Shown one piece after another: positions 1-64,000 of a DNA stretch of 64,000 nucleotides. The stretch's first letter is position 1; the number at the start of each line of letters is the position of its first letter. The stretch covers positions 992,001 through 1,056,000 of the forward strand of contig CAVVUN010000015.1 of the NCBI GenBank assembly GCA_963751455.1, written 5' to 3'. The stretch is from Nitrospirota bacterium. Lineage in GTDB: Bacteria; Nitrospirota; UBA9217. The translations under genes and the position numbers were made by a program. The notes beneath the pieces were generated by a model, which worked only from the letters and a program-made list of their open reading frames with translations, was not told the DNA's origin and did not search any database.

Positions 1-456
<456 letters not shown>

Positions 457-536
457 AAAAAATGACAGGTGCACAGCGGAGCAGCTCTCTGTCGCAGTGC
501 ATTCTCTGCGCACCTGTTATATAATTAAAAAATAGC

Positions 537-565
537 TTGACAATAGCGGTCTATATGGATATAAT
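537..565 (+). promoter_or_regulatory. sigma70 promoter of the str operon
   Basis: Perfect TTGACA(537-542)-17 bp-TATAAT(560-565) upstream of rpsL. Confidence 0.85.
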
Positions 566-629
566 CACCGGGTTTTGACTCAACGTTTCAAAAAATTTGC
601 TATGTCTGTGTTTTTAAGGAGTAATTGCC

Positions 630-1001
630 GTGCCGACCATTAGTCAACTAGTAAGAAAAGGCAGGACTTTGGCAGCTATCAAGACCAAAAGCCCCGCCCT
701 CAAGAGCTGCCCCCAGAAGCGTGGAGTCTGCATCAGAGTGTACACCACGACGCCGAAGAAGCCGAACTCTGCGCTCCGGAAAGTTGCCAGGGTGAGACTT
801 ACCAACGGTATGGAAGTGACCACGTATATACCGGGAGTCGGCCATAACCTGCAGGAACACTCCATTGTGCTCATCCGCGGAGGAAGGGTAAAGGATCTTC
901 CCGGTGTGCGGTACCATATTGTGCGCGGTACGCTCGATACCGTCGGGGTTGCGAATCGCAAGCAGGGTCGTTCGAAGTACGGCGCAAAAAGACCGAAGTA
1001 A
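630..1001 (+). CDS. rpsL: 30S ribosomal protein S12
   Basis: [20 protein letters not shown]; GTG start after AAGGAG. Confidence 0.99.
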
Positions 1002-1084
1002 GGACTAATTCTAAACACGAACCCTCGAAATCCTAAACGTTTAGATATAAATTAGGAATTCGAAATTATCCGTAAGGATCGAAT

Positions 1085-1555
1085 ATGCCAAGAAAAAGCG
1101 TTGTAGTAAAAAGAGAAGCATTACCGGATCCGAAATACAACAGCAAGATGCTGGCAAAGTTTGTGAACGTGCTTATGCGCAAGGGCAAGAAGAGCACGGC
1201 CGAAGCCATCTGCTACAAGGCGCTTGACCGCATCCAGGAGAAGACCAAGGGCGATCCGATCGTCGTTTTCAAGAAGGCGGTGGAAAACCTGAAGCCAAGC
1301 CTTGAGGTGAAATCCCGGAGAGTGGGCGGCGCGTCTTACCAGGTGCCGATCGAAGTCAAGCAGCCCCGCAGGCTTTCGCTTGCATACCGCTGGCTCCGGA
1401 TGTACGCGTCCCTGCGGCCCGAGAAATCCATGGTTGATAAACTTGCCGGAGAAATTCTGGATGCATCGAATAATACCGGTGCAGCAGTAAAGAAAAGAGA
1501 AGACGTACATCGTATGGCAGAGGCCAATAAAGCCTTCGCCCACTATCGCTGGTAG
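1085..1555 (+). CDS. rpsG: 30S ribosomal protein S7
   Basis: [25 protein letters not shown]. Confidence 0.99.
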
Positions 1556-1580
1556 TCTTCATCAAGAAGCGGAGGAAGTT

Positions 1581-3672
1581 TTGGCTAGGCAGTATTCATT
1601 AGAAAACACACGCAACATCGGTATTATGGCTCATATCGACGCCGGTAAAACGACGACGACCGAGCGTATTCTTTACTATACCGGTGTTTCTTATAAAATC
1701 GGCGAAGTACATGACGGCACGGCTGTCATGGACTGGATGGTGCAGGAGCAGGAACGGGGTATTACGATCACGTCTGCCGCCACGACCTGCTTCTGGCGGG
1801 ATAAGCGTATCAACATCATTGATACTCCGGGCCATGTAGACTTTACGATTGAAGTTGAACGTTCGCTTCGCGTGCTTGACGGCGCAGTTGCTGCGTTCGA
1901 TTCCGTGAGTGGTGTTGAACCTCAGTCCGAGACGGTCTGGAGGCAGGCTGACAAGTATCAAGTTCCCCGTATCGCGTTCATGAATAAGATGGACCGCATT
2001 GGTGCGGACTTCTACATGAGCGTCCAGAGCATGCACGACCGGCTTGGCGCGAACGCGGTGCCGATCCAGCTTCCGATAGGCGCTGAAGATAAGTTCCGCG
2101 GCTGCATAGACCTTGTCAGGATGAAGGCGGTTTTGTTCGACGACGAAACGCTCGGCGCGAAATATGTCGTGGAGGACATTCCTGCCGACCTTCTGCCAAA
2201 AGCCCAGGAATACCGCGAGAAGATGATCGAGAAGATCGCCGACGCGGACGATACCGTTATGGAAAAGTTCCTGAACGGCGAGCAGCCGACAGAAGCTGAG
2301 ATCATGGCTGCTATCCGCAAGGGCACGATCGCGATGAGCATCTTCCCGGTTATCTGCGGTTCGGCATTCAAGAATAAGGGCGTACAGCTTCTCCTTGATG
2401 CGGTCGTGGACTACCTCCCTTCACCGCTCGACATTCCCGCGGTCACAGGCATTGGACCCAAGGGAGAAGAAGTGGTTCGCACTGCCTCCGACAGCGAGCC
2501 CTTTGCGGGCATAGCATTTAAAATCATGACCGATCCTTTTGTTGGTCAGCTTACATTTGTCCGGGTTTACTCCGGAACGCTGACATCGGGATCGTATGTA
2601 TATAACTCTATCAAAAGGGACCAGAGAGCGTGTAGGCAGATTGCTCAAAATGCACGCGAACAAGCGCGAAGAGATCGAGCAGATATATTCAGGCGATATT
2701 TGTGCTGCAGTCGGACTCAAGAGCACGCTCACGGGGCATACCCTCTGCGATGAAAACAAACCCGTGGTGCTGGAAGCGATGGTTTTCCCGGAACCAGTCA
2801 TCCATGTGGCTGTCGAGCCCAAGACCAAGGCAGACCAGGAAAAACTTGGTTTCTCGCTCCAGAAGCTCATGCAGGAAGACCCCTCATTCCGCGTGCATAC
2901 CGACACAGAGACCGGTCAGACAATCATCTCGGGTATGGGCGAATTGCATCTGGAAATTATTGTTGACCGCCTTTTACGCGAGTTCAAAGTTGACGCAAAC
3001 GTGGGTAAACCGCAGGTCGCGTACCGCGAAACGATCAAGAAAAAAGTTCACGCAGAGGGCAAGTATATCCGCCAGACCGGCGGTCGCGGCCAATACGGGC
3101 ACGCGGTGCTGGAACTTGAACCGCAGGAACCGGGCAAAGGATTTGAATTCGTAAATAAAACCGTCGGCGGTTCGGTGCCAAAGGAATATGTTGCCCCGAT
3201 TGAAAAGGGTATCGTTGAGGCCATGGAGAACGGTGTGATCGCCGGCTATCCGGTTGTTGACATTAAGGTCACCCTTGTTGACGGGTCCTATCATGATGTA
3301 GACTCATCAGAAATGGCATTTAAGATCGCCGGATCCATGGCTTTCAAAGAAGGTGCGAATAAAGCCAATCCGGTGCTTCTCGAGCCGATCATGGCGGTCG
3401 AGGTGGTCTGCGCCGAGGAGTATATGGGAGATATTATCGGCGATCTGAGTTCCCGCCGGGGACGCGTGCAGAGCATGAATATGAGGGGGGCGGGAAGGGT
3501 CATCGCGGCGCAGGTGCCGCTTTCGGAAATGTTCGGTTATGCGACTGATATCAGGTCCAAGACCCAGGGCAGGGCAACCTATACGATGCAATTTGCGCAT
3601 TATGAAGAGGTCCCCAAAACGATAGGAGAGCAGATCATCGCGAAGGTTAAGGGTGAGACTGTTAAGAAGTAA
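1581..3672 (+). CDS. fusA: Elongation factor G, split by one extra base in the A-run at 2613-2616
   Basis: ORF 1581-2753 has AHIDAGKTT and DTPGH; ORF 2596-3672 has domains III-V; deleting one A gives the continuous [15 protein letters not shown]. Confidence 0.95.
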
Positions 3673-3700
3673 GAAGTTTTTTTAATATCGAAATTTTTCA

Positions 3701-3726
3701 GAGGGCGTATGTCGATACGCCCCTAC
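3701..3726. repeat. REP-like hairpin (GGGCGTAT-gtcg-ATACGCCC-CTAC)
   Basis: Inverted repeat ending in CTAC (GTAG on the other strand); related copy inside nifE at 60147-60198. Confidence 0.6.
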
Positions 3727-3751
3727 CGACTTCCCGACAGGAGGGGATAGC

Positions 3752-4951
3752 ATGGCAAAGGCAAAATTTGAGAGGACAAAACCTCATGTGAACGTGGGCA
3801 CGATCGGCCACGTGGACCACGGCAAAACGACGTTGACGGCAGCCATTACGAAGGTGCTGTCGCTCAAGAACTTTGCGAGCTTCGTGGCCTACGACCAGAT
3901 CGACAAGGCTCCGGAAGAACGGGAGCGCGGCATCACGATCGCGACTGCGCATGTTGAATACCAGACCGACAACCGCCATTACGCGCACGTCGACTGCCCC
4001 GGCCATGCCGACTACGTCAAGAACATGATCACGGGCGCCGCCCAGATGGACGGAGCGATTCTCGTTGTGTCCGCCGCGGACGGCCCCATGCCCCAGACCC
4101 GCGAGCATATCCTTCTTGCGCGCCAGGTCGGTGTGCCCTATATCGTCGTGTACATGAACAAGGTGGACATGGTAGATGACCCTGAGCTGATCGAGCTGGT
4201 GGAGCTTGAGATCCGGGAGCTTCTGTCCAAGTACCAGTTCCCCGGGGACAAGACTCCGATCGTCAAGGGCAGCGCGTTAAAGGCCCTCCAGAGCGACAGC
4301 AAGGACATAAACGCCCCCGAGTTCAAGAGCATCATGGAGCTTATGGCCGCTGTGGACAGCTACATTCCGCAGCCCAAGCGCGACATCGACAAGCCCTATC
4401 TTATGCCGCTCGAAGACGTGTTTTCCATTGCGGGCCGCGGAACCGTGGTGACCGGCAGGATCGAGCGCGGTATCGTGAAGGTAGGCGATGAAATCGAGAT
4501 TGTCGGAATCAAGCCCACGCAGAAGACGGTGGTCACGGGCGTTGAGATGTTCCGGAAGCTTCTGGATGCGGGCGAAGCCGGAGACAACGTTGGAGTTCTT
4601 CTGCGCGGCATCAAGAAAGAAGATGTGGAGCGCGGCATGGTTTTGGCAAAGCCGGGAAGCATCACCCCTCATACCAAGTTCAAGGCCGAGGCCTACGTGC
4701 TTACGAAAGAAGAAGGCGGCCGGCACACTCCGTTCTTCAAAGGATACCGTCCCCAGTTCTATTTCCGTACGACGGACGTGACGGGCGTGGTAACGCTTGC
4801 TGAAGGCGTCGAGATGGTGATGCCGGGCGACAACATGACCTGCAGTGTGGAGTTGATCACCCCGATCGCCATGGACCAGGGGCTCCGGTTCGCCATCCGC
4901 GAGGGCGGCAGGACGGTGGGAGCAGGGGTTATTACGCAGGTTATTGAGTAA
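3752..4951 (+). CDS. tuf: Elongation factor Tu
   Basis: [34 protein letters not shown]. Confidence 0.99.
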
Positions 4952-4959
4952 GAACTAAA

Positions 4960-5050
4960 GACGAGGGATGAGGGACGAAGGACGGAGGACGAAAAGGCAT
5001 TGAAGTATGCGTCCATCGTCCGAGCGAACGCAATGAGCGGTCGTCCATCA
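4960..5050. repeat. Short-period purine-rich repeat tract with complementary arm
   Basis: gacgagggatgagggacgaaggacggaggacga followed by cgtccatcgtcc...tcgtccatc. Confidence 0.5.
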
Positions 5051-5072
5051 TGTTTTTTAAGGAAGGTACAAC

Positions 5073-5378
5073 GTGACACAGAAGATACGGATACGATTAA
5101 AGGGATACGATCATAGGCTGCTCGATCAGTCTGCGGTAGAGATCATGGATACGGCAAAAAGAACCGGAGCGAAAGTATCCGGTCCCATTCCCTTGCCGAC
5201 CCGGATCAACAGGTGGACAGTGCTTCGTTCCCCGCATGTCGATAAAAAATCACGGGAACAGTTTGAAATCCGGACACATAAGAGGCTGATGGATATCCTG
5301 GATCCTACACCGCAAACGGTTGATGCTCTCATGAAGCTCGATCTCGCCGCGGGCGTCGATGTGGAGATCAAGCTGTAA
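5073..5378 (+). CDS. rpsJ: 30S ribosomal protein S10
   Basis: [20 protein letters not shown]. Confidence 0.99.
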
Positions 5379-5424
5379 TCTTTCTGAAACGAGCCCGCGC
5401 AGGTGGTGGGTGAGGGGACTTGAA

Positions 5425-6039
5425 ATGAGTAAGGGTATTATCGGAAAAAAGATAGGCATGAGCCAGCACTTCACCGGTGGTGAACTTATCCCGGTTACAG
5501 TCGTTCAGGCAGGACCGTGCACGGTCGTCCAGAAGAAGACAACGGAAAAAGACGGGTACGAGGCGATCCAGCTTGCATTTGAGGAAGAAAAGAAAAAGGA
5601 TCGAGTGACCAAGCCCATAGCTGGCCATTTTAAAAAGGCCAGCATCCAGCCGCATCGTTTTCTTCGCGAGTTTCGAACCGGTGAATTCGAGCAGGGACAG
5701 GTCGTAACTGTGGATATCTTTAAAAAAGGCGAGCGCATCGCGGTGAGCGGCGTGAGCAAGGGCAAAGGGTTTGCCGGTGTTATGAAGCGCCACAATTTCG
5801 CGGGCGGCCCCGGCGGACACGGATCAATGTTCAACCGCCGGCCGGGTTCTATCGGAGCCAGCGCTTACCCGTCACGGGTGTGGCCAGGCAAGAAACTTCC
5901 GGGACACATGGGCTGCGCCAATGTGACGATAAAAAATTTAGAAATCGTCGAAGTTCGTCCTGATCAGAATCTGTTGTTTATACGTGGAGCAGTGCCGGGC
6001 GGTGCTAACGGCCTGCTTGTAATTTATAAGGCTGAATGA
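5425..6039 (+). CDS. rplC: 50S ribosomal protein L3
   Basis: [20 protein letters not shown]; start taken at ATG 5425. Confidence 0.98.
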
Positions 6040-6060
6040 GAAGGATAGAGGATTATTGTC

Positions 6061-6684
6061 ATGCCGTCAGTCGTAATGGTTGATCAAAACAATAAAAAAG
6101 TTAAAGATGTAGAGCTTTCAGGGTTTCTTTCTTCCGAAGTTCGGCCGCACCTTCTTCATGCCGCCGTGGTAAACCAGCTCGCAAACAGACGGGCAGGAAC
6201 GGCCGCTACCAAGAATAAGGCGATGGTGCGCGGAGGCGGTAAAAAACCTTTTAAACAGAAGGGCACCGGCAGGGCCCGTGCAGGCAGCAGCCGTTCGCCG
6301 CTTTGGCGACATGGCGGCACGGTATTCGGTCCGATGCCGCGCGACTATTCCTACTCGCTTCCGAAGAAGGCGAAGCGCGCAGCGCTTGTTGACGCTCTTG
6401 CGTCGAAAGTTGTTGAAAACAAACTCGTGCTGATAGACAACCTCAATTTTTCGGAGCCAAAGACCAAGCTGGTGTCCGCAATGCTGGGAACCCTCGGGAT
6501 TCAGGAAACAGCGCTTGTGCTTATTAACGCCGAGAATAAAAACTTGAGCTTGGCTGCGCGGAACATACCGACGGTAAAAGTGCTCAGAATGCAGAACATC
6601 AACGTATATGACGTTCTCAAATACCGGTACCTTATCACGACGCAGGATGCCCTGAACGCCATGCAGGAGGTTTACGGTAAATGA
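6061..6684 (+). CDS. rplD: 50S ribosomal protein L4
   Basis: KPFKQKGTGRARAGS. Confidence 0.98.
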   Translation: MPSVVMVDQNNKKVKDVELSGFLSSEVRPHLLHAAVVNQLANRRAGTAATKNKAMVRGGGKKPFKQKGTGRARAGSSRSPLWRHGGTVFGPMPRDYSYSLPKKAKRAALVDALASKVVENKLVLIDNLNFSEPKTKLVSAMLGTLGIQETALVLINAENKNLSLAARNIPTVKVLRMQNINVYDVLKYRYLITTQDALNAMQEVYGK

Positions 6685-6974
6685 AGATCGACATGTATGA
6701 CATAATTCGGGTGCCCCGCATAACTGAAAAAGGCGCGCGACTGAAGGAAAAGAACAACGTCCTCACGTTCGAAGTAAGGACTGACGCCAATAAAGTGCAG
6801 GTTCGGAAAGCGGTCGAGGGCATCTTCAAGGTGAAGGTGGCCGACGTTACTACCGTTAAGACGCTGGGCAAAAAAAAGCGCATGGGCCAGCGCGTCGGCT
6901 ACCGGTCGGACTGGAAGAAAGCGTTCGTGACGCTCAAACCGGGCGAAAAGATTGATATATTTGAGGGTGCTTAA
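6681..6974 (+). CDS. rplW: 50S ribosomal protein L23
   Basis: ITEK, WKKAFVTL; position in the S10 operon. Confidence 0.97.
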   Translation: MKIDMYDIIRVPRITEKGARLKEKNNVLTFEVRTDANKVQVRKAVEGIFKVKVADVTTVKTLGKKKRMGQRVGYRSDWKKAFVTLKPGEKIDIFEGA

Positions 6975-7802
6975 ATGCCGGTAAAGACCTATAATCCAAC
7001 ATCTCCGGGAAGACGTTTTCAGACAACATCCACGTTCGAAGAAGTAACGCGGAGCAAGCCGGAAAAATCTCTGGTAGTGAAACTGAGCGAGAGCGGCGGA
7101 AGAAACAATCGCGGAAAGATAACTGTCCGCTATCGCGCGGGGTGGCATAAGAAAAAATACCGGATCGTCGATTTCAAGCGCGACAAGACCGGAATACCGG
7201 CCAAAGTCGCTCATATCGAATATGATCCCAACCGGTCCGCGAGGATCGCGCTCCTTCATTATGCCGACGGTGAAAAACGCTACATAATCGCGCCCCTCGG
7301 ACTGAATGTCGGCGATGCGGTAGTATCCGGTCCGAACGCCGATATCAAGCCCGGGAATGCGCTTCCGATCACCGCAATACCGGTCGGTACGGTTCTTCAT
7401 AACGTGGAGTTGAAAAAAGGGGCAGGCGGACAGCTTGCCAGGAGCGCCGGATCTTCAGCGCAGCTTCTTGCCCGCGAGGGAGAATATGCGACGCTCCGCC
7501 TCAACTCCGGTGAAGTGCGAATGGTCAGATCCGACTGCATGGGTACCATAGGCCAGGTCGGGAACCTCGACCATGAAAACATCAGCATCGGCAAGGCGGG
7601 AAGATCCCGCTGGATGGGAATGAGACCGAGGGTCCGCGGAGTGGTGATGAACCCGGTTGATCATCCACTGGGCGGCGGCGAAGGAAAGTCTTCGGGCGGC
7701 AGGCCGGGGTGTTCGCCATGGGGTCTCCCCGACGGGAAAAAAACAAGACACAACAAGATTACAACAAAGTACATTATTTCGAGAAGAACGAAGAGCAGGT
7801 AA
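6975..7802 (+). CDS. rplB: 50S ribosomal protein L2
   Basis: [25 protein letters not shown]. Confidence 0.99.
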
Positions 7803-7806
7803 TGTA

Positions 7807-7875
7807 ATTGCGGATTTCACCCTGCACTCGCGCTGCCGCACTCGAAAGCGCTGGGTGCAGGCGAAAATCCGAAAT
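7807..7875. repeat. 44-bp element A (CACCCTGCAC...GGGTGCAGG, 7818-7861) within a heptamer-type tract
   Basis: Related copies at 55559-55601, 61970-62011 and, reversed, 61759-61843. Confidence 0.8.
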
Positions 7876-7892
7876 AAGAAGCGGAGGACACG

Positions 7893-8183
7893 GTGCCGAG
7901 ATCAGTTAAAAAAGGCCCTTTTATCGAAGAAAGCCTCTTGAAAAAAGTGGAGGCGATGAATACGGCCGGCGAAAAAAAGATTACGAAAACATGGTCGCGA
8001 CGGTCCATGATCAGTCCTGATTTTGTCGGCCACACGCTTGCAGTCCATAACGGCAAGAAATTCATTCCGGTTTACGTGACGGAAAACATGGTTGGACATA
8101 AACTCGGAGAGTTTTCTCCGACCAGGACTTTCAGGGCGCATGGCGGATCAAAAGCCGCTGAAAAGACGACGGCGCCCAAGTAA
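7893..8183 (+). CDS. rpsS: 30S ribosomal protein S19
   Basis: [21 protein letters not shown]. Confidence 0.99.
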
Positions 8184-8225
8184 TCTGTCTGCACACCGGC
8201 CCCGATTTTAGAGTGAGGACGACAA

Positions 8226-8555
8226 ATGGAAGCAAGCGCAACTGCAAGACACATACGAATCACGCCGCGCAAGGCGCGACAGGTAGTGGATCTGATCCGC
8301 GGCAAGCGGGTGGGAGACGCGATTAATATTCTTACCTTCACTCCGCTCCATGCCGCACGGATTGTGAAGAAGGTTCTGGATTCTGCGGTAGCAAACGCAG
8401 AGCAGAAAAAGGTGGGTGACCTCGACTCGTTGACGATTGCGCAGGCATACGTGAACCAGGGTGTTACGATGAAGCGCATGAGAGCACGGGCGATGGGTCG
8501 CGGCAATACTATCAGAAAGAGAACCAGCCATATTACGGTGGTGCTTTCCGCGTAG
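8226..8555 (+). CDS. rplV: 50S ribosomal protein L22
   Basis: RARAMGR...[10 protein letters not shown]. Confidence 0.99.
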
Positions 8556-8575
8556 AACTGACGGACGGAGGAATA

Positions 8576-9220
8576 ATGGGACAGAAGGTTCATCCTATCG
8601 GGCTTCGGCTCGGAATCATAAAAACATGGGATTCTCGCTGGTTCTCACAGAAGAATTACGCGACGCTACTCCACGAGGATATCAAGATACGGTCGATAGT
8701 GAAAGAGCGCCTGATGCACGCAGGCGTATCGAAGGTGGAGATCGAGCGGGCCGGGCAGAAGGCCAAGATCAATATTCATACCGCCAGACCGGGAATTATC
8801 ATCGGGAAAAAGGGCGCCGAAGTAGATAAGCTCAAGAAAGACCTCGAAGCCATGACCGGCAAGCAGATGTATATCAATATTCAGGAAATCAGAAGGCCGG
8901 AACTGGATGCTCAGCTTGTCGCCGAAAATATCGCTCTTCAGCTGGAGCGCAGAATTGCTTTCCGCAGAGCCATGAAAAAAGCAGTTACCTCGGCCCTTCG
9001 GCTGGGCGCGCTCGGCATCAAAATAACCTGCGCAGGGAGACTGGCAGGGGCGGAAATTGCAAGGACTGAGTGGTATCGCGAGGGAAGAGTGCCGCTTCAT
9101 ACGCTCCGCGCAGACATTCAGTACGGCTTCTTTGAAGCTAAAACCACAATGGGACAAATCGGCGTAAAGGTGCTGATCTACCGCGGTGATGTGCTTCAGC
9201 CGCCTACCGCAGCAGCGTAA
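8576..9220 (+). CDS. rpsC: 30S ribosomal protein S3
   Basis: [25 protein letters not shown]. Confidence 0.99.
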
Positions 9221-9255
9221 TTTATTCGTACATCCCGGAATAAAGGACTGGTATC

Positions 9256-9672
9256 ATGCTAGCACCAAAAAGAGTAAAACACAGGAAGATGCATAAAGGA
9301 AGACGGACCGGCACGGCATATCGGGGAGCTGAAGTCAGTTACGGGGAGTATGGCCTCAAGGTCATGGAGCCCGGCTGGATCACCAGCAGGCAGATTGAGG
9401 CCGCCCGTATCGCGATGACACGCTATGTCAAGCGCGGAGGAAAGATCTGGATACGCGTTTTCCCGGACAAGCCGATCACAAAGAAGCCCGCGGAAACGCG
9501 TATGGGCAAAGGCAAGGGAGCGCCCGAATACTGGGTAGCTGTTGTCAAGCCGGGACGGGTCCTGTATGAAATGGGCGGCGTAGATGAGTCAGTGGCAAAA
9601 GAGGCCTTTCGCCTGGCAGCTTATAAACTGCCGGTTGCCACGAAATTCGTTTCCCGGGAGGCGGAGCTATGA
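9256..9672 (+). CDS. rplP: 50S ribosomal protein L16
   Basis: [12 protein letters not shown]. Confidence 0.99.
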
Positions 9673-9872
9673 AGACGACCACTGCCAGGGATTTGCGTGA
9701 TTTGTCCAGTGAAGAACTGGTTGCCAAGGCGACAGATCTGAAAAAGGAATTGTTCAATCTGCGGGTGCAGCAGGCGATGGGACAGATAGAGAACCCGATG
9801 CGCTTGAGGCTGCTCCGTAAGGATATAGCCAAAACAAAAACCGTGTTAAAGGAAAAGTATGGCCGAGTCTAA
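9669..9872 (+). CDS. rpmC: 50S ribosomal protein L29
   Basis: ELFNLR...NP..LR...KDIA; operon position. Confidence 0.97.
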
Positions 9873-10128
9873 CGAATCTAAAAAGCGTAAAACGTATACA
9901 GGGCAGGTGGTCAGCGACAAAATGGACAAGACCGTGGTGCTTGCGGTCACGAGGCGTATCTCTCATGCAAAGTATACCAAGACCATAAATCGCACCACCA
10001 AGTTCAAGGTCCATGATGAAAAAAATGAGTGTAAGGTTGGCGATGTTGTACGGTTTATAGAAACGCGCCCGCTTTCCAAGGAAAAACGTTGGACGGTTCT
10101 CGATATCGTCGAGAAAGCCAAGCAATAA
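9859..10128 (+). CDS. rpsQ: 30S ribosomal protein S17
   Basis: [18 protein letters not shown]. Confidence 0.98.
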
Positions 10129-10172
10129 CCACGATCATGTATAATTCGAAAACTCTTTCTTGAGGATGAGAT

Positions 10173-10541
10173 ATGATTCAGCAGCAGACGGTATTAGATG
10201 TCGCCGATAACTCCGGCGCGAAAAAAGTAATGTGCATCAAAGTGCTTGGCGGGACTCGAAAGCGGTATGCGAGCCTGGGCGATGTTATCGTCGTGGCGAT
10301 CAAGATGGCCATACCTGAAGGTCAGGTCAAAAAAGGCACCGTTGCGAAGGCTGTCGTGGTCCGGACAACCAAAGAGGTGCGCCGCCAGGACGGATCATAC
10401 ATAAAATTCGACCGCAATGCTGCTGTATTGATAAACAATGCGAACGAACCGATCGGAACACGTATTTTCGGACCTGTGGCGCGTGAGCTTCGCAAAAAGA
10501 ACTTCATGAAAATAATTTCGCTTGCGCCTGAAGTGCTGTAA
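10173..10541 (+). CDS. rplN: 50S ribosomal protein L14
   Basis: [27 protein letters not shown]. Confidence 0.99.
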
Positions 10542-10545
10542 ACGT

Positions 10546-10723
10546 GGGAATCAGGTAAAACGTTATTTTACCATCTCCTGAGAAACAGGAGAAGGGAATC
10601 AAGGAAAAGCATAGACTCATTATCGTACCATCTCCTTGAAGCGTCAGGAGACGGGAATCAAGGAAAAGCATAGACTCATTATCGTACCATCTCCTTGAAG
10701 CGTCAGGAGACGGGAATCAAGGA
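10546..10723. repeat. 59-bp tandem repeat (2 identical units, a partial third unit and a degenerate 48-bp first unit)
   Basis: Unit GGGAATCAAGGAAAAGCATAGACTCATTATCGTACCATCTCCTTGAAGCGTCAGGAGAC starts at 10594 and 10653, partial at 10712. Confidence 0.9.
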
Positions 10724-10735
10724 CAGGATCAGAAA

Positions 10736-11047
10736 ATGCAGATAAGAAAAAACGACAATGTGATGGTGGTCTCCGGCAAGGAGAAGGGTAAAAAGGGCAG
10801 AGTGATTGCAGTCTACCCGGGCACCAACAGGGTCCTCATAGAGAAGCTGAACTTGATCAAAAGGCACACGAGGCCGAACCAGCAGCTCCGGCAGGGCGGC
10901 ATCGTGGAGAAGGAAAGTCCGATTTCGATATCGAATGTCGCGCTGATTTGCGCTAAATGCGATAAACCGACGACGGTGTCCCGGCAGGCTCAGGGCGAGG
11001 GACCGAGGGTCAGGGTCTGCAGGCAGTGCGACGCAGCCATCGATTAA
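10736..11047 (+). CDS. rplX: 50S ribosomal protein L24
   Basis: KOW motif DNVMVVSGKEKGKKG, GGIVEKESPI. Confidence 0.98.
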   Translation: MQIRKNDNVMVVSGKEKGKKGRVIAVYPGTNRVLIEKLNLIKRHTRPNQQLRQGGIVEKESPISISNVALICAKCDKPTTVSRQAQGEGPRVRVCRQCDAAID

Positions 11048-11091
11048 CGGACAACTGTCGGACAAGAATGCGGAAATTAGGATAGGGAACT

Positions 11092-11811
11092 ATGGCGGAT
11101 AAAAAAGATAAGAGCAAGGACGTCAAAAGCAGCGATCAGAAGAAAGGTTCTTCTGCCGCACCCAAGGCCGTTGCCAAGCCGAAGGCGGGCGCAAAGGCAG
11201 TGAAAAAAGAGGGAAAGCCCGAAGGTGGTGTTCAGGAGCCGGGTCAAAAGACCGCACCGGTTCGGATACCGACACCTCGTCTGAGGCAGAAGTATCACGA
11301 CGTTGCAGTGCCGGCGATGATGAAGGAATTCAGTTACAAGAATCCCATGCAGGCGCCCAGACTCGTAAAGGTCGTGCTCAACATGGGTATGGGTGAAGCG
11401 ATTACCAATGCAAAAGCACTGGATTCCGCAGCCGCTGAACTCGGGAAAATAACGGGACAGAGGCCGGTCATTACCAAGGCAAAGAAATCGATAGCAACTT
11501 TCAAGCTGAGAACAGGAATGCCGATCGGCTGCATGGTGACACTCAGGCGTGAACGGATGTATGAATTTCTGGATCGTTTCATCAGCGCAGCGCTTCCGCG
11601 CATACGAGATTTTAAGGGTTTATCCTCCAAGTCTTTCGACGGAAGAGGAAATTACACGGTCGGCATCAAGGAGCAGGTGATCTTCCCGGAGATCGAGATC
11701 GACAAGGTGGATTCGATCCACGGGATGGACATCGTGATTGTTACCACTGCGAAAACGGATGAAGAAGGAAGGGCACTGCTCGGTCATCTGGGTATGCCGT
11801 ACCGGAAGTAA
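11092..11811 (+). CDS. rplE: 50S ribosomal protein L5 with a ~60-aa N-terminal extension
   Basis: Core [20 protein letters not shown]; Lys/Ala-rich leader before PRLRQKY. Confidence 0.97.
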
Positions 11812-11842
11812 GCCGCCGTCAGGCGGACGCGATGGAGGAATA

Positions 11843-12028
11843 ATGGCAAAGAAGTCTTTAATAGCAAAGGCAACGAGAGCGCCGAAGTTCAAGGTGCGTG
11901 CATACCACCGCTGTCCGCTGTGCGGACGGTCGAGGGGGTATCTCAGAAAATTCGATATGTGCAGAATCTGTTTCAGGAACCGGGCGCTCAAGGGAGAGAT
12001 TCCCGGCGTTATAAAGGCAAGCTGGTAG
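11843..12028 (+). CDS. rpsN: 30S ribosomal protein S14, zinc-binding type
   Basis: MAKKS...RCPLCGR...MCRIC...KASW after a GGAGG RBS. Confidence 0.98.
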
Positions 12029-12046
12029 GTAAAAGGGGCTGAACCA

Positions 12047-12442
12047 ATGATGACCGATCCGATCGCGGACATGCTAACGCGCATCCGCAATGCCAGTAAG
12101 GCAAAACATGAAAAAGTAGATATTCCTTCCTCAAAGCTGAAGGTTGAGATTGCGAAGATCCTGAAGGATGAGGGGTTTGTCAAGAACGTCAAGCTGGTAA
12201 AAGACCGGAGACAAGGCTTGATCCGCGTATATCTTAAATATACAGACGAAGAGGTGCCGATTATCCAGGGTCTGAAGCGGATAAGCAGGCCGGGTTGTCG
12301 CGTCTATGCCGGTAACGACGCCATCCCGAAAGTCCTGGCAGGATTGGGAACCGCCATTCTGTCAACACCCAGGGGAATCCAGACGGGTAAACAGGCGAAG
12401 AAGGACAATGTGGGCGGAGAAGTGCTCTGCCATGTCTGGTAG
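12047..12442 (+). CDS. rpsH: 30S ribosomal protein S8
   Basis: [20 protein letters not shown]. Confidence 0.99.
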
Positions 12443-12484
12443 CTTATTACGGTCGTAGAATTCAGGAGTTGTGTAGGAGCTGTT

Positions 12485-13033
12485 ATGTCGAGGGTTGGTA
12501 GAAAACCTATAGAAATGCCGTCCGGTGTAGAGGCAAAGCTGGAAACGGGAAAAATAACCGTCAAAGGCCCACTGGGAGAAATCACGCAGACTGTAAATCC
12601 GAAGCTCACGATCAAGAAGGAAAACAATCAGCTTCTGATTTTGCGGCCTTCTGACCAGAAGATTTACCGCGAGCTCCATGGGCTGACCAGAAACCTGGTT
12701 GCAAACATGGTACTTGGCGTCAGCAAAGGATTTCAAAAAACGTTGGACATCTCCGGCGTCGGTTTCAAAGCCGCTGCGCAGGGGACGAATCTGATGCTCA
12801 GCCTCGGATTCTCCCATCCGATCGTATATCCGTTACCCAAGGGCGTCAAGGCGACCGTCGATGCCAAGCAGACGCAAATAACCCTGAAGAGCGTCGACAA
12901 GCAGTTGGTCGGCCAGATAGCGGCTAATTTGAGAAGCCTGAAAAAGCCTGAGCCATATAAAGGCAAGGGTATCAAGTATAGTAACGAGGTTATACAGCGC
13001 AAGGAAGGCAAGGCCGGAAAGGGCGGAAAGTAA
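12485..13033 (+). CDS. rplF: 50S ribosomal protein L6
   Basis: MSRVGRKP, PEPYKGKGI. Confidence 0.99.
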   Translation: MSRVGRKPIEMPSGVEAKLETGKITVKGPLGEITQTVNPKLTIKKENNQLLILRPSDQKIYRELHGLTRNLVANMVLGVSKGFQKTLDISGVGFKAAAQGTNLMLSLGFSHPIVYPLPKGVKATVDAKQTQITLKSVDKQLVGQIAANLRSLKKPEPYKGKGIKYSNEVIQRKEGKAGKGGK

Positions 13034-13111
13034 GAAAGTTAATGCTGATAGTTCATCGCAATCTTTTGACACAAGCTAGAGCATAAGTTGATTTGATGGG
13101 AGAGTGAAATT

Positions 13112-13474
13112 GTGGCACACACCAAAGTTAAAGCCAGACAGAAACGGCATGCAAGAATAAGAAGAAAGGTGTTCGGCACGCCCGCCAAACCCCGCTTGAG
13201 CGTCTATAAGAGCTTGAGCCATATCTATGTGCAGCTGATAGACGACACCAGCGGCAGGACGATCATCGCAGCGTCCTCGGCGGAGAAGGCGGTCGCGACA
13301 GGTATGAAGCACTGCGGCAACGTAGAGGCCGCAAAAAAGGTGGGTGCCAGCATAGCAGAGCGGGCGGTGGACAAAAATATTAAAGATGTAGTTTTTGACA
13401 GGGGTGGATATCAATACCACGGGTGTGTAAAGGCGCTTGCCGAGGCTGCCCGTGAAAAAGGTTTGAAGTTCTAA
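13112..13474 (+). CDS. rplR: 50S ribosomal protein L18
   Basis: [12 protein letters not shown]. Confidence 0.98.
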
Positions 13475-13538
13475 GGAAACCCGGCATTTTTGCCATAAAT
13501 GAATTTGTTGTTTAACAGGGTTAATTTCGGAGGCGGCA

Positions 13539-14048
13539 TTGGCAGAGCGATATAAAAAAGACGCAGAAGAAGGCGACGGCCTTAAAGATAAACTGGTCTA
13601 CCTGAACCGGGTGGCCAAGGTGGTCAAAGGCGGTAAGCGCTTCAACTTTACCGCTCTCGTAGTCGTCGGCGATGGCAAAGGTAAAATCGGCGTCGGCAAA
13701 GGAAAGGCAGCCGAGGCGCCCGTGGCAATCAAAAAAGCAGTGGAGCGGGCAAAGAAAAATATGGTCCTCGTTTCCTTAAAGGGAGACACGATCCCGCACG
13801 AAGTGCTTGGGCACTATGGGGCCGGCAAGGTTTTGTTGAAACCGGCATCGGAAGGTACCGGATTGATTGCGGGCGGCGCCAGCCGGTCGGTGCTGGAAGT
13901 AGTCGGCGTCCGAAACGTATTGTGCAAATCCCTCGGCTCGAGCAACCCGCACAACGTTGTCAGCGCGACCATCAAGGGATTGACCAGTTTGAGAAGCGCC
14001 GAACAGGTAGCAGCACTGCGCGGCAGATCGGTGGAGGAGCTTGGCTAA
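13539..14048 (+). CDS. rpsE: 30S ribosomal protein S5
   Basis: [13 protein letters not shown]; TTG start. Confidence 0.98.
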
Positions 14049-14242
14049 TGGCGAAATCCGACGCAAAAAAAATAAAAATTACGCTCGTAAAAAGCGGGAT
14101 CGCCAGGCCCGGGAAGCACAAGGTTGTTTTAATCGGACTCGGTCTTAAAAAACTCAATCATTTCGTGGTTCGTCTGGATACGCCGGAAATCCGGGGCATG
14201 ATTAACAAAGTTTCGCACCTCGTAAACGTTGAAGAAGCGTAA
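14048..14242 (+). CDS. rpmD: 50S ribosomal protein L30
   Basis: IKITLVKS...LGL...[11 protein letters not shown]; ATG overlaps the rpsE stop. Confidence 0.96.
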
Positions 14243-14278
14243 TATAAAAAACTTCAGAATGACGGTTGTGATAAAACT

Positions 14279-14719
14279 ATGAGACTAGAAGAACTGAAGC
14301 CCGCAGAAGGGGCAACAAAAAAAGCAAAAAGGGTCGGCAGGGGAGTCGGTTCAGGATCCGGCAAGACTGCGGGAAAAGGTCATAAAGGCCAGAAGGCACG
14401 ATCCGGCGGTGTGAAGGGCGCGGGTTTTGAAGGCGGGCAAATGCCGCTTCAGCGCAGAATACCGAAAAGAGGATTTACAAACATATTCCGGAAGGAATAT
14501 GCAATTTTGAATCTTGACGACCTCGCAAAGCTTGCAGGTTCCGATGCGGTAACGCCCGAGATGCTTCTTGAGAAGGGTTTGATTGACGATATGAAGAGCG
14601 GGCTGAAAATTCTAGGTATGGGGGAATTGAAGACAAAGCTTACCGTGCGTGCACACAAGTTCAGCAAGAGCGCCGTACAAAAAATCGAGGCTGCAGGCGG
14701 AAAGGCAGAGGTGATTTAA
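14279..14719 (+). CDS. rplO: 50S ribosomal protein L15
   Basis: [18 protein letters not shown]. Confidence 0.99.
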
Positions 14720-14722
14720 CTC

Positions 14723-16021
14723 GTGTTCTCCGCTCTCAAGAATATATTCAACATCCCCGAGCTCAGAAAGCGGGTTATTTTCACGCTATTGATGATGGCG
14801 GTGTACCGCGTTGGCGCGCATATCCCGACGCCCGGAATCAAGGGCGAAGCCCTCAGTCAATATCTGCACCAGGCAGCTTCCGGCCTGATGGGTTTTTTTG
14901 ACATGTTTTCCGGCGGAGCATTGTCCCGAGTGACGATTTTTGCGCTTGGCATTATGCCCTATATAACTGCCTCCATTGTGCTGCAGCTTTTGACTGTCGT
15001 GATACCCCGGCTTCAGGCCCTGGCTAAAGAAGGTGAGGCGGGCAGAAAAAAGATCACAGAATATACACGGTACGGAACGGTTCTGATTTCCGGTTTCCAG
15101 TCCTTCTGGATGGCGGTAGGTATCGAAAAGATGGGAGATGGAGCGTTTGTGGATGCTCCGGGATGGTCGTTCCGCATTCTTACGATGATTACTCTTACCG
15201 CGGGCACAACCTTCATTATGTGGCTGGGTGAACAGATTACCGAGCGCGGCATCGGCAACGGTATTTCGCTTATTATTTTTGCCGGAATTGTCGCGGGGTT
15301 TCCCAGTGCGGTGCAGAATACCATCGGGCTGGTTCGTTCCGGCGAAATTTCGTATTTTATGGTTTTTCTGATCATGGGGCTGATCATCGCCGTTGTTGCA
15401 GCGATCATTATTATGGAGCGCGGCCAGAGAAAAATTGCTGTCCAATATGCGCAAAGAATGGTCGGCAGGAAAATTTATAAAGGGCAGAGCACACACTTGC
15501 CGCTCAAGATTAATTCTGCGGGTGTCATTCCGCCGATATTCGCATCATCCATACTGCTGTTCCCGGCCACTATTGCCGGGTTCGCACAGGTAGAGTGGAT
15601 CCAGTCAATCGCAAAGCAGCTTTCACCCGGACAAGTCCTCTACACGACTGTATATGTGGCAATGATCATATTCTTTGCCTATTTTTATACAGCGATCGTT
15701 TTTAATCCGGTAGACATTGCCGAGAATTTGAAAAAATACGGAGGTTTCATCCCTGGAATCAGGCCGGGCAAAAAAACCTCAGATTATCTGTACCGTGTTT
15801 TAACGCGCATTACCCTGGGTGGAGCGCTTTATCTGTCGGCGGTCTGTGTGCTCCCCGACATATTTTACAAAGCGTTTAACGTTCCGTTTTATTTCGGCGG
15901 CACATCGCTGCTTATCGTAATAGGCGTGGCACTCGATACCGTTTCTCAGATCGAGTCCCATTTGATCCAGCGGCATTACGGAGGTTTCCTGAAGGGCGTT
16001 TCAGTCAAGGGTAGACGGTGA
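14723..16021 (+). CDS. secY: Preprotein translocase subunit SecY
   Basis: Multi-TM profile; GIGNGISLIIF, IPGIRPG, FGGTSLLI. Confidence 0.99.
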   Translation: MFSALKNIFNIPELRKRVIFTLLMMAVYRVGAHIPTPGIKGEALSQYLHQAASGLMGFFDMFSGGALSRVTIFALGIMPYITASIVLQLLTVVIPRLQALAKEGEAGRKKITEYTRYGTVLISGFQSFWMAVGIEKMGDGAFVDAPGWSFRILTMITLTAGTTFIMWLGEQITERGIGNGISLIIFAGIVAGFPSAVQNTIGLVRSGEISYFMVFLIMGLIIAVVAAIIIMERGQRKIAVQYAQRMVGRKIYKGQSTHLPLKINSAGVIPPIFASSILLFPATIAGFAQVEWIQSIAKQLSPGQVLYTTVYVAMIIFFAYFYTAIVFNPVDIAENLKKYGGFIPGIRPGKKTSDYLYRVLTRITLGGALYLSAVCVLPDIFYKAFNVPFYFGGTSLLIVIGVALDTVSQIESHLIQRHYGGFLKGVSVKGRR

Positions 16022-16036
16022 CATAGGTCCTGTCCC

Positions 16037-16786
16037 ATGATTATTCTTAAGTCCCATCAGGAGATTGAAAAAATACGCAGTGCGTGCCTGGTTGTTGCAA
16101 CTGTGCTTGAAGATATCCGCGATATTATCAAGCCCGGCGTAACCACGCAGGCCCTCGACGAATTTGCCGAGAAGATAATTGTTTCCTCGGGAGCAACGCC
16201 GGCTTTCAAGGGTTACCGCGGCTACCCGAAGACGCTCTGTACGTCGCTCAATGATCAGGTCGTCCACGGAATTCCCTCAAGAAATGTAGTTCTCAAAGAG
16301 GGAGACATCTTAAGCGTGGATGTCGGCGCCATTGTCGAGGGATTTTTCGGCGATGCAGCAATGACCTTTCCGGTAGGGACGGTTCGGCCGGAAGCCGCGC
16401 GGTTGATCCAGATAACGGAAGAAGCACTGCGGAAGGGTATTGCCGAGGCAAAGCAAGGGAACAGGTTGTTTGACATCTCCAGTGCGGTTCAGAAACATGT
16501 GGAAGCAAACAGGTACTCGGTGGTAAGGGAATTTGTCGGTCACGGGATCGGAAGAAATATGCACGAAGATCCGCAGATTCCCAACTTCGGAGAACCCGGA
16601 CACGGCCCCAGGATAAAGTCTGGAATGGTCTTTGCGATTGAACCGATGGTAAATATGGGCAATAGCCCTACAATCGTATTGGAGGACGGATGGACTGCGG
16701 TGACCGTAGACGGCAGTCTTTCAGCCCACTTTGAGCATACGGTCGCAGTGATGCCTGAAGGACCATGGATACTGACTCGGAAATAA
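16037..16786 (+). CDS. map: Methionine aminopeptidase type I
   Basis: VHGIP, GHGIG, AIEPM, SAHFEHT. Confidence 0.98.
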
Positions 16787-16805
16787 CCATCAGATTAGAG
16801 ACGAT

Positions 16806-17024
16806 ATGGCGAAGGAAGATTCAATAGAAGTACAAGGCACGGTTCTTGAAACACTGCCGAATGCGATGTTTCGCGTCGAAATAGAAAACGGCCATAAGAT
16901 TCTTGCTCATATATCCGGTAAAATGCGAATGCATTTCATAAAGATATTACCGGGAGACAAAGTTACGGTGGAACTTACCCCGTATGACCTTACGCGAGGC
17001 AGAATTACATACCGCTTCAAATAA
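16806..17024 (+). CDS. infA: Translation initiation factor IF-1
   Basis: [25 protein letters not shown]. Confidence 0.99.
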
Positions 17025-17061
17025 CAGAGAGGTTTATAACCTCAACAGAATGGAATTACCC

Positions 17062-17175
17062 ATGAAAGTTCGCTCATCAGTACGAAAAATTTGTCCGAAA
17101 TGCTCTATCATCCGCCGCAAAGGAATTGTGCGCGTTATCTGTGAAAATGCGCGCCATAAGCAGCGCCAGGGTTAG
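17062..17175 (+). CDS. rpmJ: 50S ribosomal protein L36
   Basis: [14 protein letters not shown]...HKQRQG, 37 aa. Confidence 0.98.
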
Positions 17176-17297
17176 GGAAGGACGACTGATTCATTGTAAA
17201 GTGCAAATTGGAAATTGAAATTGTGAAACGAAAATTTGCAATTTAAACTTTACAATTTTTATTATGCAATTCTCGCGAAGCGAGAAATGGAGGAACT

Positions 17298-17690
17298 GTG
17301 GCACGAATTGCCGGTGTTGATCTACCGAAAGATAAAAAGATAGAAATCGGTCTGACCTATATTTATGGTATAGGTCCGGCATCAGCGAAAAAGATACTTG
17401 CTGAAGCAGGAGTCGACCCTGCTACGAAAAGCGGGAGCATTACCGAATCGGATATTGTTAAAATCCGCGCCATTCTCGATCGTAATTATACAATCGAAGG
17501 AGACCTTCGCAGAGACGTAACAATGAACATCAAGCGCTTGATGGATATCGGCAGTTACCGGGGGCTGCGGCATCGCAGGGGCTTGCCTGCCCGGGGACAG
17601 CGAACCAAAACAAACGCGAGAACAAGAAAAGGTCCGAAGAAATCGGCGATGTCAGGTAGAGGCAAGAAAAAAGGAATGTCAAAGAAGTAA
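17298..17690 (+). CDS. rpsM: 30S ribosomal protein S13
   Basis: [23 protein letters not shown]. Confidence 0.99.
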
Positions 17691-17734
17691 GATGGGACAG
17701 CTAAACACGAATTCCACGTGTTTCTCAAGGAGGA

Positions 17735-18112
17735 ATGATGGCCAAGAAGGGTAAAGAGAGAAAGAACGTGGCCAACGGTATTGCGCATATTCATGCATCG
17801 TTCAATAATACGATCGTGACGATCACGGACACAGCAGGAAATGTTATTACGTGGTCGAGCGCCGGCAATAAAGGGTTTAAGGGGTCGCGCAAGAGTACGC
17901 CGTTCGCCTCTCAGCTGGCCGCAGAATCAGCAGCCAAGAAAGCCATGGAGCACGGCATGAGACAGGTGGAAGTGTATGTAAAAGGCCCTGGGACCGGTCG
18001 GGAATCGGCAATCCGCTCCATCCAGGCTGCCGGACTCGAAATTGTGGCGATCAAGGACGTAACTCCTATCCCTCATAACGGGTGCAGGCCGCCGAAACGA
18101 AGAAGGGTGTAG
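17735..18112 (+). CDS. rpsK: 30S ribosomal protein S11
   Basis: [18 protein letters not shown]. Confidence 0.99.
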
Positions 18113-18186
18113 GCATTGAATTAAAGTTTATATAAGAAAATTGATTAACATTTTCAATTTTTCAAAGCGAGAAACGGAGGAAACAC

Positions 18187-18816
18187 TTGGCACGGTATAT
18201 AGGATCGGTCTGCAAGCTCTGCAGAAGAGAGGGCATCAAACTCTTTTTGAAGGCCGAGCGTTGCTTTACAGATAAATGCGCGGTCACCAGGCGCAGCTAT
18301 CCTCCCGGACAGCATGGCCAGGGCAGGATTAAACAGTCGGAATACAGCTTGCAGCTTAGAGAAAAGCAGAAAATTAGGCGTATTTACGGTGTGCTTGAAC
18401 GTCAATTTCGCGGATATTTTGAGAAGGCTGAACGCATGAAAGGCGTAACCGGCGATAATCTGCTTCAGCTCCTTGAGAGAAGACTTGATAGTGTCGTACA
18501 GCGGATGGGTTTTGCCGGTGCTAAGAAAGAGGCGCGCCAGCTGGTACGGCATGGGCATATGCTTGTGAACGGGAGAAAAGTTAACATTCCTTCCTATCTG
18601 CTTAAGGCCGGCGATGTCGTGGAATTGCGTGAAAAAAGCAGGAGCATCGCACTGATACAGCAGAGTTTGGCCGCAGTAGAGAAGCGCGGCTTCCCCTCAT
18701 GGCTTGAAATCGATAAGTCTCTGTTCAAGGGCAGAGTGGTGGCATTGCCGGCCAGGGATGAATCGACCATGCCGACGGTCAAAGAGCAGTTGGTGGTCGA
18801 ACTCTACTCAAAGTAA
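18187..18816 (+). CDS. rpsD: 30S ribosomal protein S4
   Basis: PPGQHG, LERRLD, VVELYSK. Confidence 0.99.
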
Positions 18817-18927
18817 TCTGGTAATTATTCCGTAATTATCGAGACTGACTATCTTAGCCTGGTTACATACATAGCCGGCGAAGAATCGGTTTCTTAATAA
18901 GTTCTTTCACTCCGCTATGGAGGAAAC

Positions 18928-19950
18928 ATGCTCAAAAAAGCCAAAGATTTTCAGATGCCAAAAAAACTTCAATATGACCCAAAAAAAATATCGGATACGT
19001 ACGGAAAATTTGTTGCAGAGCCGCTTGAGCGTGGGTTCGGGACGACTTTGGGCAATTCTTTGCGCAGGGTTTTGCTGTCGTCACTTGAAGGTTCCGCCAT
19101 CACTTCATTGAAGATTTCGGGAGTTCAGCACGAATTTTCGAGCATCCCGGGGGTGATTGAGGATACTACCGATTTAATTCTGAACTTGAAAGAAATCAGG
19201 CTGAAACTGCATACGGACAAGCCGAAGACGCTGTTACTGAAGGGCAAAGGGCCGGGGCCGGTCACTGCAAAAGAAATTGAAGCAGATGCAGAGGTAGAAA
19301 TTCTTAACCCTGACCTTCATCTTGCGACAATTGATAAGAACGGCAAACTGGAAGTTGAGATGCGTGCCCGGCGCGGCCGGGGTTATGTCGCATCGGACAA
19401 GAACAAGGAACCGGGACAACCGATCGGTGTAATTCCGATCGATTCTATTTTCTCCCCGATCAGAAAAGTAAACTTTAAGGTCGAGAACGCAAGGGTCGGC
19501 CAGGATACGGACTACGATAAGCTTGTTCTCGAAGTTTGGACCGATGGGAGTATTCGCCCTGATGATGCAGTTGCGCATGCATCGAAGCTTTTAAAGGACC
19601 ATCTTTCTATTTTCATACACCTGCCCGAGGAAGAAGAAGAGGCGCCTGCCATCGAGGAGGAGATCAAGAAGGTTCCCTCATTCAACGAAAATCTGCTTCG
19701 CAGCGTCAATGAACTGGAGCTTTCCGTCCGCGCGGCAAACTGCTTGAAAAACGCCGGGATTGAAACAATCGCGGAAATGGTGCAGAAGACAGAAAGCGAA
19801 ATGCTCAAGACTAAAAACTTTGGAAGAAAGTCCCTGAATGAGATCAAAGAGATTCTTGCTGAAATGGGGCTTTCTCTGGGGATGAAGGTCGACGATAAAA
19901 TTGTAACCGAGGCCAGAAGACTTCTGGCTGAAAAGCCGACAGAGGCTTAA
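18928..19950 (+). CDS. rpoA: RNA polymerase alpha subunit
   Basis: [27 protein letters not shown]. Confidence 0.99.
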
Positions 19951-19978
19951 TCAATAACCGCAGGATGAAGGTAACGAT

Positions 19979-20389
19979 ATGAGACATGGTTGTGCAGGCA
20001 GACAGTTTGGCAGAGATACGAGCCATCGAAAGGCGCTCCTCAGGATGCTCGTAAAATCGCTGTTGAAGAACGAAAAGATTGAGACGACGATAGCGAAGGC
20101 CAAGGAAATACGGCCTCTGGCTGAGAAAATGATCACGCTTGCCAAACGAGGTGATCTGCATGCCAGGCGCCAGGCGCTGAGTTTTATCAACGACGAGATA
20201 GTAGTAACGGGCTTATTTACGAAAATCGGGCCCCGTTTTGCTTCCCGAAGCGGCGGCTATACGAGGATCGTGCAGACCCGAACACGAGCCGGTGATGCAG
20301 CCTCGATGGCGGTTATTGAGCTTTTAGATCGAGAGAAAAAAGAATCCCCTGCTGATAAAGGAAAGGGAAAACCAAAACCGTCCTCTTAA
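19979..20389 (+). CDS. rplQ: 50S ribosomal protein L17
   Basis: [20 protein letters not shown]. Confidence 0.98.
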
Positions 20390-20467
20390 AACAACCGGCT
20401 TTTTCGACTACATGCAGAGTGATGATGTGAACGGCTCTCGTATTCTTTTATGAATAGAGAGTTACTG

Positions 20468-20496
20468 AAGGCAAGGTTTATACCTTGCCTTTTTTA
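20468..20496 (+). terminator. Rho-independent terminator ending the ribosomal superoperon
   Basis: AAGGCAAGG-tttata-CCTTGCCTT followed by a T run. Confidence 0.8.
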
Positions 20497-20554
20497 TTGC
20501 GTTTACAGAAAGTTGCTTTTATGTTAAGATTAAATTCCCTAATCGGGTTTATCT

Positions 20555-22654
20555 ATGCCAGATAGAAAAAACATACTGTCTGTTTCCTCGCAGTACATTC
20601 GCCGCATTATAGACTGGTGGTTTACCAGTATAGCATTCAGGGTCTCCTTCTTCATGTCCGCCGCACTTACCGTCGTCGCTCTCCTGATCGGGGCATTCTT
20701 TTTCTGGCAAGGGGAAAAAGCACTCGACTCGGAGATCCGGGGCAGGGCACTTTATGTTGCAAAAGACGTGTCTGCGTCGAGCGTCGATGATATCCTTACC
20801 GTTAATAAGCTTGAGATTTATAAAAAACTCACCTCTCTCTTCACCGCGAACCAAGATTCTCCCTGGGGAAGCGATCTGCTGTATATCATGGCGTATAACC
20901 ATACCGGGGAATTGCTTATCGGAAGAAGCACTCATGATGTTTTTTTTAATAGTGACTCTTATTTTTACATGCAGCCCTCCAGCGATCGATCCTTTTTAGA
21001 TGATATATCTCTCACTCCGGAAGCGCTCAAAGTCAAAGGCCATATTTTCATAGTTCAAAAACCGGACATCTATGATTTAACGTTTCCGGTTATGACCGGA
21101 AGTGACCGAGTCGGCTTTATTCGTGTCGGGATTTCCGGACAGCGACACTCCGAAAAATTTTCTAACATCATGAAACAAGCACTAATCTCTCTTCTGGTCA
21201 TGCTTCTCATAGGCATGGCATTCAGCCAGATTATTGCCCGCGGCATAACACGGCCGATACTACGCCTGAGCGAGGCTGCAGAAAACCTGAGTCGTCAAAA
21301 TTGGGGCAGCCCGCTGCCTGTGAAAGGCAGAGACGAGATCAGCAAGCTAAGCCACGCTTTTAATCAGATGGCAATGAATCTCAATCAGCGGGAACACAGC
21401 CTGTCGCGCGGAAACAAGGATCTGTTTATTCTTCATACAGCCGGCTTGGACCTTATGGAGAGCCTTGAAATCGATACCCTGCTCCTGAAGATAGGAGCCC
21501 GCGCACAGGATCTGGTAAGGGCCGATACGACGTCGGTAGCGATCGTAGACGGGAATGAACGCGTTTTGAAGTATATAGGGGTATTGGGAAGTAAAGCAAC
21601 GTCGCTTAAGGAGATGAACATGCCGCTCGAGTCTGGCGGTATTTATAATTGGCTTGCCTGTTACGGCACACCGCTTCTCATTGCCGATGCGCAAACCGAT
21701 TTTCGGCTTGAAAAAAGCACTATGGCAGCGCTTGGCATCAATTCTCTCATGACGGTCCCCCTCTGGTCCTCAAACACTATGACCGGCCTTCTTACTGCCG
21801 TAAATAAGAAAGGCGGCGCCTGTTTTGACAAGCATGACCTTCGTCTTTTTACGGTTTTTTCCAATCTTGCCGCGGCTGCACTGCAGAATGCGTCTCTGTA
21901 TACCGATTTAACCGGAAAAATGAACGAGCTCCGAGCCGCCCAAGAACAACTGATTCACTCAACAAAGATGGCTGCAATCGGCGAACTGGCTGCAAACGTT
22001 GCCCATGAAGTCAACAATCCGTTAACGAGCGTGCTTGGTTATACGACGCATCTCCTCAAGACGCTGGATCTTCCCGAATCCGCCAAGCGAATTCTTGGCA
22101 TGATGGAACAAGAGACGCTCAGAGTGAGAAAAATAATCCGTAATCTACTCGATTTTTCTCGCCAGAAAACAGGATGGATGAGACCTTATGATATTCTACT
22201 GCCGTTAAAAGAGACGGTCGCTTTCGTGCAGGGCGCAGCGGCGGCGTCATCGGTCAAAATCACTGAAGACTATTCAGCATGCCCGACAATTGTTACTATG
22301 GACCCAAATGCGATGAAGCAGGTTTTTATCAACATTATTAATAATGCGCTGCAGGCAATGCCCGATGGCGGCGTGCTGTCTGTCCGGGCTACGACCGAAA
22401 ATGACAATCAAGTCGTGATCTCATTCCAGGATACAGGACTGGGAATATTGCCGGAAAATATGAAAAAGATATTTGAGCCTTTTTTCTCGACAAAAGAGAG
22501 CGGAGACGGAACCGGTCTTGGACTTTCGATCAGCTACAGTATTGTAAAAAATCATGGCGGCAGAATTGATGTCGAGAGCAACCTCGGCACCGGCAGCGTA
22601 TTTAAGATCTTTCTACCGCTATTTAAAAATCCGACATATGCGCTTAAACAGTAA
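20555..22654 (+). CDS. Membrane sensor histidine kinase (periplasmic domain, HAMP, GAF, HisKA, HATPase)
   Basis: Two TM segments; HAMP DEISKLSHAFN; H-box AHEVNNPL; N-box NIINNA; DTGLGI; FEPFFSTK; GTGLGL. Confidence 0.92.
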   Translation: MPDRKNILSVSSQYIRRIIDWWFTSIAFRVSFFMSAALTVVALLIGAFFFWQGEKALDSEIRGRALYVAKDVSASSVDDILTVNKLEIYKKLTSLFTANQDSPWGSDLLYIMAYNHTGELLIGRSTHDVFFNSDSYFYMQPSSDRSFLDDISLTPEALKVKGHIFIVQKPDIYDLTFPVMTGSDRVGFIRVGISGQRHSEKFSNIMKQALISLLVMLLIGMAFSQIIARGITRPILRLSEAAENLSRQNWGSPLPVKGRDEISKLSHAFNQMAMNLNQREHSLSRGNKDLFILHTAGLDLMESLEIDTLLLKIGARAQDLVRADTTSVAIVDGNERVLKYIGVLGSKATSLKEMNMPLESGGIYNWLACYGTPLLIADAQTDFRLEKSTMAALGINSLMTVPLWSSNTMTGLLTAVNKKGGACFDKHDLRLFTVFSNLAAAALQNASLYTDLTGKMNELRAAQEQLIHSTKMAAIGELAANVAHEVNNPLTSVLGYTTHLLKTLDLPESAKRILGMMEQETLRVRKIIRNLLDFSRQKTGWMRPYDILLPLKETVAFVQGAAAASSVKITEDYSACPTIVTMDPNAMKQVFINIINNALQAMPDGGVLSVRATTENDNQVVISFQDTGLGILPENMKKIFEPFFSTKESGDGTGLGLSISYSIVKNHGGRIDVESNLGTGSVFKIFLPLFKNPTYALKQ

Positions 22655-22695
22655 AGGGCGATGAACACAACGCGTGAGGTAGCTGATATAATGCA

Positions 22696-24132
22696 ATGAA
22701 AAGAAGACTACTGATAGGATTCATTTCCCCGCTGCTTATTTTTTTAATCGGAACTCTTATTGCGGCGATTTATATCACCAAGACCACTCAGCGGATGGAC
22801 CAGTTGATCCTGCTCCACCGTGTTGAGCTTTTGCGGGAAGATCTTATCATCCGTATTCAACATGTGCAATCAAATATTATTCTTAACAAAACGCGAAACC
22901 AGAGTGATGTCGATGCACTTCTCGTCCACATGCAGGAGATCGATAAGGTGATGGATTCTTGCCTCGGTTGCCATCATTCCCCTGAATTGAGCCAAGGCCT
23001 TCACGGAATGCGGGACGTGGCTAACGATTACAAGTCGGCAATCGGCGGGCTGGTTAACGCATCTGTCAAGCCGGTAATGGCCGAGGCACGGGAACGAAGG
23101 GCCCAGTATATGGGACAGGAGCTCATTACCATGGCGCAGGGAATGGCATTTACGGCGAATGTCAGACTCCAGAAAAAGACACAGGAAATGATGGCCACTT
23201 TGCGAGACGTCAGTACTGTTTTGTATGCCACGCTTTTATTTGGTTTTCTTCTTGCAATCGCGATTTCCGCTTTTTTGGCGAAAAGCTTCGACAGAAGAGT
23301 CGAGTCGCTTGTCGCGGCAATCAGGCGAATTTCGCGCGGAGAACTCGAGTATAGAATACCGAAAACGGAGAGTGCGATCAGCGGTTTTCGGGAGCTGGGA
23401 GAGGCATTTAACGAAATGGCCCGCGCATTGCGGCGGGATCAGCGACAATTGGTGCAAAGCGCAAAACTGACCGCGATTGCGGATCTGGGAGCAAGTATCG
23501 CCTATGAAGTCAATCATCCGTTGAACGCAGTTCTCGGCTATACCGGCCACTTATTAAAGTCCGATGATCTCCCAGCCGACAAAAAGGAGCAGCTTAAGAC
23601 CATAGAGCGAGAAACTTTACGGGCAACAGAAATTACCAAGAACCTTCAGAAGTTCGTGAATCGGAAACCGCTTCGTATGCAGAAGGCTGATGTTCGCGCA
23701 ATGATGCGCGAGGTCGTGGAACATGTCAAAAAGCGGCAATTGTCAAATATTAAGTGCATCATGGATTGCGCGGATCCGCTCCTTCCCGTTTCCCTTGACG
23801 CGGACCTCATGAAACAGGTCTTTCTCCATCTGGTTGACAGCAGTTTACGACAGATGCCGAACGGCGGTCTATTAACTATTCGGTGCAAATGCGAACGGGA
23901 TATGTTCGGCAGAGACTTTACGGCAATTGAGTTCACGGACAACGGGGCAGGAATTCCCGATCCTCAATTGGATAAAATATTTGACCCACTGTTCAACACT
24001 CGGCTGGAAGGAGAGGGAACCAGCCTCGCGCTTGCAATGAGTTACCTGATTGTGCAAAACCACGGTGGACGCATAGAAGTAGAAAGCAAAGTGGGCTCGG
24101 GTTCATCATTCCGCGTTATTTTGCCGATGTAA
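22696..24132 (+). CDS. Heme-c-binding sensor histidine kinase homolog with degenerate catalytic motifs (probable pseudokinase)
   Basis: Periplasmic CLGCH; HAMP; H-box AYEVNHPL; N-box HLVDSS; G2 GTSLAL. Confidence 0.85.
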   Translation: MKRRLLIGFISPLLIFLIGTLIAAIYITKTTQRMDQLILLHRVELLREDLIIRIQHVQSNIILNKTRNQSDVDALLVHMQEIDKVMDSCLGCHHSPELSQGLHGMRDVANDYKSAIGGLVNASVKPVMAEARERRAQYMGQELITMAQGMAFTANVRLQKKTQEMMATLRDVSTVLYATLLFGFLLAIAISAFLAKSFDRRVESLVAAIRRISRGELEYRIPKTESAISGFRELGEAFNEMARALRRDQRQLVQSAKLTAIADLGASIAYEVNHPLNAVLGYTGHLLKSDDLPADKKEQLKTIERETLRATEITKNLQKFVNRKPLRMQKADVRAMMREVVEHVKKRQLSNIKCIMDCADPLLPVSLDADLMKQVFLHLVDSSLRQMPNGGLLTIRCKCERDMFGRDFTAIEFTDNGAGIPDPQLDKIFDPLFNTRLEGEGTSLALAMSYLIVQNHGGRIEVESKVGSGSSFRVILPM

Positions 24133-24216
24133 CAACAGAGGTACGGATATTTAAACGTATTTCGAGGACGAGCATGTTCCGGCTTTGTCGGAGAAAGAAA
24201 AGAGTGAGGGGCAGTC

Positions 24217-25734
24217 ATGGCTAGCGAAAAAATACTTGTTGTAGATGACGAGGAAATGATCAGAGACCTATGCAGTCATATTTTGACTGCGGAAGGATAC
24301 CAGGTCACCATAGTTTCAAACGGAGCTGCGGCGCTCGAAGAACTGAGCCGTCACGATATGGATCTTCTTATCACGGATATCAAAATGCCGGGTATGGACG
24401 GACTTGAGTTATTTGAACGGGTCAAACAGCTAAACCAGGACATAGTAACAATATTCATAACCGGCCACGGGACCCTGGACACTGCGATCGAGTCCCTTAT
24501 GCGCGGTGTGGACGGATTCGTACTGAAGCCATTTACGCAGGAAGAAATCCTGGCAGCAGTGGAACGTGCCATAACGCGAAGCAGACTTCAGAATGAAAAT
24601 ATCCGGCTCAAGGCCTTGATCCCTCTCTTCGAAATCAGTAAACTGCTTGTCACTGAAATTGATCTGGCCCATCTTTTCAAGATCATTACCGAGGTCCTTG
24701 TTCAAGAGTTTTCTGTGGACCGGGTATCTTTAATGCTTGTGGACGAGGCTAGCGGAGATCTCATCATACGTGCTTCTCACGGGCTGCCGGCGGAATTGGC
24801 TATGAAATCCCGCCGGAAACCCGGACAGGGAGTATCGGGTCTGGTACTCAAGAACAGGAAACCGCTTATTATATCAGCAGGAAAACATCCGGCGCCCGAT
24901 GTAATGGCGGCCATCAACGTCGAAGATATGCCGGTATCCTCTATGTCGGTGCCGCTCATCGGGAAAAACAAGGTGTTCGGCGTATTGAATGTGAGTAAAT
25001 ATACCGGTTCGCCGTTCAGCGCAAGCGATCTCCAGATAGTACTTATTCTGTCAAGTCAGGTAGTGACTGCCATGGAGAACGCGGCGCTCTATGAAGATTT
25101 ACGCGAGAATTATTTCCGCACCGTTCAGGCGCTCGTAGCGGCCGTCGAAGCAAAGGATCCGTACACCCGCTGGCATTCCACAAATGTCGCAAAGTACGCT
25201 GTGGCGATTGCGCGCGATCTGGGAATGAGCCCGACTCAACTTGAGGAAATGCATATTGCGGCGATTCTCCATGATGTCGGAAAAATCGGTATCAGCGAGG
25301 TGATCATCAGCAAACCTGACCGGTTGAGCCGCGAGGAATTCGACATTATGAAGGATCACCCTGCTCACGGCATACGAATTCTGGAGCCGATCGGATTCTC
25401 CACAGCCATAATTAACGCCATATATCAGCATCACGAACGTTACGACGGGAAAGGATACCCGAGAGGCCTGGCCGGGGAGGAGATCAGTCTTGCAGCACGA
25501 GTTCTCAACGTTGCCGATACCATTGACGCTATGGTCTCCGAACGGCCATATCGCGGTACAATATCGAGCATGGAGGTTCTCGCGGAACTCGAGCGGGAAT
25601 CCGGAGGACAGTTTGATCCGAAGGTGACAGAATCGGCGAGAAGACTGATAGAAAAAGGTCTGCTTAAGCTGGGGATGCGCACGTATTACCAATATACAGC
25701 AGGCACCGATAAAGAGGGGAAAAAGGCGCAGTAA
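24217..25734 (+). CDS. Response regulator REC-GAF-HD-GYP cyclic dinucleotide phosphodiesterase
   Basis: VVDD, DIKMP, KPF; LHDVGKIG; HHERYDGKGYP. Confidence 0.92.
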   Translation: MASEKILVVDDEEMIRDLCSHILTAEGYQVTIVSNGAAALEELSRHDMDLLITDIKMPGMDGLELFERVKQLNQDIVTIFITGHGTLDTAIESLMRGVDGFVLKPFTQEEILAAVERAITRSRLQNENIRLKALIPLFEISKLLVTEIDLAHLFKIITEVLVQEFSVDRVSLMLVDEASGDLIIRASHGLPAELAMKSRRKPGQGVSGLVLKNRKPLIISAGKHPAPDVMAAINVEDMPVSSMSVPLIGKNKVFGVLNVSKYTGSPFSASDLQIVLILSSQVVTAMENAALYEDLRENYFRTVQALVAAVEAKDPYTRWHSTNVAKYAVAIARDLGMSPTQLEEMHIAAILHDVGKIGISEVIISKPDRLSREEFDIMKDHPAHGIRILEPIGFSTAIINAIYQHHERYDGKGYPRGLAGEEISLAARVLNVADTIDAMVSERPYRGTISSMEVLAELERESGGQFDPKVTESARRLIEKGLLKLGMRTYYQYTAGTDKEGKKAQ

Positions 25735-25778
25735 CATGAGAAGCCGGAATCGCAGACTGTTGGAATTATAAAGGCAGC

Positions 25779-26369
25779 TTATTGTCTGACTTTGATCTTG
25801 ACACGTTCGTCCAGCGTAAACAGCACCTTCTGTTTAAATTTTTTTCCCGTAAGCGAGAGAACGAGTAGGAACGCGACGGAAAAGCCCAAGGAATTGAAAA
25901 TGACGTCATGATTTCCAATCAGGTTGGCGAGAACCATACCAGGCAGTATGATCGTAGCCAGGAGCCAGCCTTCCCAATATCCACAATAGTATGCTTCTTT
26001 GCCTGCCATTCCAGCCGCTCCAGCGCAAACTAAACCGATCCCGACTAGCAGCAGTGTTCCAACGTACTGCTCCGGACCATAAAAATATGCGGTCGTTTGA
26101 ATTATCAAGCCTGATATAACCGTGCAAACAATACATATCTTTATTGGACGCATCCAGACGAGAAGATAAAGGGCTGAAAGCAGTACGCCGAGCTCGAAAA
26201 GCATAATACCTGCAGTATAAAAAGCGTTTTGCAGAGGATAGAGTATTGCGAGAACGGCTGCTCCAAGAACTTGTATGGCGAGCCCTGACCGGTACAATAT
26301 GTCGTGTCGTCGACAGTATTTAAGGCCGGCCATCGCAATTTGTTCTTCGAGGCTTGGTTTTGTGGTCAT
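25779..26369 (-). CDS. Integral membrane protein, DUF2301-like
   Basis: About 6 hydrophobic segments; LYRSGL and KEAYYCGYWEG motifs. Confidence 0.6.
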   Translation of the reverse strand: MTTKPSLEEQIAMAGLKYCRRHDILYRSGLAIQVLGAAVLAILYPLQNAFYTAGIMLFELGVLLSALYLLVWMRPIKICIVCTVISGLIIQTTAYFYGPEQYVGTLLLVGIGLVCAGAAGMAGKEAYYCGYWEGWLLATIILPGMVLANLIGNHDVIFNSLGFSVAFLLVLSLTGKKFKQKVLFTLDERVKIKVRQ

Positions 26370-26556
26370 CAGCCTTTATAGCATGAGTTCATTTTGAATG
26401 CAATAAGAACAAAAAGTATCGCGGCAAAATTACGTATAGCAAAACGACAGCCATTCAAAATCTCTTCCTCCTTGCAACGTGATGTCTTCTAATTCCAGTT
26501 TCGATAAATAGCAACAAGAGTAATGATTCTAATTAATCAAAGAAAAAAATTCTTTC

Positions 26557-26585
26557 TTGACTTGGATATACGACTTTGGTATATT
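26557..26585 (+). promoter_or_regulatory. Candidate sigma70 promoter upstream of the porin gene
   Basis: TTGACT-17 bp-TATATT with extended -10 TG. Confidence 0.55.
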
Positions 26586-27035
26586 CTGCGTAATGTTTTA
26601 AAGACTTCTTTTTCAAATTAAATCCTGTCTCTTTTTTGATACATCGTGAAGTAGGCAACTCGTTAACAGCGACAAGTAATAGTGGTAGATTCGGTGTTTA
26701 TTAATCTATGAGAAAACCCACTATAAGCTCACGATATCGCAGTTTTTACTCACCTTACAGTCACGCCGGCATTTCTCAGCGCGTTTTCGCCGACAAATAC
26801 ATCACCATCAATAGTCACCGTTTAAAACCGGAAATTCACATGACCTGCTGTTTACCGTTTCATGTATACACGGTTTGCCTATCCAAGTGGTAATGAAAGG
26901 AGGGATGTATTAAATCTCTTTGATCTTCTCGGCAAAACAGAGCAACTGCAGCATCGTTTCAAAGCTAGAGCATATCCGGAAGTTTGAACATGTTTCGGAT
27001 GGTCCGGAACAAAACTACATTAGGGAGGATAAACG

Positions 27036-28316
27036 ATGAAGAAGTTTGTTGTTTTACTCGTAGTTGTGGCTTTGACTTTTATCAGCGCAATAGCATATGC
27101 CGCAGATGTGACGGTTGGCGGAACGGTACAGATCCGGAGCAGGAATTTCGACACTATGTCTTTCGATGAAAAGGTCGTAACCAAGGACGAAAAAGACACG
27201 CAGGAAAGAATCCAGATGGACATCAATGCCAAAGCAGGAGATGTTAAAGGCAAGATCGCGATCTGGAACGATTTCGATACGTGGGGAAGATTTGAAGCAG
27301 TGCAGGGCATTGCATCGGGAACAACAGTAACGACTACAGCGGGTGATTCCACACAGACGTACAACAATAACAAGATCGGCATCCGCGAGGCATGGGTCAA
27401 TTTCAACGTGCCGGGGCTCCCGATTAACGTGACTGCCGGTCATCAGCTCCTGAAGCTTGCCAACGGCTTTTTCGTCAGTTCGATGCATTTCGGTTCCGAT
27501 GCATGGGTAATAGCGAACCAGACGGGAAACAACACTTTTGCTGTTGTTAACGGGAAAATCGCTGAGAACACGACGAGCCTTTCAGACGACCAGGATCTTT
27601 ATACTATCCTCGATGTCTTTAAGCTTAGCGACAATGCGACGATCGGCGTTGATTTTTCTAACGTCAAAGATCGTTCGGGCGCGGACCAGGTGGACCTGAT
27701 GAATGTCGGTATCAATTTTAACGGTAAAATCGGCCCGGTTGCACTTAAAGCCCAGTTCGATCAGAACATGGGAGACAAAACGACCGGAGGGACCGTAAAG
27801 CAGGACTTTACCGGTAATGAAATCGTAGTCCAGGGCAAAGTTCCGATCGCGCCCGTTACGCTCAACTTCACGTTTGCAATGGGTTCCGGCCAGGACACTT
27901 CCAGCGACGTTACCCTGTTCCAGAACTTCCTGGATGTTGATCCGCATGTCGCCTTTATGTATGAGTATAAGATACCGACAGCAGCCGGAAGGAAAAACAC
28001 AGGCTTCGCGAACACGACGGCTATCGGCGTGGGAGCAACCATGGCGGCATCCAGCAGCGTGACCGTAGGCGCTGATCTCTGGCTGTTAAGCGCCTCTGAA
28101 AAAGTGAATGTAACTCAAACCGGCAGAGCTGCAGGTGCGGTCTCCGATGATGTGGGCACGGAAATAGACTTGGCCGTTAATTGGAAAGTGGCCGAGAACC
28201 TGACCTGGAACTGGAACGTCGGCTACTTTATGCCTGGCGATGCGTATCTTGATGCGACCGGCGCAGGCGACGATGCCGCTACCGGTATTACGGGCATCCT
28301 CGCGTTCAAGTTCTAA
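27036..28316 (+). CDS. Outer-membrane beta-barrel porin (alginate-export/OmpJ-like)
   Basis: Signal peptide ending AYA; amphipathic strands; GTEIDL motif; C-terminal Phe; GGAGG RBS. Confidence 0.8.
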   Translation: MKKFVVLLVVVALTFISAIAYAADVTVGGTVQIRSRNFDTMSFDEKVVTKDEKDTQERIQMDINAKAGDVKGKIAIWNDFDTWGRFEAVQGIASGTTVTTTAGDSTQTYNNNKIGIREAWVNFNVPGLPINVTAGHQLLKLANGFFVSSMHFGSDAWVIANQTGNNTFAVVNGKIAENTTSLSDDQDLYTILDVFKLSDNATIGVDFSNVKDRSGADQVDLMNVGINFNGKIGPVALKAQFDQNMGDKTTGGTVKQDFTGNEIVVQGKVPIAPVTLNFTFAMGSGQDTSSDVTLFQNFLDVDPHVAFMYEYKIPTAAGRKNTGFANTTAIGVGATMAASSSVTVGADLWLLSASEKVNVTQTGRAAGAVSDDVGTEIDLAVNWKVAENLTWNWNVGYFMPGDAYLDATGAGDDAATGITGILAFKF

Positions 28317-28358
28317 ATCACAATTGCGTGCCGGGTTTTATCCGGTACAATAAGAAGT

Positions 28359-28398
28359 AAAAAAATCCCCGGGGGCCAAGCTTCCGGGGATTTTTTTT
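28359..28398. terminator. Bidirectional intrinsic terminator between the porin gene and folD
   Basis: AAAAAAATCCCCGG...CCGGGGATTTTTTT. Confidence 0.85.
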
Positions 28399-28443
28399 GT
28401 TGAGTATGTCGTTTATTGTTTATTTCAGAATGTCGGCCACATG

Positions 28444-29295
28444 TTAAGGATTTTGCAGCTTGGCTGCCTTGACTACATGCTTTAACAATACGCGAGTCGT
28501 GACGGTTCCCACTCCGCCGGGTACCGGCGTGATCGCGCCCGCCACTTCCTTCGCCGGATCGGTATCCACATCCCCGAATAGTTTGTCTCCTTCGACATTG
28601 ATGCCGACGTCCATTACCGTCGCGCCTGGTTTTATGTAGTTTGTTTTTATCATCTTTGCTTTGCCGATAGCTGCTACAAGGATGTCTGCGCGCTTGCAAA
28701 CACCCGGAAGATCGGTCGTCTTTGAATGGCAGACGGTAACTGTTGCATTCTCGCCAAGGAGCAGCATGGACATGGGTTTGCCTACAACCATGGATCTGCC
28801 GATAATTACCGCCTCTTTGCCGCTCATCGGAATCTGGTAGAACCGCAGTATTTCCATGACCGCCTGTGGTGTGGCAGGCGGAAATCCCGTCATGTCGCCC
28901 GCCATGATCTTGCCCGCATTCACCGGATTGAAGCAGTCGACGTCTTTATCCGGCGAGAGCACGTATTTTACCACGTCCTCCCTGATCTGCTTTGGGAACG
29001 GCCTCATGACTATGATGCCATTGATGCTCTTGTCGGCGTTCCTTTTCTGCAGTATATTTACGAATTCGTCCTGGCTCGTCGTTCCGGGCAGCTGCTCGAT
29101 GTCACAGGCGATACCGTTCTTTTCCGCCATCTTCTTTGCACTGTTTGCATACGCAAGCGAATCGGGTGCCTCGCCGACGATCATGATCTTAAGTGCCGGA
29201 TTGATGCCCTTGGCTTTGAGTTCCTGGACGTCTTTCTGGATGTCCTGATCCATTTTTTGAGCCACTTCTTTACCGGTCAGTAGTTTTGCAGACAT
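28444..29295 (-). CDS. folD: Methylenetetrahydrofolate dehydrogenase/cyclohydrolase family protein
   Basis: KDVD, IGRSMVVGKP, TVCHSKT, DVGIN, TPVPGGVG. Confidence 0.93.
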   Translation of the reverse strand: MSAKLLTGKEVAQKMDQDIQKDVQELKAKGINPALKIMIVGEAPDSLAYANSAKKMAEKNGIACDIEQLPGTTSQDEFVNILQKRNADKSINGIIVMRPFPKQIREDVVKYVLSPDKDVDCFNPVNAGKIMAGDMTGFPPATPQAVMEILRFYQIPMSGKEAVIIGRSMVVGKPMSMLLLGENATVTVCHSKTTDLPGVCKRADILVAAIGKAKMIKTNYIKPGATVMDVGINVEGDKLFGDVDTDPAKEVAGAITPVPGGVGTVTTRVLLKHVVKAAKLQNP

Positions 29296-29381
29296 GTTTT
29301 CTCCCGTTATTTATTATTTTTTTGTGGACCGAGGCAACCGCGTTGCCGTGATTCACGCCGACTTGGTCGGCTCGCTCCATA

Positions 29382-30008
29382 TCATCCCATCTTCTTGTAC
29401 GTCGTTTCCATGACGGTCTTCTCAAGTGCCGCAACCTGTTTCAGAACATCTTGCATCTTCGACCAGGTCTCCTTGTTGTATGCTTCATCCTTGATGCTGT
29501 TGACGTTGATCTTGACGTTGAGCGCAGCGCTCTGCGCGCATGCCTGTGCAAGGAGAACCGCAACTCCCGCGTCGCTTACAGCGCCGACATTCCCGATCTC
29601 GGCCGCACGCTCCGCAAGTTTTGCGACTTCAAGCGATTTCAAGCCGATCTCGAATGGCACCTGGCAAGCCTTTTTGAGCGCTTCCTGCATTTTTGCAGTT
29701 CGTGCCGCTTTTTCTGCATCGGTGTTTTTCGGCATTTTATACACATCCGACAGGCCGCCGTAGACTTCCGTGTCCTTTTGAATAAGGTCTTGCATTTCTG
29801 CCCTGAGTTTCTCCGACTCCTTCAGAAGCGCCTCTACCTGGGGCTGCACATCCTTGTATTTTTCCTTTCCCAGCGTCAGGTTTGAGACCATGCTGACGAG
29901 GGCCGCGCCAAGGGACCCGGTAAGCGCGGCCACACTGCCGCCGCCCGGCTCCGGAGATTTGCTCGCGAGTTTATCCATAAAATGCCGCAACGGCTGATCT
30001 ATATACAT
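29382..30008 (-). CDS. Formiminotetrahydrofolate cyclodeaminase / methenyl-THF cyclohydrolase (FTCD_C family)
   Basis: LASKSPEPGGGSVAA, SDAGVA, NVKIN; start at MYIDQ after GGAGG. Confidence 0.88.
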   Translation of the reverse strand: MYIDQPLRHFMDKLASKSPEPGGGSVAALTGSLGAALVSMVSNLTLGKEKYKDVQPQVEALLKESEKLRAEMQDLIQKDTEVYGGLSDVYKMPKNTDAEKAARTAKMQEALKKACQVPFEIGLKSLEVAKLAERAAEIGNVGAVSDAGVAVLLAQACAQSAALNVKINVNSIKDEAYNKETWSKMQDVLKQVAALEKTVMETTYKKMG

Positions 30009-30175
30009 CAGAATCCTCCCCATTGTCAGTAATAAAAACAAAATCATAATGAAGTTACGGTTAATTGTCAATGAAAAAAGGCGAATACAAAATGAGAATA
30101 TGCTGAACTGCATAACAGTCAGGATTTAAAAAATATAAAATCGGAAAATCGCAGGAGAGAGCATGAACATGCTTT

Positions 30176-30622
30176 CTATTTCAATACCTGGTCGACCCAC
30201 TTAACAAGATCTAATTTTTCTTTCGGCGCCCCATCCAGACGAGCTGTCTGAATACCGTTCTTAAACATGATGAACGTTGGAGTGGCCTTTACAGTGAAGC
30301 GCCGTGCGAGTTGGGGTTCAGCATCAATATCGATTTTAACCACTTTAAGTCGTCCGGCTCTCCATGAAGCAAGATCCTGCAAAACAGGCTCAACCATACG
30401 GCAGAAGCCGCACCATTTTGCCCAGAATTCCAGGAGAAGATTTTCCGGCCATTCATAAACCTCATGATCAAAAGAACCGGTTGTTCCGATTACCGGTGCC
30501 CGAGGATATTCCAGCTTCGCTTTACACTGAGCGCAGATCGGGTGGGCGCCTAACTTTTGGTAGGGCACACGGTTCAGCGTTCTGCATTCCTTGCATCTCA
30601 AAAGTATTGCTTGGTCTGTCAT
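30176..30622 (-). CDS. Thioredoxin with N-terminal zinc ribbon (TrxC/Trx2-like)
   Basis: CKEC...CAQC followed by FWAKWCGFC. Confidence 0.85.
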   Translation of the reverse strand: MTDQAILLRCKECRTLNRVPYQKLGAHPICAQCKAKLEYPRAPVIGTTGSFDHEVYEWPENLLLEFWAKWCGFCRMVEPVLQDLASWRAGRLKVVKIDIDAEPQLARRFTVKATPTFIMFKNGIQTARLDGAPKEKLDLVKWVDQVLK

Positions 30623-30744
30623 GAAAGGCATCCCAATAAAAACAATCAAAAAACGGGGGTGTTTCGAAACTTATCCCTCTGTCTTTTATTTAAATGCCGG
30701 TACCGGCCCACACGGTACTGATAACATTATCTTCGGATATCGTT

Positions 30745-31146
30745 TTATGCCTGTGCGGTAACCACGATTTTTCTGGTTTTCGCAGTTTCCGCTTTCGGCA
30801 GAACCAGGCGTAAAACGCCATTTTTCATAGTGGCCTGAATTTTTTCCTTATCGACTTCGTCTGAAAGTGTAAAGGCGCGCTGATAGTCGCCGATGCCGTA
30901 TTCAGAATAGGCCAGCCGGTGTTTTTCGGGGATGTCCGGCTCGACGCGTCCATAGATGGTCAGTACATTTTTTTCGAGTGTTATGTCCAGGTTTTTATCA
31001 TCTACCCCAGGCAGATCTGCGGTAACGATGATGTCGTTTTTTCGCTCCAGGATATCGACGTCAGGGGTATAAACCTTATGCGGCCTGGTACGTTCTAAAC
31101 CCTGGGGTATCTCTGCCTCTTTTTTGATATCTTTGGCATCGTCCAT
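30745..31146 (-). CDS. Hsp20/alpha-crystallin small heat-shock protein
   Basis: PDVDI, ADLPGV, NGVLRLVLPK. Confidence 0.93.
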   Translation of the reverse strand: MDDAKDIKKEAEIPQGLERTRPHKVYTPDVDILERKNDIIVTADLPGVDDKNLDITLEKNVLTIYGRVEPDIPEKHRLAYSEYGIGDYQRAFTLSDEVDKEKIQATMKNGVLRLVLPKAETAKTRKIVVTAQA

Positions 31147-31160
31147 CTCGGGTCCTCCTC

Positions 31161-31592
31161 TTATTCGTTTTCGATGACTATCTTTTTCGGTTTTTCCGCC
31201 TCTGCTCTCGGCAAAGCAAGCTTTAGAACACCCTTGCTGAAGCGGGCGGACACTTTTTCCGAATCGATGCTATAGGGAAGATCGATTGTCCTGCTTGCCT
31301 GTCCGGACCATCGCTCTCGACGATGATACGATTCTCCATCTTGCGGCTGCTCGCTTGGCCGCTGCGCTTGAATACTGAGCGAGTTTCCGACCACGGATAT
31401 GTCGACCGTATTCGGCTCTATCCCGGGCAGTTCCATGGTCGCTACAAGGCTGTCTCCGTCAGACCACAGGTTAATTGCTGGGAATTCCAACGCTCGTGCC
31501 GGGACCATGTCGGAGGCCGCCTTGTTCAGCCGCTCCAAACTGCGCCAGGGATCAGGAATTGCTCCTAATCTGTTAAATTCCGTCCACAACAT
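31161..31592 (-). CDS. Hsp20/alpha-crystallin small heat-shock protein
   Basis: FPAINL, ELPGI, YHRRER, GVLKLALPR. Confidence 0.93.
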   Translation of the reverse strand: MLWTEFNRLGAIPDPWRSLERLNKAASDMVPARALEFPAINLWSDGDSLVATMELPGIEPNTVDISVVGNSLSIQAQRPSEQPQDGESYHRRERWSGQASRTIDLPYSIDSEKVSARFSKGVLKLALPRAEAEKPKKIVIENE

Positions 31593-31614
31593 AAATGCCC
31601 TCCTTAGGATGAAT

Positions 31615-31641
31615 TTAGCACTCTTATTAGTAGAGTGCTAA
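31615..31641. promoter_or_regulatory. CIRCE operator (HrcA binding site)
   Basis: Exact TTAGCACTC-N9-GAGTGCTAA just upstream of the first hsp20; minus-strand TTGACT at 31669-31674. Confidence 0.95.
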
Positions 31642-31842
31642 ATGATAATTTACCAAAAAGAATTTAAAAGTCAAGAGGTATAATATGTAATTAATTCAAT
31701 ATGTTAAGCTTTTTAAGCAATAATTTTTCAATCGAACACAGATTTAAAATGTTTAGATAAGGCATTCCTTACCTATACAGATTTGTATTTTATTGTCTTT
31801 CGCAAAACTTGGTGGGTAATGCCTGGGTACCCGGTTATCCCT

Positions 31843-33375
31843 TTACCAGGCATAGGAAAGCGTGGCGCCGGAATACTGCCGGCGGTATCCCGAAGAACTT
31901 GCAAGTGCGGAATTGGAGTAGCCATAATCGAGGCCCAGAGACAAGTCACGGATAATAGTGCCCCATAACGAGATCTGAGCCAAAGAGGTGTTTGTCCGCT
32001 CACCAGGCGTTACGCGCTGAGTTCCCGGGCCAGCTACGGTAAAGAAGCGCCAATCAGTACCAAGATGGCGGTTTAGCGAGAACAGCAGCTGTTCCTGATG
32101 GAACCGTTCGGGGTTGAAATAGCCGATCGTATCGGTCCGGCTGTCTCCAAAATAACGAGCCTTTAACTGAACGCTCAGCCCAAGACTCTCCGCAACCAGT
32201 GCCCCGACTGAGGCGTTCCCTCCGATACGATTGTTTTCGTCACTGAAGGATTGACGGTAAGCTGATCCGGCAAGACTGAATCGGGTATTTGGTCGGTATT
32301 CAATTGCGAATCCGGCGGTGTCCAGCCGGGTTCGGAGATCAATGGCGGCAAATGTTTCCACGGCCTCTCTGAGGATAAACGCCTCATACCGAAATTCGTC
32401 ATCAGGCCGATAAACCCCGCTCGCCGACCACAGAACCGGGTGCCATTCATCATAGAATGCAGGTCCCATCTGGACGGAAAACCAGAATTTATCCTCGAGT
32501 CTTGATGAGTAGCGCGCCAGGATGCTGTTCATTGCCAGCTGACGCGTCGGCGACTCCATTCCCTGGTGCTGTGCCGCGAAACTGAGCGTACCGGCGCGCG
32601 ATAATCTTTTTCCCGCTGACAGTTCGGTTTTTCTGATGCGCAGATTGTCGCTGTCGCTGGTATATTCCGCGTGAAGGCTCAGCGGGTTCGCAGTTCCCGC
32701 ATCCACTTCCTTACGGATGTCTTCCAACTCCTTGGCCATGCGTGTATCAGGCTCAACGGGAATCCCCTGATCAAGTAGCTCCGCGGCCTTGTCCGGCCAT
32801 CCCGCCCACGACGCAGCTCGTGCCAGTTCTATTTTCTGGGCAGGCGATTGCACGAGGCCTCGCGATACGCTCCGATACGCCTTCATCGGCTTATTCTGAA
32901 AGGAGAGGCTTCTCATGAGACCTGCCGAGGCGACCGCGTGATCCTCGTCATTCAGCGGCCGGGACAGCAGAATGCTGTAAATATTTTCAGCATCCCCGTA
33001 CTGCTCGAGCCACATCAACATTCTGGCGATGCCGAAGAGGGCAGTGCGTTTTTCGGTTTGGTCGTCGGCCAGCATGAGGGCCTCCCGAAAGTTCAAAAGC
33101 GCTTCTTCGGGCTGCTTCTCTATGGCTGATGCCTGAGCGACGCCGAAATATGCCTGGAAGGAAGGATTCTCGATGAGCAGGCGCTTGAAGGCAGTCAGCG
33201 CCGCTTTTGAATCCTGAGACCTTAACAGTGCTTGTGCCTGCTCGATCCGGCTCATGTAATCTTCAGTCGTTCCGCAGATTCCGGATACAGTCAAAGAAAC
33301 AAAGATTACTGCAAAAAAGAGCCATCCTTTGGCAACGGTCTGGAGGCGTGACGTTCTGTCCATTTTGTACCCCAT
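31843..33375 (-). CDS. TPR-repeat plus outer-membrane beta-barrel protein (PgaA/YaiO-like export protein)
   Basis: N-terminal hydrophobic signal, TPR-like helices, beta-strand C-terminus with GYFNP, terminal Trp. Confidence 0.65.
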   Translation of the reverse strand: MGYKMDRTSRLQTVAKGWLFFAVIFVSLTVSGICGTTEDYMSRIEQAQALLRSQDSKAALTAFKRLLIENPSFQAYFGVAQASAIEKQPEEALLNFREALMLADDQTEKRTALFGIARMLMWLEQYGDAENIYSILLSRPLNDEDHAVASAGLMRSLSFQNKPMKAYRSVSRGLVQSPAQKIELARAASWAGWPDKAAELLDQGIPVEPDTRMAKELEDIRKEVDAGTANPLSLHAEYTSDSDNLRIRKTELSAGKRLSRAGTLSFAAQHQGMESPTRQLAMNSILARYSSRLEDKFWFSVQMGPAFYDEWHPVLWSASGVYRPDDEFRYEAFILREAVETFAAIDLRTRLDTAGFAIEYRPNTRFSLAGSAYRQSFSDENNRIGGNASVGALVAESLGLSVQLKARYFGDSRTDTIGYFNPERFHQEQLLFSLNRHLGTDWRFFTVAGPGTQRVTPGERTNTSLAQISLWGTIIRDLSLGLDYGYSNSALASSSGYRRQYSGATLSYAW

Positions 33376-34658
33376 TGTTTTTTTAAAGACATGATTTCAG
33401 ACGCGTAACCTGCCACGCACGCAGGCACCATGACTATCTGGTAACAGAAAGCGTACCAGATAAATGCGACGAAATTTCGCCTCACTTTCAATCCGCGAGA
33501 CAGGAACATCCTCTGCTGAACATGAAACATAATATAATTGAGGAGAAGCGCAAGCGGCAGGACCGCGAGCGTGGTCGGTCCTGCGATAAAGTAGTGCCCG
33601 AAAAATGCCGCAACAAGCCCCGGGAGAAAAACAAACAGATAAACGACATCGAGTACGGGAAACAGGAGGTTCCAATAGATAAATAAAGTGCTTAATCGCG
33701 GGATGAGAAGCACGTGGGGGTGGGATTTAAACCCCTCGATCATTCCCCTGGACCATCGACGGCGCTGCTGGTAAAATATTCCGTATTTCGTTGGAACGGT
33801 TGTAAAGCAGACGGCGTCCTCTGCAAATCCTATCCTCCCCCCGCGTCTCAGAAGCGCCCAGGTAAGGACGATGTCCTCTCCTATTTTGTCCGGCCACCCG
33901 CCTGCTTCGAGAACCGCCTGTTTTCGAAACAGGGAAAACGCGCCCTGCGCCACCAGCGTGCCCTGGTAGAGACTTTGGATCCGTTTGGCGGAGGCAATGC
34001 CATGGAAATAATCCCATTCCTGCATGCGTGTGATCATGCTTTCACGTGAATTTCTCACCAGTACGGTCCCGGCCACTGCGACGGTATTCGTGGGGTCAGT
34101 AAGAAGCCGGCCGACGATCCGCTGGAGCGCCTGCTTATACAGATAGGTATCAGCGTCTATCGTTACGACGAGGTCATATGATGAAAGAGGGAGGCCACGG
34201 TTCAGCGCATTCGCCTTGCCGCCGTGATCAACTGCGATGACCCTTATACGGGGATCGGGGAACGAATTCAGAATGGTGAGCGTTCGGTCGGTCGAACCAT
34301 CGTCGACGACTATGATCTCGAGCTGGGCGGGATAATCCTGCTTTAGTACGGATTCAACGCATCCGCGTAGCTGCTCTTCTTCGTTATATGCTGCAATCAG
34401 CACCGTCAGGGGGGGATATTGCTCTAGAGGTTTCTGAGCGGGTCTGCGGTCCATGATGAGACTGAACAGGGTGAAAGCATACATGAACCCGGGAATCAGA
34501 GCGATAGTGAGAATAAGGAACACTGCCAGCTGCCTTGGGACGATCAGCGAAAGCTGGTTAATCCATGGTTGCGCCCAGGTAGCGCAAAAAAAGAACCAGA
34601 GTGCCGCAACGATCACGGTAATTATGAATTTCAAGCGAACCGGGAAATAGAGCTTCAT
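33306..34658 (-). CDS. Processive GT2 glycosyltransferase (PgaC/IcaA-like)
   Basis: DDGS, DAD, GED, QRRRW motifs with flanking TM helices. Confidence 0.88.
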   Translation of the reverse strand: MKLYFPVRLKFIITVIVAALWFFFCATWAQPWINQLSLIVPRQLAVFLILTIALIPGFMYAFTLFSLIMDRRPAQKPLEQYPPLTVLIAAYNEEEQLRGCVESVLKQDYPAQLEIIVVDDGSTDRTLTILNSFPDPRIRVIAVDHGGKANALNRGLPLSSYDLVVTIDADTYLYKQALQRIVGRLLTDPTNTVAVAGTVLVRNSRESMITRMQEWDYFHGIASAKRIQSLYQGTLVAQGAFSLFRKQAVLEAGGWPDKIGEDIVLTWALLRRGGRIGFAEDAVCFTTVPTKYGIFYQQRRRWSRGMIEGFKSHPHVLLIPRLSTLFIYWNLLFPVLDVVYLFVFLPGLVAAFFGHYFIAGPTTLAVLPLALLLNYIMFHVQQRMFLSRGLKVRRNFVAFIWYAFCYQIVMVPACVAGYASEIMSLKKQWGTKWTERHASRPLPKDGSFLQ

Positions 34659-35146
34659 TGTTGAACCTCCTGGATGGGACTACCCTGGTTCTACTACGGT
34701 TAAGGATGCCGAATAGGCTATTTTGGTTCGGCAGTGAGACGCATGAAAAGCGTATAATTTTGCGACGTTCTGTAAAGTAATCCGACAGCAATTTCGATGC
34801 CGTTGCCGGGAAGTTTAAGGTATCAATCACTTGCGCGTTTCTCCAACATCATCCCTGGTTGATAGTGTTTCTGAAGGAATCACTTGGTCTTGTACCGGCA
34901 TTCTATCTTTAAAATGATTGTCTCCTATGGAAGCAGTGGACTTCGTGGAAAATGATAAAATCAGTCGATTCTTGTGATATAGCAACCGCCTTGAAACCGC
35001 TTCATGATCCGGCGCATCGCGATAGTGGCTGTAACATCATGAACTGTTCTGTAACGGTGTCCCGGGTATTTAGTGATAAAGTAAAGATGGTTCTCTAAAA
35101 AAGTTTCATCCTATAAAGGAAGCTGCAGTGCTAAACAGTGCGTTTT

Positions 35147-36198
35147 ATGAAACATGAACTGAATAGTGTCGTTAGAATAGACGGTTCTTTCGGCGAGGGT
35201 GGCGGACAGATGCTCCGAACAGCGCTTTCGCTATCCTGTGTGCTCCAAAGGCCATTCGAGATCATCAATATCCGGAAAGACCGTAAGAAACCCGGACTGC
35301 AACCACAGCATCTGACAGCGGTCAAAGCGGCAGCTGCAATCAGCCAGGCCCGTGTAGAAGGGGCCGGATTGTCATCATCATACCTGCGGTTTTCGCCGGC
35401 AGCCGTCCTGAACGGAGAGTACCGCTTCGACGTCTCCGAAAAAAAAGGAGCGCAGGGAGCACCTCGCTCGTTCTGCAGACCGTAATGCTTCCGCTCTGTT
35501 TATCATCTGCGTTCTCCACGGTAACGGTAATCGGCGGTACACATGTGCCTTGGAGCCCGGCATTTCATTATTTAGAACAGGTCTTTTTACCTTTTTTGTC
35601 GGGCACAGGCGTGTCTGTCGATGTTACTCTTGACACATGGGGCTGGTATCCTCTCGGCGGCGGAAAAGTCAGAGCGGAAATACGCGTACTCAAACACATT
35701 AAACCTGTAAAGATTATGGAGAGGGGAGGGCTGAAACGAGTTATCGGAATATCCGCTACCTCGAACCTTCCGAAGGAAATAGGCATTCGGCAGTACAACA
35801 GAACGCTCTCCAACTTGTCGCAAAGAGGAATTGCTGCCGATGTTCGGTTGCCGTACGCACCTTCATCGGGTAAAGGCACTCTGGTCTTTCTTTGTGCCGG
35901 ATTCCAGAACCTGAATGCCGGATTTTTCAGCCTTGGCGCTCCGGGAAAGCGGGCTGAAACAGTTGCTGACGAGGCATGCTCTTACCTGTTTGACTACCTC
36001 GATTCAGATGGAGCGCTTGATCCTCATCTTGCTGACCAGGTTATTCCGTATCTGGCGCTTGCCGGGTCTTCTGAGTTCAGTACAACCAATGTTACCGGTC
36101 ATCTGATTACGAACATCCAGATAGTTAAAGAGTTTTTAAAAATAAACATAGCGATTGAAGGAAAGGAAGGAGAACCAGGTATTATTCGAATCGGGTAA
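35147..36198 (+). CDS. rtcA: RNA 3'-terminal phosphate cyclase, frameshifted near 35440-35449
   Basis: [42 protein letters not shown]; one base missing after the A-run. Confidence 0.88.
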
Positions 36199-36368
36199 GT
36201 CAACGTTTAGACCGGCTGAGAGGTCTCGAATTGGGGTTTAACCATAAGAGCTTGAACAACATAAAATTGCAACTTCAGATTGCTTTTTGGTATTTAATAC
36301 GATAGGATCAATAATTATTTGCGATATGGCATTTATTTATGATGTCGAAATAAAGAAAGGAGATATGA

Positions 36369-36824
36369 ATGGATAACCAAAATGAAAAGCATATGTACGA
36401 TTCCGCAAACGCGTATTACCGGGGAGCTACCATCCTTATGAAGCAGACAACCGCAGCCGATCCCTCTCAACACTTGGTGCAGCCCGCAGTGACCTGCGCG
36501 TCTTTGTCGTTGAAATTATATCTTAAGTGTCTTCTGGCGCTGGAACAGAAAGACAGGGAGGATTCGATTTATAATATTGCGGAGTTGTATCAAAATCTGA
36601 ATGATGAGAAGAAAAAGCTGATTCTAGCAAAATTCGATGAATTCTCCAATACCCAGCTTTCGTCAGAGGAATTGTTAAAGCACCTCTCTTCCCTTGACAA
36701 TGCCTTTAAAAAATGGCGGTATATTCACGAAGAAGATGCTCGAAGCGTCAATCTTGAAGATTTGGAAGAAATGATTCTGGCAGCGAAGGCGACCATTACT
36801 ATGTCAAAGCCCGACTGGGAATAG
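36369..36824 (+). CDS. HEPN-like helical protein
   Basis: SLKLYLKCLL...ELY...AFKKWRY pattern resembles standalone HEPN proteins; AAGGAG RBS. Confidence 0.5.
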   Translation: MDNQNEKHMYDSANAYYRGATILMKQTTAADPSQHLVQPAVTCASLSLKLYLKCLLALEQKDREDSIYNIAELYQNLNDEKKKLILAKFDEFSNTQLSSEELLKHLSSLDNAFKKWRYIHEEDARSVNLEDLEEMILAAKATITMSKPDWE

Positions 36825-36872
36825 AGTATGACACTGTTTGTGTCAATATTTTCAACGAACGGAGGAAAGGAT

Positions 36873-37274
36873 TCAGCCTGTCCGGGCACTGCTTTTTTTC
36901 ACCTGTTTCGCGATTTGGACGCTGATTTCATAGCCGATACTTGCATGCCCCGGCGGGACCGTCATTCCATTGCAGCAGAGCTTTCCCTTTATAACTCTTT
37001 TGTTGCTCCTGATCATGTCTGCAACGATCGCTGTAAGATCGAATTCGCCGTCTTTACACTCATCCCGCATGCAATCCATATGAAAATAGGCATAGTCCTG
37101 AGGCAGGAAATGAAGCGTGCGAATCATAAGGATCGGCCTGGAACTTCGCTGATAGTACGTAAGACGAAAGACAATTTCGGAAACTCCGGGATACAGCTCC
37201 GAAACAAGGCCGGCTTCGGCATGTTTTTTTTTCAATAACTCCTGTCTTTCCTGATGATTTTGCCCGTATATCAT
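36873..37274 (-). CDS. Hypothetical protein with Cys motifs
   Basis: 133-aa ORF with CMRDEC and KLCC; plausible start context. Confidence 0.55.
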   Translation of the reverse strand: MIYGQNHQERQELLKKKHAEAGLVSELYPGVSEIVFRLTYYQRSSRPILMIRTLHFLPQDYAYFHMDCMRDECKDGEFDLTAIVADMIRSNKRVIKGKLCCNGMTVPPGHASIGYEISVQIAKQVKKSSARTG

Positions 37275-37515
37275 ATCTCTTTTGAACTCCCGAAATAAGC
37301 TGTTTTATGAAGCTGTTTAAAAGAATCGCACTATTACAACGATAAGTCAATATCTCCTTTGTTGCAATTTCCAAGCATCTGGGCGAAGAGGTACCGGACG
37401 CTCGTAAATCTTATTTGGACAATACAGCGTTTGTCGCAGTTCCAATAAGACCCGGTTTTCGCAATTGCAAATGCAGAAGATTTCGGGTATCGTGTAATCA
37501 ACCCGCACGAATATC

Positions 37516-38823
37516 ATGAAGCCCCGCATACTTCTCGTTAATCCCTGGATCCACGACTTTGCTGCCTTTAATCTTTGGGCGCGCCCGCTCGGTTTGCTCA
37601 AAATCGCCGAGCACCTAAGTCAGTTTGACGTTGAGCTCCTGTTTATCGACTGCACGGATTGCTTCGAGCCCAACCTGTATGGCATCGGAAAGTATAGGTC
37701 CCGAGATAATCAAAAAACCGGAAATAGTAGGGAACGTTCCGCGCCATTTCAAAAGATACGGGATGAGTGTAGATGAATTCAAGGCCTGTCTTCTTTCCTG
37801 CGTGCCTTTGGACCTCATACTTGTGACCTCCGTCATGACGTACTGGTATACCGGCGTACAGGAGACTGTTCGGCACATTCGGGAGTCGGCAGGCTCGGTC
37901 CCGATCATGTTAGGGGGTATTTATCCGACAATCTATCCGGAACACGCATCGAAAAATTCCGGCGCTGACCGTACCTGGGTGGGGCCTCTTGACGATCGGA
38001 TTCATCAGGCTTTGGGAGACTTCGGTCTTGCCCTTTCTCCTGTCCGGCGGCCTCAAAGCTTTGCAGCAATGAATCTCTATTCCCGTCAGCCGTTTGCACC
38101 GCTTCTTACTTCAACGGGATGTCCGTATCACTGCTCCTACTGCGCATCGGGATCATTACACCCTGCATACCGGCGAACACCGGTCACTGATGTCATAGAG
38201 GAAATCGCTGAACTCGCGGGCAGGGGGGTAAAGGATTTCGCTTTTTACGACGATGCGCTGCTGTACGATTCTGGCAATCACATAAAGCCGCTGCTCGAAG
38301 AGATTATCAGACAAGGACTTGTTGTCAGGCTCCATGCGCCCAACGGGCTGCATGCCCGTTATATTAATGATGAACTGGCGGGACTCATGCGGGATGCGGG
38401 GTTCAGGACGATTCGTTTGAGCCTCGAGACAGTTGATCCCGAAAGACAGGAGATGACCGGCGGAAAAGTATTTACGAGCGACCTTGAGGCGTCGGTTAGG
38501 CATCTGCAGAAGCACGGGCTTTACCAAAGACCAAACGGGGTTTACCTGTTATACGGTCTTCCCGGCCAGGGACTTGAGGAAGTCAGAGAGGGAATCCAAT
38601 TTTTGAAACGCCTTCCCGTACGGATTTTTCTTGCCGAGTTTTCGCCGATCAAGGGGCACGGGGTGCTGGGACGACCTTGTTAAGAGGCAGTATCATCCCC
38701 GCGGATCTCGACCCGCTCTTGACGAACAATACGATATTTTCGTTTCTCTATTCACGGTATAACCAGGCAGAAGTCAAACAGATGAAGATCGATGTAGATG
38801 GATATAACTCTACAAAGCGATGA
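37516..38823 (+). CDS. B12-binding-domain radical SAM protein, with at least two frameshifts
   Basis: LLVNPWIHDF...PLGL, GGIYPT, CPYHCSYC, YDDALL spread over ORFs 37516-37776, 37625-38683 and a tail ending at 38823. Confidence 0.8.
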
Positions 38824-38869
38824 CATTTCGACACTAAGTTCACTCGAAACATACGTGAAAGGAAACGAG

Positions 38870-40079
38870 ATGCAGAATTCGCGGCATGGATGTAGCGCTT
38901 CTCTTCAGCGCCAGAACGATAAGGCTTTTTGCTTACGGCGGGCTCTCGGTCATCCTCGCGCTGTATCTTCATGAAACGGGTCTCAGCGAGCCGAGATCGG
39001 CCTGCTTTTTACGCTGACATTGGCAGGCGACGCCGGAGATTTCGCTCTGGATCACGACCATTGCGGATAGGGTCGGCAGGAGGCGCATGCTCCTTCTTGG
39101 CGCGGCGTCTTATGATAATGGCGGGGATTGTGTTTAGCCTGACCGGAAATCCCGTGCTTCTTATGATAGCGGCCATTATCGGCGTGATAAGCCCGAGCGG
39201 AAACGAGATCGGCCCTTTTCTCTCGCTCGAGCAGGCGGCCCTTTCTCAACTTTTGCCTTCCGAACGGCGGACCCGTATATTTGCCTGGTACAATCTGGCC
39301 GGGTCCCTTGCCGCGGCCGCAGGGGCGCTTGCAGGCGGCTTTCTGTCTCGCGGTTTCATGCAAGCAGGTTTTACTGAGCTTGGATCATATCGGGCGGTCA
39401 TCCTCGGTTACGCCGCATGCGGGGTTGTGCTGCTGGTTCTTTTTCTATTTCTGTCTCAGCGGTGGAAACAGCGAGTACAATCAGGGATGACAAACTTTTT
39501 CTCGGTCTTCACAGGTCCAGAAGAGTTGTAATGAAACTGAGCGCGTTGTTCGCGCTCGACGCATTTGCGGGCGGTTTCATAATCCAGAGCATGGTGGCTT
39601 ACTGGTTCCATGTGAAGTTCGGTCTCGACGCAGGACTTCTCGGAAGCATCTTTTTCGGCGCGAATATACTGGCCGGGCTGTCCGCACTCCTCGCTGCACG
39701 TCTTGCTTCCCGGATCGGTCTTATCAATACCATGGTCTTTACCCATATACCCTCGAACGTGCTTCTCTGCCTGGTGCCGTTCATGCCCACCCTCGGATGG
39801 GCGGTTGCGGTTTTGCTTCTGCGTTTCAGCATATCACAGATGGATGTTCCCACGCGGCAATCATACACCATGGCCGTTGTTTCTCCTGATGAGCGGTCCG
39901 CTGCATCCGGTGTTACTACAATTGCACGTTCCGTTGGTGCTGCAATTTCACCATCCCTGGCCGGGATACTTCTCGCTTATCCGGCACTGATAAGCGCTCC
40001 GTTTCTGGTTGCCGGCGGGCTCAAGATCGTATACGATCTTCTCTTGTACAGAAGTTTCCGGAAAGCGGACGTGCGATAA
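38870..40079 (+). CDS. MFS transporter, with several frameshifts
   Basis: ADRVGRR motif A, ISPSGNEIGPF, SQMDVPTRQSY across shifted frames. Confidence 0.78.
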
Positions 40080-40086
40080 TTTCGCC

Positions 40087-40115
40087 TTGACTCTTGTCCG
40101 GCCTTGCGTGATAAT
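40087..40115 (+). promoter_or_regulatory. Candidate sigma70 promoter for transketolase-RLP
   Basis: TTGACT-17 bp-GATAAT. Confidence 0.5.
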
Positions 40116-40245
40116 CGGCTGCATGCAAAACCTTAATCAGGTGATTATTTTAGCCACGGATGCGCACCGATAAACACTGTTTATTCATGAGCACCGTTCA
40201 TCATTTTCTCGTTTCGAGGATCATGATCGGCTAACAGCCGTAGGT

Positions 40246-42240
40246 ATAAACTATTCAGAAAAGAGAATTCAAAACAAGCCATGGCAGGACGAGGTCCGAA
40301 GGGTCGCAGCGGGTATCCGCAGACGTGTGCTCGAGCATACCATAAATAATAACGGAGGATATCTCAGCCAGGCCTGTTCCGTCAGCGGAAATCCTGTCGA
40401 CTCTATACGTATCGATCATGAATCTGGGAAAAATAGATACGCCGCTCGTACCAAAGCCGTTTCCCGGCGTCCCCGGCCCTCGGAATTCCGGCTATTTTAC
40501 GGGCGGTTTCTTTAACGGTCCGGTTGAACCGGATTTTGATCGTTTTTTTCTCTCCCCGGCGCAATATGCGCTGGTGCTCTATGCCGCCCTGATAGAGACG
40601 GGCAGGATGGCTGAAGAAGGGCTTCTTCAGTTTAACAGGGACGGAAGTTCGGTGGAAATGATCGGCGCTGAGCATTCACCGGGAATGGAATCGATGACCG
40701 GTTCTCTCGGGCAGGGTATAAGTCAGGCCGCGGGTACCGCGCTTGCACGCAAGAAGAAGGGGGAGAGCGGAAGAGTTATTATCTTCATGTCGGACGGCGA
40801 ATTCCAGATCGGCCAGACCTGGGAGGCGCTCCAGACAATGTCCTTTCACAAACTGGATAATGTAATCATCTATGTTGACGTGAACGGCTTTCAATGTGAC
40901 GGAAAGATGTCGGCCGTCATGAATATCGAGCCCCTGGACAAGCGGCTCGAATCGTTCGGCGCCCGCGTCGTCCGACTTGACGGCCACGATATCGAACGCT
41001 TGGCCAAACCGGAAAGATTACCCCCGATGGCCGCCCCCTGGTTGTCGTAGCGGATACCGATGCGGCGCACGGTCTGAATGTACTGAAGGCGCGAGCGCCG
41101 AAAATGCATTACGTGCGGTTTACGAACCAGGAGGAGAAGGGCCTCTATGCAGCCGCGTTCGCTGAATTACGGGGGACGGAACAGGTGCCCGCACAAACCG
41201 TAGAAGAAGACTGAAGGGAAAAAGCATCAAGGTCCGCAAATCGTAACCAGAGTGCATGCAAAAAACCTCGTTCGATGGGCCGCGGATAAACCGAACGTCC
41301 TCGTTCTCTCTGCCGATCTCACGAGCTCTACCGAGATCGACCTTTTTCGTGAGACGTATCCCGACAGGTTTCTTTCCATGGGTATCGCCGAGCAGAATAT
41401 GCTGAGCTTTGCGGGCGGACTGGCAAGAGAGGGTTTCCTGCCGTTTGTCCATACCTTCGCGGTGTTCATCTACAGGCGCGCCTTTGACCAGATAGCCATG
41501 TCCGTTGCCTATCCAAACCTCCGGTACGGATGATCGGTTTTCTTCCCGGCATTACCACGCCGGGAGGCGCGACCCATCAGGCCATTGAAGACATTGCGGT
41601 CATGCGATCGCTCCCGAACATGACTGTCCTGGAATGCGGGGATGCAACCGAGGTTGAGACCGTGCTGGACGTGATCGAGAGGATTGACGGTCCCGTATAT
41701 GTGCGGATGCTTCGCGGCGAGATCCCCCGACTTGTCCTCATCGGAACCAATGGTGCTCCATAAGCCAAGGGTGCTGTCCGAAGGGAGGGAGATCGTTGTG
41801 CTTTCGAGCGGCATCATGACCGAAGAGGCAATGCGGGCGGTTGAGGCACTGAAACGGCGCGGTGTCTCGATTCAACACATGCATATCTCGACGCTAAAGC
41901 CGTTTAACGATCAGCCGATATGGACGCTGTCGCCGGTCGCGCTTCGGCGCTGATCACGATGGAAAATCATACGATCGTCGGAGGACTGGGGCAGCATCAT
42001 TGCGGAAAAGATGGCCGAAGCAAGGGAGTGGCGAAAAAGCTTGTTCAGAGTCGGTCTCCGCGATACTTTCAGCCACGGGGCCAGTAAACAGTATCTCATG
42101 AAGGAGCACCGGATGGATGCGACTTCACTTATCAAGAAGTGGAATTACTGATCGGCCAGAGGCTTGGTATTTCCGAAGATGAACTGGCGCAGACGCATGT
42201 CACTGCCGTACATAGTATGGCAAAAGCCGAGGCGCTGTAG
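40246..42240 (+). CDS. Transketolase-family ThDP enzyme (N- and C-terminal parts, probably one polypeptide; many frameshifts; start uncertain)
   Basis: TGSLGQG, SDGE..GQTWEA...VDVNG, SADL, MGIAEQNM, GATHQ, KPF, MENH; ends AKAEAL*. Confidence 0.82.
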
Positions 42241-42371
42241 CTCAATGTACCCTGCTCTTGCGAAAGCGCGGGCATAAACCACTTGCAGAATTCGGACAGC
42301 GCGGCTGCACGGTCTTAACCTGTTCTTGTTTTATTGTGCCTTTGTGCTTCCGCGGTAAAGGTTTTGAATCC

Positions 42372-43527
42372 ATGATCATCCAAAACACCTGCACTGCTGA
42401 AACTCTCTTTTCAAACGAACGTTTTTCCGTAACGTACCGTTTATTCGGAAACGAGAAGGAAGCACGCACAAAAGCCGCGGACATCTGCATCGAGCAGACA
42501 GTCGAATTTCCGGCGGAAGAGGTGCCGGCAGGGGTCATCAGGGACCACATTTTCGGAAGAGTAGAATCGTTCGAAAAATACGATCCGGAAAGTTATAAAG
42601 CCGTTATCAGCTATGCAGTTGAGATTGCAGCCGGCGAGTTGACCCAATTTATGAACGTGGTGTTCGGAAACAGCAGCATAAAGCCGGGTATCCGCGTGGA
42701 GCATCTTGATCTGCCCGATTCGATGCTTCGCCGATTCAAAGGACCCCGCTTTGGCAGAGAGGGGCTGCGGCGATTACTCAATATACCGAAGCGGCCGCTC
42801 CTTTCAACCGCTCTCAAGCCGATGGGACTTTCGTGCAGGGAACTTGCAGAACTGGCATACAAGTTCGCACTCGGCGGGATGGACATCATCAAGGATGATC
42901 ACGGGCTGACTGACCAATGCTGTTCACCCTTTAAGGAACGCGTCAAGCTCTGCAGCCGAGGCCGTTCAGCGGGCGAGTGAGGAAACCGGATATAGATCAC
43001 TATATGTAGCAAACATAACCGGGCCGAGCCGGGAATACTGCAGCGTGCGAGGATCGCAAGGGAGTCTGGAGCGGGCGGCCTCATGGTTGCGCCGGGACTG
43101 ATCGGTATGGACCTTATGCGCGAAGCTTGTGGACGACGACACAATCAACCTGCCCATCCTGACCCATCCGGCTCTCCAGGGAAGCTTTGTGACCGGCCGG
43201 AACGGCATATCGCATGGTGTTCTCTTCGGTCAGCTTGCCCGCCTGGCAGGAGCGGATGTCACGATTTTTCCTAACTTCGGCGGCAGGTTTTCGTTCAGTA
43301 GGGAGGAATGCAGGGAAATTGTGCTGGCAACGGAATCTTCCATGGGAAATCTGAAATCTATCTTCCCCGCGCCCGGCGGCGGTATGAGCCTTGAGAGAGT
43401 CCCGGAAATGATCGGCACTTACGGTAAGGAAGTGATATTCCTGATAGGCGGCGGGCTTTTCAAGCACGGGCCGGATTTGATCGAGAACTGCAGCTTCTTC
43501 AGGAAGATGATGGATAAAATTAATTAA
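42372..43527 (+). CDS. RuBisCO-like protein (form IV), frameshifted between ~42950 and 43130
   Basis: EQTVE, VFGNSS, LKPMG, IKDDHG, HPALQG, IFPNFGGRF, PGGGM, LIGGGL. Confidence 0.88.
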
Positions 43528-43740
43528 GACGACTTGACCTCCTGTCGGTATTTGCATTGTCAACCCCTCAAGTTTTCCGTAATTCCTTCAATAAAATATG
43601 CTATTTATTTGATATTTTCTGCTTTATTAATAAAAGAAAGTGTCTATAATGCCTTAGCCTGCAGAAGAGTTATGGCGTGCTCGAAATACGGGATGGAATA
43701 CGGATTTATTTCAGCTTGCATGGCAAGGAGGTGAGCCGGA

Positions 43741-44673
43741 TTGCCGAAGGGTAACATTCTCGTCGTGGAAGACAGCAAGGTTGTAGGGTCAAAAACAAAA
43801 ATGTTTCTTGAAAAAAGCGGTTATCAGGTGACCTGGGTCGTTGAAGGATTATCGGCATTTCGTGTAGCCAAGAGCGAATCGATAGACGTTATTCTGCTCG
43901 ACCGCGTCTTGCCTGACATGGATGGAATTACAATTTGCAGACTGCTAAAACAGGATGAGGCAACAAAGACAATACCGATCATCATGCTCACGGCTATGAA
44001 CACCACTGAAGAGAAAGTTAAGGGATTGGAAGCGGGGGCCGATGACTATCTTCCCAAACCTTATGAGGATGTAGAACTGAACGCGCGCGTATACGCCGCA
44101 TTGAGAACAAAACAGCTCAGTGACGAACTGAGACGCAAAAACGATGCATTAACCGAAACACTCGCTAAAGTGGAGACGCTTTCTGTTACGGACCCGTTGA
44201 CGGGCCTCTTCAACCGAAGGCGGTTCGAGGAAGTGCTGGATCTTGAATTTAAGAAGTCCAGCAGGTACCATACGCCTCTCAGCCTTATGATGATCGATAT
44301 CGATCATTTCAAGTCCGTGAACGACACATATGGTCATGCAGTCGGAGACGGCGTCATCAAAGAAGTTGCGCTGATCATCAAGCAGAGCATCAGAGACGCC
44401 GACCTGGCTTGCCGCTGGGGCGGCGAAGAGTTTATCGTGCTGGCGCCGATGACGCCGAAAGCGGGCGCACTGCTTCCGGCCCGGAGGATACTGTCATCCG
44501 TGTGCGCCCATGATTTTACGGGCCTGGGCGGCGAAAAAAAGAGCGTCAGCATCGGGATTGCCGATGTATCCGGAAACGGGATCGACACGGCCATGAAATT
44601 GATTCAGGCAGCGGATGCCGGCATGTACGAAGCAAAGAAAAAGGGGCGCAACAGGATTGAAGTGCAGGAATAA
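43741..44673 (+). CDS. Response-regulator diguanylate cyclase (REC-GGDEF)
   Basis: REC LLDRVLP; DPLTGLFNRR; RDAD I-site; WGGEEF. Confidence 0.93.
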   Translation: MPKGNILVVEDSKVVGSKTKMFLEKSGYQVTWVVEGLSAFRVAKSESIDVILLDRVLPDMDGITICRLLKQDEATKTIPIIMLTAMNTTEEKVKGLEAGADDYLPKPYEDVELNARVYAALRTKQLSDELRRKNDALTETLAKVETLSVTDPLTGLFNRRRFEEVLDLEFKKSSRYHTPLSLMMIDIDHFKSVNDTYGHAVGDGVIKEVALIIKQSIRDADLACRWGGEEFIVLAPMTPKAGALLPARRILSSVCAHDFTGLGGEKKSVSIGIADVSGNGIDTAMKLIQAADAGMYEAKKKGRNRIEVQE

Positions 44674-44729
44674 AAGCGAAGTCCGCCTCCCTTCTGATCT
44701 GAACCGGTACGACTGCGACCCCTGCATGG

Positions 44730-44993
44730 GTGGAACTCTCCGAACTGACGATATCGCCGAAAATCGCGGCGAGCCTCCCGCCGCGAAAAGTGGTAAGACG
44801 GCTCGAAGTGATTCCCGTTGAGAAAAGGGACGACGTTCTCGTAGTCGCTTCTGCCGAGCCCCAGAGGCCGGGCCTCATCACGGAACTCTCCCGGGCTGCG
44901 CAGATAAAAGTAGAACTGGCCGTAGCTTATGAAGTATATATCGCAGAAACAAGCGCACGTTACTTTGCGGAAAACAAGGAATCCCGGGTTTGA
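44730..44993 (+). CDS. Standalone GspE/PilB N-terminal-like domain protein or remnant
   Basis: VIPVEKRDDVLVVASAEP...VELAVA resembles the T2SSE_N domain; no clear RBS. Confidence 0.45.
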   Translation: MELSELTISPKIAASLPPRKVVRRLEVIPVEKRDDVLVVASAEPQRPGLITELSRAAQIKVELAVAYEVYIAETSARYFAENKESRV

Positions 44994-47900
44994 TCTCTGA
45001 CATCGGTGCCGAATAACCTGAAAAAAACATCCACTACACCCGGATCAAAATCCTTTTCCGTTCGGTCCTTCAGGTACTGCAGTATTTTCTCTCTGGGCCA
45101 GGCGGGCCGATACGGGCGGTCTGACCCCAAGGCATCCCATACATCGACCACGGAAAATATTCGCGCTGCAAGAGGAATTTGATCGCCTTTGAGCCCCTCA
45201 GGATAGCCTGTCCCATCCCATTTCTCATGATGGTAAGAGGGGACATCGAGCGCCGGCTGCAAAAAAGCGATTGGAGAGAGCAGATCATGTGCGAATACGG
45301 GGTGTTTCCGCATGATTACCCATTCTTCCTCCGAAAGTTTTCCCGGTTTCAGAAGTATATTGTCCGGTATTCCCATCTTCCCGATGTCATGCAGGAGCGC
45401 GCCTCTTCGAACATGAACAAGATCTTCTTCGCTCATCCCCATGGCGCGCGCTACTGTTACGGTCATATCAGTGACTCTCCGAGAATGACCTTCCGTCTCC
45501 TTATCGCGCAAATCGAGCGCTCTTGACCAGCCTTCGATAGTGGCGTCGTATGCCAGGACCAGTTCGTCATTTGCAACCTGGAGATCATTGAACAGGGAGG
45601 CATTGTCTATGGCGATAGCGGCCTGCCCCGCGAGTGCTTCAAAAAAAGCAGTCCACGCGGGATCGGGAACGAGCGGAGAGCGGCTGAAGACTTCCAGAAC
45701 GCCCTTCACCCGTCCCTTTATAACAAGGGGCGCGACATGATGCGACACAAAGGCCTCACCACGCAGCGTTCGGACGTGTTCGCACATATTGTTGCCGATG
45801 ACATTATCAGGGACGCTTATTATCCTGCGCTCAAGCGCGGCGCGGCCCGCGCAGCCCTCGCCCAGCCTGGTCCTTGTTTGCTCGATTCCCCGGGTCCGGA
45901 AGCCGTGACCGGCTGCATAGGTGAGCGTTTTCGTATCGGGATTCATCAGGAGGACCGCGGCGGCGTCCGCTCCAAGCTCCGTTGTAACATGTCCAAGCAA
46001 TACTTTGAGGGTTACTCGCAGGTCGAGGCTGGAACTGATGGCTACATCGATATCGTGCAGGGCCGAAAGATGCTGCATTTGCTGCAAAGCCTTCTCATGC
46101 AGGGTCGTCCTGTGTATCGCGATCGCGGCTATTTCCCCGATAGCCGTAAGTAACTGCACTTCCTCTTTTTTTATCGTTTTTTTGCATGCCACCATAAGCC
46201 CGCCTATGGTCTGTTTTTCCGCGACGAGCGGAACGCAGACCGCGGCGTTCAGGCCTTTGATCGGATCCGGTTGGATCAAGCGCGGATCGTTCAAAAAGTC
46301 GCTGCTCGCATACGTCCGGCTGGTTGCAATAACATGCCCGATAACGCCCTCTTTGGGTGGGAGTCGACGGCCGGTCAGGTTCTGCAGGTCGCCCCAACCC
46401 AATTCAACGACAGTTTCTCCCGTGGTTTGTTCGAGCATCCCGATCGACGCCGCCTCGATATCCAGCAAGTCGACCGTATGGAAAAGAATAATCGGAAACT
46501 GCTCTGCCCGGGTAGAGGTTGACCTCAGGGCTATGCTGAGCCGTGAAATCGCTTCCAACTGGCGTTCCCGCTGTTTGCGGTCGGTGATATTGTCGAACAC
46601 CGCTATAAAATGTTCTTTTTGCGTGCTGTAGGCGGAGATAGACAGCCAGGCCTCCAGGGGCTCTAAATACATTTCAAACTTCTCCGTCTTGCCGGTCATT
46701 GACACCCTGCCATAAATCTCAAAAAGCTCCGGATGGGCCTCTCGTATGCCCGGTATCAGCTCGGTCACTCTTTTCCCGGCGACGTTCCTGAGCCCGGTCA
46801 TTTTTTCGAATGCGTTGTTGACTTCCAGATAGATGAAGTCCCGCGGCCTGCCCTCTTCATAGACCATTTTACAGTACGCAAAGCCCTCAAGTATGTTCTC
46901 GAACAGCGAGCGATAGCGCTGTCCGCTTTCCTGCAGTTCGGTGATGTCGTCGATAATGCCGAGACCGAACTTCTCCCCGCCCGGACCCTGAATTTCAGCG
47001 GCTGTGACGCGTGCCCAAACTATTTCGCCGTTTTTCTTCATGAACCGCTTTTCCATCTGGAAGCGGGCGAACTCGCCTTTGAAAAAACGCTGTGTTTTAT
47101 CGATGCTTCTTCTTCTATCGTCGGGATGGGTGATAGTTTCAAGGCTCATTCCGACCAGTTCTTCTTCGGCGTACTCCAAAAGATCGCAGATTGCCCTGTT
47201 TACTTTGAGGAATGTGTAGTCCTGACCGACGATTACCATGCCGATGGAATCATTCTCAAAGATCTGCCGGAATCTCTCTTCGCTTGCGCGCAATATCTGC
47301 TCGTTTTCAATACGGACCGCCATTTCCCGTTCCAGTTCTTGCTTTGCCTGTACGATCTGCCCGTTGAATTTTCTTGTCTGGGCCGCCCGGTTCACCATCA
47401 GGAAGATATAAAGGTTGATGAAACCGGTGATAACCAGGCCTCCTCCCATCATTTGCAACGGATGCCATGTTCTTCCTGCAGCCAGGTATTGCGGGGTTGG
47501 AATGGACACGAATGTCCATTTTTTACCTGCCACTTCGATTGTTTTGCCGTATTTAATACTTTTCTGAAGGAATCCCCTGTCTTCGACTTCTCGCGAAGAG
47601 GCGTGCAGCGACGGGGGGTACACGTACAAAAGAGGGCTGTCCTGGGCAGTGTCGTCATAAACGCGGATTTCGATATCTTGTAGTCGAAGATGCGATACAT
47701 ATTTCTCTATGATATTGCCGATCTGAAAAACCCCTACGACGAAGCCCGTGAGACGCGCCCGGCGCGCCTGGATCGAACCCGGCACTGGTCCTTTTCCGTA
47801 GAGGGGATGAAGCGCCAGGTACCCGGACCGGGATGTTCTCTCCTCAAGGATCATTATCCTCGCAGTGACAACTACCGTTCCGGAATCTCGAGCCTGCTGT

Positions 47901-48499
47901 AATGTCGCACGACGAACAGGTTCCGAGGCCAGGTCGAAACCAAGCGCCATCTTATTTGTTGAAAAGGGCTCCACGAAATAAGCCGGGAAATATTCGCGGC
48001 GCCTTCCGGTCCTGATCATCGCGCCCCCTGACTCCATTTCCGTGAACTGAAATCCGGGAAATCCGTCTCCTTGCGCGGCCCTCTCATATGCGTCCCTGGA
48101 AGAATCAGGCACGCGCGGGATCCATCCAAGCGCTTGAATACCCGGATTGCGCGCCAGGAACGGTTGAATGAAATCGTGAAATTCTTTTCGGGTAATCACA
48201 TCGGCGTGGACGTAAAATGCGCTGAGCGATTCGAGTTGCTGCAGGCTTTCTTCAATGCCTCTTCGCAAACTGTCAATACCGTCGTCCGACAGCTTGTTAA
48301 ATTCTATCTGGAGCCGGTCCCGGTCCTGTCTTTCGCCAACAATGAAAAGTCCGACGGAGATGGCGATGCCGGCAAAAGCCAGGAACATCAAGAAGATATA
48401 ATGAGGTAAAAAAATGTTGTGCAAAAAATTACTATTTTTCAATAGGTTGCTCAATATCATGTGAAATTTAGCCTTTCCTATGAACAAAGTATTACACAT
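44960..48499 (-). CDS. CHASE-PAS-PAS-GAF-GAF-HD-GYP phosphodiesterase (start uncertain)
   Basis: CHASE ALGFDLASE..RR; PAS THPDD; LHDIGKMG; HHEKWDGTGYP. Confidence 0.9.
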   Translation of the reverse strand: MCNTLFIGKAKFHMILSNLLKNSNFLHNIFLPHYIFLMFLAFAGIAISVGLFIVGERQDRDRLQIEFNKLSDDGIDSLRRGIEESLQQLESLSAFYVHADVITRKEFHDFIQPFLARNPGIQALGWIPRVPDSSRDAYERAAQGDGFPGFQFTEMESGGAMIRTGRRREYFPAYFVEPFSTNKMALGFDLASEPVRRATLQQARDSGTVVVTARIMILEERTSRSGYLALHPLYGKGPVPGSIQARRARLTGFVVGVFQIGNIIEKYVSHLRLQDIEIRVYDDTAQDSPLLYVYPPSLHASSREVEDRGFLQKSIKYGKTIEVAGKKWTFVSIPTPQYLAAGRTWHPLQMMGGGLVITGFINLYIFLMVNRAAQTRKFNGQIVQAKQELEREMAVRIENEQILRASEERFRQIFENDSIGMVIVGQDYTFLKVNRAICDLLEYAEEELVGMSLETITHPDDRRRSIDKTQRFFKGEFARFQMEKRFMKKNGEIVWARVTAAEIQGPGGEKFGLGIIDDITELQESGQRYRSLFENILEGFAYCKMVYEEGRPRDFIYLEVNNAFEKMTGLRNVAGKRVTELIPGIREAHPELFEIYGRVSMTGKTEKFEMYLEPLEAWLSISAYSTQKEHFIAVFDNITDRKQRERQLEAISRLSIALRSTSTRAEQFPIILFHTVDLLDIEAASIGMLEQTTGETVVELGWGDLQNLTGRRLPPKEGVIGHVIATSRTYASSDFLNDPRLIQPDPIKGLNAAVCVPLVAEKQTIGGLMVACKKTIKKEEVQLLTAIGEIAAIAIHRTTLHEKALQQMQHLSALHDIDVAISSSLDLRVTLKVLLGHVTTELGADAAAVLLMNPDTKTLTYAAGHGFRTRGIEQTRTRLGEGCAGRAALERRIISVPDNVIGNNMCEHVRTLRGEAFVSHHVAPLVIKGRVKGVLEVFSRSPLVPDPAWTAFFEALAGQAAIAIDNASLFNDLQVANDELVLAYDATIEGWSRALDLRDKETEGHSRRVTDMTVTVARAMGMSEEDLVHVRRGALLHDIGKMGIPDNILLKPGKLSEEEWVIMRKHPVFAHDLLSPIAFLQPALDVPSYHHEKWDGTGYPEGLKGDQIPLAARIFSVVDVWDALGSDRPYRPAWPREKILQYLKDRTEKDFDPGVVDVFFRLFGTDVRDQTRDSLFSAK

Positions 48500-48680
48500 A
48501 TAGTAACATTATAACCGTTTTTCCTGAAATTTCAAAAATTATTTGGAAATATATCTGGCCGGAAAAAATGCCGGAGGGAGCCGCGCAAATTATGATTCGC
48601 GGAACGGATAAACGCAATAGCGCGAAACTCGACCGGGCAGGAAGTGTTCAGGATTGGCTTGACATCACTTTAAATCAATC

Positions 48681-48708
48681 TTGACAAAAAAATGCATGTC
48701 TATATAAT
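48681..48708 (+). promoter_or_regulatory. sigma70 promoter upstream of the MBL-fold hydrolase
   Basis: TTGACA-16 bp-TATAAT. Confidence 0.65.
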
Positions 48709-48819
48709 CGAGCTATTCCGTCGTGATTGCTCATTCCCCGCACAACGCGAATCGCGCGATTACATCAGGAAACCTGAAATTCGGATTTACGAGAACATCA
48801 ATAAACCGGAGGCTGCTGA

Positions 48820-49659
48820 ATGAAAATCACGTGCTGGGGAGCCAGAGGATCAATCGCTGTGTCCGGAAAGGAGTATGCAAAGTACGGCGGTGATACGACC
48901 TGCATGGAGATCAGGAGCAAAGCCGGGGATATTATCATCGTAGATGCTGGAACCGGGATCAGAAAGCTGGGGAACAAGCTGCTCACAACCGGAGAATCAA
49001 GTTTCAACATCCTCTTCACTCATGCCCATTGGGACCACCTTATGGGTTTTCCCTTCTTCAAGCCGATCTACAGCAAGAAAACGACCATCAAGATGTACGG
49101 GTGCGCCTATACGCAGCAGTCCATCGAGAAGGTGCTTTCAAAATCCATGATGGCTCCTTACTTTCCGGTGGATTTCAGCCAGATCCAGGCCGCAATCGTA
49201 CCTCGTACCGTATGCGAAGAGCCGTTTACGATCGGCCCGGTGCTGGTTACCCCCATTCAAATGAGCCATCCCAACCAGGGAATCGGATATAAGTTCACAG
49301 AGGACAACAAAACCTTCGTTTTCCTGACCGACAACGAGCTGACTGTGCGCCATGACGGGGCAGGTGAGTACCGCGACTATCTCGAATTCGCGGCGAACGC
49401 CGATGTCCTGATCCACGACTCCGAATACACCGCCGAGCAATACAAAATAACAAAGGGCTGGGGGCATTCCGTATATACGGACGCCCTGCGCCTTGCGATT
49501 GAAGCAGGAGTCAAGCAGTTCGGTCTGTTCCATCACAACCAGGACAGGACCGACGATGAGCTGGATCGGATAGTGGACGATTGCCGCGGCATTGCGGATA
49601 GACAGAACGCCAAGGTTGAGTGCTACGGGGTTGAAGCGGGAATGGAGATACAACTTTAG
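48820..49659 (+). CDS. Metallo-beta-lactamase-fold hydrolase (possible cyclic-nucleotide phosphodiesterase)
   Basis: WGARGS, DAGTG, THAHWDH, TDNE, WGHS, FHH. Confidence 0.85.
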   Translation: MKITCWGARGSIAVSGKEYAKYGGDTTCMEIRSKAGDIIIVDAGTGIRKLGNKLLTTGESSFNILFTHAHWDHLMGFPFFKPIYSKKTTIKMYGCAYTQQSIEKVLSKSMMAPYFPVDFSQIQAAIVPRTVCEEPFTIGPVLVTPIQMSHPNQGIGYKFTEDNKTFVFLTDNELTVRHDGAGEYRDYLEFAANADVLIHDSEYTAEQYKITKGWGHSVYTDALRLAIEAGVKQFGLFHHNQDRTDDELDRIVDDCRGIADRQNAKVECYGVEAGMEIQL

Positions 49660-49749
49660 ATGTTCCGCTGAAGCAAGCGCAAGTTAGGCCCCCCCGGAAT
49701 CCGGTTAATGTACCCGCCGCGTATCTACTCAGGTCCGATTTTAAACCTT

Positions 49750-49831
49750 TGTAGGGCAACCCTTTAGGGTTGCGCCCAACATGCGAACTGGCGCGGACCG
49801 CATGAATGCAAGGCTAAAGCCTTGCCCTACA
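49750..49831. repeat. REP doublet bounded by TGTAG...CTACA
   Basis: Hairpins GCAACCCTTTAGGGTTGC and GCAAGGCTAAAGCCTTGC; reverse-complement copy at 59757-59826. Confidence 0.85.
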
Positions 49832-49882
49832 TTAAACTACCTTAGTTACCCCGCCGCCGAGATAATCAATGAGAGGCTTTCC

Positions 49883-50623
49883 ATGAAAAAAATTCTGGTT
49901 TCTCGTACTATCCATTCAATGCTAAGGCAAGAGAAGACGTTTTTAAATCGGGCAGACGTGAAAGTGTTCGTTGCGGCAACGAACGACGAAGCGTTGAAAA
50001 TTCATCACACGGAGAGGGCGGACCTGATAATAACGCACCTCGACACACCCGGCATGGCCAGCGAGCATTTTTGCAGCCTCATAAGGGAGCAGGCCGGACT
50101 TCGCCAGGTATCGATGATCATAGTCTGTGTGAATACCGCGGCGGCTATTAAGGCGAGTTCTCGATGCAAGGCGAATGCTGTTCTGCTTGAACCGGTGCAC
50201 CCTGTCCTGCTTGTTGCCAAGGCCCAGCAGCTGCTTTATATTTCGGCACGAGAGACGCTTCGCGTGCTCTTAAGCGCCAATGTGGACGGTCATTCCGATG
50301 ATGGATCGTTTTACTGTCGAACCAGGAATGTCAGCGCTTCCGGAATGCTGATAGAGACTGATAAGCGCTTGAGGGAGGGGGCACGGCTTTCGTGCCAGTT
50401 CTATCTGCCCAATGCAAAAAGAATAGAGGCGTCAGGCAAAATAGTCAGGATTATTGAACAGAATGCCGGAGAGGAAGATTACCAATACGGCCTGATGTTT
50501 ACGGATATAGTCCCCGAGTGCAGACAACTGCTCGCTGATTATATTAAGGACACATTGAAAAAGACGGCGGACGGTACTTTGCAGCGGGAAGGGGAAATGC
50601 ACGGATACGAGGCTGCGAACTAA
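49883..50623 (+). CDS. Degenerate receiver domain plus PilZ domain protein
   Basis: PilZ RETLR (RxxxR) and NVSASG; receiver-like N-terminus lacks the canonical acidic residues. Confidence 0.8.
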   Translation: MKKILVSRTIHSMLRQEKTFLNRADVKVFVAATNDEALKIHHTERADLIITHLDTPGMASEHFCSLIREQAGLRQVSMIIVCVNTAAAIKASSRCKANAVLLEPVHPVLLVAKAQQLLYISARETLRVLLSANVDGHSDDGSFYCRTRNVSASGMLIETDKRLREGARLSCQFYLPNAKRIEASGKIVRIIEQNAGEEDYQYGLMFTDIVPECRQLLADYIKDTLKKTADGTLQREGEMHGYEAAN

Positions 50624-50859
50624 GGATATTGTTTCCCTTTATTGTGATGCTCTTTATCTGCATGTGCTTTTCTATAAAAGTCTCTTTAAGGAACCGGGCA
50701 CTTCAAACTAAAGGTTCAGATATTGTCCTAAAAAAAATACCGGGGACTCTTGAAATTTTCTTTTTTTGAGTTATCCTTCAAATAGGGTTTTTTTGGAAGC
50801 ATGCTTAAGGATCAACAAGTTCGGTTTTCTCGTGTACGACAACAAGAGAGAGGTAACCC

Positions 50860-51129
50860 ATGAGCCTGCTTTGCGCTTTCTGTAATATGCCTTTAGAACT
50901 TATCAATTCCATTGAATCCGAAGTCGGTTCGACTGTGCAGGAAAAAATGGAGTATATGTGCTCAAATCCACGATGCAAGCATGGAAGCAGAATCATCCAT
51001 GAATCGAGCAGGCCGTTGCGTAAGGACGGCTATATTACGTTGTCCGTTCTCCATAAAAAAGATCCGCCGAAAAAATGGTTCTGGAAACTATTTGGGGACA
51101 GGACAAGTCAACCGTCTCTCAGAATATAG
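50860..51129 (+). CDS. Small hypothetical zinc-ribbon-like protein
   Basis: CAFC...CSNPRC; GAGG RBS. Confidence 0.5.
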   Translation: MSLLCAFCNMPLELINSIESEVGSTVQEKMEYMCSNPRCKHGSRIIHESSRPLRKDGYITLSVLHKKDPPKKWFWKLFGDRTSQPSLRI

Positions 51130-51325
51130 CGAACCGCTCTTGACTCCGTCAAATGGTTAGTATGCTGCATATATACATGACGGCATAAGGCATGCCGGAT
51201 CTTAACGTGTAGATGCTCCGCTCATAATTCCTGCCTCTTACCCGCAAAACTGTAAGCCTGGGTATCGTCTGGTTTAGTAATGTTGTTTTAAATTGTAATA
51301 GGGCTCTGCAAAATACCGGACATTT

Positions 51326-52269
51326 ATGAAAACGTTCATTTATCATGACGGTGCACTGGGCGACATTCTCCTCTCATTGCCCAGTTTTCGAGCGCTTCAG
51401 GCGAATCCCATTTTCTGCAAATCGCCGGAAAGGGAGATGCTGTAGCTTTCCTGAAAGAGGCTGGCTTTGTCAATGCAGCCATATCGTCCGATCGCTCCAT
51501 CTTTGCTTCACTCTATTCGGAAGTGGATAGCAGCCTTCGGACATTCCTGAGCGCATTCGATCGTGGTTATGTATTTTCGTCTATGAATGATTCGACCGTT
51601 GCCGGAGCAATTCGCACATGCATACCTGATGTTCGTCAGATCGAAACAATTCCTTCAACAGGATCAAGAATCCATGTTGCCGAGTACAGGTTATCGCAGG
51701 TTGCTCCGGGCCTTGGGCTCAAGGGAGCGTCCTCAACCCTGCGCCTTTCCAAGGAATATGTTGGAAAGGCTGAATGCTTTCTGGAGCAGGCAGGCCTCGG
51801 ACCGGGAAGGAGGGTTCTTGCGATCCATCCCGGAAGCGGCGGCACAGCGAAATGCTGGCCAGTCGACAATTACTTCGCTCTGGTTGAAAACCTTCAATCT
51901 GTATATGATCCGTTTATCCTGATCTTTTCCGGCCCGGCCGAAGATGAAGACATGAAAAAACGTGTCGACTCTTTTGCGCGTTCTCACAACCGCGTGTTGC
52001 ATGCCGCTGATTTCAAACTGATCACCGCCGCGGCCCTGCTCTCCCTGTGTGACCTCTATATCGGCAATGATTCAGGTTTCTCTCATCTTGCTGCAGCAGC
52101 CTGCGCGACACTTATTCTTTTCGGAGCGACCGAGTCATTGCTGTGGAAGCCTGTCGGCAGGGATGTGCACGTAATTTCGCCGGGTAGTCCCGGCAGTGTA
52201 GAGCATATTTCGCTCGGAGTGGTGTTCGAGAAAGCAAGATCGCTTCTAAGCGGCAAATTAATTCCTTAA
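51326..52269 (+). CDS. GT9 (heptosyltransferase-family) glycosyltransferase, frameshifted near the 5' end
   Basis: MKTFIYHDGALGDILL at 51326; HPGSG..KCWP and YIGNDSGFSHLAAA in ORF 51523-52269. Confidence 0.78.
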
Positions 52270-52327
52270 AAAAGATGTGCTATACTTGAATAAGTCTTTT
52301 GACTCAGCCGGAAAGGAGGTGAATGAC

Positions 52328-52687
52328 GTGGCTTATTTTAAAATAGTAACAGTAATAGCTATCCTCATCCTTGTCTCTTCGGCTGTAATGGCAAGGCACC
52401 ATCTTCCGGAAGAGCGCGGCAAGACGCTGTTCAACGACAAGAGTCTCGGCACCAACGGCAACACATGTGGAACTTGCCATCCTGACGGCCAGGGATTGGA
52501 AGCTGTAGCAGGCAAGAAAGAATGGAAGACCCCTGCCGGATCGTTCAAAACCCTGGAAGAGGCCATCAACATCTGCATCACCATGGCGCTTAAAGGCAAG
52601 GCCCTGGACGTGAAATCCGATCAGATGAAAAACCTCGTCGCCTATATAAACTCGCTGGGCAAAACCGCCAAGGCAGCCAAAATATAA
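52328..52687 (+). CDS. Periplasmic monoheme cytochrome c
   Basis: Signal peptide, CGTCH, distal INIC; GTG start after AAGGAGGT. Confidence 0.85.
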   Translation: MAYFKIVTVIAILILVSSAVMARHHLPEERGKTLFNDKSLGTNGNTCGTCHPDGQGLEAVAGKKEWKTPAGSFKTLEEAINICITMALKGKALDVKSDQMKNLVAYINSLGKTAKAAKI

Positions 52688-52907
52688 GCGGCCGTGGGCT
52701 GCTGATCCTCCCCTCAATCATTAGCGCACTAATCTACTCTCATTTGTCCCTCTCCTAAAGAGGAGAGGGACCTTCCATTCTAATACTTTGCCTTCTCATC
52801 TTTTTGTTTGAAAAAAGGCGGTCACGGGTGTATATATACATACTTTGTGTCGGCTTAATAAAGTATTACGTCACTGTCGTTAACATAGCGGTCAATATAT
52901 ACGCAAC

Positions 52908-53834
52908 GTGTCTCATACATTAACTTTAATACTCATATTTCTGCTAGCAGGCGCTTTTTACTCCTTTGCCGGCAATCATGAAGTGATGCCCGCAAGGGAA
53001 CCGATAGTCCTCGATGCCCAGGAATTCTGCGCAGACACCTGGTCTTGCCGCAGCAATGACTCGCTCAAAGCAACATGGCAGGCTGTCGAACGCGGAGTAC
53101 GGCCTCTTCGAATAGTTTCCTATAATGTGCATAAATGCACAGGCAACGATTTCAAGCGAGACCCCGATCGCATAGCGGACGTGATCCGTTCTCTCGATGC
53201 TGACATTGTTTCTCTGCAGGAAGTCCTGTCGGATACGGGTGATGTACCGTCCGCGCAGGTGCGTTCTATTGCGGAAAAGACCGGGATGTACATGGCTGTC
53301 GCCGGGCAGACAAAGGTCAAGAAGGACGGCAGGTACGGCAATGCTTTGTTGAGCCGTTTTCCGATCACCGAAGTCCGGCTTCACGATATAAGCGTCGGGA
53401 CATATGAACCGCGCGGCATAATCGACGCCGATATAATGATTGGTGACAAAACGGTTCGCGTGCTGGCGACGCATTTCGGATTGTGGCCTTCAGAGCGGAA
53501 CCGCCAGGCCGACCGGCTGCTCGAGATACTGCCGCAGAGGCCTGCCTCTCCGCTCATCGTTATGGGTGATATGAACGGCTGGATGCCCGGCAGCCCGGTG
53601 CTGAGGCGTCTGAAGAAGCGCTTGGGTGAGCCGGTCACAAGACGCTCTTTCCCCTCCATATTGCCGGTCCTTCCCCTCGATAAAATATGGGTCCTGCCTT
53701 CGGAAGGCCTGAAAGAAGCCGGGCCGTACACATCCGCTTTAACACGAGTTGCCTCAGACCACATTCCTGTAGTGGCCACGGTTTATCTTACCACACCTGC
53801 CACAGCGGAAAGTTCCGTAGCCGCGTCTCTCTAA
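52908..53834 (+). CDS. Endonuclease/exonuclease/phosphatase family protein with signal peptide
   Basis: SYNV, LQEV, YGNALLSR, GDMN, SDH. Confidence 0.85.
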   Translation: MSHTLTLILIFLLAGAFYSFAGNHEVMPAREPIVLDAQEFCADTWSCRSNDSLKATWQAVERGVRPLRIVSYNVHKCTGNDFKRDPDRIADVIRSLDADIVSLQEVLSDTGDVPSAQVRSIAEKTGMYMAVAGQTKVKKDGRYGNALLSRFPITEVRLHDISVGTYEPRGIIDADIMIGDKTVRVLATHFGLWPSERNRQADRLLEILPQRPASPLIVMGDMNGWMPGSPVLRRLKKRLGEPVTRRSFPSILPVLPLDKIWVLPSEGLKEAGPYTSALTRVASDHIPVVATVYLTTPATAESSVAASL

Positions 53835-53890
53835 ATCTGCCAGGCATTATGCGCCGTTATCTTGTTCAGTGAAACAGCGGCGCCCACGGT

Positions 53891-54415
53891 TTATCTCCTT
53901 CTCAGCACTTCCAGGAGCTTTTCTCCGAACTTCGCGGCCGCTTCAGGTCCGCTTCCTGTTACGATAATACCATCACACTCTACGCCGCCGCCTGTAAAGA
54001 CCGCACCTTTCAACGTGAGTGCAGATTCGGATGAGGGAAACGACGTTGCTTTTTTCCGGTCAAGGAGCCCCGCATTCGCGAGAATTTCGGGGGCAATACA
54101 GATAGCTGATGTGAGCTTGCCCCGGCCATAAAAGCTCTGTGCGAGTTTGTGAGCGACAGGACTGTCAAAATATTCCTTTGATCCGCCCCCGCCCACAAAC
54201 ACAATGCCGTCATAGTCATTCTCCCGGGCATCGCCGATCAGGATGTCCGGTTTGACCTCAAGGCCGAGTTTTCCCCTCGCTGTCTTGAGAGTGGAGCAGG
54301 CAACGGTCACCTGTGCTCCTGCATCTTCGAGCGCCTTTCGCGGCACCGCGTATTCCTCGTCCCTGAAATTGGCTGACGCTATAACCATCAGAACTTTCTT
54401 TCCTGTAAGTTCCAT
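53891..54415 (-). CDS. DJ-1/PfpI family protein
   Basis: FRDEE, FVGGGG, AICIAP, KKAT; start at MELTG after AAAGGAG. Confidence 0.88.
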   Translation of the reverse strand: MELTGKKVLMVIASANFRDEEYAVPRKALEDAGAQVTVACSTLKTARGKLGLEVKPDILIGDARENDYDGIVFVGGGGSKEYFDSPVAHKLAQSFYGRGKLTSAICIAPEILANAGLLDRKKATSFPSSESALTLKGAVFTGGGVECDGIIVTGSGPEAAAKFGEKLLEVLRRR

Positions 54416-54650
54416 ACGCACACTCCTTTCACGAGAAAATGTTCTTCTCCGCATCTCCTCCCCCTCGAGGGGGGATGAATTCAAAAGTGAGGTTGATTAT
54501 CCGAAATTACGCCGATTACAGTAGCAGATACGATGATCGAAATCAAGCAAACAGATGAGCCGCCTGTATAGTTTCCCATCACCTGCCGTACCGTTACTCA
54601 ATCGAATCTTCATCCATCATCAAAAAACCGAGTAAAAGCGTACTTTTTAA

Positions 54651-55544
<894 letters not shown>

Positions 55545-55547
55545 TGA

Positions 55548-55614
55548 ATTGCGGATTGCACCCTGCACTCGCGTTATGCACTCGTGAACACTGGGTGCAG
55601 GCGGAGTGCGGAAT
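55548..55614. repeat. Element A (55559-55601) within an ATTGCGG heptamer tract
   Basis: CACCCTGCACTCGCG...GGGTGCAGG flanked by attgcggattg and cggagtgcggaat. Confidence 0.8.
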
Positions 55615-55735
55615 AAAACATTAAGTAAGGTTGCTTTTCTTCGCGTCCTTCGTTTATGCTCGCGTTTTGGCAACAGCAGGGTACGCCTTAGCGGTTCAAG
55701 GCTTTATATTCGGTTTATGAAAGTCAGGAGAACGT

Positions 55736-57163
55736 ATGAGTTCAACTATTAAAGATACTCAAAAAATGATCGAAGAGGTCCTGGAGGCTTACCCGGAGAA
55801 ATCGAAGAAGGACCGGGCGAAACATCTGGCCGCCAACGATCCCACGGGCCAGTGCAGCACCTGCCAGGTGAAGTCGAACGTCAAGTCGCGTCCGGGCGTC
55901 ATGACGGTCCGCGGCTGCGCGTACGCGGGCGCCAAGGGCGTGGTCTGGGGGCCGGTGAAGGACCAGATCACGGTCAGCCACGGTCCGGTGGGCTGCGGCC
56001 AGTACTCCTGGTGGTCGCGCAGGAACTACTACAACGGCCAGACCGGCATCGACGCCTTCGGCACCATGCACATCACCACCGACTTCCAGGAAAAGGACAT
56101 TGTGTACGGCGGCGACAAGGGCCTTGATGCTGCTCTGAAAGAATTGAAAGGACTCTTCCCCCTCGGCCGCGGCATAGGCATCCTGTCCGAATGTCCCGTA
56201 GGACTCATCGGCGACGACATCGAAGCGGTCTCGAAGCGGGTAGCGAAAGAGATGGGCATTCCCATCGTGCCGGTGCGGTGCGAAGGGTTTCGGGGCGTTT
56301 CCCAGTCCCTGGGTCACCACATTGCGAACGATACGATCAGAGATTACGTTCTCGGCAAGGGTGAACTCAAGAAGTCCACTCCGTATGACGTGAACCTGAT
56401 AGGCGATTACAATATAGGCGGGGATGCCTGGGCTTCACGCAAAATACTGGAAGAGATGGGCCTTCGCGTGATCTCTCAATATACCGGCGACTCCACGATC
56501 AACGAGATCGGCATCGCGACCAAAGCAAAAATGAACCTCGTCCATTGCTATCGGTCGATGAATTATATCTGCCGGCACATGGAGGAAACTCACGGGATTC
56601 CATGGATGGAGTTCAACTTCTTCGGCCCGACAAAGATATACGACAGCATCAGGAAGATTGCTGCGAAGTTCGACCAGAAGATCCAGGAAAATGCTGAGGC
56701 CGTGATCGCGAAGTACAAGCCGCTCATGGACAAGGTGGTCGAGCAGTACCGGACGAAGCTGGAAGGCAAGAAAGTGATGCTCTATGTCGGCGGCCTCCGC
56801 CCGCGCCACACTATCGGCGCATATGAGGACCTCGGCATGGAAGTCGTTGCATCGGGTTACGAGTTCGGCCACAGCGACGATTACAAACGCACCTATCCCG
56901 AAATGAAGGAAGGCGCGGTGATCATGGACGACGCGACCTTGTATGAGCTGGAAGAGTTCACACGCAGGCTGAAACCCGACATGGTCGGCTCGGGCATCAA
57001 GGAGAAGTATTCCTACCACAAGCTCGGCGTACCGTTCCGGCAGATGCATTCCTGGGATTATTCAGGCCCGTACCACGGATTCGACGGGTTTCCGGTTTTC
57101 GCGCGGGATATGGACATGACCGTGAACAGCCCGACGTGGAATTTGATAAGAAGAAAGAAATAA
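55736..57163 (+). CDS. nifD: Nitrogenase MoFe protein alpha chain
   Basis: P-cluster Cys in GCAYAG, GCGQYS, SECP; cofactor ligands in HCYRS and QMHSWDY. Confidence 0.98.
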
Positions 57164-57165
57164 TT

Positions 57166-57259
57166 TGGACGCGGATAAACGCAGATTGACGCGGATAAAC
57201 CCAAAAGAACAAAAGACCTGACTTTAAATCTGCGTTCATCTGCGAAAATCTGCGTCCCA
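57166..57259. repeat. Long imperfect inverted repeat built from ~10-nt units
   Basis: ggacgcggataaacgcagattgacgcggat ... atctgcgttcatctgcgaaaatctgcgtcc. Confidence 0.75.
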
Positions 57260-57277
57260 TAGTTTTTGGAGGATATC

Positions 57278-58783
57278 ATGAAAATCAGAGACCATAGCGA
57301 GCTGTTTAAGCAAAAAGACTACCAGGAGCAATTCGAGCGCAAGAAGGAGTTCGAAAACTGCTGGCCCGCGGAGAAGGTAAAAGAGATCTCCGAGTGGACC
57401 AAGACCGAGGAGTATAAGGAGCTGAACTTCAGCCGCCAGCACATAAAGATCAACCCGGCAAAGGCCTGCCAGCCCCTCGGCGCGGTGTTCTGCGCCTCGG
57501 GTTTCGAGGGTTCCATGCCCTTTGTGCAGGGCGCCCAGGGCTGCGTTGCCTACTTTCGAAGCCACCTGAGCCGGCACTTCAAAGAGCCTTTCGCCGCGAT
57601 ATCGACTTCGATGACCGAGGACGCCGCGGTGTTCGGCGGCCTGAACAACATGCTCGAAGGTCTGGAGAACGCCTATACGTTGTACAAGCCCAAGATGCTT
57701 GCGGTCTCGACGACCTGTATGGCGGAGGTAATCGGCGATGACCTGAACGCCTACATCAGGACCGCGCGCGAGAAGGGCGTGATCCCGCAGGACCTGCCGG
57801 TGCCGTTCGCGCACACGCCGAGCTTCGTGGGTTCCCACATCGTAGGCTATGACAACATGATGAAGGGCATCCTGGCAACGCTCTCCGCGGGCAAGAAGGG
57901 CGAGCCGAACAAGAAGATCAACATCATCCCGGGCTTCGATACCTATACCGGGAACTATCACGAGATCAAGCGGCTGATGGCGCTGATGGGCTTCGAGTTT
58001 ACGCTCCTTGCGGACGTGAGCGACACTTTTGATTCTCCGAACACGGGTGAGTACAAGCTCTACCCCGGCGGCACGCCGCTTAAGGGCGCCGCCGATGCAA
58101 TAAACGCAACAGCGACGATCGCACTCCAGAAGTATTCGATCATGAAGACCACGGATTACATCCAGAAGGAATGGGGCCAGAAGACGCTCGTGGTTTCTCC
58201 GATCGGCATCAGGAATACCGATACGTTCTTTGCTGAGCTGAGCAAGCTTATTGGCAAGCCGATCCCGGCGGAGATCGAGGCCGAGCGCGGCAGGGCAGTG
58301 GACGCCATGGTGGATTCGCACCCGTACGTTCACGGCAAGCGTTTCGCGCTTGTCGGCGACCCGGACGTGCTGCTTGGCATGATGAGCCTCATCATGGAGA
58401 TGGGCGGAGAGCCGGTGCATATCGTCTGCACCAACGGGGACAAGAACTTCGAGGCCGAGGCGAACGAGCTTCTGGCATCCAGCCCATTCGGGGCCAACGG
58501 CAAGGTCTACGCAGGAAAGGACATGTGGCACCTTCGGTCCCTCCTGTTCACCGATCCCGTGGATCTTTTGATCGGAAATTCCTATGCGAAGTTCCTCACG
58601 AGAGATACCGGGACACCGCTTATCAGAGTCGGTTTCCCGATCTTTGACCGGCACCATCTGCATAGGCATCCGATCATTGGGTACCAGGGTGTCATCAACC
58701 TGATCACGATGATGGTGAACACGGTGCTTGACGAATTGGACAGAAATACCGTGGATTCAGCGAGTTTTGATGTGATCAGGTAA
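57278..58783 (+). CDS. nifK: Nitrogenase MoFe protein beta chain
   Basis: INPAKACQPLG, QGCVAY, TTCMAEVIGDD, GFPIFDRH. Confidence 0.98.
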   Translation: MKIRDHSELFKQKDYQEQFERKKEFENCWPAEKVKEISEWTKTEEYKELNFSRQHIKINPAKACQPLGAVFCASGFEGSMPFVQGAQGCVAYFRSHLSRHFKEPFAAISTSMTEDAAVFGGLNNMLEGLENAYTLYKPKMLAVSTTCMAEVIGDDLNAYIRTAREKGVIPQDLPVPFAHTPSFVGSHIVGYDNMMKGILATLSAGKKGEPNKKINIIPGFDTYTGNYHEIKRLMALMGFEFTLLADVSDTFDSPNTGEYKLYPGGTPLKGAADAINATATIALQKYSIMKTTDYIQKEWGQKTLVVSPIGIRNTDTFFAELSKLIGKPIPAEIEAERGRAVDAMVDSHPYVHGKRFALVGDPDVLLGMMSLIMEMGGEPVHIVCTNGDKNFEAEANELLASSPFGANGKVYAGKDMWHLRSLLFTDPVDLLIGNSYAKFLTRDTGTPLIRVGFPIFDRHHLHRHPIIGYQGVINLITMMVNTVLDELDRNTVDSASFDVIR

Positions 58784-58788
58784 ATACG

Positions 58789-58870
58789 CCCCTCACCACA
58801 GCCCTCTCCCCAGAGGGTAGAGGGTGCTGAAAAATTCCTCTCCCCAAGGGGAGAGGATTAAGGTGAGGGG
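58789..58870. repeat. Element B, CCCCTCACC...CCCTCTCCC...GGAGAGG...GGTGAGGGG composite palindrome
   Basis: Terminal inverted arms; related copy at 61336-61420, weaker relatives near 52706-52772 and 54455-54493. Confidence 0.8.
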
Positions 58871-58893
58871 TGCAGTTGTCAAGTTGATTACTT

Positions 58894-59646
58894 ATGATAA
58901 GCGTTATGCATGATATCGCTGTTACAGGCATATATTTCTTTCTGATCGCGCTTCTGTATTCAACGGTCGGGCACGCGGGAGCTTCAGGCTATCTGGCGAC
59001 CATGGCGCTGCTTTCGTTTCCGCCGGCGGTCATGAAGCCGACAGCCCTTGCACTGAATATCATCGTGGCTTTGATCACGACTGTCCGTTTCTACACAGCA
59101 GGTCATTTTTCATGGCGGCTCTTCTGGCCCTTTGCCCTGGCGTCGGTGCCCCTGGCGTTTCTCGGCGGCGGACTGACGGTTCATACGGCGATATACAAAA
59201 TACTCGTGGGCTTTGCCCTCATTTTTGCAGCGGCTCATCTGATCCTTCGAACCAAAGTCGCTTCAGTTGGACCTGAAAAGATCGGCGACCCCGCAGTTCC
59301 CGTATCCATGCTGACGGGAGGCGTTATCGGTTTTGTTTCAGGTATCACCGGGGTCGGCGGCGGCATTTTCCTGAGTCCTGTTCTGATTATGTTGAATTGG
59401 GCGGGACTGAGAAGAGCTGCTGCTGTTGCCGCGGCATTTATTCTCCTCAATTCGATGTCGGGCCTGGCAGGCTATGTTCATAAAGGAGGAGCGTTCCCGG
59501 AGAACATTGCTCTATGGGCTGTTGCCGTAGTTTCCGGCGGATTCATCGGTTCCTCTTTAGGGGCAACAAGGCTCAACAGCCCGGTTTTAAGATTGCTGCT
59601 TGGCGTTGCCCTGATGATGGCAGGGATGAAACTGGTGATGATCTGA
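58894..59646 (+). CDS. TauE/SafE (TSUP) family transporter
   Basis: VGHAGASGY, GITGVGGGIFLSP; multiple TM segments. Confidence 0.85.
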   Translation: MISVMHDIAVTGIYFFLIALLYSTVGHAGASGYLATMALLSFPPAVMKPTALALNIIVALITTVRFYTAGHFSWRLFWPFALASVPLAFLGGGLTVHTAIYKILVGFALIFAAAHLILRTKVASVGPEKIGDPAVPVSMLTGGVIGFVSGITGVGGGIFLSPVLIMLNWAGLRRAAAVAAAFILLNSMSGLAGYVHKGGAFPENIALWAVAVVSGGFIGSSLGATRLNSPVLRLLLGVALMMAGMKLVMI

Positions 59647-59756
59647 AATGGAAGGCCAAGTTTTGATGTAATCGTGTGAGTGAACAAAAAGCAGCCCACT
59701 ATAAACTGCATTAAAAAGTAACAACATAGCGTGGCTTGTACGCCATAACAAACGAC

Positions 59757-59826
59757 TGTAGGGCAAGGCTTTAGCCTTGCTAAAAAAACACCTGAAAAGC
59801 GCGCAACCCTAAAGGGTTGCCCTACA
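59757..59826. repeat. REP doublet, reverse complement of 49750-49831
   Basis: TGTAGGGCAAGGCTTTAGCCTTGC...GCGCAACCCTAAAGGGTTGCCCTACA. Confidence 0.85.
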
Positions 59827-59942
59827 AGAAAAGAATCGGCATCAATACTATTTTGAGCTGGTTTAAGTCACGAAGCCACTAAAAAAACTTTGGGCCTTGG
59901 TGTCCTTGTGGCAGGTATTGTTTTACAAATGTGGAGTTCAAG

Positions 59943-62897
59943 ATGGTTACCGCAATCGACAAATTGACGAAGGATGGTTGTTCCGCGGAAGACAAAGCGA
60001 AAGTGTGTCGCTCCCGGGGCGGAGAATCCTGCGCGTTTGACGGGGCGATGATCGTTCTTCAACCAATCGCCGACACCGCCCATATTGTGCACGGCCCGAT
60101 TGCCTGCTGCGGTAATTCATGGGAAGGCAGGGGAACAAAATCGCGGGTAAAGGCGTATGGACTTGGGCGAGCTCAGCCGAGCCGCAATACGCCCGTACAA
60201 AACGGTTATATGCCCCTGCATCAAATGGGCTTCACGACGGATATGGCCGAGATCGACATCATCTATGGCTCGGAGGAGAAGCTCCTGAAGGCCATCCACC
60301 GGACATATCAGGCCGTACAACCGAAGGCCATCTTCGTATATTCGACCTGTGTAAGCGGGCTTACGGGCGAAGACATCGATGCCGTGTGCAAACGCGCGGA
60401 AGATGAGCTCGACGTCCGGGTGATTCCCGTGAATGCACCGGGCTTTGTAGGGCCGAAGAACCTGGGGAACCGTATCGCCGGCGAGGTTCTGCTCGAACAT
60501 GTTATCGGCACGGCAGAGCCGCCGATCATGACCCATTATGATATTAATCTCATCGGCGAATACAACATTGCGGGCGATCTCTGGCTCGTAGAGCCGCTCC
60601 TTGCAAAAGCAGGCATCAGGATACTTTCCAGGCTCACCGGAGATTCGACCTTCGAGGAAATCACGTGGGCCCACCGCGCGAAGTTGAACGTGGTTGTCTG
60701 CGGCCGCGCCCTCATCAACGTTGCTCGGGAGATGGAGAGAAAATATCAAGTTCCTTATATCGAGGCTTCCTTCTTCGGCAATACGGAAATTGCAAAGGCT
60801 TTGCGGATGATCGCCGAGAAGCTCCGGAAGACAGAAGTCAGTGGACAGAAGTCAGACGAAAACAGCGGGATACAGGAACTTGTCACGAAACTGGTCAGGA
60901 CCGAGGAAAGGCAACTAAAACTCCAGCTTAAATCGTACAAGCATTTACGCGGCAAGAAGGCGATGCTTTATACCGGCGGGGTGAAGAGCTGGTCCTTCAT
61001 CTCTGCGTTACGAGATCTGGGAATCGACGTTGTGGCAATCGGCACGAAAAAGAGCACGGTCGAGGACGAAGAGAAAATGAAGATGATCCTCGGGCCTGAC
61101 GCGCCGCTGGTCGAGGACGTAACGCCGAAGAACCTGCTCAAACTGCTGAAGGAACGTCAAGCGGACATGCTCATTGCCGGGGGGCGTAACCAGTACCTCG
61201 CGGTCAAAGAGGGCTATCCTTTCGTGGATGTGAACCAGGAGCGGCACACAGCCTATGCGGGATATCAGGGCCTCGTCAACCTTGCCGAACAGATCAGCAA
61301 CAGCCTTCGCTTTTACAATGCGAAATGCGGAGTTGCCCCTCACCCCGGCCCTCTCCCCAGAGTGGAGAGGGGGAATGCAAAGACTCCTCACCCCGAGGGG
61401 GAGAGGACAAAGGTGAGGGGGAATCTGAAATCCGAAATTCTGATCAATCCCCTCAAACATTCTCCCTCCATCGGGGCGGCCATGGCCCTCCAGGGGATAG
61501 ACGGGGCCCTCCCGCTTATCCATGGCGCGCAGGGCTGCACCTTTCTCGGCAAGGTGCTCCTGACCAGGCATTTCAGGGAGCCGATCGCGCTCGCATCGAG
61601 CAAGCTCTTTGTCGAGGACGTGGTCATGGGAAGCGAGGAAAAGTTATTGAAAGCCGTTGAAGGGTTCGTCGAGAAGAGCAAACCCGGTATCCTTGGTATT
61701 CTCACCTCGGGGCTTTCAGAGGTAAAGGGAGATGATGTAAAGGCAGTAATCAGGAGACTTGCACCCAGCGGTTACGACTGCTTACGCGAGCCTGCACCCG
61801 GCGACTTCGAGTGCGGCAGCGCGAGAGTGGGGTGTGCAGGGTGTCGGGAGTCGGGAGTCGGAAAACCATTAAGAACGCAGATAATCCATGTTGCGACGCC
61901 TGACTATGACGGAGGGCTGGAGGCCGGCTATGCGAGGGCGGTGGAGGCGGTAATTCAAATTGTGGATTTCACCCTGCACTCGCGCTACGCACTCGTGGGC
62001 GCGGGTGTAAACGGATTGCGGATTGCGGAATCGAGTCAAAACCAGCCTGATGTAATAAGAATAAATCTGCTGGTGGGGCCGCATCTCACGCCTGCCGATG
62101 TTTCCGAATTACGGGAAATCGTCGAATCCTTCGGCATGCGACCGGTCATCCTCCCGGACCTGTCCGCTCTCGATGGAAGCAGGCAGAGTTTTTCTCCTCT
62201 CGCAGCAGGAGGAACGACCCTGGAGGATGTCAGGAGTATGGCCGGTTCGGACTACACCATAGTCTTTGGTGTGAGCATGGAACCTGCGGCGAAGCTCTTG
62301 AGTCGGAAATCCGGCATAGAGTACCAGGTATTCGAGAGCGCAGCCGGTATTGCAGCCACGGACGCATTTATGCAAACGCTTAGCAAAATCAGCGGCACGC
62401 CGATCCCCCGGAAGTATGAACGCCAGAAGCAGGTCCTGATAGACGCCATGCGGGACGCTCATTTTTATTTTGGAGGAACGAAGATATGCATTGCCGTGGA
62501 CCCGGATCTTGCGGTCCAGATCTCTCATGTGCTCGATGAAATGAGCGCCTCAGTTGATCTTGCCGTGATACCGGCCTTATCCGAGGCAGCGGACAGAATC
62601 AGGGCGCGGGACGTGCGTATCAGCGATCTCTTCTCTATCGAGGGCGCATTCGACCTCCTCGTCTCCAACTCGCACGGTGAAAGCACGGCAAAACGGCTCG
62701 GGGTTCCGCTTTATGAAATGGGGTTTCCGGTGTACAAGACGTTCGGTTATACATCAAAAGTGACGATCGGATACCGGGGAACTCTGATGATAATAAGCGA
62801 GATCGCAAGTTTACTGATGAAAAAGCAGACAACTGAGCGTGAGGAGGGACCGGATGAAAATCGCTTTTGCAACGACCGACGGAAAAAACGTAAATGA
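59943..62897 (+). CDS. nifEN: Fused FeMo-cofactor scaffold NifE-NifN with in-frame repeat-derived insertions
   Basis: NifE motifs CAFDGA, HGPIAC, STCV, YTGGVKSWS, DVNQER; NifN motifs INPLKHS, HGAQGC, RHFREPI, GFPV, IGYRG in one ORF. Confidence 0.93.
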   Translation: MVTAIDKLTKDGCSAEDKAKVCRSRGGESCAFDGAMIVLQPIADTAHIVHGPIACCGNSWEGRGTKSRVKAYGLGRAQPSRNTPVQNGYMPLHQMGFTTDMAEIDIIYGSEEKLLKAIHRTYQAVQPKAIFVYSTCVSGLTGEDIDAVCKRAEDELDVRVIPVNAPGFVGPKNLGNRIAGEVLLEHVIGTAEPPIMTHYDINLIGEYNIAGDLWLVEPLLAKAGIRILSRLTGDSTFEEITWAHRAKLNVVVCGRALINVAREMERKYQVPYIEASFFGNTEIAKALRMIAEKLRKTEVSGQKSDENSGIQELVTKLVRTEERQLKLQLKSYKHLRGKKAMLYTGGVKSWSFISALRDLGIDVVAIGTKKSTVEDEEKMKMILGPDAPLVEDVTPKNLLKLLKERQADMLIAGGRNQYLAVKEGYPFVDVNQERHTAYAGYQGLVNLAEQISNSLRFYNAKCGVAPHPGPLPRVERGNAKTPHPEGERTKVRGNLKSEILINPLKHSPSIGAAMALQGIDGALPLIHGAQGCTFLGKVLLTRHFREPIALASSKLFVEDVVMGSEEKLLKAVEGFVEKSKPGILGILTSGLSEVKGDDVKAVIRRLAPSGYDCLREPAPGDFECGSARVGCAGCRESGVGKPLRTQIIHVATPDYDGGLEAGYARAVEAVIQIVDFTLHSRYALVGAGVNGLRIAESSQNQPDVIRINLLVGPHLTPADVSELREIVESFGMRPVILPDLSALDGSRQSFSPLAAGGTTLEDVRSMAGSDYTIVFGVSMEPAAKLLSRKSGIEYQVFESAAGIAATDAFMQTLSKISGTPIPRKYERQKQVLIDAMRDAHFYFGGTKICIAVDPDLAVQISHVLDEMSASVDLAVIPALSEAADRIRARDVRISDLFSIEGAFDLLVSNSHGESTAKRLGVPLYEMGFPVYKTFGYTSKVTIGYRGTLMIISEIASLLMKKQTTEREEGPDENRFCNDRRKKRK

Positions 62898-63249
62898 ACA
62901 CTTCGGGAGAGCAGGGATGTTCGCAGTATATGAAATCTCGAAAGGCAGATGCAATTTTCTCGAAATGAGGAAGTTCTCTGACGGCATGGACAGGACTGTT
63001 GTGGACACGAAAGACATGGGACCCCTGCATGACGATGCCGTTCAAAGCAAGGTAGATCGACTTGCCGATTGCAAACTGATCTATGTGACGGAGCTTGGTG
63101 GGCCATCCGCTGCCCGGCTGGTAAAAAAGGGGATTATGCCTATGAAGGTAAAAGAACCTGTCTCGATTGATGGCGCGCTCAAATTGTTAGGAGAGACGAT
63201 CACGAAGTCGCCCCCGCCATGGCTCAGGAAGGCTTTAACGAATCTGTAG
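62854..63249 (+). CDS. nifX: NifX cofactor carrier
   Basis: MKIAFAT..G..VNEHFG, GGPSAARLV, PPPWLRKA. Confidence 0.92.
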   Translation: MKIAFATTDGKNVNEHFGRAGMFAVYEISKGRCNFLEMRKFSDGMDRTVVDTKDMGPLHDDAVQSKVDRLADCKLIYVTELGGPSAARLVKKGIMPMKVKEPVSIDGALKLLGETITKSPPPWLRKALTNL

Positions 63250-63323
63250 CCGCACCCTTCAGGGTGCGTATGAAAGCGCAGGCTGAAGCGACTCGACTGA
63301 GCTCGCCGAAGTCCTGCGGCTAC
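63245..63323. repeat. REP doublet with a nested 24-bp element (63290-63313)
   Basis: GTAGCCGCACCCTTCAGGGTGCG...GCAGGCTGAAGC[24 bp]CTGCGGCTAC. Confidence 0.8.
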
Positions 63324-63349
63324 CAATCAAAATCAGGAGGTAACAATAA

Positions 63350-63667
63350 ATGAAGATGATAAGAGCATTTATTCGACCGGAAAAAGAGCAGGAAGTGGTG
63401 CTTGCGCTCGAGGGAGCAGGGTTCCCATCGCTGACCAAGATGCCCGTATTCGGCCGCGGGAAACAGAAGGGACTCACCATAGGGCCGGTCCATTATGACG
63501 AGTTGCCGAAAACGCTGATCATGACCGTGGTGGACGATCAGGACGAAAGCAAGGTGCTCAAGATCATCCAGGACAAGGCACGCACAGGGTTCATCGGAGA
63601 CGGCAAGGTATTTGTAAGCCCGGTGGACCAGGCGTATACGGTCAGGACCGGCGAGGTGGGTCTATAA
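63350..63667 (+). CDS. nifI1: P-II family nitrogenase regulator NifI1
   Basis: MKMIRAFIRPEK, GRGKQKG, YDELPK, GDGKVFV, VRTGE. Confidence 0.85.
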   Translation: MKMIRAFIRPEKEQEVVLALEGAGFPSLTKMPVFGRGKQKGLTIGPVHYDELPKTLIMTVVDDQDESKVLKIIQDKARTGFIGDGKVFVSPVDQAYTVRTGEVGL

Positions 63668-63671
63668 TTTT

Positions 63672-63778
63672 GCCACAGAGATCACAGAGATCACAGAGAA
63701 AAAAAATGATATGAGTATTAGGTTGATCATTCTTCAGGTTTTCGGGGTCCTCTCGGTGACCTCAGTGTCCTCTGTGGC
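63672..63778. repeat. Imperfect inverted repeat of 9-nt units (CACAGAGAT)
   Basis: gccacagagatcacagagatcacagag ... ctcggtgacctcagtgtcctctgtggc. Confidence 0.75.
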
Positions 63779-63802
63779 TATTAATCTGGAGGTTTCACAG
63801 CC

Positions 63803-64000
63803 ATGAAGGAAATTACAGCTATAATCCGCCGGGACAAGCTCCCGGAAACGAAAAAGGCGCTGGATGACCTTGGTTTTCCGTCGCTTACGATACAGAGCGT
63901 TGACGGACGGGGCAAGCAGAAGGGCGCGATGTGCGCCGAGATGGACTCGGAAATGCCGGACAGTTATTGCACCGCGGTCAAGCTGAAGCCGACGCCGTCC
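63803..64000 (+). CDS. nifI2: P-II family regulator NifI2 (3' truncated by window)
   Basis: MKEITAIIRRDK...GFPSLT...GRGKQKG after GGAGG. Confidence 0.8.
   Translation, partial: MKEITAIIRRDKLPETKKALDDLGFPSLTIQSVDGRGKQKGAMCAEMDSEMPDSYCTAVKLKPTPS

Follow-up and report, generated by a model that had tools for sequence, protein, structure and literature searches.

A conserved family of histidine-less kinase homologs with a predicted outer heme-c sensor, and its probably decaying member in a Nitrospirota genome

The DNA analysed here (64,000 nucleotides of a Nitrospirota genome, hereafter the window) carries in tandem an intact sensor kinase (HK1), a kinase homolog with tyrosine in place of the phospho-accepting histidine (HK2) and a REC-GAF-HD-GYP regulator (Table 1). 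As judged from its homologs, the His-to-Tyr exchange of the HK2 family is old and conserved, and the most likely role of the family, which we put forward tentatively, would be that of a signal-gated phosphatase for the regulator, opposing HK1. The HK2 copy of the window itself is probably decaying.

Table 1. Features of the kinase-pseudokinase-regulator locus, in positions of the window
Feature	Position	Strand	Remarks
HK1, intact kinase	20555..22654	+	699 aa; HAMP, GAF, HisKA, HATPase_c, weak sCache_3_2
HK1, parts			2 TM, Cache-like outer domain, HAMP, GAF, HisKA with His484, HATPase_c
HK1-HK2 gap	22655..22695	+	41 bp; site of the binding-protein gene at other loci
HK2, Tyr-for-His pseudokinase	22696..24132	+	478 aa; HAMP, HisKA, HATPase_c
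HK2, order of parts			TM, four-helix CxxCHH sensor, TM, HAMP, DHp, CA; eroded in window genome
HK2 predicted periplasmic four-helix bundle sensor	22780..23211	+	residues 29-172; no Pfam family
HK2 conserved His41	22816	+	within four-helix sensor
HK2 CLGCHH heme-c attachment motif	22960..22977	+	CLGCH part at 22960-22974
HK2 AYEVNHPL	23500-23523	+	Tyr270 is TAT at 23503
HK2 H-box	23503..23526	+	Tyr270 family-wide, Glu271 kept; Asn274 to His and Thr277 to Asn in window genome only
HK2 N-box HLVDSS	23827..23844	+	family consensus retains N378 and N382
HK2 G2 box GTSLAL	24016..24033	+	G443 and G445 retained in family
REC-GAF-HD-GYP regulator	24217..25734	+	505 aa; REC, GAF, HD_5

The three reading frames are all intact, and the motifs listed in an earlier note on this DNA (CLGCH, AYEVNHPL with its TAT, HLVDSS and GTSLAL) were all found again where it had placed them. 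In the synteny check proposed there, the HD-GYP regulator adjoins HK2 at 34 of 34 orthologous loci, and HK1 does so at 29 of the 34. HK1 is absent from two loci, L035 and L040, the latter having a binding protein, a canonical HK2 and the regulator, without HK1 between rplQ and HK2. Promoter and terminator counts at the locus were about those expected by chance (5 vs 7.0 and 8 vs 5.8, respectively).

The phospho-site histidine of active HisKA domains is absent from the window HK2 (Tyr270) and from 115 of 120 HK2 homologs, which likewise have Tyr, and this supports the proposal that HK2 is a kinase homolog lacking its histidine. Tyr also occupies the site in 144 of 149 readable H-boxes, none of which has Phe, and the codons at 34 genome loci, a set from which L053 (HK2 in two frames) was excluded, are TAT in 19, TAC in 14 and CAT in one; in the core of a relative this Tyr aligned with the H-box His of ZraS, FixL and HK853. 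In a tree of proteins longer than 440 aa the His-bearing members form a single nested clade, and would therefore represent a reversion from Tyr to His. The rest of the kinase core tells a different story from the one first proposed, in which three degeneracies belonged to a single design, since only the His-to-Tyr exchange is conserved: the N-box and G2 residues of active kinases, lost in the window copy, are canonical in 100 of 117 full-length homologs, which jointly keep N382, D415, G417, G419, G443 and G445 (site by site, N378 in 112, N382 in 111, G443 in 114 and G445 in 106 of 120). Asn at H+4 is found in 119 of 120 homologs and 146 of 149 H-boxes, and Glu at H+1 is invariant (120/120). 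The ATP lid is looser than that of HK1 across 25 shared genomes (T435 in 17 vs 25, K436 replaced by R in 23, T442 in 18 vs 25, G445 in 22 vs 25). The most constrained part of HK2 is the DHp surface. In the two genus pairs that allowed both kinases to be measured, DHp dN/dS came to 0.019 and 0.021 in HK2, compared with 0.042 and 0.053 in HK1. The kinases have H+7 Thr, H+11 Gly and H+12 Tyr in common and differ at H+8, H+14 and H+15.

Several of these features would fit a phosphatase. Work on CrdS reported that phosphatase activity needs the H+4 Asn, with the H371A variant remaining active, and that the H+1 Glu is needed only for kinase activity (PMC3510030), and RetS is described as having phosphatase activity although its ATPase domain is degenerate (PMC5992135). 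On the other side, both activities, kinase and phosphatase, are reported to be lacking in DivL (PMC4211667) and lost in PleC H610A (cited in PMC3510030), and the invariant H+1 Glu together with the retained N, G1, F and G2 boxes would also fit an ATP domain acting in trans. The phosphatase reading draws on the conservation of Tyr and of H+4 Asn, the low dN/dS of DHp, the looser lid, the shared H+7, H+11 and H+12 residues and locus L040; the differences at H+8, H+14 and H+15, the constraint seen in genus g8 (see below) and the unbroken frame of the window copy speak against it or against decay. Measured by the Thr or Asn at H+4 that marks such phosphatases (PMC3510030), the phosphatase idea of the earlier note fits the family but not the window copy, which has His274 there.

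Two predicted membrane segments (residues 4-28 and 172-198) place the CxxCH of HK2 outside the membrane, in agreement with the periplasmic heme-c motif first noticed. The motif is not due to chance, because it is conserved in 120 of 120 close homologs and, as CxxCHH, in all of the best 150 of 301 sensor clusters at 50% identity; the domain occurs in 98 of 301 genomes of the phylum. The sensor is modelled as four helices without any strand (mean pLDDT 82), its best fold match is LytSN of the XylFII complex (Z 16.6, rmsd 1.6, 117 aligned), and further matches are likewise four-helix. Two extra histidines, His41 and His94, are conserved, and the cytochrome c maturation genes Cytochrom_C_asm and ResB are present in the window genome. 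Altogether, the outer domain is predicted to be a four-helix bundle carrying covalent heme c. Among known heme-c sensors, sCache_heme (DUF3365/Tll0287) is also periplasmic, with CxxCH, and is reported to be common in Nitrospirota (PMC12889525), but it has a Cache fold, whereas the HK2 sensor is all-helical, has the additional His41 and His94 and gave no Pfam match, sCache_heme included, in 22 members; it would thus add a four-helix class to these sensors. A scan of the genome collection with the single sensor protein found no relative. In the ESM Atlas the nearest clusters are unnamed, followed by 4HB_MCP_1, KinB_sensor, CHASE3 and TarH, which we take as leads only.

At 19 of 32 scorable loci (L054 and L064, at contig ends, were left out) HK2 is preceded by a gene for a PhnD/PtxB-like binding protein of ~300 aa, which usually separates it from HK1 and was placed in the group of AioX and ArrX. 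No such gene adjoins HK2 in the window, and no ortholog was found in the window genome, where the best hit reached 165 bits, compared with 339-430 in the case of 11 held-out partners, from which it appears that this genome has lost the gene. That such a loss always causes decay was considered and rejected: DHp dN/dS of HK2 pairs is 0.24-0.30 in genus g3, but HK2 stays constrained in genus g8 (0.007-0.062). The arrangement recalls AioX/AioS and XylFII/LytS (PMC8050422), the partner belonging to the PhnD/PtxB group and the sensor matching LytSN best in fold; AioS, however, has an sCache-like sensor, and neither entry of that review lists a heme or a missing histidine.

The regulator, 74-87% identical across the family, has an intact receiver (DD, D54, K), the HD-GYP ligands H..HD..H..HH..D, the GYP motif and an RxxR motif (RPYR, 25543-25554) aligned to the RxxK of PmGH. 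Rxx(K/R) is described as the signature of c-di-GMP preference among HD-GYP proteins (10.1101/600031, PMC8177086), and by these motifs the regulator is predicted to be a c-di-GMP-degrading phosphodiesterase. It resembles PmGH-type enzymes in metal ligands, GYP and RxxR/RxxK (10.1101/600031, PMC8177086), but adds REC and GAF input and has Tyr where PmGH has Glu in KDPxT.

The HK1 core, with His in 30 of 30 orthologs, is the best paralog of HK2 in the genome (194 bits; the runner-up has 125), and both cores are sisters (0.976), nested in a clade that also takes in 14 His-bearing heme kinases (0.994). HK1 and HK2 thus probably descend from a single His-bearing heme-GAF kinase, as their trees suggest. 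The grafting of the sensor onto a copy of the HK1 core was considered and revised, since His-bearing heme-GAF kinases share this core type; the sensor tree singles out no group as the closest. The likeness of both DHp regions pointed out earlier reflects true paralogy, except for the shared His of GYTTHLLK and GYTGHLLK, which is private to the window HK2 (Leu in 25 of 25 family members) and uses a codon different from that of HK1, ruling out gene conversion at this site.

Together these elements would make up the following scheme, in which the Tyr, the outer CxxCHH and the gene order are conserved observations. Heme c would be held covalently by the predicted outer bundle, on which the PhnD-like protein, judging by gene order, would dock after binding some oxyanion. 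In line with the trees, an ancestral His-bearing heme-HAMP-GAF kinase would have duplicated, HK1 retaining GAF and His together with an outer domain of another kind, and HK2 retaining the heme sensor and the binding protein while fixing Tyr. HK1 would phosphorylate the receiver Asp of the HD-GYP protein, and HK2 would dock on the same receiver and strip the phosphate through its H+4 Asn, the state of the heme or binding protein thereby setting c-di-GMP breakdown. Because the window genome has lost the binding protein, and its HK2 the H+4 Asn, the docking Thr, the N-box and G2, the HK2 arm is probably off there and HK1 alone would drive the regulator.

A rather unlikely alternative is that HK2 pairs with HK1, its heme sensor steering phosphorylation of the HK1 His either by inhibition or through an intact ATP domain supplied in trans, which would restore the ancestral cis wiring in trans. 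The sister cores, their adjacency at 29 of 34 loci and the joint retention of boxes N, G1, F and G2 by 100 of 117 homologs agree with such pairing, as does the reported heterodimerisation of the paralogous ChrS pseudokinase with HrrS (PMC9491836), and it would explain why the window copy stays open yet loses catalytic residues. Against it, HK1 is missing at L035 and L040, the latter retaining a canonical HK2; the HK2 lid is relaxed relative to that of HK1; and the HK1 GAF between HAMP and DHp, absent in HK2, makes the chains differ by ~220 residues.

HK2 could also be a non-catalytic reader like DivL, a possibility to which we give little weight: it would bind the phosphorylated receiver unchanged and sequester or allosterically tune the HD-GYP enzyme, or else the downstream NtrC-type pair, with Tyr blocking back-transfer. 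The pattern is that of DivL, with Tyr for His beside N, G1, F and G2 (PMC4211667), the DHp surface is the most constrained and no H-box of 149 has Phe; yet a pure binder needs no obvious H+4 Asn, which is found in 146 of them, and DivL is described as acting through PAS domains (PMC12963549), absent in HK2. The HK2 family would work in the manner of DivL or RetS, yet it is probably not DivL itself. It shares with DivL of Caulobacter crescentus (PDB 4Q20, PMC4211667) the Tyr beside the four boxes, a pattern of which the window copy keeps only the Tyr, and a conserved DHp docking surface, but it has a membrane-spanning heme four-helix sensor with HAMP instead of PAS domains. DivL T557N is reported to disrupt DivK binding (PMC4211667), and Thr277Asn of the window lies in the same H+7 register, as counted, not aligned. 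In a tree without DivL the HK2 core falls among His-bearing kinases of the same phylum, and among solved kinases DivL comes only 5th and 19th; from this we tentatively infer convergence of both exchanges.

Other kinase-dead sensors act on a second kinase, by phosphatase activity in RetS/GacS of Pseudomonas aeruginosa (PMC5992135) and by heterodimer in ChrS/HrrS (PMC9491836). RetS, however, keeps the His and has a degenerate ATPase domain, the reverse of the HK2 family, and it also has receiver domains; the ChrS variant is a laboratory-evolved frameshift. Our literature search, for which most subscription papers were out of reach, found no paper on the HK2 family, and DivL as the only tested His-to-Tyr pseudokinase in print. 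The family would thus be a second, apparently independent case, making it testable for what reason the Tyr persists and how labour is shared out after duplication of a kinase, with natural controls at hand in the intact sister kinase, the His-bearing outgroups, one clade of Tyr-to-His reversion and an eroded copy.

In a bolder reading, improbable as a whole, gene duplication would have divided a four-helix heme-c receptor, which an oxyanion-binding protein feeds, into kinase and sensor halves. The sensor half would have independently evolved a DivL-type His-to-Tyr exchange and would control c-di-GMP in trans, the Tyr itself being required and possibly phosphorylated, and the window copy would be a sensor-only subunit without binding protein or catalysis, still kept. 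That HK2 is an active kinase autophosphorylating on Tyr270, or on His274 in the window copy, is very improbable: Tyr is conserved, Glu H+1 invariant and the ATP boxes intact in most members, but little or no autokinase activity is reported for DivL (PMC4211667), and the window copy, the only one of 120 with His274, has lost the N-box Asn pair and two G2 Gly.

The losses at the N-box, G2 and H+4 are private to the window genome. Its HK2 has changed at 40 of 205 conserved sites, ranking first of 34 in erosion, next to a normal HK1 (19 of 27) and regulator (30 of 32), and its DHp branch dN is ~0.15 against ~0.03 for its sister and for HK1; a dN/dS could not be given for this branch because synonymous sites to relatives are saturated. 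Canonical orthologs, which in the earlier note would have implied recent decay, were found for the N-box and G2 and not for the His-to-Tyr exchange. The sensor is less eroded than the core (16/97 vs 33/112 sites, p = 0.03), the unbroken frame, CxxCHH and His41 are retained, and an open frame has p ~0.07 under pure drift, so that some selection may remain. The changes average a BLOSUM score of -0.15 against -0.41 for random ones, a weak sign given that the nine changes of HK1 average -0.67. Sequencing or assembly error is hardly credible, as the earlier note had argued: the changes stem from one genome, the protein is alone in its cluster and a scan of metagenome contigs gave no close relative (one at 59%, with Tyr), but they comprise dozens of missense changes and no frameshift in one gene between two normal ones. 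For study, the window copy is the poorest member of the family.

Two kinases and a regulator follow rplQ, and every motif named in an earlier note on this DNA is found where it had been placed. HK1 is an intact histidine kinase, whereas HK2 carries Tyr270 at the phospho-His position of its H-box. The regulator lies 3' of HK2 in all 34 orthologous loci, which come from other genomes within the same family, and this bears out the synteny that the earlier note proposed to check; HK1 lies 5' of HK2 in 29, is absent in 2 and falls past the contig end in 3. A PAS kinase with an NtrC-type regulator occurs further downstream in 21 of the 34 loci, and an outer-membrane porin-like gene (window 27036-28316) also follows the operon in several relatives. 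At L053:4985-6269 the HK2 ortholog is in two frames, split before the H-box, through either a broken gene or an assembly indel. Genes resembling, by eye, nifH, nifD, nifK and a fused nifE/N occupy window positions 54705-62897.

Genes of the two-kinase operon (window positions)
Gene	Position	Strand	Domains
HK1	20555-22654	+	HAMP, GAF, HisKA, HATPase_c
HK2	22696-24132	+	HAMP, HisKA, HATPase_c
Regulator	24217-25734	+	REC, GAF, HD_5

The Tyr is a trait of the whole HK2 family, whose homologs carry source names indicating Nitrospirota. An alignment of 120 sequences, the query and the best 119 of 225 matches, has Tyr at position 270 in 115, the other five being three His, one Cys and one Asp, with CxxCH and Glu271 present without exception and the H+4 Asn in 119 (146/149 in a larger set). 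The earlier note had read three degeneracies in HK2, of which this one proved conserved; the N-box and G2 losses did not, relatives being intact in this same alignment (N378 112/120, N382 111/120, G443 114/120, G445 106/120). Six core ATP-site residues are present together in 100 of 117 full-length members, 98 of these with Tyr. Moreover, the codon in 34 genome loci is TAT in 19, TAC in 14 and CAT in 1; with both Tyr codons in use, Tyr has outlived synonymous turnover, even with His one transition away. In trees, the His-bearing members form one nested reversion clade (L033:7395-8840, P0044, P0054 and P0062), with G2 altered to GTGLEM. The top 150 clusters (50% identity) with an HK2-type sensor include 79 kinases, 76 with His and only 1 with Tyr, which makes the Tyr form one lineage. 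In two other heme-sensor kinases (P0199, P0201) this position holds Gln or Gly, possibly through independent losses.

The outer domain of HK2 gave no convincing family match in Pfam. Its model comprises four helices (mean pLDDT 82), with the helical sensor Adeh_2942 (PMC3831638) as top Foldseek match and LytSN of the XylFII-LytS complex as top VIA-align match (Z 16.6, rmsd 1.6, 117 aligned), though helical bundles easily score high. sCache_heme, the heme-c sensor family already described, has instead a Cache fold (PMC12889525), and the HK2 sensor is therefore a different domain. CxxCHH (150/150 of the best 50%-identity clusters) and His41 (139/150) are candidate heme ligands, and cytochrome c maturation genes are present in the genome. 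Of 301 genomes of the phylum, 98 have the sensor, which is borne by kinases and by GGDEF proteins. This genome has it also on a His-bearing PAS kinase 5' of an NtrC-type regulator (G000:C12:644402-646243) and on a GGDEF-EAL protein (G000:C15:1261504-1264437), and for neither of them did the genome yield a binding protein of the partner type.

That partner is a PhnD/PtxB-like binding protein of ~300 aa, encoded immediately 5' of HK2 in 19 of the 32 loci that could be scored (this genome included) and paired with non-orthologous proteins bearing the sensor in 9/11 and, in a second set, 21/25. In the window, only 41 bp lie between HK1 and HK2, and a genome-wide search gave a best match of 165 bits versus 339-430 for 11 held-out partners. 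L033 has also lost it, with an apparent remnant upstream, judged by eye. In loci L068, L070 and L085, of other families, a second periplasmic binding protein precedes the binding-protein/heme-kinase unit, and in two of them a gene resembling, by eye, an outer-membrane barrel is also upstream. L068:2100-7546 (G182) has two such units in tandem, with kinase cores at zero tree distance, which a recent duplication, conversion or a repeat in the assembly would explain; its layout resembles the two kinases of the window.

The HK1 and HK2 cores are sisters, apart from 74 other cores of this genome (support 0.998). In a wider tree including other families (FastTree local supports, midpoint root) the pair (0.976) stands beside 14 His-bearing heme-sensor kinases (0.994), mostly with HAMP, GAF and an adjoining binding protein; the sensor tree does not settle the group closest to the Tyr clade. 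HK2 resembles these kinases in both sensor and core, and HK1 from HAMP to the C-terminal end, with a different outer domain. The simplest reading would be a duplication with parts divided between the copies.

Our literature search found no paper on the HK2 family. It shares its His-less character with DivL (PMC4211667), PsmA (PMC12963549) and a ChrS variant (PMC9491836); judged from sequence, it is new among such proteins in combining a heme four-helix sensor that lacks a Pfam model and a binding protein with a fixed Tyr, beside an intact sister kinase. As for its function, dN/dS of the dimerisation core (DHp) in two genus pairs was 0.019 and 0.021 for HK2 versus 0.042 and 0.053 for HK1, and the ATP lid is looser in HK2 than in HK1 across the same 25 genomes. 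Together with the conserved H+4 Asn, these features favour a putative phosphatase, a tentative assignment that we place just short of an even chance. CrdS requires that Asn for phosphatase activity and nearly dispenses with the His (PMC3510030), and the kinase-dead core of RetS can act as a phosphatase (PMC5992135), which also counts in favour. On the other hand, the invariant Glu271 is kinase-specific, and DivL, with the same Tyr pattern, has no phosphatase activity (PMC4211667). HK2 as a DivL-like binder is unlikely, control through heterodimers is similarly doubtful, and phosphorylation on the Tyr itself seems very improbable.

Downstream, receiver and HD-GYP motifs are intact in 19/19 aligned regulator sequences. 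The regulator RPYR aligns to the RxxK of PmGH, a signature of c-di-GMP, RxxQ/N marking cGAMP enzymes (10.1101/600031). The Glu of the PmGH KDPxT motif is a Tyr in the regulator (window 25147-25176). If this Glu is the third-metal ligand, the regulator likely has a two-metal site.

The window copy of HK2 has changed at 40 of 205 conserved sites, ranking 1/34, while HK1 and the regulator, scored likewise, rank 19/27 and 30/32. It deviates more than every scored homolog in all four regions, and its sensor-HAMP branch length is 0.43 versus 0.059 in its sister. The H+4 Asn, H+7 Thr, both N-box Asn and two G2 Gly are gone, as are Ser117 and Thr121, conserved in sensors paired with the binding protein. 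The reading frame is open, the heme motif intact, and erosion has gone further in the core than in the sensor (p = 0.03), which makes a dead gene less likely than relaxed selection or a reduced role; pure drift, under which the frame would stay open with a probability of about 0.07, is a weaker candidate. Decay or relaxation of this copy is, on these comparisons, somewhat probable. Relaxation of HK2 accompanies binding-protein loss in genus g3, whereas genus g8 has the loss without relaxation.

Follow-up and report, generated by a model that had tools for sequence, protein, structure and literature searches.

The window analysed here, a 64,000-nucleotide stretch of DNA from a Nitrospirota bacterium (contig CAVVUN010000015.1), carries a gene for a transketolase-like ThDP enzyme directly upstream of a gene for a form IV RuBisCO-like protein (RLP), which confirms the gene order given in the preliminary description. 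We consider it rather probable that the two proteins make up a module for salvage: the RLP would act as an isomerase, and the transketolase-like enzyme would cleave the product to glyceraldehyde-3-P and a free two-carbon unit. The RLP would convert 5-methylthioribulose-1-P (MTRu-1P), and probably also 5-deoxyribulose-1-P, to 1-methylthioxylulose-5-P (MTXu-5P) or its 1-deoxy counterpart. The transketolase-like enzyme, taking the place held by a cupin in R. rubrum, would then split this product between C2 and C3 in a ThDP-dependent reaction.

If true, the predicted module is an undescribed, oxygen-independent recycling of S-adenosylmethionine waste. It also offers a testable function for a fused diatom protein and for unassigned DeepYkr RLPs, which are numerous and span many phyla; one of their hosts is the acetogen Clostridium ljungdahlii. 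No description of an RLP-paired transketolase-like enzyme was found in the literature searched (the search did not extend to Erb 2012, Imker 2008 and Tabita 2007), and the accessible main text of PMC8217296 mentions neither transketolase nor rubisco-like proteins.

The gene pair and its conservation

Table 1. Location of the two paired genes in the window.
Feature	Position	Strand	Remarks
Transketolase-like ThDP enzyme, one fused gene	40246..42240	+	PP, Pyr and C-terminal domains; GGYLSQ family
Form IV RuBisCO-like protein (RLP), KDDH type	42372..43527	+	Clade of cupin-partnered, MTRu-1P 1,3-isomerase-type RLPs

Gene limits were set by frameshift-aware alignment to intact Nitrospirota relatives, the first coordinate of the transketolase-like gene being that of the alignment and not of a fixed start codon. 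This gene is 78% identical to the relative at locus L014, with eight indels (near 40381, 41010, 41206, 41520, 41734, 41922, 41995 and 42138) and no stop codon; the RLP gene is 75% identical to the relative at L024, with three indels (near 42957, 43037 and 43128) and again no stop. The former keeps 255 of 261 family-invariant columns (two others fall on breaks, and the four that differ lie within the range of 0-7 seen in intact members), and the latter keeps 48 of 48. All the motifs previously quoted were recovered in the three-frame translation, namely GGYLSQ, SPAQY, EMIG, SDGE..N, GIAEQ and TPGGATHQ in the transketolase-like enzyme, and IKDDHG..DQ, IFPNFGGRF and GGMSLERVPEMIGTYG in the RLP. 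The 11 small indels are probably sequencing errors. Their occurrence within 3.1 kb, together with the failure to find mtnA in this assembly, could mean that both genes are pseudogenes in this particular genome, independently of the function of the family. We regard this as fairly unlikely, since stop codons are absent, the invariant residues are kept as in intact members, the unrelated neighbouring RtcA, radical SAM and MFS genes are split too, and the long-ORF cover of 0.12 over 34.7-43.6 kb (genome median, 0.68) resembles that of a poorly polished stretch. The neighbours of the pair are genes for RtcA, a B12/radical-SAM protein, an MFS protein and a response-regulator/GGDEF protein; as had been noted, no cupin gene is among them.

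The RLP gene lies directly downstream of the transketolase-like gene at 58 of 80 relative loci. Another locus has an RLP at 3.8 kb, 11 are cut by contig ends and 10 have none, 9 of these 10 genomes carrying an RLP elsewhere. Among 41 Nitrospirota genomes, 17 possess both genes and 24 neither, and the diatoms Skeletonema and Cyclotella encode an RLP-transketolase-like fusion protein. The pairing is ruled out as a chance event. Across loci, the pair is not accompanied by any further conserved gene, so the products should feed straight into general metabolism; most loci are also devoid of a transporter or a kinase, which fits an internal substrate. In a 400-genome sample of the phylum of genome G041, only four further RLPs of this type were found, three with the enzyme and one with the cupin, too few for statistics.

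Active-site residues of the two proteins

RLPs with the enzyme as partner and those with the cupin fall into a single clade (support 95/92 and 98/96 in two trees), separate from the YkrW/MtnW, Photo and OiaX/sugar-acid RLPs; cupin-adjacent RLPs served as stand-ins for the R. rubrum and R. palustris sequences, which are absent from the tree, the 69-row RLP tree is a quick tree, and 37/79 and 23/81 sequences were hand-picked, fewer for the 95/92 and 98/96 trees. Two objections foreseen in the preliminary description were checked: the RLP groups with the cupin-partnered, R. palustris/R. rubrum DeepYkr-like RLPs and not with the sugar-acid (apionate) type, and its pairing is conserved across genomes (see above). 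KDDH occurs in 35/36 enzyme-partnered and 23/23 cupin-partnered RLPs, with Asn123 and the Lys177 gap in all of them; the shared signature also includes Lys175 and His-Pro at 294-295. The best PDB match of both RLP types is 3qfw, which we take to be R. palustris RLP1 and which carries the same motif. The OiaX/sugar-acid RLPs have the form IV fold in common with the window RLP, but they are only ~27% identical to it, exhibit KDDE and His-Arg at 294-295, and stand in a separate clade; the window RLP scores 73 bits with the OiaX profile NF042437 (cut-off, 700). From this clade membership, we infer that the RLP would convert MTRu-1P to MTXu-5P, the reaction of DeepYkr-type RLPs leading from MTRu-1P to MTXu-5P/MTRu-5P.

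In the transketolase-like family, the ThDP-binding and activation residues D155 and N185 (88/88) and E411 (81/81) are invariant, as are H261, H473 and R520. Four positions by which transketolase grips its substrate, His26, His100, His461 and Asp469 (E. coli transketolase numbering), were located by the canonical enzymes in the alignment and are replaced family-wide: His26 by Tyr in 86/88 members, His100 by Ile in 88/88 (the column could be shifted by one residue, which gives Met or Ile and in neither case His), Asp469 by Gly in 81/81, and the His461 and Asp469 positions both in 81/81. The phosphate-site residues are kept (S385 in 77/81, R520 in 81/81, R/K358 in 76/81). The change at the equivalent of His69 (the SPAQY site), by contrast, is not family-wide, this position being still His in 30/88 relatives. 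Furthermore, a sister split-transketolase family (36-38% identity) shares His26 to Tyr, the loss of His100, His461 to Leu and Asp469 to Gly, and its loci have SDR and transporter neighbours and no RLP nearby (three of three loci read). The retention of His69 by a third of the family and the existence of a sister family without RLP make the motif argument weaker than first stated.

The closest solved sequences are transketolases (E ~1e-62), among them the Carboxydothermus hydrogenoformans split transketolase (PDB 6yak/6yaj). Scored separately, the intact halves reach 149 and 220 bits with the NCBIfam transketolase profile (cut-off, 488), and 32 and 181 bits with the DXP synthase (DXS) profile TIGR00204 (cut-off, 466). 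Transketolase (EC 2.2.1.1; 6yak/6yaj, PMC7661550; human) and the window-type enzyme have in common the domain order, ThDP, the metal and the activation residues. The latter differs from transketolase, besides the four replaced positions, in having Pro for the Lys of SKGH, ~30 inserted residues rich in Pro and Gly, Cys (QCDG) where the protein contacts the thiazolium, and a conserved C-terminal tail. The accessible part of PMC7661550 reports that DXP synthase has Phe in place of His100, and that H100L raises pyruvate use. By analogy, the hydrophobic replacement of His100, which the window-type enzyme shares with DXS though it falls far under the DXS cut-off, fits a donor without a C1-OH; it is also the change that engineers introduce for methyl-ketone donors, here in a natural transketolase-family enzyme.

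Exchange with the cupin and salvage context

The cupin was shown at 61 of 80 cupin-type RLP loci (49/49 where downstream room exists), and the transketolase-like enzyme at none of the 80. Reciprocally, the RLP-type cupin was found in none of the 50 enzyme-bearing genomes (of 80 carriers) taken into the genome-wide checks. RLPs of the clade had the cupin or the transketolase-like enzyme beside them, never both, which bears out the proposed exclusion of the cupin from the module. On the RLP tree the partner changed at least three times, the RLP-cupin fusions of Bathycoccus interleaving with the RLP-transketolase-like fusions of Skeletonema and Cyclotella, and cupin-partnered RLPs nest among enzyme-partnered ones (support 90/96 and 93/91). 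We considered the transketolase-like enzyme as the ancestral RLP partner, and set this aside because the nesting is insufficient: an AU test did not reject the enzyme-partnered RLPs as a single clade (p 0.31). A distant cupin of the window genome scores 65 bits, below the bacterial cupins adjacent to an RLP (172-286) and the fused algal ones (83-112), which leaves room for a cupin route in this genome.

The mtnA gene flanks only 6 and mtnK 4 of the 80 module loci. Three plasmid records show the order ABC-mtnK-mtnA-TK-RLP and a further one shows PNP-mtnA-TK-RLP; clostridia, Anaerolineae and alphaproteobacteria all have cases of mtnK/mtnA linkage. mtnA is present in 49/50 other carrier genomes, but it is common anyway (36/41 Nitrospirota). 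In the window genome mtnP is present, and mtnA was not found in the assembly; its site in relatives is here a restriction-modification-like island that reaches the contig start, so a loss and an assembly gap look alike. The suggested co-occurrence of the enzyme with the RLP and mtnA/mtnK, without the cupin, was recurrent across carriers, but lacked mtnA in this assembly. Disposal of methylthioadenosine (MTA) and 5'-deoxyadenosine in strict anaerobes is only partly known, and the module is a concrete candidate for such a route, because MtnB exceeded its cut-off in 0/51 carriers and the RLP-type cupin was in 0/50.

According to the accessible parts of PMC4958253 and PMC5893883, the MTA-isoprenoid shunt of R. 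rubrum and R. palustris comprises MtnP, MtnA, the DeepYkr RLP Rru_A1998/RPA2169 and the cupin methylsulfurylase Rru_A2000/RPA2170. Our module has in common with it the RLP clade, the KDDH signature, the upstream enzymes where linked, and no oxygen-dependent step. It differs by a ThDP enzyme instead of the cupin, by a predicted C2-C3 cleavage instead of a glutathione-dependent desulfuration to DXP, and by its occurrence also in genomes without DXR. The DHAP shunt, as presented in the accessible parts of PMC10986504 and PMC5893883, consists of MtnK or MtnP, MtnA and the class II aldolase Ald2. It shares the kinase/isomerase front end, and would likewise yield triose phosphate and (methylthio)acetaldehyde if our enzyme released an aldehyde, but it employs one aldolase where we propose an RLP and a ThDP enzyme. 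A class II aldolase also lies within 2 kb of mtnA in 10/51 carrier genomes, which implies a non-redundant product for the ThDP enzyme.

Alternative readings and fate of the two-carbon unit

A true transferase would take a unit of methylthioacetaldehyde or acetaldehyde off the RLP product and pass it to an acceptor (pyruvate, an aldehyde or an aldose phosphate). It would agree with the transketolases being the nearest solved sequences, with the retained S385, R520 and R/K358, and with locus L070, where genes for Rpe, a dehydrogenase and a member of the LsrF/DeoC family are also present. It appears rather improbable, however, since 81/81 members have other residues at Asp469 and His461, by which transketolase holds the aldose acceptor, and no conserved gene could process the longer deoxy-sugar product. 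We also deem it unlikely that the module breaks down another deoxy- or substituted pentose or pentitol phosphate and is only sometimes tied to S-adenosylmethionine salvage: the recurrent mtnK/mtnA linkage, the cupin carried by the same RLP subclade and the few loci with a transporter or kinase speak against it, even though L085 has a PTS and a glycerol-3-P-dehydrogenase-like gene, L096 an SDR and an FGGY kinase, genome G496 two copies of the module in different contexts, this assembly no detected mtnA and the sister family no RLP.

A role as alternative DXP synthase, joining pyruvate and glyceraldehyde-3-P for isoprenoid synthesis beside the RLP, is very improbable for the enzyme. In its favour, the enzyme and DXS both have a hydrophobic residue in place of His100, and 4 of 15 genomes without DXS have a DXR match, but bona fide DXS is encoded by 36/51 carrier genomes, this one included (dxs on contig C2), 11 of the 15 DXS-less genomes are also without DXR, and DXS retains the equivalents of His26 and Asp469, the latter being Gly here. 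Foldseek, run on a weak AlphaFold monomer model of an intact relative (pLDDT 66, pTM 0.54), ranked human transketolase top by E-value and DXS top by TM-score (~0.6, against ~0.4 for transketolase); we draw no conclusion from this divided ranking, because a monomer model will pack both cofactor domains together. An ordinary transketolase acting on xylulose-5-P beside the RLP by chance is hardly credible: family searches give that label, though under every curated cut-off, while the substrate-gripping positions are replaced family-wide, the genome holds three further transketolase-family loci, and the pairing and fusion with the RLP are strict.

Returning to the salvage module, we infer both the C2-C3 cleavage and the following fates of the two-carbon unit. 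With the deoxy sugar, it would leave as acetaldehyde. With the methylthio sugar, beta-elimination of methanethiol from the enamine would generate acetyl-ThDP, from which acetate or acetyl phosphate would form; alternatively, methylthioacetaldehyde would be released. For this sugar we slightly favour elimination, which the preliminary description did not consider. Phosphoketolase and the sulfoacetaldehyde acetyltransferase Xsc expel a leaving group from the ThDP enamine to form acetyl-ThDP, the very chemistry proposed here, though the match to the phosphoketolase profile is only E ~1e-4; we know of no ThDP enzyme that eliminates methanethiol. Two points on the genomes count for elimination: the 36 with DXS make DXP, a pool that a lyase without selectivity against DXP would deplete, and the aldolase beside mtnA in 10/51 implies a non-redundant product. 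By analogy, so does the removal of sulfur by the cupin that the enzyme would replace, as described in the accessible part of PMC5893883. Counting against it, MetY and acetate kinase exceeded their cut-offs in only 1/5 and 2/5 of the genomes tested, neither of them in the window genome.

More tentatively, the GGYLSQ family as a whole might consist of ThDP methylthio-eliminating lyases (MTXu-5P to glyceraldehyde-3-P, methanethiol and acetyl), perhaps the ancestral DeepYkr partner for which the R. rubrum cupin was later swapped, a reading we hold possible but doubtful. If true, the reaction needs no oxygen, glutathione or reductant and only one active site, and the lyase is a widespread DeepYkr partner in anaerobes and diatoms and an unrecognised biogenic methanethiol source. 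Methanethiol release, if true, adds both a ThDP reaction and a volatile sulfur source.

At locus L089, shell genes and an aldehyde dehydrogenase gene lie just upstream of the pair; we dropped this microcompartment as a sign of an aldehyde product, because a class II aldolase, mtnA and mtnK occur at the same locus. The window has no class II aldolase gene; the genome has a single gene of the class II aldolase family, outside the window and in a frame of 408 codons, and Nitrospirota genomes both carrying and lacking the module have similar ones.

The gene pair and its distribution

At 40246-43527 of the window lie two co-directional genes, both fragmented, which encode a fused transketolase-like enzyme (hereafter TK) and, directly downstream, a form IV RuBisCO-like protein (RLP); the nearest relatives of this module are from Nitrospirota. 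All the motifs cited in the preliminary description were found in the window's translation. The TK retains 255 of the 261 columns invariant among 16 intact fused relatives (two fall on breaks and four differ, as compared with 0-7 differing when each intact fused member was left out), and the RLP retains all 48 of its invariant columns. Unrelated genes around the pair are likewise split, and the long-ORF cover is 0.12 over 34.7-43.6 kb of the window versus a genome median of 0.68. Because the invariant columns are kept, the neighbours are split too and the ORF cover is low, we infer that the indels are probably sequencing errors.

Coordinates of the features discussed
Feature	Position	Strand	Remarks
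Fused transketolase-like gene	window 40246-42240	+	78% identity to locus L014; 8 indels, 0 stops (DNA aligned to intact relatives)
RLP	window 42372-43527	+	75% identity to locus L024; 3 indels, 0 stops (DNA aligned to intact relatives)
Frameshift cluster	window 34700-43600		RtcA 35138-36198; B12/radical SAM 37516-38683; MFS 38929-40079; plus the pair
Second low-cover bin	window, near 8000-18000		long-ORF cover 0.13
Sister-family transketolases	L239:5938-7811; L240:5959-7781; L241:6004-7858
Nitrospirota RLP with degenerate site	L124:4867-6288 (genome G040)
Gene annotated bifunctional aldolase/short-chain dehydrogenase	L093:1-1771; L094:1-1838; L098:1-1794
Island in the window's genome	G000:C6:1-9950		reaches contig start
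Microcompartment locus	G498:C74:27000-45000		loci L235 and L089

The proposed conservation of the pairing was borne out. GTDB gave 477 confirmed loci; in the best 80 of them, the RLP lies within 1.2 kb downstream of the TK in 58 and at 3.8 kb in one, a contig end cuts 11, and the RLP is absent from 10, nine of which have one elsewhere in the genome (the tenth genome, G450, gave no RLP match). Of 41 Nitrospirota genomes, which are kin and not independent, 17 have both TK (at least 71% identity) and RLP (at least 61%), one of them in fragments, and 24 have neither. Module carriers include Bacillota, Chloroflexota, Spirochaetota, Planctomycetota, Myxococcota and others; the TK is encoded by two genes in most of them and is fused in close relatives of the window. 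No third gene was found conserved alongside the pair in the neighbourhoods compared. The literature searched as full text yielded no published description of the pairing; most subscription journals, theses and supplements lie outside it, and an earlier mention is possible. The word transketolase is absent from the main text of PMC6302742, PMC5893883 and PMC8217296, and the available portion of PMC7895386 has no bearing on the pairing.

The RLP and its alternative partners

In a PDB search, the window RLP best matched 3qfw (E 6e-79; next best 2e-51), which we take to be R. palustris RLP1 and which a cupin-adjacent RLP matches at E 2e-121. TK-partnered and cupin-partnered RLPs form one clade in two trees (support 95/92 and 98/96), separate from the MtnW and Photo types and from OiaX and other sugar-acid RLPs, supporting the likeness proposed earlier to the cupin-partnered type and not to the sugar-acid (OiaX/apionate) clade. 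Both partner types share KDDH (35/36; 23/23), Asn123, the Lys177 gap and His-Pro at 294-295. As described in PMC4958253 and PMC5893883, DeepYkr RLPs convert 5-methylthioribulose-1-P into 1-methylthioxylulose-5-P (MTXu-5P) and MTRu-5P (3:1), and the cupin then yields 1-deoxyxylulose-5-P (DXP) and methylthio-glutathione. From its clade membership and active-site signature, we infer that the window RLP probably catalyses the same reaction; it would presumably also act on 5-deoxyribulose-1-P, a use of RLPs on which no paper was found. The same clade holds a Nitrospirota RLP (L124) with a degenerate site (KDDQ, Asn123 replaced by Met) and neither cupin nor TK adjacent, which is perhaps non-catalytic.

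Among 80 metagenome loci with a cupin-adjacent-type RLP, the cupin was seen in 61, and in 49 of the 49 with 600 bases of downstream room; none of the 80, many of which have short upstream flanks, has a TK beside the RLP. Conversely, 50 TK-carrying genomes gave weak cupin matches only, in 13 (29-56 bits, held-out RLP-adjacent cupins scoring 222-286 bits), and the top match in the window's genome reached 65 bits. A long-protein search returned 40 matches, among them RLP-cupin fusions (one cluster including a Bathycoccus prasinos protein) and nine RLP-TK fusions (diatoms Skeletonema marinoi and Cyclotella meneghiniana), all nine keeping TK-family motifs, GGYLSQ among them in eight. The eukaryote-type fusions are monophyletic (100/96), with a cupin fusion sister to the TK fusions (100/100), and at least three partner changes occur on a 32-row RLP tree; an AU test (p 0.31) does not decide which partner came first. 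This interchange within one RLP lineage is our strongest evidence, and it suggests that cupin and TK use the same RLP product.

The algal RLP-cupin (Bathycoccus cluster) and RLP-TK (diatom) fusions include P0004, P0028, P0060; P0024, P0040 and P0099. In P0003 and P0021, the RLP is preceded by an extended, repetitive N-terminal stretch that matches no Pfam family.

The active site of the thiamine enzyme

The nearest solved sequences to the TK are the split C. hydrogenoformans and the human transketolases. Across 88 N-halves and 81 C-halves (in what we take to be E. coli transketolase numbering), D155, N185, H261, E411, H473 and R520 are invariant, and S385 and R/K358 are kept in 77 and 76 C-halves, respectively. 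Replaced are H26 by Tyr (86/88), H100 by Ile (88/88, the column being uncertain by one residue), H461 by Leu (80/81), D469 by Gly (81/81) and the Lys of SKGH by Pro (81/81). Of the changes cited earlier, those at H26, H100 and D469 recur family-wide, as does the one at H461, but SPAQY is no family signature, because H66 is Gln in 58 and His in 30 of the 88 N-halves. Judged by its predicted substrate site, the TK belongs to neither the transketolase nor the DXP synthase (DXS) family; the window's genome has three further transketolase-family loci and a DXS. A Cys lies four residues past N185 in 84 of 88 N-halves, where Carboxydothermus transketolase contacts the thiazolium ring through Ile182, according to PMC7661550. 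In the same paper, the His100 equivalent is Phe in DXP synthase and H100L increases pyruvate activity, a result also given for E. coli in bioRxiv 10.1101/719906. A hydrophobic His100 position fits a donor without a C1 hydroxyl.

Sister split transketolases of Rhizobium, Burkholderia and Pantoea plasmids (GQGYIGQAL type, 36-38% identity to the TK family) have Tyr26, no His100, Leu461 and Gly469, and are without the R358 and S385 phosphate residues. They lie in LysR-SDR-transporter-TK clusters, with no RLP within 6 kb in three of three loci, and no close solved structure was found for them. Since this family has the rebuilt site without an RLP, the site marks a wider clade and does not alone name the substrate.

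Proposed reaction and salvage context

We propose that ThDP would attack C2 of MTXu-5P, and that C2-C3 cleavage would free glyceraldehyde-3-P and leave an enamine carrying CH2-SCH3. Release of the C2 unit is favoured over transfer because acceptor-binding residues are lost and no downstream gene is conserved. Cleavage with release is somewhat probable, and the module would then work like a salvage lyase. By analogy, methanethiol might be expelled from the enamine, leaving acetyl-ThDP, from which acetate or acetyl phosphate would form, phosphoketolase and Xsc being precedents for leaving-group expulsion from a ThDP enamine; this elimination is doubtful, about half as probable as cleavage with release. 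Three observations speak for it: the TK takes the place of a sulfur-removing cupin, 36 of 51 genomes make DXP via DXS, and 10 of 51 also encode a class II aldolase no more than 2 kb from mtnA (one in the module's own locus). However, MetY scored above cut-off in one and acetate kinase in two of the five genomes tested, neither in the window's genome, and the substrate in the sister family is presumably not a thioether. Moreover, 11 of 15 DXS-less carriers are also without DXR, so that simple cleavage to acetaldehyde would be required for a deoxy product. Four carriers (G472, G473, G489 and G493) have a DXR match and no DXS match at E 1e-100, either because their assemblies are incomplete or because their DXP derives from the RLP.

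Of the 80 loci, 6 have the salvage gene mtnA in the flank of the pair and 4 have mtnK there. The C. ljungdahlii order, ABC-mtnK-mtnA-TK-TK-RLP, is also annotated on three alphaproteobacterial plasmids, and a fourth has PNP-amidohydrolase-mtnA-molybdoenzyme-TK-TK-RLP; upstream of the alphaproteobacterial operons, a conserved gene carries the annotation bifunctional aldolase/short-chain dehydrogenase. The expected co-occurrence with mtnA, without the cupin, was seen in carriers, with mtnA in 49 of 50 (47 above cut-off) and no strong cupin, but the window's assembly has mtnP and gave no match to mtnA or mtnK. MtnB exceeded the cut-off in none of 51 genomes. That mtnA is also general in Nitrospirota (36 of 41 genomes) weighs against a link to the module. 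In relatives, mtnA and a gcvT-like gene precede copA; at this site the window's genome has a restriction-modification/helicase-like island that runs to the start of contig C6, and neither gene was found anywhere in its assembly.

Some module copies suggest reuse on other sugars: one (L085 / L238) accompanies a galactitol-type PTS and a glycerol-3-P-dehydrogenase-like gene, another (L096) an SDR and an FGGY kinase, and both are missing the QCDG Cys. A further locus combines a class II aldolase, mtnA, mtnK, an ABC transporter, shell genes and an aldehyde dehydrogenase with TK-TK-RLP, possibly an undescribed methylthioribose/5-deoxyribose microcompartment.

Follow-up and report, generated by a model that had tools for sequence, protein, structure and literature searches.

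In-frame repeat DNA at loop-coding positions of a fused nifEN gene in a Nitrospirota bacterium

The fused nifEN gene at 59943-62897 (forward strand) of the window, that is, of the whole 64,000-nt stretch of DNA analysed, raises the question of how repeat DNA came to lie at several places inside a gene for nitrogenase cofactor maturation, and of what it does there. A preliminary description had reported five repeat-derived segments in its reading frame, none of them breaking it. A single open frame does span the gene and encodes 984 residues, starting at the same Met as in relatives. The protein is the longest among 51 distinct homologues, the rest of which count 850-950 residues, and also the longest of 120. 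Both halves are recognized by their family models (TIGR01283 for NifE, score 550 against a cut-off of 505.1; TIGR01285 for NifN, 413 against 326.8), while the model of the fused protein, NF011047, scores 959, below its cut-off of 1229 because the match is split.

The five places were correctly located, and four of them (sites 1, 3, 4 and 5) have relatives dispersed in the genome, as proposed, at 82-96%. Site 1 (60147-60198, forward strand) is the remnant of a REP-like palindrome, as had been read from its relationship to an intergenic palindrome at 3701-3726. Its two pieces (60147-60160 and 60185-60198) are however split by a 24-nt element that had gone unnoticed, element C (60161-60184, reverse strand). 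The resulting loop counts 27 residues versus 7 in most homologues, and site 1 has a relative in the genome at 96% over 28 nt. Site 2 (60829-60856, forward strand) is an old, degenerate heptamer tract of a kind found 20 times in the genome, 14 of them outside genes. It does not stand as a distinct insertion of this genome: the loop, at 26 residues versus a median of 21, is of ordinary length for the lineage (rank 7 of 51), and the fused NifEN of PDB 9i0g also has extra residues at this position. Site 3 (61317-61442, forward strand) forms the NifE-NifN linker and contains element B, an 87-nt double palindrome (61336-61422; fold z about -6 to -7 versus base shuffles), with heptamer remnants on both sides. 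An intergenic copy of B lies behind nifK (58789-58870), as first described, and site 3 matches 58788-58870 at 83% over 86 nt. The linker is long in every relative (19-70 residues; 42 here, rank 3 of 51).

Sites 4 and 5 are as first described. Site 4 (61757-61843, reverse strand, boundaries set by hand) lies in an AGGAGTC-type tract and consists of an outer copy of element A, made up of two pieces totalling 43 nt, and a nested inner A variant of 44 nt (61791-61834, reverse strand). Neither length is a multiple of three; the composite measures 87 nt. Seven such composites occur in the genome, and the best relative of site 4 matches at 82% over 95 nt. The insert adds four Cys, with a CxxC motif at residues 631-634. 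Site 5 (61970-62011, forward strand; best relative 88% over 65 nt) is a 42-nt copy of A in a four-unit TTGCGGA-type tract, so that A is present in both orientations within nifEN. Sites 1, 4 and 5 are precise in-frame insertions of genome-wide micro-elements, namely C, a nested A pair and A. At sites 1 and 4 alone is the loop longer than in any other protein of the set (rank 1 of 51), and no other parsed homologue reaches these lengths (0 of 116 for site 1, 0 of 108 for site 4).

Elements A and C insert precisely into other repeats, without target duplication. Element A has 149 nhmmer matches in the genome, mostly 42-45 nt long, including an intergenic copy (55559-55600, forward strand) that lies between nifH and nifD within a heptamer tract. 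The joined flanks of A were found elsewhere in the genome at 83 of 122 sites, versus 22 of 122 for mismatched flanks, and at 116 of the 122 sites the end of the element has no more than 1 nt in common with the upstream flank. The hallmarks of MITEs, target-site duplication and terminal inverted repeats of 15-30 bp, are absent from A, which has a 5-bp terminal stem followed by a tail. A mismatch search gave 22 copies of C in the genome, and no match for any of five shuffled C patterns; an intergenic copy (63289-63312, forward strand) is nested in another palindrome behind nifX.

Paired positions in A contain 97 compensatory cells, versus a mean of 26 and a maximum of 37 in 500 shuffles, a control that overstates the contrast because the copies are related. 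Wobble pairs favour the reverse strand (195 versus 36). RNAalifold consensus folds are weak, and the proposed structure rests on these pair counts. The proposed hairpin contains wobble and tandem G-A pairs. The exact A motif occurs 54 times in this genome, versus 0-18 times in 27 family members, and A was found in a single Nitrospirota family, in 12 of its 27 genomes and in none of 123 others. Covariation of a guide-like kind, linking A to its target, reached at best 0.21 bits, under the permutation maximum of 0.23, and none of the six reverse transcriptases in the genome could be tied to A.

The left arm of element B has 17 copies in the genome. For the REP type of site 1 only one other copy was found, at 3703; its GTAG tag is present in the 3701-3726 palindrome and degenerate at 60147, and the type is known from these two copies. 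Among the 17 checked of 33 Y1 transposase matches, no RAYT is flanked by this REP type; two of the 17 have other GTAG palindromes on each side. Two candidate partners were rejected. Four-helix-bundle genes, a candidate for the heptamer tracts, gave nine matches, with tracts on both flanks at none of eight checked loci and on one flank at two. The single DUF559 nuclease gene, a candidate for B, is flanked by a different G/C-tract palindrome.

We then compared the NifEN loops across the lineage, using 51 distinct proteins from 61 full open frames at 87 loci; the 26 loci left out comprise 13 partial contigs, 5 with separate nifE and nifN, 2 intact but missed by the motif, 4 with scattered error-like frameshifts and 2 with one break inside a loop. 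The five loops have been filled independently in relatives, with differing elements and frames, in agreement with the repeated invasion proposed earlier. At site 5, the tract is empty in locus L034, carries A in L001, L009 and L038, and holds other elements in L004/L005, L006, L017, L060/L061 and L062. The three A copies differ in register, frame and variant, and do not form a group on a FastTree phylogeny of the core. Insertions of at least 3 residues in 119 homologues fall almost exclusively at these sites and at the termini, those at site 1 adding at most 12 residues in other homologues versus 20 here. Long loops at the same sites in relatives lacking the repeats would have pointed elsewhere, and outgroup NifEN loops are shorter. 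The NifEN loops are lineage-wide hotspots. As previously stated for nifH, nifD and nifK, no elements interrupt these genes: no internal indel of more than 2 residues was found in this genome or 15 closer relatives (18 compared), the exception being three outgroup NifD proteins that differ near the N-terminus.

That the invasion is special to nifEN or to this genome is not supported. Such repeat segments occur in 62 of 3479 genes, including six cobalamin genes, purL, carB, nuoG and mutL, and 30 of 45 scanned insert-bearing genes have NCBIfam matches, for example purL, carB, nuoG and hypF. The CbiL loop shows the same layering as NifEN site 5, from empty through tract and B to A inside B. Low expression as the cause of the nifEN invasion was rejected on a codon-bias proxy, the 62 genes having a median percentile of 0.51 (KS p=0.61) and nifD, at 0.15, lying below nifEN at 0.25.

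The frame filter put forward at the outset is seen in the lengths of A. By a tail rule for A length chosen after the data had been seen, 10 of 11 in-gene copies are multiples of three, versus 40 of 117 intergenic ones; the first, cruder rule gave 8 of 11 versus 29 of 117 (p=0.002). Part of this excess is built in, since genes are called as open frames. By hand count, four A copies in other NifEN genes measure 42 nt. Among 162 A/C loci, 15 have coding-like DNA on both sides, nine inside open frames and six between distinct genes, and no frame-breaking in-gene copy was found, in a screen that is incomplete, as it missed several known in-gene copies. In the metagenome, 6 of 63 A loci are stop-free; none of the six is a multiple of three by the plain rule, and only one of them can be recognised as a gene, namely valS, where the tail rule gives 45 nt.

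Outside the loops, NifEN is conserved. The core has a dN/dS of 0.067-0.084 over 723 codons, like NifK, and a root-to-tip distance of 0.554 versus a median of 0.570. Eight residues are invariant in 49 sequences (C30, C55, C136, C253, Q432, R63, K370 and C532, hand-counted numbering), and match A. vinelandii Cys37, Cys62, Cys124, Cys250, Gln419, Arg70, Lys357 and NifN Cys44; the position of Lys252 is Arg255 here and is invariant across the lineage. Judged from these alignments, the core keeps its cluster ligands and is under purifying selection. In the AlphaFold2 model the halves superpose on solved structures (NifE, TM 0.91, 2.5 A; NifN, TM 0.86, 2.0 A), and their relative placement differs from that in 9i0g (rmsd 26 A). 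The pLDDT is below 50 at all five sites, so that all inserts are predicted to be disordered, and their low model confidence and placement between secondary-structure elements support the suggested loop location. The 20 residues added at site 1 follow, at a distance of 4-5 positions, the Arg in contact with the inner L-cluster. Low confidence at residues 56-64 was considered as damage from site 1; this reading was dropped because an insert-free relative is equally uncertain (54-59, 61-74).

We consider it probable that the five segments of nifEN are repeat DNA carried in frame at loop-coding spots of an intact gene, likely layered and likely kept because frame-breakers were purged, and that their predicted translation products are near-neutral, disordered loops. 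A tolerant turn would first acquire a short heptamer tract; B, REP-like palindromes and others would then land on the tract or on a palindrome, and the micro-elements A and C would land in those palindromes and tracts. A may travel as a folded single strand, RNA more likely than DNA. Selection would retain only stop-free, frame-keeping events where the fold tolerates them, and NifEN with its inserts would still mature the cofactor. A bolder proposal is that A represents a new kind of minimal mobile RNA (a 42-45-nt hairpin that targets repeats without duplication and forms nested composites) which, along with whole-tract swaps between close relatives, drives a standing diversification of loops at the five NifEN sites and offers new, here Cys-rich, protein sequence to selection; this we regard as speculative and rather unlikely.

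Less likely still is that selection on nifEN, or on nitrogen fixation as a whole, has recently relaxed, the record insert load, mainly site 1 and the site 4 composite, marking early decay or a partly impaired protein. The record length fits this, as do the position of site 1 next to the Arg70 equivalent, the transient frameshift that the site 4 composite could imply, the odd C-terminal tail described below, a somewhat long terminal branch (1.6 times the median for NifEN, 1.4 for NifK, 1.0 for NifD) and two relatives broken within a loop (L075, a stop in site 4; L085, a frame-breaking linker duplication). A recent relaxation would moreover be invisible at a dS of 1.5-2.0. However, the dN/dS of about 0.08, the normal root-to-tip distance and the invariant ligands argue against decay, and nifH, nifD, nifK, nifX and a homocitrate-synthase-like gene are all present and open, as is nifB (334.8 bits, slightly below its cut-off of 343.65). 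The genome has the most A copies anyway, and purL, carB, nuoG and mutL also bear inserts.

Co-option of some loops seems quite improbable to us; the Cys-rich one at site 4, for instance, might bind metal or adjust contacts with NifB, NifX or NifH. Site 4 does bring four Cys to an Fe-S scaffold, and the same loops were struck repeatedly; yet its peptide is unique to this genome, its loop is predicted to be disordered, and the loops of relatives hold other elements in other frames. This variation in sequence and frame fits tolerated passengers; that the new sequence does something is not supported.

Removal of the inserts from the RNA, or their skipping in translation, to give a mature protein without them, was rated the less likely alternative from the start, and we give it very little weight. 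The covariation of A is RNA-like and B folds strongly, but such removal would make frame irrelevant, whereas in-gene copies are multiples of three and stop-free, no gene-breaking copy was found, and A stands in both orientations in nifEN; an Rfam search of 58700-64000 gave four weak matches, each short of the gathering score and outside the five sites. Least credible of all is that repeat copies were pasted into the gene during assembly, although the tail might be a homopolymer error and two DNA runs with a share of 0.05 gave scattered pieces and no joints. Against it stand the resemblance of sites 3-5 to their nearest copy, at only 82-88%, the precise, in-frame position of every insert, a contig of 176 nt from run X2 that is identical to 61822-61997 (the end of site 4 and the start of site 5), and independent assemblies in which comparable inserts occupy these sites.

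Among known systems, the SDRs of Nostoc come close to tolerated layered insertion as preferred here. They are tiny (21-27 nt), enter heptamer tracts and one another with precision, and show compensatory changes; they are not known to have a mobiliser. A is alike in entering heptamer tracts and its own copies precisely and in its compensatory changes; C, at 24 nt, falls within their size range, and A, mostly 42-45 nt long, does not. A also differs in that it was found in one Nitrospirota family only. Precise insertion is described for SDR5 of Nostoc in PMC4390886, which cites Elhai et al. 2008 (Genome Res 18:1484).

In-frame repeat insertion is a known kind of event, and is as such no surprise. 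Rickettsia palindromic elements (RPEs), the analogy drawn initially, are about 150 bp long and encode a conserved peptide, according to PMC10969869 (citing Ogata et al. 2000/2002). The likeness holds in that dispersed palindromic repeats lie in frame in unrelated, conserved and apparently functional genes and add peptide (PMC10969869 and PMC3733652). Here, in contrast, the units measure 24-87 nt, several families are nested in each other and in heptamer tracts, and the peptide varies with frame and strand instead of being conserved. According to PMC3733652, short palindromic GTAG/CGTC REPs inside open frames add 20-30 residues; a gene may hold two (O. terrae uvrA), and related genes may be hit at roughly one position (Xanthomonas recB). 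Site 1 probably stems from a palindrome of this sort; A and C lack a GTAG or CGTC end tag, and in the present case a single gene offers five sites that are used again throughout the lineage. Other units make up the heptanucleotide repeats described in Geobacter metallireducens (PMC2700814) and the long simple-sequence repeats of Mrazek et al. 2007 (via PMC4679880). Here tracts would be the places where other elements land, and relatives have different unit types at the same loop, one swapped for another. Fold and ligand residues are shared with fused NifEN (PDB 9i0g/9i0h, titled GmNifEN) and A. vinelandii NifEN (3pdi, 9onk; PMC13031127); GmNifEN is likewise a NifE-NifN fusion, and the present protein exceeds 9i0g in length by about 65 residues.

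A search of openly accessible papers found no description of inserts like these in NifEN. The approximately 170 natural NifEN sequences (overlapping sets of 51 and 120) amount to a free insertion scan for nitrogenase engineering, which gives five tolerant sites, one of them near an L-cluster contact, and a fusion linker of 19-70 residues. The 149 copies of A, the orthologous sites that lack it, its clear signal of covariation and its patchy presence in the family make the mobility of elements under 50 nt testable by phylogenetic profiling.

A sixth oddity, absent from the preliminary description, is the C-terminal tail (62820-62897, forward strand), which overlaps nifX. It follows a run of five A (62820-62824), extends 38 residues past the last GY.G motif versus a mode of 16, and is possibly an assembly error.

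The genome comprises 15 contigs totalling 5.72 Mb; the window sits on one of 1.72 Mb, and the nearest named relatives of its nifEN are uncultured Nitrospirota. The cluster runs nifH, nifD, nifK, a TauE-family gene, fused nifEN, nifX, two P-II genes, a GNAT gene, nifB, a ThiF-family gene and a homocitrate-synthase-like gene, and every frame is open. The uninterrupted nifEN frame of the preliminary description (59943-62897, forward strand) was confirmed as a single ORF of 984 aa, above the family cut-offs for both NifE and NifN. The gene between nifK and nifEN (58894-59646) encodes a TauE/SafE-family membrane protein. The two P-II genes are separated by an inverted pair of 9-nt-period tracts (63673-63790) with about 40 relatives in the genome. 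The end of nifEN (62820-62897) overlaps nifX by 44 nt; one extra A in a five-A run would end NifEN at a normal position, so the overlap may be a homopolymer error. Long C-terminal tails also occur in five other NifEN homologues.

Four of the five in-frame segments previously read as repeat-derived hold a defined element. Site 1 (60147-60198) consists of the 24-nt element C interrupting a 28-nt palindrome remnant, site 3 (61317-61442) contains the 87-nt double palindrome B within the NifE-NifN linker, site 4 (61757-61843) is a 43-nt reverse-strand copy of element A enclosing a 44-nt A variant, 87 nt in total, and site 5 (61970-62011) is a 42-nt forward-strand A. Site 2 (60829-60856) proved to be a heptamer tract alone. 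Excision of each unit leaves the frame open. BLAST searches against the genome gave 8, 3, 20, 56 and 66 matches for sites 1 to 5, self included. De novo repeat detection in the intergenic DNA returned 98 overlapping consensus units, showing that the genome is rich in small repeats; it holds 149 profile hits of A (15 within predicted genes), 22 copies of C and 17 left-arm copies of B.

We compared NifEN with its relatives, 87 loci yielding 61 full ORFs (26 loci left out), 51 of them distinct. The minimum, median and maximum loop lengths were 7, 7 and 27 aa at site 1 (27 in this genome), 13, 21 and 42 at site 2 (26), 19, 29 and 70 at site 3 (42), 13, 15 and 47 at site 4 (47) and 13, 20 and 45 at site 5 (36). 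Heptamer periodicity was detected in 17, 22, 27 and 18 of the 51 loops at sites 2, 3, 4 and 5, compared with 1 of 1859 core windows. In 119 further homologues, a set sharing members with the 51, insertions of at least 3 aa were, with a single exception, confined to the termini and the five sites. As initially noticed, nifH, nifD and nifK are free of such inserts: 18 relatives have no comparable loops in them, except in three outgroup NifD proteins, at the N-terminus.

Smaller inserts of 3-12 residues, partly REP-like, occupy site 1 in at least 8 other sequences. At site 5, relative L034 has a four-unit tract with no element inside, L001, L009 and L038 have A inside the tract in registers and frames that differ among the three, and other relatives carry at least 4 different elements in that position. 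Nodes with local support of 0.88-0.95 keep L001, L009 and L038 apart in the core tree. The CbiL loop shows a parallel series, from empty to tract, to B, and to A or another 24-nt unit within B. At site 4 of the close relatives L034, L036 and L037 (branches 0.03-0.04), whole tract types differ, flanking codons included, and the two types involved reappear across the tree, a pattern pointing to replacement of tracts, or to recombination, between lineages.

Internal segments matching at least 4 intergenic regions were found in 62 of 3479 genes of at least 450 nt predicted by our own gene caller. With 4 segments nifEN has the most, and is thus the extreme of a general process. Thirty of 45 scanned genes (44 of the 62 and one further gene) match NCBIfam at 1e-25; recognised carriers include purL, carB, nuoG, mutL, hypF, rsmE, tilS, queC, rfbB and six cobalamin genes. 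The latter (cobB/cbiA, cbiC, cbiD, cbiET, cbiL and cbiH) hold in-frame A, B or C in one operon (C9:84468-96417), where all five A copies are 42 nt. As with nifEN, this second hotspot belongs to cofactor biosynthesis.

Length could be parsed for 128 of the 149 A copies, and was divisible by three in 10 of 11 in-gene compared with 40 of 117 intergenic copies (8 of 11 and 29 of 117 by an earlier, cruder rule). Only the inner A of the site 4 composite departs from this among the in-gene copies; the composite as a whole would either have moved as a unit or gone through a frameshifted state. Since gene calls are open frames, we also looked for genes that A or C had disrupted; none was found among 162 loci, in a screen that overlooked several known in-gene copies. 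Of six metagenome A copies in stop-free frames, none was divisible by three under the plain rule, and five lay in frames without a family match; the sixth frame is valS (L210:1-840), whose A copy sits in frame within a heptamer tract and measures 45 nt by the tail rule.

Element A lands in other repeats without target duplication. Compensatory changes in at least 7 pairs, together with wobble pairs favouring the reverse strand, point to a folded single strand as its intermediate. We infer that this would be RNA. The intermediate may instead be single-stranded DNA processed by a Y1 transposase, for which the genome has 33 matches. No Rfam match at gathering level was found in 58700-64000. Within the family, 12 of 27 genomes contain the exact A motif, compared with 0 of 123 others in the phylum, and the highest copy number is found here. 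One copy (contig C2, 443057-443097) has a reverse transcriptase match (443449) about 350 nt downstream and may lie within a group II intron. Two viral contigs hold the motif four times (L173-L176) and are a possible route of spread.

The SDRs of Nostoc are reportedly tiny elements, nested and in heptamer tracts, and by this description the nifEN case works like them. It also works like Rickettsia RPEs (PMC10969869) and GTAG/CGTC REPs (PMC3733652), palindromes in frame within genes, the latter including double inserts in one gene, and like the heptamer arrays inside Geobacter genes (PMC2700814). By the tested features, the nifEN elements are neither RPE nor MITE. The insertions in nifEN are a real, clean example of in-frame repeat insertion, itself already known; they chart where NifEN naturally takes insertions, and A offers a tractable micro-element for the question of its mobiliser.

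Core dN/dS against the five closest of 18 relatives was 0.067-0.084, with dS near saturation, compared with 0.031-0.079 for NifK and 0.020-0.028 for NifD. Root-to-tip distance is normal, the terminal branch is mildly long, and the residues that PMC13031127 names as ligands and contacts are retained. By its position, site 1 would be the riskiest insert, 4-5 residues behind the Arg70 equivalent. One relative has a stop codon in the site 4 loop (L075:6090-6290) and another a frame-breaking tandem duplication at the linker end (L085:4260-4560). These breaks may be real damage or assembly errors; two relatives broken inside a loop suggest that the loops carry some cost. In the AlphaFold2 model, pLDDT is below 50 at residues 70-88, 302-307, 461-495, 615-643 and 678-701 and at both termini, and each half matches solved NifE or NifN. 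The model of an insert-poor relative has low confidence at site 1 and the linker, but not at sites 2, 4 and 5. Although the halves fit, whole-chain rmsd to fused GmNifEN (9i0g) is 26 Å; possible reasons are an error in the modelled arrangement and a linker that connects different subunit pairs of the tetramer.
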